From IMG/VR virus record IMGVR_UViG_3300042503_002084: DNA of 20,000 nucleotides; one strand, 5' to 3'. Position 1 is the first letter of the stretch. Each line of letters starts with the position of its first letter. Origin of the DNA: an uncultured virus (IMG/VR IMGVR_UViG_3300042503_002084). Taxonomy: Duplodnaviria > Heunggongvirae > Uroviricota > Caudoviricetes. The notes under the pieces were generated by a model. That model saw only the letters and a list, made by a program, of their open reading frames with translations, did no database searches and had not been told where the DNA came from. A program made the translations under genes and the position numbers. Shown in pieces: positions 1-20,000 of this stretch.

Positions 1-600
1 GCTGTTGGTATTAATGACGGCAAAGGTAATTTTATTAAACAATCTTCACCATTTAATATCACAACTAATGAGAGAACTTGGGTTGAGTTATTTGACATCG
101 ATGGTGATAATAAATTAGATTTATTTTTGGCGTCATCTGGTAATGAAACAACAAAAGTTTATTATGGTAATGGTTCTATGAATGAATTTCCTAATATTCA
201 AGATTATGGGATAACATATTCATTTCAATTTAAGGATCTGAATGGCGACAAAAAGAAAGATGTTATTCTTAATAGGATTAAACACCAAAATAATCCATAT
301 GATGGGTACAAACTTCAGTTCTTAATTAAAGATACTGTGGGCTACAAAGATGTTTCATCAATATACATAAGTAACCAATGGCAAAAATTGGTTGGTGATG
401 CTAATAACCCACCAAAATGGTTTGATTATTTAGATCAAATAGATATGAATGGTGATGGATTTAGGGATCTAGTTGCCGGAAGGGCATCGTATGATTCTAA
501 AGGACTTGTAAACGGTCCGCCAATCTATCAAGTACCTGTTTGGTTATGGGATAAACAAACAAAAACATATAAGGACACGCTCATTACAAAAATGAGATAA
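1..600 (+). CDS. FG-GAP/VCBS-repeat (integrin-like beta-propeller) protein, 3' part; starts before the window
   Basis: Frame is open from base 1 (AVGINDGKGNF...). Repeated Ca-binding loops DIDGDNKLDL, DLNGDKKKDV, DMNGDGFRDL. Confidence 0.8.
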   Translation, partial: AVGINDGKGNFIKQSSPFNITTNERTWVELFDIDGDNKLDLFLASSGNETTKVYYGNGSMNEFPNIQDYGITYSFQFKDLNGDKKKDVILNRIKHQNNPYDGYKLQFLIKDTVGYKDVSSIYISNQWQKLVGDANNPPKWFDYLDQIDMNGDGFRDLVAGRASYDSKGLVNGPPIYQVPVWLWDKQTKTYKDTLITKMR

Positions 601-606
601 TTCTTT

Positions 607-638
607 AAAACCCAAAATTTCTTTTTTTGGGTTTTTTT
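607..638 (+). terminator. Rho-independent terminator
   Basis: AAAACCCAAAA...TTTTGGGTTTT stem followed by a T run, just after the stop at 600. Confidence 0.65.
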
Positions 639-655
639 AATTATATTAATACCCT

Positions 656-1003
656 ATGATATATCAAAAAATTTTACTCGGAATCTTGTTTGGTCTAATT
701 GGTCAAATAGGTACGTTCATGCAATTACAAGGTTCTTATAAATACGGTTGGTATGGGAAGTACCAATGGTTAGTTATATTGGCAAGTGTGCCCCTTGGTT
801 GGGTTTATATAAAATCGGTTAACTACTTTATCGAGGGTTTTGGTGGTCAAATATGGCCAAGCAGATTAGTTGGGTTTGGTGTTGGTGTTATTGTTTTTAC
901 ACTAATGTCTCATTTTTTATTTAAAGAACCTCTAGACCTCAAGAATGGTATATGTTTATTGTTAGGATTTACAATAGTTTTGATTCAATTGTTTGTAAAA
1001 TAA
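656..1003 (+). CDS. Small 4-TM membrane protein, DMT/SMR (EamA-half)-like
   Basis: 115 aa with four hydrophobic segments; C-terminal LFKEPL..K..I.L motif typical of DMT half-transporters. Confidence 0.6.
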   Translation: MIYQKILLGILFGLIGQIGTFMQLQGSYKYGWYGKYQWLVILASVPLGWVYIKSVNYFIEGFGGQIWPSRLVGFGVGVIVFTLMSHFLFKEPLDLKNGICLLLGFTIVLIQLFVK

Positions 1004-1005
1004 TT

Positions 1006-1035
1006 TTTGGTTTTAATAAAAAAATGTTAAATTTG
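1006..1035 (+). promoter_or_regulatory. Bacteroidota sigma-A-type promoter (-33 TTTG / -7 TAAATTTG)
   Basis: TTTG at 1006-1009, 18-nt spacer, TAAATTTG at 1028-1035; ATG at 1040. Confidence 0.65.
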
Positions 1036-1039
1036 ATTT

Positions 1040-1396
1040 ATGAATTTTATCAATAATCCATATAAAAATAGATGCCAATTAGAAATTGGTTCAACATTTA
1101 TATTCCGAGGCGACTATTGTACTGTAACAAGAATGAAACGTAATTTTTTTAATTACAGTATCCAAGGAACAAATATAAATGGATATATGTACTATGATTT
1201 TTATTTAAAAACCCCGTCAGCCGCTGGCAGAAAACTAAATTACGCTATGAAAAAGAAAACAATCAAGCAGACCACAAAGAGTGACACAACAATCACTAAG
1301 AATCTCCCCCAACAAACAAAACATATTGGTCAACTAATGTTCGATATTGCTAATATGAAAAAGAAATTAACATATCTACAACTTAAAGATAATTGA
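1040..1396 (+). CDS. Hypothetical protein
   Basis: 118-aa ORF directly after the promoter. Confidence 0.65.
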   Translation: MNFINNPYKNRCQLEIGSTFIFRGDYCTVTRMKRNFFNYSIQGTNINGYMYYDFYLKTPSAAGRKLNYAMKKKTIKQTTKSDTTITKNLPQQTKHIGQLMFDIANMKKKLTYLQLKDN

Positions 1397-1398
1397 CA

Positions 1399-1584
1399 AT
1401 GAGTAATGACAAACCAAACAAAGATGAAAAGATTTGTTATAACTGTAAGAACCTTTTATGGTTGGTAGGAATCGGTCAAGGTATTAAATGTGACTTAGAT
1501 AAAAAAAGTTTACCTAGTCGCTATTATACTTGTGATAATTTTGAAATAAAAAATGAATCAAATAAAAATGATTCTGATAAATAA
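1399..1584 (+). CDS. Small Cys-rich (putative Zn-binding) protein
   Basis: CYNC...C...C pattern; ATG at 1399 preferred over TTG at 1393. Confidence 0.65.
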   Translation: MSNDKPNKDEKICYNCKNLLWLVGIGQGIKCDLDKKSLPSRYYTCDNFEIKNESNKNDSDK

Positions 1585-1599
1585 TTAAAACTTAAACAC

Positions 1600-2187
1600 A
1601 TGAAAAACAGATCATTAGTTACAGCACTAAGACAATTCAGTCCAGATTTAAAGATTTCACTTAAAGCCCATTTGCAATATGGTTGTGAAGAAGTTGGATA
1701 TGGTTCTGGTGAATATGAGGGACTAAGTTTCTCACAAGATTATACCATTGGATGGAACGATGGTTATTTAAGCGCAGATGCTTGGGATGGTTACACCGTT
1801 CAAGATTTAATTGATGTGTTATTGGAAAAAACATTATCAAAGATCTCTGATGCTGACTTTGGTTTAAGACCAGGTGAACTTAGAAATGGTAATCCAGAGT
1901 ACACAACAACATGGGAAGATGAAGAACCATCAGAAGATGATATGCCAGATGATGATCAACTATATAACATGATGGAAATCGGTGACGCCGATTATAAATT
2001 CCAGGGACCACACGCTTTGGAAATTGAAGTTTATTATAATGATCAAGACGGTGAAGAATCGTCAATATCGTTTGTTTTAAACAACGATGAGGTTGATAGG
2101 AAACCAGATCCATTAGCGATTAAATTGATAAAATTCATGAGAGAAACTAGAAAATCAGCAAAGAAGAAAGTAGCAAAAAAGAAATAA
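1600..2187 (+). CDS. Hypothetical acidic protein with basic C-terminal tail
   Basis: 195 aa; D/E-rich core; ends RKSAKKKVAKKK. Confidence 0.8.
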   Translation: MKNRSLVTALRQFSPDLKISLKAHLQYGCEEVGYGSGEYEGLSFSQDYTIGWNDGYLSADAWDGYTVQDLIDVLLEKTLSKISDADFGLRPGELRNGNPEYTTTWEDEEPSEDDMPDDDQLYNMMEIGDADYKFQGPHALEIEVYYNDQDGEESSISFVLNNDEVDRKPDPLAIKLIKFMRETRKSAKKKVAKKK

Positions 2188-2188
2188 T

Positions 2189-2302
2189 ATGAGAGAAGCA
2201 TTTGAGGTAATGTCAGCACACCCACTATTAACACTATTCTTAGGTTTTGTAATAATAGCGTGTGTTACTGAAATAGCACACGCAATCAAAACAAAAAAAT
2301 AA
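2189..2302 (+). CDS. Small single-TM peptide (37 aa; not in ORF track)
   Basis: MREAFEVMSAHPLLTLFLGFVIIACVTEIAHAIKTKK fills the gap exactly between neighbours. Confidence 0.6.
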   Translation: MREAFEVMSAHPLLTLFLGFVIIACVTEIAHAIKTKK

Positions 2303-2305
2303 CTT

Positions 2306-2584
2306 ATGACCAATCAATACAAAATTTTTAGACAATCTCATTTAGATGAATATGGTGTGGAAGGTTCAATATCATATTACATCAGAGAACGCAAAACCTT
2401 TTTAGGTGTTCAATATTGGAAGGATATTACTCATGAAATATGTGGTATGGGTGATTGTTATAATATAAGAACCCGTTTTGATTCTGAGGAGAAAGCGGAA
2501 ACCTTTATTAAGGAAAAACTTTGCACAAAGATTGGTAAAGATAAGTGGGTGGAGAAAGAAGTAAAAGAATTAAATTGTGAATAA
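2306..2584 (+). CDS. Hypothetical protein
   Basis: 92-aa ORF with operon-like spacing. Confidence 0.75.
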   Translation: MTNQYKIFRQSHLDEYGVEGSISYYIRERKTFLGVQYWKDITHEICGMGDCYNIRTRFDSEEKAETFIKEKLCTKIGKDKWVEKEVKELNCE

Positions 2585-2585
2585 T

Positions 2586-2750
2586 ATGAGATTAAATGTA
2601 GAATTACTTGCAATTGATTTTTACAGAGTAGGAAGAAGTTGGATTTCTATTTTAGAAATCAATTATGGTCACCCATTATTTTATATAGAATGGGGACAAG
2701 GTATGAAAGTACAAATCAGTTTTTTATTTGGACTAATTAAAAATTATTAA
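2586..2750 (+). CDS. Hypothetical protein (54 aa; not in ORF track)
   Basis: MRLNVELLAIDFYRVGRSW...FLFGLIKNY; 1-nt gaps to both neighbours. Confidence 0.65.
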   Translation: MRLNVELLAIDFYRVGRSWISILEINYGHPLFYIEWGQGMKVQISFLFGLIKNY

Positions 2751-2751
2751 T

Positions 2752-3087
2752 ATGGAAAAGAAATTAGGAAAAATTGAATCAGTAAGATTTGGTCACGGAG
2801 GTTATCAAGATGCTTGTATTGGAATATCAGTTACATTAGGTAATGGTTCTTGGGGTGTTGGTGATTTTAAAGGGGCATGGGACCCAGAAATGATCAAACG
2901 CAGTGAATATACTCAATGGACTGAAGAAGATAGAACAAAAAGTATTGACGAGACAATTAGATTTGTTTCAAAACTTCTCAAAGACGCTAAAGTTAGTAGC
3001 GTAGATCAATTAAAAAATATTCCTGTTGAAGTTACCTTTGAAGGTATGTCTTTAAAAGAATGGAGAATATTAACCGAAGTATTATAA
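2752..3087 (+). CDS. Hypothetical phage protein
   Basis: 111-aa ORF. Confidence 0.8.
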   Translation: MEKKLGKIESVRFGHGGYQDACIGISVTLGNGSWGVGDFKGAWDPEMIKRSEYTQWTEEDRTKSIDETIRFVSKLLKDAKVSSVDQLKNIPVEVTFEGMSLKEWRILTEVL

Positions 3088-3095
3088 TTTAAAAT

Positions 3096-3746
3096 ATGAC
3101 AAACACACAATCACATGCACAAGTAGAATTAGATATTCTAAGTAAGAGTGTTCCAGATGCACTAATCCTGGAGTTTAAAGATGAGATCCTGGCGCTATGC
3201 GAGAAGTTCGGTAAGAGTGGACAGAGTGGTGGATCAGCACCATATGTTGCCGGAGCATTATCTTCTGCTGTAAAGAAATTATGTATGTTTCAAACCATTG
3301 CGCCACTTACTGGTGAAGATAGTGAATGGAGTGATATTACACAAGAAAATGGTGGAGAGATGTTTTATCAAAACAAAAGAAACTCAGCAGTATTCAAAGA
3401 CAAAGATGGGGTTTGGTATCTTGACGCAATTGTATGGTGCGCGGATACTCCAGGTGAAAGCGGAAACAACTGGGATAATTTTTCTGGAACTGTTCAAGGA
3501 ATTAAAAGTCGAGCATATATCAAAGAGTTTCCATTTGAACCAAAAACATTTCATATCAATGTAACAAGAGAAAAACTTCCATTTGATTGGGCTGAAGAAC
3601 CGTTTTATCAAGACAGTGATTACTATATCACATCTGAGTTTGAAGAAACCGGTATTAAGAGATGGATTCCTGGTGACAAATATCGTTACATCATTAAAGA
3701 TATGAAACAATTAGACGAAGTTTGGGGATATTATCAAAAAAAATAA
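3096..3746 (+). CDS. Hypothetical phage protein
   Basis: 216 aa; GQSGGSA, PLTGEDSEW and YQNKR..VFKD motifs resembling those of widespread phage hypotheticals. Confidence 0.8.
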   Translation: MTNTQSHAQVELDILSKSVPDALILEFKDEILALCEKFGKSGQSGGSAPYVAGALSSAVKKLCMFQTIAPLTGEDSEWSDITQENGGEMFYQNKRNSAVFKDKDGVWYLDAIVWCADTPGESGNNWDNFSGTVQGIKSRAYIKEFPFEPKTFHINVTREKLPFDWAEEPFYQDSDYYITSEFEETGIKRWIPGDKYRYIIKDMKQLDEVWGYYQKK

Positions 3747-3749
3747 ATT

Positions 3750-3989
3750 ATGAAACCAAGAAAATTGACGCTTGAAAACTTAAAAGAAATAAGAAATAAC
3801 ACTTCACTAGAAACTAGTATCAGAATTGGATTAACAATGGCTGATTATGATAACTGGGATAATGGTGATTACAATGGAGATAGAGAACTAATTAATAGAC
3901 AAGTTGACATTGTGTTGTCTAATATAGAAGAGTGGGTGAAAAACAATTATGTTAATCCAATAAGAAAAAAAGATGAAAAGGTCCACTAA
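3750..3989 (+). CDS. Hypothetical protein
   Basis: 79-aa ORF. Confidence 0.7.
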   Translation: MKPRKLTLENLKEIRNNTSLETSIRIGLTMADYDNWDNGDYNGDRELINRQVDIVLSNIEEWVKNNYVNPIRKKDEKVH

Positions 3990-4170
3990 AAACGAAAAAA
4001 CATATACCGAACTTGATTATAGACGGTATATGAGAGTAATAAATACAGTTATAATGCATACCGAGGGTGGTATGCGATCACTTGAACGTAATAAGAAAAT
4101 TAGTTCATTATCATATGACCAATGGGTTGATTGGCAACAGGGTAAGTTAAAAATAGAAGATGTAAAATAA
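3973..4170 (+). CDS. Hypothetical protein
   Basis: 65-aa ORF with a short overlap with the upstream gene. Confidence 0.65.
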   Translation: MKRSTKNEKTYTELDYRRYMRVINTVIMHTEGGMRSLERNKKISSLSYDQWVDWQQGKLKIEDVK

Positions 4171-4177
4171 AAAAACT

Positions 4178-4468
4178 ATGATACGAATAAACGATATTGA
4201 TATCTACAGAGATGGCGGAAGTGTTGGTATTTTCGGTTATGTTAGTCATAACGGTTTAGAAAAATCATCTTTCGTCGCACCTAGAGAACCTATTATTGTA
4301 ATTGATAATTCAATCGGTACAACTACTCCAGGTGAGTGGTATCTAGGTTGGAAAGATAAAGGTGCTCAATTAATTCAAGATGAGGAATTTAAAAGTTTGG
4401 TGAAACAATCAATTCAAACTCAGGTTAACCACCTATTAAGAATGTTAGAAAAAATTAATAATTTATAA
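4178..4468 (+). CDS. Hypothetical protein
   Basis: 96 aa; YRDGGS motif. Confidence 0.75.
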   Translation: MIRINDIDIYRDGGSVGIFGYVSHNGLEKSSFVAPREPIIVIDNSIGTTTPGEWYLGWKDKGAQLIQDEEFKSLVKQSIQTQVNHLLRMLEKINNL

Positions 4469-4469
4469 T

Positions 4470-4715
4470 ATGAACAACAGAGAAATGAAAATATCTGCAA
4501 CAGGTCGTGAGTACTATGTGCTGAATAAAGATGAGGTAAAAGAATTAAATGAAGGTGTTGCACACATGCAATATGTTAAAGGCATGTTGGAGTGGGATGA
4601 TGATAGTAAATATCTTCTCGTTCCAGGCACTGGATCATTTGTTTTAAAAGGAAGTGTAAATGAATCTGATGATGAGATATTGGGGGATTGGTTAAATCAT
4701 TCAATTTACAAATAA
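4470..4715 (+). CDS. Hypothetical protein
   Basis: 81-aa ORF. Confidence 0.7.
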   Translation: MNNREMKISATGREYYVLNKDEVKELNEGVAHMQYVKGMLEWDDDSKYLLVPGTGSFVLKGSVNESDDEILGDWLNHSIYK

Positions 4716-4942
4716 TGGAAGGAAGATTAAGTTACACAAACAATCACTGGATTGTAAATTATTCAAAATGTATTCCTGGGAGAATGACGAAAGAATGGGG
4801 GTATGAACTACCTTTACATCCAGCCAATGTTCAATTATTCAATGAATGGGCGTTGGTTTTTGACAATGTGGAAGCAAGAATACTAACGAGTCCGGATGTT
4901 AATTTTGAGATTGTGGATGAGTGCGCAAAACTTATATTATGA
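4715..4942 (+). CDS. Hypothetical protein
   Basis: Start moved to ATG 4715 (TAATG coupling with the upstream stop). Confidence 0.65.
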   Translation: MEGRLSYTNNHWIVNYSKCIPGRMTKEWGYELPLHPANVQLFNEWALVFDNVEARILTSPDVNFEIVDECAKLIL

Positions 4943-5184
4943 AATTAAAATACATCATGACTGAGTATGGTCCGGTGATCTTCCCAACCATGTTAATCCA
5001 TTCAGAGGTTGCGGAGGGTTTGGGGAATATAGATTCCGCCGGGTTTGTTTATGTCGACTACAATAAGGAAGAAGATCGTTTTGATTGCAAACCGTTCGGT
5101 GAGAGCATTTCCGTGGGAGTAGCATCAAAAGAAAATGATAAAGCAAAACTAGATAAAATATTCAATGAAGAAGATTCTTTCTAA
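4939..5184 (+). CDS. Hypothetical phage protein
   Basis: Start moved to ATG 4939 (ATGA coupling); H..VA..SAGF..C..GES.S motif. Confidence 0.7.
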   Translation: MKLKYIMTEYGPVIFPTMLIHSEVAEGLGNIDSAGFVYVDYNKEEDRFDCKPFGESISVGVASKENDKAKLDKIFNEEDSF

Positions 5185-5512
5185 ATTCACAAAAGACAGG
5201 AAAAAACATTTCTATAGAATGGTAAAGGAGTATGAGGATGCAACTGCGCTAGAGATATGGGAAGGGATTAGGGATAACTTCTTATTTGGGTTTATAGCGG
5301 CAACCATTATTGTATTTGTATCATCAAAGAATGATTATGCGGTATTTGGTGCGTACATAACGTACTATTATATGTTGGGGAGGATTCAAAACCGTCCAAG
5401 ATATGTCACCTCACTGGGGAAACTCATAGTATTCCCAATACCGTCCGCCGTAGGCGCTTTCGCGGGGTATAAGTTGTCCTATGTATTCCAGACACTGATA
5501 GGGCATATATAA
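5165..5512 (+). CDS. Hypothetical membrane protein
   Basis: 115 aa with about 3 hydrophobic segments. Confidence 0.7.
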   Translation: MKKILSKFTKDRKKHFYRMVKEYEDATALEIWEGIRDNFLFGFIAATIIVFVSSKNDYAVFGAYITYYYMLGRIQNRPRYVTSLGKLIVFPIPSAVGAFAGYKLSYVFQTLIGHI

Positions 5513-5557
5513 TGTTCCCCTACCCTATTTCCGCGGGTAGAACTACAATATAAAGGA

Positions 5558-5565
5558 TATTTATA
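5558..5565 (+). promoter_or_regulatory. Putative late-promoter motif TATTTAT(A)
   Basis: The same motif starts 11-14 nt before the ATG at 5570, 6879 and 9898 (- strand). Confidence 0.5.
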
Positions 5566-5569
5566 TCTT

Positions 5570-6859
5570 ATGAAGAAGATTATTATTACTGAGAGTCAAT
5601 TACAGACAATATTCCTAAATTTAAAAGAAGCAGAAGAAAGTAGAAAGGATATTATTCTATATGAAGATGAGAATGTAAAGTTTACGATTAATGTGGACGC
5701 TAAAGCAAATGAGGTGGTTATACCTATGGGGGATACCAAAAATGTGGGGATAAAGGTATTCAATAAGAGTGACGCCTATATGGTATTAACCGCCAAAGGT
5801 AGTGAAGATTGGGGATATCGCGGGGAAAGTGATTTAACGTCCCCTAAACAACCAATTAAACCTAACGACTTTAAGTATATGTACTTTACGGTAGACGGAA
5901 CTAGACAAAAATTGGGTGGGTATAATAGATCTGTTTTATATGTTACCTATATTACTAAGAAACTAACTAAAGAAGTAAAATTATCGGTTGCTTGGACTAG
6001 TTCAAGTCAAGAACAAACTGTTAACTATTGTAAACAGAAGTTTAATAATACGGAATTTCAGAATGCGAAAACATTCTTATTAAACTGGCTAAAGGATCCT
6101 GTTACAATAAAGAAGTATATGAAAAACTGGGAATTACCTTTACCCGAGGTTCAAGATATATTCAATGACTATAATAACACAATAAAGAACGCATACTTAG
6201 AATATGTCTCAAAACCTAAAGAATGGTTCTTGGCTAGGGTAGTAAGTAAGGGTTATAATGTTCTATTCAACACATCCAAAGGGGCACCAATAGAAATAAA
6301 TTGTGTTCAAAGTATGTTGGATGATCATAAAGAAAGTGTGAAATCAATCCTTGTACATGAAATGCAACATCTATTGAATTTAGTACACCCTTGGCAGCCG
6401 GATGATAAAAGTGCAACAGTATCTGGTGCAATAGCAGGTAAGAGTTCATCTATCTTAGGTAAACTAACCGCTTTAATCGCTAATAAACAAACACAAAAAA
6501 AGGACGCTATAATAGAAAGATTGGAAAAAGATGGTTTTGAAACTTATAAAGCATACGATATAGCATCCCAGTATGAACGTCTAGCAACAGACGATGATCG
6601 CGCTAACTACACAACAAGACCTAATGAATTGTCTTCATTCATTTTAGGTTTTAGACAACAAATGAAATTACAACCAGGACAAGACATCACCCCAGAACAA
6701 ATTATTAATAGCAAAAATGATGCGCAAGGGTATTGGTTGTTAATGTTTTATCTTAGAAGCGGATTACCTTTGGTTACATTCTTATCTATGATTAATTCAT
6801 ATGCGGATGCAAATTTATCCGCAACAGGAAGAAAAGACGATACAGCCAACGCGGTTTAG
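5570..6859 (+). CDS. HEXXH (zincin-like) protein with N-terminal MKKIIITE motif and probable Ig-like (DUF1573-like) domain
   Basis: ILVHEMQH plus downstream Y...PNE; N-terminal region includes FNKSD...PKQPIKPND. Confidence 0.7.
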   Translation: MKKIIITESQLQTIFLNLKEAEESRKDIILYEDENVKFTINVDAKANEVVIPMGDTKNVGIKVFNKSDAYMVLTAKGSEDWGYRGESDLTSPKQPIKPNDFKYMYFTVDGTRQKLGGYNRSVLYVTYITKKLTKEVKLSVAWTSSSQEQTVNYCKQKFNNTEFQNAKTFLLNWLKDPVTIKKYMKNWELPLPEVQDIFNDYNNTIKNAYLEYVSKPKEWFLARVVSKGYNVLFNTSKGAPIEINCVQSMLDDHKESVKSILVHEMQHLLNLVHPWQPDDKSATVSGAIAGKSSSILGKLTALIANKQTQKKDAIIERLEKDGFETYKAYDIASQYERLATDDDRANYTTRPNELSSFILGFRQQMKLQPGQDITPEQIINSKNDAQGYWLLMFYLRSGLPLVTFLSMINSYADANLSATGRKDDTANAV

Positions 6860-6867
6860 ATCACACA

Positions 6868-6874
6868 TATTTAT
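6868..6874 (+). promoter_or_regulatory. Putative late-promoter motif TATTTAT
   Basis: Starts 11 nt upstream of ATG 6879. Confidence 0.45.
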
Positions 6875-6878
6875 CTAC

Positions 6879-7571
6879 ATGAAAGTAGAAGCATTATTTA
6901 TTTCCGATGTTCATCTCGGGTCCAAAGGATCAAACGCCGAAGGCGTTCTGGCGTTATTAAAGCGGTACGAACCGCAAACATTATTCCTTGTGGGGGATAT
7001 AATTGACGGCTGGCTTTTAAAAAGAAAGTTCCGTTGGCCCCAATCACACACGAATGTCATCAGGAAAATTCTCTCCTATTCCAAAAATAACACTAAGGTA
7101 ATATACATTCCGGGGAACCACGACGAGTTCTTAAGGGATTATATTGAATATCATTTTGGGAATCTGGAGGTGCATAATGAGTACATCTGGAAGGATACAT
7201 TCATAACCCACGGGGATTTATATGATGGTGTGGTTAAACTAAAGTGGTTGGGCGTCCTTGGAAGCATTGGATATGATATGGCCATCTCCATTGACCGGAC
7301 CTTAAAATCGCTGGGGATGAAACGCTCTTTATCTAAATTCTTAAAGAATAAGGTAAAGGAAGCGGTAAAGTTTATCACGTCTTTTGAGCACGAACTAATC
7401 CGCCAGGCGAAGAAACATAATTGCACCAATGTTATATGTGGTCACATTCATCACCCAGAGGATAGAATGATAGATGGTGTCAGATATCTAAATTCCGGGG
7501 ACTGGATTGAAAATAACTCCTATATTATATACAACGAAGGAAAATATCAATTACATGAATATAAAGGATAA
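6879..7571 (+). CDS. LpxH-like (UDP-2,3-diacylglucosamine hydrolase family) metallophosphoesterase
   Basis: All five calcineurin-like motifs: SDVHLG, GDIID, GNHD, HGD, GHIH; also NSGDW. Start moved to 6879. Confidence 0.9.
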   Translation: MKVEALFISDVHLGSKGSNAEGVLALLKRYEPQTLFLVGDIIDGWLLKRKFRWPQSHTNVIRKILSYSKNNTKVIYIPGNHDEFLRDYIEYHFGNLEVHNEYIWKDTFITHGDLYDGVVKLKWLGVLGSIGYDMAISIDRTLKSLGMKRSLSKFLKNKVKEAVKFITSFEHELIRQAKKHNCTNVICGHIHHPEDRMIDGVRYLNSGDWIENNSYIIYNEGKYQLHEYKG

Positions 7572-8277
7572 ACTTACCATAGTAATTCCTTGTAGGAATG
7601 AAGAAAAGTATATAGAAAGAACAATAACTTCCATAGTAAAGCAATATGGTATAAAAGGTACTAGAGTAATAATAGCAGATGCTAACTCTACAGATAATAC
7701 TAGAAGTATAGTAGAATATCTCAAGAACACCTATAGGGATATTATCAACATAGAACTTATAGATGGAGGAAAGGTAGCGTATGGTAGAAATAAAGGTTCA
7801 GAACTTGTAAGTACCAAGTATATCTTATTCATGGATGCAGATGTGGTATTGTTAAATGAAAGGATAATAGATAGTAGTGTATATAGAATGCAGCATGAAC
7901 ATCTAGATTTAATGACTAGTAAGATAAAGTCCTTAGGTAAGGATATACGAACAGCACTAATATTTCACCTATTCAATCCCCTCAATAGGTTGATCTCCAT
8001 AAAGACCCCCTTCGCAATTGGGACTTTCTTCTTAACCAAAACAGACGAATTCAGAAATAGAAATGGGTTCGATGAAACCCTGCAACACTCAGAGGACTAT
8101 GCACTATCTAGAACTTATAATCCTAGTAAGTTTAGAATATCGAAATACTATGTCGGTCAAGACGATAGAAGGTTTAAAAAGATGGGCTATATAGGAATGC
8201 TTAAACTAGTCATCCAGAATTATCTCCATAGGAATGATATAGAACACTACAGAAAAGACGTTAAGTACTGGGACTAA
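7555..8277 (+). CDS. Glycosyltransferase family 2
   Basis: IVIPCRNEE, DANSTD, GRNKG, FMDAD, GFDE..SED and RRF motifs. Start moved to 7555. Confidence 0.9.
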   Translation: MNIKDKLTIVIPCRNEEKYIERTITSIVKQYGIKGTRVIIADANSTDNTRSIVEYLKNTYRDIINIELIDGGKVAYGRNKGSELVSTKYILFMDADVVLLNERIIDSSVYRMQHEHLDLMTSKIKSLGKDIRTALIFHLFNPLNRLISIKTPFAIGTFFLTKTDEFRNRNGFDETLQHSEDYALSRTYNPSKFRISKYYVGQDDRRFKKMGYIGMLKLVIQNYLHRNDIEHYRKDVKYWD

Positions 8278-8504
8278 ACTTCCGACTTTGGCTCCGTTTT
8301 ACTTCCGAGTTTGGCGTTCCTTCGGGTCTCATTTCGGGTCAAGCGAGGCCAACCGCCAGGTTGGGCGAGCGATTAATTACTAGATAAAAACACCCCTAAA
8401 AAAGTCCCGTTTTTAGTGCTAATATCCGTACCTTTTTATCGTATGCGTATTTGACACCTAAATGTATGACAGAATGTCCATTTTTCCGCCTAGATGTATT
8501 ACAA

Positions 8505-8513
8505 TGTGGAAAA
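8505..8513 (-). promoter_or_regulatory. DnaA box (TTTTCCACA)
   Basis: Matches TTWTNCACA on the - strand. Confidence 0.4.
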
Positions 8514-8698
8514 GTGGGAAAAAATGTTAATAAGTGGGAACTCCCTGGGGATTGACCCTTGACCGACTCACGACCACATTTTCTAAAAATTTTTGTAATA
8601 CCACGAAAATCAAGAATTAATTCCCCTCGCCGCCCCATAAAGGGGGTCGGCTCGGTGGCGCCCGTCATACGAAGTCCTAGTCATACAGCCAAATAAAG

Positions 8699-8707
8699 TT
8701 ATCCACA
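8699..8707 (+). promoter_or_regulatory. DnaA box (TTATCCACA)
   Basis: Perfect consensus; overlaps the palindrome CCACATATGTGG at 8703-8714. Confidence 0.5.
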
Positions 8708-8926
8708 TATGTGGGTCATACACCCGGGTCAAGCGAGGCCCGAAGGGCCGAGCGTAATACTTGCTCCTTTATAAAGTAATACGCTCGCCAGACCTTGCGG
8801 TCCGCCTCGCTCAGGTCCCGGACTTAGTTGCGGTCATACAGGGCGCACTAAAAACCCGGCCTTTCTGGACCGGGTCATACGAGCCCCGAAGGGGCGAGTA
8901 CTTGCTCTATATAATGTCATACGGAA

Positions 8927-9898
8927 TTAATCCTCATCCATAACATACGTACTGGTTCCCCAGTTACCTATACTTGTTGGTTGTCCATCTACCGTAAGTG
9001 ATACAATGATCTTGCGAAGATCTACTGGCGATTGCTCGAAGAAGTCAACAATGGGTTTGGCCATGGCGTTTATTAATACACTACCTAAACCCATAAAAAG
9101 ATTTTTTTCACGAGGTCCTAAATCGTTGTCACTGTCTGACACTACCCTACCCTTTGAAACTGGGTGCTCCCCATCCATGAATAGATTTATTCTTATGTTG
9201 TATTTGGCGGATAGTTCGTTGGCTTTAAAGTGAACCGCTTTGTCTGGGTAACAACGAACGGTATAAGTTAATGGAGGGATCTTGTTTACCCTGCTAGCGC
9301 CAGCAACTCTTATTAACCTCCTCATCTCACCGAAGTAACCATTCCTGGTATCGTCATCCTCCATGTTTTTAAACACTGGTCCGTCCAGGTCCAGGGAAAT
9401 GGTCATCTCCTGGTTCACCTTATTGAAGTAATCAGTGTAACGTTCCAGTTTATTGAACTTCCTTTCATTGCCGGCTATGAATGCGTCCAGGTCAAACCTC
9501 TTTATGCCCTGAAGGCCCGCCGCTACGTTGTCAAATGATATGATCGTCTTAGAAGCGTTCGTCAGATTAGCGAAGTTGATCTCATGACCATATGAGTCGA
9601 TCCAGATCTTGTTCACCAGAACCTTGACTGGTTCTTTATAGTTGCGAAGCATGATCTTAATCCTGGTGATCGCGTAGTCCAGGAGATCCTTATCAATATA
9701 TGACGGTTCATTCAAGATGGTAAGGATTACCCCGCTGGCGAGAGTGCTGTTGGTGGCTGATGACATCCCATCTGCGAAAGATACGAAAATCCTGTATTTA
9801 TAGTGGCCGTCTTCGAAGACCTTTCCACGAGTTTCTCTGTCAAGTACTGCCGCTGCTTCTGCAGCAGTAATGTTGGTTTTAAAATCGTCTGTGCTCAT
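8927..9898 (-). CDS. Hypothetical protein (~323 aa)
   Basis: Long ORF; ATG 9898 preferred because TATTTAT (9912-9906) overlaps ATG 9907. Confidence 0.8.
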   Translation of the reverse strand: MSTDDFKTNITAAEAAAVLDRETRGKVFEDGHYKYRIFVSFADGMSSATNSTLASGVILTILNEPSYIDKDLLDYAITRIKIMLRNYKEPVKVLVNKIWIDSYGHEINFANLTNASKTIISFDNVAAGLQGIKRFDLDAFIAGNERKFNKLERYTDYFNKVNQEMTISLDLDGPVFKNMEDDDTRNGYFGEMRRLIRVAGASRVNKIPPLTYTVRCYPDKAVHFKANELSAKYNIRINLFMDGEHPVSKGRVVSDSDNDLGPREKNLFMGLGSVLINAMAKPIVDFFEQSPVDLRKIIVSLTVDGQPTSIGNWGTSTYVMDED

Positions 9899-9924
9899 AG
9901 TATACATAAATAGTTGTTATCAAA

Positions 9925-9987
9925 TGTTCCGCACGTACCTGAAGTGCCGGTTGTTCCACTAGTTCCGGTTGTTCCCCTGGTACCGGA
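9925..9987. repeat. Seven degenerate 9-bp tandem units with GTNCC core
   Basis: TGTTCCGCA CGTACCTGA AGTGCCGGT TGTTCCACT AGTTCCGGT TGTTCCCCT GGTACCGGA. Confidence 0.65.
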
Positions 9988-9989
9988 TT

Positions 9990-10023
9990 AAAAAAAGGGA
10001 GCCCAGTGCGACCTGAACCCCCT
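9990..10023 (-). terminator. Rho-independent terminator
   Basis: AGGGGGTTCAG-gtcgca-CTGGGCTCCCT then a T run on the - strand. Confidence 0.75.
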
Positions 10024-10054
10024 AAACTAAACTAAAGCAAAAACGAAGATCGAA

Positions 10055-10234
10055 TTACTTTCCGAGAATCTGATTACGGTACTGAACCGCCTTTCTCTTA
10101 GAAGTTAGATTCTTAGAGTAGCGTGTGCCATTCTTGATTACTCGTACGCGGTACGATGTACCGTCGAAATAGATGTTCGGGCCTACAGATTCGTAAACCG
10201 TGGTGCGACTTTGGGTCATTTTTTTTGTTGCCAT
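10055..10234 (-). CDS. Small basic AP2/integrase-arm-like DNA-binding protein (59 aa; not in ORF track)
   Basis: MATKKMTQSRTTVYESVGPNIYFDGTSYRVRVIKNGTRYSKNLTSKRKAVQYRNQILGK; has its own leader (AACAATCATG), promoter and terminator. Confidence 0.7.
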   Translation of the reverse strand: MATKKMTQSRTTVYESVGPNIYFDGTSYRVRVIKNGTRYSKNLTSKRKAVQYRNQILGK

Positions 10235-10254
10235 GATTGTTAATTTTTATATAC

Positions 10255-10286
10255 CTAATATACAAAAACTAATTGGCATAGTCAAG
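10255..10286 (-). promoter_or_regulatory. Bacteroidota-type promoter
   Basis: CTTG-N20-TATATTAG upstream of ATG 10234. Confidence 0.45.
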
Positions 10287-10317
10287 TCCCTGATGCAAAA
10301 TAAAACGGCACATGTGC

Positions 10318-10455
10318 CTATAGCGCATCTGGAGGATACCAGTCGTTCCAGTCGTACTCAGTGTAAGTCAACTCTTTAGACGGCTCGGGGATACACTTGT
10401 GCCGCCTAGTAAATTTGTTAAAGATCTTTTTTAGCCGGGTCAGTAGGGCTTTCAT
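10318..10455 (-). CDS. Small hypothetical protein (45 aa; not in ORF track)
   Basis: MKALLTRLKKIFNKF...TEYDWNDWYPPDAL; A-rich leader. Confidence 0.5.
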   Translation of the reverse strand: MKALLTRLKKIFNKFTRRHKCIPEPSKELTYTEYDWNDWYPPDAL

Positions 10456-10479
10456 ATTGATGGGTTTTTGTTTGCTGTC

Positions 10480-10797
10480 TCATCGGGACGTCTCCAATTC
10501 AAACTGGTGACCCAACAGTATATCTTTTATATGGGCCAGTTCATAGATGGTCAATCTCTCCAGTTGAACCTCTTCACCTGTAGTGTCATACGAATCATAA
10601 ATTACCGTTCCATCCTGCTTGAGGTCCTTGGCTGCGTATGACGCAAATATTTCAACATCTATAATCTCCTCCAGCAATGTAATACCAAACGGGCTGTTGA
10701 ATAGTAATACACTGTCTGGCGGGTATGACGAGAGTATCTCTCGAATGTCCTTGACTATTTTTTCCTGCAGGTCCTGCACTTCTTGCTTCGCTGACAT
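10480..10797 (-). CDS. Hypothetical protein
   Basis: 105-aa acidic ORF. Confidence 0.75.
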   Translation of the reverse strand: MSAKQEVQDLQEKIVKDIREILSSYPPDSVLLFNSPFGITLLEEIIDVEIFASYAAKDLKQDGTVIYDSYDTTGEEVQLERLTIYELAHIKDILLGHQFELETSR

Positions 10798-10803
10798 AAT
10801 TAA

Positions 10804-11079
10804 TTATTTTAAAAGTAATGATTGTATGGATTTAGCGTCCTGTTTTGTGAAATTTTCGGCAATCAGTATTACATTACCGAAATGATAGAAGATCATAGTG
10901 CTGCTAATGATCTGGTTATCGATCAGCATCCTGATCTCCTCCTTAGGGATCTTGAGCGTACTGAACCTGATCAGGTTATCGTTTCGTCTCTTCCAGGTGA
11001 AGTACTTGTCATCCACAGTTATAATATCAGGGGTCAGCACTGAGCCGCCCCTGGTTATTGATGATTTAAATGTTGGCAT
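10804..11079 (-). CDS. Hypothetical protein, possibly bacterial PH-like domain
   Basis: 91 aa; beta-rich pattern with a C-terminal helix (FTKQDAKSIQSLL). Confidence 0.6.
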   Translation of the reverse strand: MPTFKSSITRGGSVLTPDIITVDDKYFTWKRRNDNLIRFSTLKIPKEEIRMLIDNQIISSTMIFYHFGNVILIAENFTKQDAKSIQSLLLK

Positions 11080-11096
11080 AAAAAAAATTTAGGTTT

Positions 11097-11128
11097 GCAA
11101 ATTACAAATCATTTCTTGATATCACAAA
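11097..11128 (-). promoter_or_regulatory. Repeated early promoter, class 1 (embedded in the 3' end of GP88)
   Basis: TTTG-TGATATCAAGAAATGATTTG-TAATTTGC; its TAA is the GP88 stop codon. Confidence 0.7.
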
Positions 11129-11857
11129 ATTATTCTTTTCTAATTTATTACGGACCTTCTTATACTTGAGTCCGACGATCACATTACCTGGATCAACATA
11201 TCGCATGTCATATGCATCCCCGTCGATAACTTCGCGGCCCCAGAAGTGAGTGGGTACCTCTTCGAACACTACAGCCAGGCGGATGTTTTGTTCCAGGGCT
11301 AGCATTGCTTTATCTAGATTCCTGCCACTGTAAGAAAAAGTTAGATCATAGTTAGGATATTTCTGGATCAATTCAAACCTGCGATCCACCTTAGTGTAAT
11401 CATAGAACTGTAGATCCGGAAAGATCTGAAGTATATTCTTTCCGCCGGCGTGAAACTGTTCAGGGCTTAGATCACTAGTTCCGTTGAGACGAACACTAAA
11501 TGTCATACCTGCAGCGATCGCCTTTGCATGGGCTGCCTGGATCTCATCGATAAGCCAGGCCATAAAGAAATTACGCTCTTCGAAGAATAGTTTCGTCTTC
11601 TTGATCCTGGCGGCGTTGATCGTGTTCTTATGGATGTCGATCCTATTGTGACCTGATTCATTTAAACAGGCCCGCGTGCATTCAGCGCTGCGCATCGGAC
11701 AAACTTCGTACCCGCTGCTGTCGGCCGGCGCCAGGTACAGGATATATGTGGCCTCATTATATTTTAAACCCTTAGCCATTTTAGACGAAGTCGCAACCCC
11801 GCCTAGGTATGACAAACCAGTTAATTTTTTTGCTTGTGCTCTGTTAGTGTACTGCAT
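11102..11857 (-). CDS. GP88-family (phage gene product 88, radical-SAM-like fold) protein
   Basis: LYLAP, CP.....C...CL...G, RLNGTSD, FYDYTK, YDLTFS and IDGD..D.R..D motifs. Confidence 0.85.
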   Translation of the reverse strand: MQYTNRAQAKKLTGLSYLGGVATSSKMAKGLKYNEATYILYLAPADSSGYEVCPMRSAECTRACLNESGHNRIDIHKNTINAARIKKTKLFFEERNFFMAWLIDEIQAAHAKAIAAGMTFSVRLNGTSDLSPEQFHAGGKNILQIFPDLQFYDYTKVDRRFELIQKYPNYDLTFSYSGRNLDKAMLALEQNIRLAVVFEEVPTHFWGREVIDGDAYDMRYVDPGNVIVGLKYKKVRNKLEKNNFVISRNDL

Positions 11858-11881
11858 GATGTTTAAGTTTAGTTTAAGAAT

Positions 11882-11926
11882 GCAAGTTAAGAATAATTCT
11901 TGATATCACAAAAAAAATGATGTTAA
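11882..11926 (-). promoter_or_regulatory. Repeated early promoter, class 1, with upstream TTAACA box
   Basis: TTTG-TGATATCAAGAATTATTCT-TAACTTGC (19-nt spacer). Confidence 0.8.
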
Positions 11927-11955
11927 AAAAACCAGGGACATATTTCAGCCCCTGG
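11925..11955 (-). terminator. Rho-independent terminator
   Basis: CCAGGGGC-N8-GTCCCTGG then T7. Confidence 0.75.
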
Positions 11956-11975
11956 GAACTCTACTAAACATCAAC

Positions 11976-12527
11976 CTAAGAACTAACAACCAAAGATTCT
12001 AAAAATTCTTTTTGAGTATTTGTAATCCCGAAATCAATACTGATTCCAACGATCTTATTTTTATCTTTAAGAACATACACTGCGTACATCCCATCGCCTA
12101 TTCCGCTGCTGCTGACGATGCCTCCGTCATACGAACCCCAGCCCTTACCTCCTAGTGTGAACTTACACATCTTAGTGTACCAATCATCACCGTCTTGGCG
12201 TATAGGTAATACGAAGTCAATCTCAGGACTTTCGATCTCCTCTGCTACGGCGTCGTTTCTGTATGACGCCATATCAAAGATTCCTGCTTGACCCGAATCC
12301 ACGCCAATGTCGGACAGAGCGTACCATCTTTTATTTTTTCCAACATAGTTCTCGTGTATTACTACGAGGGACATAATCCTTTGACCCCATTCCCCTAAAT
12401 CCTGGCGGTTCGCATTCGCCAGGTAGGTTCCAGGTAATACATTACTAACCTTGGTTTGACACCAGGTACCAATTGAGTAGCAAGGATCGCTGATCATTAC
12501 TTCTCCTGATAATTTAATTTTGTTCAT
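11976..12527 (-). CDS. DUF4241-like protein
   Basis: ISDPCY, GVDSGQAGIFD and SSGIGDGMY motifs. Confidence 0.75.
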   Translation of the reverse strand: MNKIKLSGEVMISDPCYSIGTWCQTKVSNVLPGTYLANANRQDLGEWGQRIMSLVVIHENYVGKNKRWYALSDIGVDSGQAGIFDMASYRNDAVAEEIESPEIDFVLPIRQDGDDWYTKMCKFTLGGKGWGSYDGGIVSSSGIGDGMYAVYVLKDKNKIVGISIDFGITNTQKEFLESLVVSS

Positions 12528-12545
12528 TTTGCTTTAATTTAGTTA

Positions 12546-12576
12546 CAAAGTTAAGAATAATTCTTGATATCCTAAA
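12546..12576 (-). promoter_or_regulatory. Repeated early promoter, class 1
   Basis: TTTA-GGATATCAAGAATTATTCT-TAACTTTG. Confidence 0.8.
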
Positions 12577-12760
12577 AATTTTTATGGAAGTAAATGTCTT
12601 CGTTCACCTCTTTAAGATTAAAATCCTCAGCCAGTTCTTTGAGTAATTTAATCTGGTCGTGGGCCGAATGAGGAGTCGCAGGTCCTATGCCGGTGTCACG
12701 GAGGAATTCTAGATGGCTGATCTTTGCCTCCACCCAGAGTTTTAACATTAGTGGGTTCAT
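12572..12760 (-). CDS. Hypothetical protein
   Basis: 62-aa ORF. Confidence 0.65.
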   Translation of the reverse strand: MNPLMLKLWVEAKISHLEFLRDTGIGPATPHSAHDQIKLLKELAEDFNLKEVNEDIYFHKNF

Positions 12761-12771
12761 AGTATTGGGGT

Positions 12772-13116
12772 TTAAAAGTGCTCTGTTCCAGAATGTTCTT
12801 CGGTTCTCACATACCAGTAATTGTCCAGAGTGGTAATATAATTGTCTAGGTCCAGTTTAACGGTGCCGGTACTCCCCTCATCATTGAAGTTTGGATTACC
12901 AGATTTATCAAACACTTCAAAACAATAATCCTCAATTAAAGATTGTATAGTGCCGTGTTCGGTTTTAATTTCTTTTTTGTCTTTATCATATACTTCTATT
13001 GAATAAAAGTCATCAAACGCATCGCCAGAACCAGAGTAACTAATTTCAATTATTGATGCTTCTGGTAAGTGTTTTTTTAATTGTTCGTAGGTCTGTTTTT
13101 TTAAAGATTCGCTCAT
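12772..13116 (-). CDS. DUF6878-like protein
   Basis: YSGSGD and NDEGSTGTV motifs; adjacent to a DUF6915-like gene, its usual partner. Confidence 0.6.
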   Translation of the reverse strand: MSESLKKQTYEQLKKHLPEASIIEISYSGSGDAFDDFYSIEVYDKDKKEIKTEHGTIQSLIEDYCFEVFDKSGNPNFNDEGSTGTVKLDLDNYITTLDNYWYVRTEEHSGTEHF

Positions 13117-13134
13117 TTTATTTAGATTTAAAGG

Positions 13135-13554
13135 TTAGTCAACATAAATTGTTTTTCTTTTCTCCATCTCTCCTGCTATAATCCCATCAGGGAAGCGCAA
13201 CTTGGCGGAAGCAGGTGGTTCTCCTAAACCATTGTTCATCCAAGATTTAAGTTGCAGGTTCTCCAACCAGTCCTGCGGAGTAGGAATATATTTCATATGG
13301 TAATCTTCAAGAATGTGAAGTTCGCAGATATTTTTAACATCTACCTGCTTCCCGCTGGAATTTGTTATTTGTTCACCAAAGAGCGGGATAATAACTTCAA
13401 AGATAAAGAACATATTGTGTGTTAGCAATCTGTGTCTGTTATCTGGAAAATACTTCTTGCTGCAATCCATCTTGCTGTGGATTGCTATATAATCTTCTGG
13501 TGCACCACCCCAGCGCTTTGCTGATGATTCTGCGTGGATTCTTGGACTGGACAT
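13135..13554 (-). CDS. DUF6915-like protein
   Basis: HAESSAKRWGG..EDY..IH..MD.SK, RHR.L.H and E.HI.ED....IPT..DWL motifs. Confidence 0.8.
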   Translation of the reverse strand: MSSPRIHAESSAKRWGGAPEDYIAIHSKMDCSKKYFPDNRHRLLTHNMFFIFEVIIPLFGEQITNSSGKQVDVKNICELHILEDYHMKYIPTPQDWLENLQLKSWMNNGLGEPPASAKLRFPDGIIAGEMEKRKTIYVD

Positions 13555-13570
13555 ACTAGTAAAGTTTTTG

Positions 13571-13602
13571 TGAAGTTAAGAATGTTTCTTGATATCAAGA
13601 AA
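13571..13602 (-). promoter_or_regulatory. Repeated early promoter, class 1, with perfect 18-bp palindrome
   Basis: TTTCTTGATATCAAGAAA at 13585-13602; -7 element TAACTTCA. Confidence 0.75.
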
Positions 13603-13861
13603 AAATAATTTTATCATATGCATCCGTGTCGATCTCATCCTGATCATTTAATATAACATCCTGCCCTTCTTCTGCCAGGTTACTGGGAAGATACCCAGCA
13701 CCATCTAGTATTTCTTCCGCCGTGATGGTGAAGGTTCCTTCATTCTTTAACTCGGATAATATTCCGTAATTATGTACAAAATCTTTACAGATGTCGTAAT
13801 CAAAGAACCATTCAATAAATGCTTCCCTGTTAATCTTTAAGGTTGGTTTTTTCTTTGCCAT
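13595..13861 (-). CDS. Hypothetical acidic protein
   Basis: 88-aa ORF. Confidence 0.75.
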   Translation of the reverse strand: MAKKKPTLKINREAFIEWFFDYDICKDFVHNYGILSELKNEGTFTITAEEILDGAGYLPSNLAEEGQDVILNDQDEIDTDAYDKIIFS

Positions 13862-13916
13862 GATTGTTTAGTTTAGTTAGTTATTATTTGTACCTGGTGA
13901 GGTAGCCAGGTAAAGG

Positions 13917-14696
13917 TTATCCAGACCAATACATATAGAACTCCTGTGGGTTCTCGTGTGCCAGAATAAACTCAATCGTTTCCTGTACAACTTCTAACGC
14001 CTGTATGTAATACCTCACACCACTTTCATTTTTATATACCACATATGTACAAGGTCTTTCACCCATCATTGTTTCGATACCTGGAATTAAGGCCACAACT
14101 TTAATAGGTTCACCCATGTGGAACTCACCGTTGATATTGCTATAAGAATTAAAACCACTATGTGTTTCCAATTCATTTTCAAATATACGGAGTGCTTCCG
14201 CCGATGAGGATACATTAGGTTTACTGAATAAGTTACCAGAAGCGGTTAGAACCTGATAACCATTATCCCTTCTTAATTCCGCCAGAACTTCTTTCACATT
14301 TATTAACGCCTGTTCATAATTTGGCGAAACTTCACCACCATCTTCGATTTCAAATATTTCAAACAGGGTTGGTAAACCTTTGTTTTCGAGTATCCTGTTA
14401 ATACCAGAACCATTGTATGACGACCTGAAATAACCAATCTGGAAGTTATGGTCAGGATGTAAATCACTAGGTAGTTCTATCTTTTTCTTATAGGTAATAT
14501 CTTCACCGTAATCACCCAACCCCAATTCGTTGGCTTTGATATTAAGTTTGTTCCTGATTGCAATTTTATCATCTTCGGGAACATCTTCATACTTTCTATT
14601 ACCCCACAGTTGGTCGGAGTATTCTTCATACATCTTTTCGTTTGCTTTTGATTTCTTGTAGTCCGTAATACGGTACAAATAAACATCTAGTCCCAT
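13917..14696 (-). CDS. Phage hypothetical protein (MGLDxY...WS family)
   Basis: 259 aa; N-terminal MGLDVYLY and GYFR motifs; ends YMYWSG. Confidence 0.8.
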   Translation of the reverse strand: MGLDVYLYRITDYKKSKANEKMYEEYSDQLWGNRKYEDVPEDDKIAIRNKLNIKANELGLGDYGEDITYKKKIELPSDLHPDHNFQIGYFRSSYNGSGINRILENKGLPTLFEIFEIEDGGEVSPNYEQALINVKEVLAELRRDNGYQVLTASGNLFSKPNVSSSAEALRIFENELETHSGFNSYSNINGEFHMGEPIKVVALIPGIETMMGERPCTYVVYKNESGVRYYIQALEVVQETIEFILAHENPQEFYMYWSG

Positions 14697-14719
14697 GATT
14701 GTAAAGTTTAGTTAGGTGT

Positions 14720-14750
14720 GCAAATTAATAATAATTCTTGATATTCCAAA
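14720..14750 (-). promoter_or_regulatory. Repeated early promoter, class 1
   Basis: TTTG-GAATATCAAGAATTATTAT-TAATTTGC (19-nt spacer). Confidence 0.8.
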
Positions 14751-14760
14751 AGTTTTTTTA

Positions 14761-14790
14761 ATCCCCGCCGCAGGTTACCACAGCGGGGAT
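14761..14790 (-). terminator. Intergenic stem-loop (terminator or stabiliser)
   Basis: ATCCCCGCTGTGG-taac-CTGCGGCGGGGAT with G-U pairs on the - strand; no adjacent U run. Confidence 0.5.
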
Positions 14791-14795
14791 ATATT

Positions 14796-15110
14796 TTATA
14801 CTCTTTCCAGTTTGAAGAATATAGGTTTGATCTTTTTTAGATCAGTTACCGCTGAGGCGTTCTCACCTTCCGGCGTGCTGCCAAAGATAATCCCGCTGCC
14901 CATGTACTCTCTATTGAACAGCGTGAAACCAAGTTCTGTCCCGTTAATTAATCCTTCCTCATCCACATACATGGTATCGCCGGTTTCTTGATCATAGTGG
15001 CCAACTTCGATCATTTCCACATTCAATGAACGGTAGATCCCATCAAGATCACCTTTGTGTTGTATTTCTGTAACTGTATGATTTACAGCGTCTATTAATA
15101 TTGCTCTCAT
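14796..15110 (-). CDS. DUF3846-like protein
   Basis: YVDEEGL motif and G.GII.G....GE. Confidence 0.75.
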   Translation of the reverse strand: MRAILIDAVNHTVTEIQHKGDLDGIYRSLNVEMIEVGHYDQETGDTMYVDEEGLINGTELGFTLFNREYMGSGIIFGSTPEGENASAVTDLKKIKPIFFKLERV

Positions 15111-15115
15111 GTTTT

Positions 15116-15376
15116 TTAAATTACTGGTAAAATATAATTGTTATCACCTTCTTTGCTGTAATGTAAAGATCCTGCATCATTGCCCTCATCATCTGCTGAT
15201 GGGTACAGTAAAGTATTATCATCTAGTTGGATCACTAGGGCTTTACTGTAAAAGCCAAGATCTTCCTGCTCGCTGTCTAGCATATAACGAACTTTAACAA
15301 TCTTGCGATTAAGTAAAACGCTTTCTGCTTTTTTAACCCACTTGTCTAAAATTGGGTCATGTTTTTCTGCTGCCAT
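15116..15376 (-). CDS. Phage hypothetical protein
   Basis: PSADDEGNDAGSL motif. Confidence 0.75.
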   Translation of the reverse strand: MAAEKHDPILDKWVKKAESVLLNRKIVKVRYMLDSEQEDLGFYSKALVIQLDDNTLLYPSADDEGNDAGSLHYSKEGDNNYILPVI

Positions 15377-15381
15377 GATTT

Positions 15382-15813
15382 TTAGTTTTGATAGTTTAGT
15401 AATTCGTTATATTCATTAGTTATGAAATGGTTTGCTTCTGTTGGCCAATTCTCAACTACGAAAGAAATATTAGTTCCATATAATTCGCCATCTTCAATAA
15501 ACACTTCTGCTTCTAATCCACCACTAGAATGTGATACAGTTCTATTATCGTTGGTTGGGTCTTTTTGTTGAAGCAATTCAAGTGCTTCTATCATAGCACC
15601 TTCTAAAAGTTCATATGCTTTATCTTTTAGTTCTTCTTGTGATGGTGAACTATCTGCGCCATCCCATGTCCAATCTAGGAACTCCATTACTTTTTGTACT
15701 TTGTCCCATTCCATCCATGCAATGTTTTCAGCAATCAATTCGGTTGGTGTTTTCTTACGATTAACAAAATCGTGTATGACACTTTTCTGTTTGGTTGTTT
15801 TTTTCTTTGCCAT
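15382..15813 (-). CDS. Phage hypothetical protein
   Basis: KV..VM.FLDW.W and SSGGL motifs. Confidence 0.75.
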   Translation of the reverse strand: MAKKKTTKQKSVIHDFVNRKKTPTELIAENIAWMEWDKVQKVMEFLDWTWDGADSSPSQEELKDKAYELLEGAMIEALELLQQKDPTNDNRTVSHSSGGLEAEVFIEDGELYGTNISFVVENWPTEANHFITNEYNELLNYQN

Positions 15814-15831
15814 AGTTTAAAGTTTAGATAG

Positions 15832-15887
15832 CGAAGTTAAGAATATTTCTTGATACCAAGAAAATGTTTTGTTAAATGTTTGTTAAA
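15832..15887 (-). promoter_or_regulatory. Repeated early promoter, class 1, with two TTTAACA boxes
   Basis: TTCTTGGTATCAAGAAATATTCT-TAACTTCG; boxes at 15870 and 15881. Confidence 0.75.
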
Positions 15888-16045
15888 GTACTTTGCTCGT
15901 TCAGGAAATCCTGACCTACATCTTCGGGTAGATATGCTAGTAATACATCGTGGGGAACCTGGTCTAACATTGTTTCCAGGGGTTCGTAATTTCCGATCGA
16001 GAAATCCACCTTAATGGTTTCGATTACCAATTCAGTAAGTGACAT
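15872..16045 (-). CDS. Hypothetical protein (57 aa; not in ORF track)
   Basis: MSLTELVIETIKVDFSIGNYEPLETMLDQVPHDVLLAYLPEDVGQDFLNEQSTLTNI. Confidence 0.65.
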   Translation of the reverse strand: MSLTELVIETIKVDFSIGNYEPLETMLDQVPHDVLLAYLPEDVGQDFLNEQSTLTNI

Positions 16046-16230
16046 ATGTCTTTTTTTAATTGTTTGAAAATATTGGTTGTAGGTTGGTTGTAGGTAATAA
16101 CATTACCCTCGTAATACCTCATGGGTTCTACATATGCGCTAGACACTTTGTATTCTTTAACCCACTCATTACAATCCGGTCTGTCCGCCGGAGCCGGTAA
16201 AGTTCTTTGGATGTTTAATTTCTTTTCCAT
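16024..16230 (-). CDS. Hypothetical protein
   Basis: 68-aa ORF. Confidence 0.65.
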   Translation of the reverse strand: MEKKLNIQRTLPAPADRPDCNEWVKEYKVSSAYVEPMRYYEGNVITYNQPTTNIFKQLKKDICHLLNW

Positions 16231-16241
16231 TTGATTAAATT

Positions 16242-16499
16242 TTAATTAACGTGAAAAAATCTTTTAGCGATAGAGAACATTTTTAAATGTTTAATGCATT
16301 CATCATCGGCTCTACTTATGGCTTCATCTAAATCATTATTCACGATTGCTTGAACGAATGAACCACCTTGTAGTTCGTTGTCCCTAGTTAACATTATGGA
16401 AGCCATAACATGAATGATGTGCGATGATAGGTTTTTACCTTCTGTGTATCTTTCTGCGTTCTCTTTGGCTGCTGCCATGTACTTTTCAATAATAGTCAT
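16242..16499 (-). CDS. Phage hypothetical protein
   Basis: GGSFVQAIVNNDL..AI.RAD motif. Confidence 0.75.
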   Translation of the reverse strand: MTIIEKYMAAAKENAERYTEGKNLSSHIIHVMASIMLTRDNELQGGSFVQAIVNNDLDEAISRADDECIKHLKMFSIAKRFFHVN

Positions 16500-16546
16500 G
16501 ATATAAATTTTTGTAAAATTAAAAAACGATTTCTAAATGTTTTGTT

Positions 16547-16578
16547 AAAATGAGCAGCGGGTGTTACCCCGCCGCCCG
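16547..16578 (-). terminator. Rho-independent terminator
   Basis: GGGCGGCGGG-gtaaca-CCCGCTGCTC then ATTTT. Confidence 0.6.
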
Positions 16579-16583
16579 ATTAA

Positions 16584-16958
16584 TTAATCTGCTTCCACTT
16601 CTTGCGGCTGTCCGATGCGATCTTTGTACGCAGCGTACACCTGATCGATTCTGTCCCGCGTCTGTCTTACGAGGTCGCGGGTGTCCACTTCAACGTTGAT
16701 CGTTTTGTTGTAGTCCAGATCCAGTTCTGTTGCACCGTCGTAGTCATACGATTCGATCTCATCACGAACTTCATCTGTGATCTCTTTGATGAATGCATCT
16801 AGTGATCCGCTGTCGATCGCCGCATCTGGTATCGCTGCGATGTTGCCGGCCAGTTCCGTTAGAACCTGTAATACGTCTTGTTTGCTGTACAGGGATGGGA
16901 ATGAATTTTCTACATCATTGATCCTCCTGTTAAATAATTCTGCGATTTGCTGTTTCAT
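16584..16958 (-). CDS. Hypothetical acidic protein
   Basis: 124 aa; GC- and GATC-rich relative to neighbours. Confidence 0.8.
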   Translation of the reverse strand: MKQQIAELFNRRINDVENSFPSLYSKQDVLQVLTELAGNIAAIPDAAIDSGSLDAFIKEITDEVRDEIESYDYDGATELDLDYNKTINVEVDTRDLVRQTRDRIDQVYAAYKDRIGQPQEVEAD

Positions 16959-16978
16959 GTTCCGTTTTTTTAATAATG

Positions 16979-17039
16979 AATAATAGAATACAAATGTCGT
17001 AAGTTTAATAATACGAAGTTGTTAAGGAGTTGTTAAAGT
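16979..17039 (-). repeat. 61-bp promoter repeat, class 2, copy 1
   Basis: 58/61 identical to 17549-17609; contains a -7-like GACATTTG and phased TTAACA boxes. Confidence 0.85.
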
Positions 17040-17041
17040 CG

Positions 17042-17260
17042 TTACCATTCTTTAACAGATTTAACAACGTCGTTCCAGACCTGACAGCCCTTCTCGACTT
17101 CCTCACCTTCCCCATCAGTAATCTGGAATTCTGGAACATAGAATAAATTATCTTGTCCTTCGGTATGTGTGTCCTTGTTCCAGACAACACTATAAGTTTC
17201 TTCACCATCGGTGACATTAAATAATAATGTCACCAGTTCATCTAAATAAATTGCTTTCAT
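17042..17260 (-). CDS. Hypothetical protein
   Basis: Start moved to ATG 17260 (MKAIYLD). Confidence 0.7.
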
Positions 17261-17264
17261 ATTA

Positions 17265-17528
17265 TTATGGTTTATTTGTCCATACAATTACGTCTGTGTT
17301 ATCAACGTAAACTTCCTCCGTTGGTTCGCCTCCGTTTTCATCAGGGCTAATTTGTTCAGCAGTTTCAAACATAGTTTCCCAGTCGTCGCTTAATACGTCG
17401 CTACTATTGGTATTACACATCTCAATTACTTTCGCCTTTGCTTCTTCCAAAGTTTTGGCTTCAATAGTAAAATTGTTTCTATACCAAATGGTATGTTTTT
17501 GGTCGAGGTGAAATTCAAATTCTGCCAT
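17265..17528 (-). CDS. Hypothetical acidic protein
   Basis: 87 aa; [10 protein letters not shown] motif (weak DpnD/PcfM-like resemblance). Confidence 0.75.
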
Positions 17529-17548
17529 TGTTATTGTTTTTAGGTTTT

Positions 17549-17609
17549 AATAATAGAATACAAATGTCGGAAGTTAAGTAATACGAAGTTGTTAAGGAGT
17601 TGTTAAAGT
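17549..17609 (-). repeat. 61-bp promoter repeat, class 2, copy 2
   Basis: Direct repeat of 16979-17039 at a 570-bp offset. Confidence 0.85.
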
Positions 17610-17610
17610 G

Positions 17611-18006
17611 TTAAAGGTCTTTTGTGCAAAATTTTCTTAATTTATACCTGAACTCATCGTGCATACCATCTAGGTCATACACTTTTTTTGTTTCATCCAC
17701 ATTACCATCTTTATCTTCTGGATGGTAATACGCCACATCTACTTCAATCGTGTCAGTTAATTTATCTTCATCTGTCACCTCCAAGATATCCTGAACATCA
17801 AATCCTTTATATTCAAGATACTTAAATAATTTTTTACTACTTAACATGATTTCTTCTTTGGTTGCAAACGGGTTATCATTACCTTCCTCCCATGTGTCAT
17901 ACCATTGGGTTACTGCCATATTTTTTAAACCATTTAAAGTCCAGTAGGATATGTCGGATAACGTATCGTTCATATCAGTCATCTTATAAATTTTAATCGG
18001 GTGCAT
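17611..18006 (-). CDS. Hypothetical acidic protein
   Basis: 131-aa ORF between class 2 repeats. Confidence 0.7.
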   Translation of the reverse strand: MHPIKIYKMTDMNDTLSDISYWTLNGLKNMAVTQWYDTWEEGNDNPFATKEEIMLSSKKLFKYLEYKGFDVQDILEVTDEDKLTDTIEVDVAYYHPEDKDGNVDETKKVYDLDGMHDEFRYKLRKFCTKDL

Positions 18007-18010
18007 TGTG

Positions 18011-18057
18011 CAAAGTTTATTTATTAAGTAATACGAAGTTGTTAAGGGGTTGTTAAG
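18011..18057 (-). repeat. Promoter repeat, class 2, partial copy 3
   Basis: 18024-18057 matches 17574-17607 at 32/34; -7-like AAACTTTG at the same offset. Confidence 0.8.
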
Positions 18058-18767
18058 GTTTCTTCTTTCTTCTTTTTTTCTTCTGCTATTTTGTCGAGTT
18101 CATCTTTACGATATTCATCATACATCTTGATAATCTCTTGGATATCTTTATCGCTACAATATGAATAATCCGTTTTTATCTGTTCAATGGCATCATCATA
18201 GTTCTCCTCATCATCATCCGTTGTAATACCATAATCTTCCCACAAACTTTCTATTTGCCACACCAAGTAGCCCTCCCAGAAATAATCTTCATTATAAGTG
18301 TATTGTCCCTCACCAAAATCCAATGAATCGTGTATTACCCATTCTCCATCTATACACTTACCCTTGAAGTAAAAATCATTACCACCTTCTTCCGAATCCA
18401 TTTCAACTTCAACACCATATTCTTTGGTGAAGTTTTCAATAAACTCTTTGGGTGGTGACCACGCAGTATCGAAGTGTGCACTGAATCCTGCTTCCTCGCC
18501 ATCCTGCCAATCATCTAACGAACCCAAGAAATCATCTTTACTAATATCCCATTTAGTACCGAACCTACTAATGTTATGGTTGTACCATTCACCACCATCA
18601 TACTTGTCCCTATCTATGTTACCAAGTCCGATAAGTTCCTCGAAAACACCAATTCTTGTATTTTCTTTCACCTCATCAAATTGGATTAAGTTTACTTTGG
18701 TAAGTATTAAATCTATAATCCCTTTCTTACCCGTAACAACGATTGAATTTGAACACCAATTAGGCAT
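18042..18767 (-). CDS. DUF1281/YubB (Api92-like) ferredoxin-like domain protein with acidic tail
   Basis: MPNWCSN, WY......FGTKWD and FDTAWSPP motifs. Confidence 0.85.
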   Translation of the reverse strand: MPNWCSNSIVVTGKKGIIDLILTKVNLIQFDEVKENTRIGVFEELIGLGNIDRDKYDGGEWYNHNISRFGTKWDISKDDFLGSLDDWQDGEEAGFSAHFDTAWSPPKEFIENFTKEYGVEVEMDSEEGGNDFYFKGKCIDGEWVIHDSLDFGEGQYTYNEDYFWEGYLVWQIESLWEDYGITTDDDEENYDDAIEQIKTDYSYCSDKDIQEIIKMYDEYRKDELDKIAEEKKKKEETLTTP

Positions 18768-18781
18768 AGTGATAATTTTTA

Positions 18782-18813
18782 TGAAGTTAAAAATAATTTA
18801 TTAATGTAACAAA
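18782..18813 (-). promoter_or_regulatory. Bacteroidota-type promoter
   Basis: TTTG-N20-TAACTTCA. Confidence 0.6.
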
Positions 18814-18814
18814 A

Positions 18815-19261
18815 TTATTTAGGATTTGTTACAGATATAAAATTCACCAGAATATCCTTGCAAGAATCCGAAACGTAGTCCTCTTTTACCATCGTCTCTG
18901 CAACAGAATAGATATATGAATCGTCCAGTAGTGCTTCCCATACCAGACCTGATATGTCGCGATAATTTTCTCTGGCGTAATCATATAGGTTCAGGTTCAC
19001 GCCGTCTGGTACAAATAGTCCAGTATCGCCATAGTCACCAGCAATTACTATCTGGTCACCAGCCCACGAACCGACCACTTGTTTATCGCTGGTCAAATCA
19101 CCACCACCCCTTCCATTGCCAGACGCCAGAAGGATAGATAACCCCATCATAGAACCATATCGACCAGTTCCGAATTCCAGTAACTTTGCACCCTCACTAA
19201 AAGAATGTGGATGGATAAATTCACCTTTGGTAATGTTTACCAGTTTGTAGTATTGTCCCAT
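18815..19261 (-). CDS. Conserved phage hypothetical protein (MGQYY family)
   Basis: MGQYY, GAKLLE, GRGGGD and GSWAGD.IV..GDY motifs. Confidence 0.85.
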   Translation of the reverse strand: MGQYYKLVNITKGEFIHPHSFSEGAKLLEFGTGRYGSMMGLSILLASGNGRGGGDLTSDKQVVGSWAGDQIVIAGDYGDTGLFVPDGVNLNLYDYARENYRDISGLVWEALLDDSYIYSVAETMVKEDYVSDSCKDILVNFISVTNPK

Positions 19262-19280
19262 AGTTGTAAAGTTTAGACAG

Positions 19281-19337
19281 CAAAAATAAAATTAATTCTT
19301 GAAACCAAGAAAGTTGAAATGTTAAAATGCTGTTAAA
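19281..19337 (-). promoter_or_regulatory. Repeated early promoter, class 1 variant, with two TTTAACA boxes
   Basis: TTCTTGGTTTCAAGAATTAATTT-TATTTTTG; boxes at 19320 and 19331. Confidence 0.75.
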
Positions 19338-19374
19338 ACCATCCAGCCAGAATTCCTGCGGGACACCTGGGCTG

Positions 19375-19424
19375 GATCTGGTTCTAGATCTTCCCTGTGA
19401 TCTGGTCTGGATCACCTGCGGATC
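19375..19424. repeat. Five helically phased GATC sites in a GC-rich intergenic island
   Basis: GATC at 19375, 19387, 19399, 19410, 19421. Confidence 0.7.
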
Positions 19425-19487
19425 TGGCGAGCCGGGCCGGCCGGGCCTGAACAGGGAATACCTCCCAGGGTACAGAATACCAGGCAC

Positions 19488-19514
19488 AAAAAAACCCCTG
19501 GACGAATCCAGGGG
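19488..19514 (-). terminator. Rho-independent terminator
   Basis: CCCCTGGA-ttcg-TCCAGGGG then T7. Confidence 0.85.
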
Positions 19515-19538
19515 CCTGACACCAGCAAAACGGAATAA

Positions 19539-19913
19539 CTAACCCATCATTCCTTTTATCTTATGGACATTGCTAACAACCTTCTGCCCTTTTACTTTAT
19601 AGTTTTGATAACCGATAACGAATGAATCCGAATCCTTACCAATGAAGCAAAGACCTTCAACTTTCATACCATCATAGTTTACCTTCAACTTACGCATAAA
19701 GTCGTTGAAAGATAACTCTAACTTTTTACCAATCTTATCTGTTTTAGGGATTGGTGCATTCTCGATTCTATATGAAGTTCCGATTCGTGAGAATCTTAAT
19801 CTGTAAACAGATTTGTTAGTATCCTTCACAATAGATTCATCTAAACATTGTCTCATTTCGCCTAGCGATTTCTTTATAGATTCCGCAGTGGTCTTTCGTG
19901 GTTTTTGTACCAT
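19539..19913 (-). CDS. Hypothetical basic protein
   Basis: Start moved to ATG 19913 because 19943 lies within the promoter. Confidence 0.7.
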   Translation of the reverse strand: MVQKPRKTTAESIKKSLGEMRQCLDESIVKDTNKSVYRLRFSRIGTSYRIENAPIPKTDKIGKKLELSFNDFMRKLKVNYDGMKVEGLCFIGKDSDSFVIGYQNYKVKGQKVVSNVHKIKGMMG

Positions 19914-19942
19914 ATTGTTTTTATGTTTATGATTAAACATCA

Positions 19943-19973
19943 CAAAAGTAACATATGTTGATAACTTTACAAA
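19943..19973 (-). promoter_or_regulatory. Bacteroidota-type promoter, perfect consensus
   Basis: TTTG-N19-TACTTTTG. Confidence 0.75.
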
Positions 19974-20000
19974 ATAAATTTAGTTATTAACACTATATGA

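Follow-up and report, generated by a model that had tools for sequence, protein, structure and literature searches.

What does a short DNA word do when it recurs dozens of times in one segment of a phage genome and is missing from the DNA next to it? The question is raised by the heptamer GTMATAC in a 20,000-nucleotide stretch of an uncultured virus, here called the window. An exact search returned 40 matches, all within 8464-18338, and reproduced every one of the 40 coordinates counted in a first-pass annotation. Eleven fall in 8464-8922 (2 reverse, 9 forward) and 29 in 10585-18338 (19 forward, 10 reverse). The same scan found none in 1-8463, 8923-10584 or 18339-20000, which agrees with the annotated absence of the word from the left arm. 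When read along the sense strand, GTMATAC becomes GTATKAC. The relevant features are:

1..8277, plus strand: left arm, motif-free, convergent, GC about 30-39%
8278-8926: non-coding junction of 649 nt between the convergent gene blocks
8464..8922: terminal array of 11 GTMATAC, inside the junction
8505-8513, strand opposite to the next box: looser match to the DnaA-box consensus
8699..8707, plus strand: perfect match to the DnaA-box consensus, within the array
8927..19943, minus strand: window portion of the motif-marked unidirectional block, small genes, GC 35-46%
8927..9907, minus strand: gene for a 326-aa protein without known family, site-free, between the candidate binder gene and the array
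10055..10234, minus strand: gene for the proposed heptamer binder, a basic protein of 59 aa (family A3)
10585..18338: 29 dispersed GTMATAC, 27 coding and 2 intergenic (17578, 18028); GTATKAC on the sense (minus) strand at 19 and on the antisense strand at 10

The word is strongly over-represented. Dinucleotide-preserving shuffles of the window (n = 200) contained 5.33 copies on average (sd 2.36, maximum 13), and none of them reached 40. The 27 of 40 sites that lie within ORFs occupy all three codon phases. When codons were shuffled synonymously (n = 500), preserving protein sequences and codon usage, the mean fell to 4.03 (pooled) or 4.64 (within gene), and the highest count in any of the 500 was 12, so that none reached the 27 real coding sites. 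Selection acts on the heptamer at synonymous positions, and codon phases and codon-preserving shuffles both agree with the earlier view of a DNA-level signal rather than a peptide motif. The heptamer is a razor-sharp, asymmetric word: GTAATAC occurs 21 times and GTCATAC 19 times in the window, and each one-mismatch variant occurs 0-3 times, none being enriched. The strongest copies had also been described as extending to GTMATACGAAGT. All four of these occurrences are present, but the extension is not a general rule, since the flanks of 1628 sites in 62 loci show just two preferences: GTATKAC tends to be preceded by a pyrimidine (73%) and followed by an A (51%).

Around the junction the two gene blocks differ in character. 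The left arm terminates with a metallophosphoesterase (6801-7571) and a family-2 glycosyltransferase (7507-8277) and holds 0 sites vs 2.3 expected. The block to the right carries small genes of accessory type, its families including GP88, DUF4241, DUF6915, DUF3846 and DUF1281_C, and this gene content suggests that the right arm may be an early region. The 326-aa protein has homologues in only 4 clusters.

In order to see how far the pattern extends, related loci from lake metagenomes and IMG/VR were compared. The relatives are jumbo myoviruses, and this freshwater lineage probably infects Bacteroidota. The heptamer is about 10-fold enriched in most of them, most loci with a GP88 homologue at 56-97% identity having 1.2-3.5 sites per kb; a locus with a GP88 homologue of only 46% identity (L008) lies in the same range. 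The first-pass annotation had confined the word to one genome segment, and whole-genome distributions bear this out, site density being uneven rather than uniform. In the complete 310-kb genome G006, 44 of 100 sites fall in 231.9-261.3 kb, which is exactly its 30-kb minus-strand unidirectional block (9.7% of the genome), and contig C207 has 1 site over its first 15.8 kb and 43 over the next 27 kb. The sites are also kept in homologous DNA, 2-2.7 times better than other 7-mers. At 75-80% alignment identity 65% of sites remain sites vs 24% of other 7-mers that stay identical, and at 80-85% identity the values are 82% vs 39%. Single sites are under purifying selection.

Differences in GC and contig depth between the arms of the window might suggest that the word has no function and arises as a side effect of composition, codon usage, peptide motifs or chimeric assembly. 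We reject this reading as scarcely credible: neither kind of shuffle ever matches the real counts, the sites use all codon phases, and another GC-richer minus-strand region of G006 (290-310 kb) has just 3 sites in 20 kb. Moreover, gene order over the junction repeats in loci L050 and L084, where the metallophosphoesterase and the family-2 glycosyltransferase also come after the junction, and the full architecture is seen again in dozens of independent assemblies.

Orientation relative to transcription is biased. Among the 1628 sites of the 62 loci, 1254 are sense (GTATKAC) and 374 antisense, i.e., 77% sense. Both orientations are enriched (1228 vs 86.6 expected for sense, 366 vs 79.3 for antisense), which argues that duplex DNA rather than RNA is recognized. 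In related loci, 60% of sites lie within genes, evenly spread along gene length and over the three codon phases. This intragenic majority speaks against a pure roadblock, which should favour intergenic sites, and so do the 23% of sites in the 'wrong' orientation. Genomes differ in the cytosine share at M (0.16 to 0.70), and the commonest short spacing between sites is 19 bp. Bursts of 2-12 sites equivalent to the terminal array are found at 37 non-redundant related loci. Downstream of them not a single site occurs in 316,403 nt, vs 92 expected.

The word could mark where a phage-encoded DNA methyltransferase or some other base-modifying enzyme acts, as AC ends the site on both strands and several relatives encode a C5-cytosine methyltransferase within the block. 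We think this highly improbable: of 46 motif-rich loci only 11 carry the methyltransferase family (cluster 38), it is not among the window's genes, and to our knowledge modification sites are not normally over-represented, strand-biased or cleared from adjacent DNA.

The earlier idea of a segment-marking protein now has a concrete candidate in the 59-aa basic protein, whose gene has its own 245-nt upstream region with a sigma-70-like match. Its family, A3, comprises stand-alone proteins of 50-115 aa in 128 representative clusters. The gene always lies just ahead of the burst, which in many relatives starts <1 kb after the gene's start. A3 is present in 21/21 motif-rich loci spanning the junction and 0/64 motif-poor ones, in 29/46 and 0/28 in a separate locus count, and in 4/5 and 0/4 whole records (three of the latter four 100% complete). 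Phylogeny accounts for part of this association, as motif-rich and motif-poor loci come from separate clades that differ in many further genes. When loci were anchored on the A3 protein alone, 59 of 62 IMG/VR loci had upstream sites, a burst in the 2 kb from the gene start and then none, so that the earlier claim of a peak at the junction holds under an independent anchor. No heptamer enrichment was found in L245, L246 and L247, which carry distant A3 homologues (43-47% identity), and no A3 homologue was detectable in G005, a motif-rich record that is 50% complete.

The predicted model of the 59-aa protein (pLDDT 88) has four strands and a C-terminal helix. AP2 and integrase arm-type domains were among the top structural matches from two aligners, at low scores. 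Pfam searches with 25 A3 members gave no hit to AP2 or to integrase DNA-binding families, and a profile search of PDB sequences with A3 gave no significant match. Compared by eye, the M-position preference showed no obvious parallel change in the A3 protein.

A short and exact word that is asymmetric, oriented and most densely clustered at one boundary also brings to mind a Chi-like or similar signal, which the host would read with a nuclease or another factor, independently of the small protein. Such a host-directed role is very improbable. Its occurrence goes along with that of a phage protein, the signal covers just some 10% of the phage genome, and two MAGs that hold related contigs are unenriched (605 vs 581 and 814 vs 684 in the reversed control), although these bins may not be the true hosts.

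The position of the array beside the candidate binder's gene is also what a domain organizer or centromere would show, the array nucleating and the dispersed sites allowing the protein to bridge and compact the block, as in ParB/parS or MatP/matS. The region-specific distribution, the regular 19-bp spacing in some arrays (L192) and the long Lys/Pro/Ala-rich N-terminal tails on some A3 homologues are in line with this. Bridging, however, does not need an orientation bias of 77%, a partition ATPase was not found in the annotated stretches, and the phage has a lytic gene set, so that we regard an organizer as quite unlikely.

The junction itself holds repeats and inverted repeats in addition to the array. 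Along right-arm transcription, nine sense sites (GTATKAC on the minus strand, 8916 to 8595) are followed by two in the opposite orientation (8496, 8464). The box at 8699..8707 was assigned by the DnaA-box consensus. Across related loci, the density of DnaA boxes within bursts is 4 times (loose) and 9 times (perfect) that of other DNA, and at least one is present in the burst at 17 of 37 loci.

These features recall phage T5, for which the injection stop signal is described as a large untranslated region with repeats, inverted repeats, palindromes and a series of DnaA boxes, and the first-step fraction is given as 7.9% of the genome (bioRxiv 10.1101/866236). By analogy, the marked block would enter first and the junction would be a stop or anchor signal that uses host DnaA. 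A protein delivered with the virion or made very early would sit on the heptamers and hold, protect or pass on the first DNA to arrive. The 9.7% share of the G006 block, the 649-nt junction with its repeats, inverted repeats and perfect DnaA box, the DnaA-box density in bursts and the small accessory-type genes that fill the block all point this way. Nevertheless, we consider entry control unlikely, since the terminal repeat found in G006 amounts to a 99-nt overlap, more than half of the 37 bursts lack a DnaA box and the fixed eight-box arrangement of T5 is not seen. The candidate binder is moreover encoded inside the block and would therefore have to be packaged or made at once.

Alternatively, the junction could be a replication landmark, either a terminus with polar fork barriers or a DnaA-using origin, with oriented heptamers that guide or bar the replisome or a DNA translocase, after the models of Ter/Tus and KOPS/FtsK. 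The last burst site is opposite in orientation at 15/37 loci, a flip that is often found at the far end, and DnaA boxes are enriched there. The G006 junction, at which a 170-kb plus-strand region meets the minus-strand block, also coincides with the global maximum of cumulative GC skew, but this is not independent evidence as phage skew follows transcription direction. Tens of sites spread over 30 kb lie on one junction side only; except for 0-2 at the array edge, none point to the junction from the opposite side, and we know of no fork trap that resembles this. A replication role is thus decidedly doubtful.

As our own reading, we propose that the sites of the 59-aa protein mark a separately controlled domain, stoperator-like in action, which we hold tentatively, as quite possible rather than probable. 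GTATKAC on the sense strand would be the recognition site of this phage-encoded basic protein of about 60 aa (10055-10234, minus strand), and one molecule would bind each asymmetric site as a monomer via a small sheet-plus-helix domain of the AP2 or integrase arm-type kind. Sites recur every ~400 bp on average across one ~30-kb block of small accessory genes that all run the same way, with about three quarters of the sites in one orientation relative to transcription, and pile into an array at the block's 3' boundary, right after the protein's own gene, with the adjoining DNA kept clear. The resulting protein-site lattice would set the block apart, its likeliest action being an orientation-dependent (polar) transcription block or silencing that may switch the block off once its expression phase ends and insulate the convergent boundary. 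An immunity repressor is unlikely given the gene set of a lytic myovirus in G006. The interpretation in the first-pass annotation is partly supported as a whole: among the roles it listed, a stoperator-like one appears to fit best, because the sites are asymmetric and their orientation is tied to transcription, and partitioning and methylation are less favoured. The data point to an undescribed way of setting off one part of a phage genome.

Compared with known systems, the T5 stop signal and the heptamer junction both have a long stretch of untranslated DNA in which repeats, inverted repeats and DnaA boxes occur and which borders a small-gene block of some 8-10% of the genome (bioRxiv 10.1101/866236). 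T5, however, has a fixed eight DnaA boxes within a long terminal repeat, as opposed to boxes in 17/37 loci here, and the abstract of that study does not mention a short word across the coding part, which is the main feature here (bioRxiv 10.1101/866236).

The operators and stoperators of Cluster A mycobacteriophages (L5, TipsytheTRex) are, as in our case, many dispersed asymmetric copies with an orientation that follows transcription; their binder is described as acting, or proposed to act, as a monomer, and an effect on transcription elongation as well as initiation is proposed for them as it is for the heptamer (PMC9283540). Going by the same account, stoperators are 13 bp long instead of 7 bp, number some twenty over a whole 50-kb genome instead of about 44 in one 30-kb block, and lie in promoters and short intergenic spaces with near-complete orientation, in contrast to heptamers that are 60% intragenic and 77% oriented (PMC9283540). 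Only the heptamer is missing from adjoining DNA and closes in a terminal array, and the stoperator binder is a 183-residue two-domain helix-turn-helix repressor, unlike the 59-aa sheet-plus-helix candidate, as far as that account goes (PMC9283540). The heptamer phage also has a lytic gene set, unlike the stoperator phages. As proposed, the heptamer system works like the L5 stoperators, but it is no member of that system and misses most of its defining features.

On the protein side, AP2 domains and the arm-type N-terminal domains of tyrosine integrases (lambda, Tn916, HPI, P4-like) have, like the A3 model, a small sheet packed on one helix, and 3igm, 6sy0, 2gcc, 3jtz, 3rmp, 2wcc and 1bb8 are among the top structures matched. 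Such domains read a short DNA site through the sheet. A3 differs from them in standing alone, attached to neither a recombinase nor a nuclease. Finally, matS/MatP, KOPS/FtsK and Chi/RecBCD likewise involve short words, which delimit a chromosomal domain or set a direction by where they lie or how they point; they are far sparser, on cellular chromosomes, and read by large cellular machines. The heptamer, in contrast, occurs at 1.5-3 per kb in one tenth of a phage genome, and its candidate binder is a very small protein that the phage itself encodes next to it.

Since the left-arm genes of the window lie on the plus strand and the right-arm genes on the minus strand, the two arms converge on a 649-nt junction (8278-8926), which is non-coding in the gene calls. 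The heptamer GTMATAC, which reads GTATKAC on the sense strand of the right-arm genes, occurs in this junction and in the right arm.

Features of the window
1-8277, plus strand: left-arm genes (gene calls); GC about 0.30-0.39
8464-8922: GTMATAC sites of the junction, 2 reverse, then 9 forward (exact match, n=11)
8927-19943, minus strand: right-arm genes (gene calls); GC 0.35-0.46
10055-10234, minus strand: gene of the small protein A3, basic, ~60 aa; candidate binder
10585-18338: dispersed GTMATAC sites, 19 forward and 10 reverse (exact match, n=29)
11858-11975, 12528-12571, 13555-13594, 14697-14795, 15814-15871 and 19262-19538: second repeated element, right-arm intergenic

Exact matching on both strands yielded 40 copies of GTMATAC in the window, all at the coordinates listed in the first-pass annotation, and none in 1-8463, in 8923-10584 or beyond 18338. 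The left arm and the gene at 8927-9898, both described there as free of the word, are indeed free of it. In 200 dinucleotide-preserving shuffles of the window the mean count was 5.3 and the maximum 13. The two forms of the word are about equally common, with 21 copies of GTAATAC and 19 of GTCATAC (two strands pooled), and each one-mismatch variant is present in merely 0-3 copies. Inside open reading frames there are 27 sites, which cover all three phases and in some cases use the codons ATA, TCG and GCG. When synonymous codons were shuffled within each amino acid, a comparison that the first-pass annotation had proposed, the number of coding sites fell, to 4.0 with the genes pooled and to 4.6 with each gene shuffled by itself, and 0 of 500 shuffles reached 27. 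Because synonymous shuffles never reach the observed count, GTMATAC is held at the DNA level against protein-coding constraint, in line with the DNA-level signal suggested initially.

The right arm carries small genes of the GP88, DUF4241, DUF6915, DUF3846 and DUF1281_C families, hereafter the block, and the left arm ends with a metallophosphoesterase and a family-2 glycosyltransferase. Upstream of six block genes lies the second repeated element, distinct from the heptamer. Its core, ATCAAGAA..ATTCTTAAC, is nearly palindromic, and CTAAACTTTA comes after it, shortly before the ATG. The element probably serves as promoter and leader of the block. The motif-free arm contains a Tad3 gene (3096-3746, plus strand; 216 aa; Pfam Tad3, the Type I Thoeris inhibitor, E 9.5e-25), an anti-defence function. 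At 1-600 (plus strand) a partial open reading frame with FG-GAP repeats and a weak TcdB_toxin_midN Pfam match (E 3.7e-6) probably encodes a large repeat-bearing structural or surface protein. Rfam returned nothing for 8100-10600, and a tRNA search of the whole window was likewise negative.

Window DNA is present in lake-water metagenome runs, with no RNA run among those listed. In the phage collection, neither a near-identity search with 5000-13000 nor tblastn with the 326-aa protein gave a close match or a match, respectively; IMG/VR single-protein scans with three window proteins found no relative, and an exact 27-nt pattern search of IMG/VR no match. The GP88 homologue of the window has thousands of relatives. 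An alignment of 29 GP88 homologues (A1) was used to fetch related loci, 18 from species genomes, 80 from metagenomes and 80 from IMG/VR, where many of the relatives' records measure 100-410 kb. One relative, G006, is 310,542 bp long with an end overlap of 99 nt, is rated 100% complete, and encodes terminase, portal, tail sheath, baseplate wedge, DNA polymerase, a DnaB-like helicase, a UvsX-like recombinase and ribonucleotide reductase. Given this gene set and the record sizes, the elements are jumbo myoviruses. The G006 open reading frames for the terminase large subunit (1001 aa) and portal (924 aa), at 10453-16290, are unusually long and also match ribonucleotide-reductase-like and HNH-endonuclease families, which suggests inserted elements, e.g., inteins or homing endonucleases.

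Two lines point to Bacteroidota as hosts. The promoters upstream of genes in one related locus, L055, fit the Bacteroidota promoter consensus, and contigs related to the window are binned with Sediminibacterium and other Bacteroidetes genomes. Freshwater jumbo phages with predicted Bacteroidota hosts, which may or may not be of this lineage, appear in a 2025 paper (PMC12619734).

Most loci with a GP88 homologue 56-97% identical to that of the window contain 1.2-3.5 copies of GTMATAC per kb, ~10x expectation, and the word is likewise enriched in L008, a locus whose GP88 is 46% identical. No enrichment was found in other relatives or in distant proteobacterial and firmicute loci. The LR756502.1 megaphage, the best match of the DUF6915 protein, was considered as an enriched relative and rejected, with 2 sites in 20 kb. 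The genome-wide density comparison called for in the first-pass annotation could be made in G006, where 44 of 100 sites lie between 231,855 and 261,345, exactly a 30-kb block of minus-strand genes (GC 0.33-0.38 against 0.26-0.33 in most neighbouring bins). Outside this block there are 56 sites in 281 kb, ~0.2/kb, similar to the reversed control, and the other GC-richer minus-strand region, 290-310 kb, has 3. Together with the dinucleotide and synonymous shuffles, this last region excludes chance or composition as the cause. In C207, a 44.5-kb contig of a relative, the first 15.8 kb hold 1 site and the next 27 kb hold 43, coinciding with a unidirectional block. Since G006 and C207 confine the word to one block, the window shows one end of a marked block.

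A word read by the host, or a modification target, is a less likely explanation. Two metagenome-assembled genomes that hold related contigs are not enriched as wholes (605 GTMATAC and 581 reversed-word matches in one, 814 and 684 in the other), so a host-genome signature is unsupported, and the combined whole-replicon and host enrichment of Chi- or KOPS-like words was found neither in G006 nor in the two bins. In motif-poor relatives, i.e., those not enriched for GTMATAC, no other hyper-abundant word of similar strength occupies the same role. A second lineage-specific hyper-abundant word was seen in relatives (L055 at 1200-11000; L084/L088, L089, L085/L091, L049/L050/L090, L053 and L083). In L055 it is CCCAGTA(A), with 48 copies against 1 expected. 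Each intergenic region there holds 3-5 of them, partly as inverted pairs, upstream of a promoter of the Bacteroidota type, and the word looks like an operator. Examples from other loci are TACTGGA, CCCGGTA, CCAGACA and GCCAAAC.

Over 62 non-redundant motif-rich loci, many of them related and hence not independent events, the GTATKAC reading falls on the block-gene strand at 1254 of 1628 sites (77%), and in the window at 28 of 40. Against expectations from first-order composition, blocks hold 1228 sense sites (86.6 expected) and 366 antisense sites (79.3 expected), and enrichment in both orientations favours duplex DNA over the transcript as what is recognised. Sites are spread evenly along genes with all phases represented, and 955 of 1594 (60%) are coding where coding sequence, by simple longest-ATG calls, makes up 78% of the block. 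The word is not its own reverse complement, and its flanks contribute no symmetry. A pyrimidine precedes GTATKAC in 73% of the 1628 sites and an A follows in 51%; the remaining flank is unconserved, leaving only 7 fixed positions, and the extended consensus GTMATACGAAGT was therefore rejected as a general site. The 62 loci show no general preferred spacing or pairing, 19 bp being the commonest short spacing.

As a control for site conservation, every other 7-mer of the pairwise alignments used was scored for exact identity, which is slightly stricter than the test; the pairs are not independent.

Retention of GTMATAC sites in pairwise alignments
65-70% identity: 23% of sites retained; 10% of other 7-mers identical
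75-80% identity: 65% of sites retained; 24% of other 7-mers identical
80-85% identity: 82% of sites retained; 39% of other 7-mers identical

The sites, whose conservation in relatives the first-pass annotation had left to be checked, are thus kept better than other 7-mers and, judged from these alignments, are under purifying selection. At 65-70% identity the density persists although merely 23% of sites are retained, and across 157 distinct GP88 genes the sites are found at 22 different positions. Both observations indicate turnover besides conservation, with density kept as much as position. The cytosine share at the third position ranges from 0.16 to 0.70 among genomes.

In every long locus the block ends in a burst of sites, with none thereafter. 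Anchored on the A3 gene, 59 of 62 IMG/VR loci show this order, with sites through the 10 kb upstream, 2-12 within ~2 kb from the gene, and then 0. Fifty-eight of these loci and the window collapsed to 37 clusters at 90% identity, in which the 316,403 nt beyond the burst contain 0 GTMATAC, with 92 predicted from first-order composition. G006 has 2 sites in the 26 kb past its burst. Exclusion of the word from the DNA next to the block is accordingly as clear as its enrichment inside. In most cases the burst falls in a non-coding gap between convergent blocks. Followed along block transcription, the window array consists of 9 sense sites and then 2 opposite ones, and in 15 of 37 loci the last burst site has the opposite orientation. 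Beyond the junction the window shares a glycosyltransferase and a metallophosphoesterase with L050 and L084. At this place, on the convergent strand, G006 has Cas3 (226064-230285, L138) and C207 has Cas6 with Cas3 (9301-14977, L101, G001). The phage-borne CRISPR-Cas genes of G006 and C207 each have unassigned neighbour genes.

When near-identical contigs of four runs were mapped on the window, those of the right arm (8552-20000) had 1.4-2.5x the depth of those of the left arm (1-8277) in every run. None of the contigs listed spans 8314-8495, and in one run a contig end at 8314 is loose and continues into other sequence. A chimeric assembly was nevertheless rejected: L050 and L084 have the same gene pair past the junction and this architecture is widespread, so the two arms are truly contiguous. 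The unequal depth may come from strain variation in the left arm or from a repeated block. In contigs from two runs, 15886 is connected to 19479 through 31 nt of different sequence, a variant without 3.6 kb of the block. An 18-nt tandem repeat with a 9-nt sub-period, at 9943-9986 and upstream of the 326-aa gene, reads as Gly-Thr-Ser/Thr triplets in one frame; its length differs between runs and its depth is ~3x that of its surroundings.

A repeat search of 8200-10600 gave 19 families of direct repeats and 16 inverted pairs, of which many lie in the junction. The DnaA-box consensus is matched perfectly at 8699-8707, within the junction, and by one looser box in the window. Across relatives, loose-consensus boxes reach 0.69/kb in bursts against 0.17/kb elsewhere, and perfect boxes number 17 in 42 kb of bursts against 29 in 651 kb elsewhere.

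These features recall phage T5, whose injection stop signal, in the available account, is a large untranslated region with repeats, inverted repeats and palindromes and bears a series of eight DnaA boxes in a specific arrangement, within a long terminal repeat at a physical end of the genome (bioRxiv 10.1101/866236). The block, about a tenth of the genome, would then be the first-entering DNA, halted at the non-coding, repeat-bearing and DnaA-box-containing junction. The arrangement of eight boxes does not recur here, however, and with only 17 of 37 bursts holding at least one box, entry of this kind is rather unlikely. A replication landmark at the junction seems more improbable still. In G006 the junction coincides with the maximum of cumulative GC skew, but skew in phages follows gene direction, which makes this weak evidence.

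To find families that co-occur with the word, open reading frames of 46 motif-rich and 28 motif-poor loci were clustered. Several families were confined to the motif-rich set, partly reflecting clade structure, and Pfam detected no other DNA-binding domain among them. The candidate that emerged is A3, of 59 aa in the window, whose gene is always the last or second-last before the burst. In the de-duplicated set of GP88-anchored loci, each 6 kb or longer, all 21 motif-rich loci that cover the junction carry it, against 19 of 35 motif-rich loci that end before the junction and 0 of 64 motif-poor loci. Among whole records it occurs in 4 of 5 motif-rich ones, the exception being G005 (50% complete, with a weaker burst), and in 0 of 4 motif-poor ones, three of which are rated complete. 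Distant homologues (43-47% identity) in L245, L246 and L247 are found without GTMATAC enrichment. The family is small and stand-alone: out of 1.84 billion proteins it comprises 128 representative clusters, whose lengths are with few exceptions 50-115 aa.

With an E limit of 10, no AP2 or integrase DNA-binding family of Pfam matched any of 25 A3 members, and there is no helix-turn-helix family among the 12 Pfam families that members did match. Searched with a profile, PDB sequences likewise yielded no significant hit. A language-model neighbour cluster (12% of members with PF02920) scored 0.85 and serves as a lead only. The AlphaFold2 model from 25 sequences (pLDDT 88) predicts four strands (15-18, 21-23, 28-34 and 37-43) and a C-terminal helix (46-57), the antiparallel sheet being packed on the helix as in AP2 and integrase arm-type domains. 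Top Foldseek matches include an AP2 domain and the arm-type domains of HPI, P4-like and lambda integrases (TM up to 0.53, E about 0.85-2), scores too low for proof of kinship, yet pointing one way. Domains of the AP2 and integrase arm types each act as a single unit that contacts a short site through the major groove, which would suit an asymmetric 7-bp word. The conserved core has invariant Arg, Tyr, Ser and Asn, and homologues in L085, L090, L091 and L096 extend at the N terminus into Lys/Pro/Ala-rich tails (30-40 residues) that recall the histone-H1-like tails which compact DNA. By eye, no change in A3 sequence matched the A/C preference at the third position, so a covariation argument is unavailable; the putative link of A3 to the word is drawn from their adjacency, their joint occurrence and a low-scoring likeness of fold.

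We propose that A3 would bind each GTMATAC site, with the array beside its gene as the strongest binding region, and that the occupied lattice would give the block a state unlike the rest of the genome. Transcriptional control of the block is the favoured role, because site orientation follows transcription and tends to flip where a convergent unit arrives, and because L5 stoperators stop elongating polymerase in an orientation-dependent manner, in the available text of PMC9283540. The block genes look like accessory or early functions, "early" being read from gene content; they would be switched off together and convergent transcription units kept apart, and the word-free flank would spare neighbouring genes the same shut-off. 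A plain roadblock fits poorly: most sites are intragenic, about a quarter have the other orientation, some A3 tails suggest general DNA compaction, and the phage is without sign of lysogeny. These points fit better with a coat or compaction variant of this model. A centromere-like or domain-organising role is possible.

In its fullest form, which we advance tentatively and consider more doubtful than probable, one tenth of a jumbo phage genome would be kept as a chromatin-like domain, in which a 60-aa sequence-specific protein, with a histone-H1-like tail in some lineages, nucleates on a boundary array and fills a heptamer lattice in coding sequence while neighbours stay word-free. A 30-kb accessory, anti-defence-type gene set would then be switched, shielded or insulated as one unit, a new viral genome compartmentalisation and not a variant of repressor and operator. 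If the small protein does read the heptamer, the word, the ~60-aa binder and the boundary array would form a compact, portable DNA-marking system, its 7-bp word tolerated in every reading frame. Selection could then write a dense regulatory lattice into coding sequence over tens of kb and keep adjacent genes free, which would offer a handle on how giant phages order expression or protection of accessory and counter-defence gene sets. GTMATAC is, besides, easily scored and usable as a metagenome marker of this block. A literature search for GTMATAC, GTATKAC, GTAATAC and GTCATAC as words gave one unrelated match, and among the papers listed on AP2 in phages and on jumbo-phage motifs none dealt with such a block.

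The nearest known kind, under which the system may be filed, is that of dispersed oriented binding sites for a phage regulator, and among phage sites that are dispersed, asymmetric and oriented, L5 stoperators are the only case known to have been studied in depth. The first-pass annotation had named stoperator-like silencing among possible roles, and part of that comparison stands. Stoperators of cluster A mycobacteriophages are asymmetric, as is GTMATAC, and their orientation correlates with transcription, a correlation called "striking" in L5 in the same text and weaker here (77%). The remaining features differ. Stoperators are 13-mers (PMC9283540, available text) against 7 fixed positions here; they are spread genome-wide over promoters and short intergenic spaces, whereas GTMATAC fills a 30-kb block of a 310-kb genome largely within genes; and their binder is a ~183-residue repressor with a helix-turn-helix and a stoperator domain, in contrast to a 59-aa candidate predicted to have four strands and one helix. 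By analogy the system would work most like stoperators, its closest working parallel, yet it departs from them in site length, spread, intergenic position and repressor type, and there is a real chance that it represents a new kind of genome compartmentalisation.
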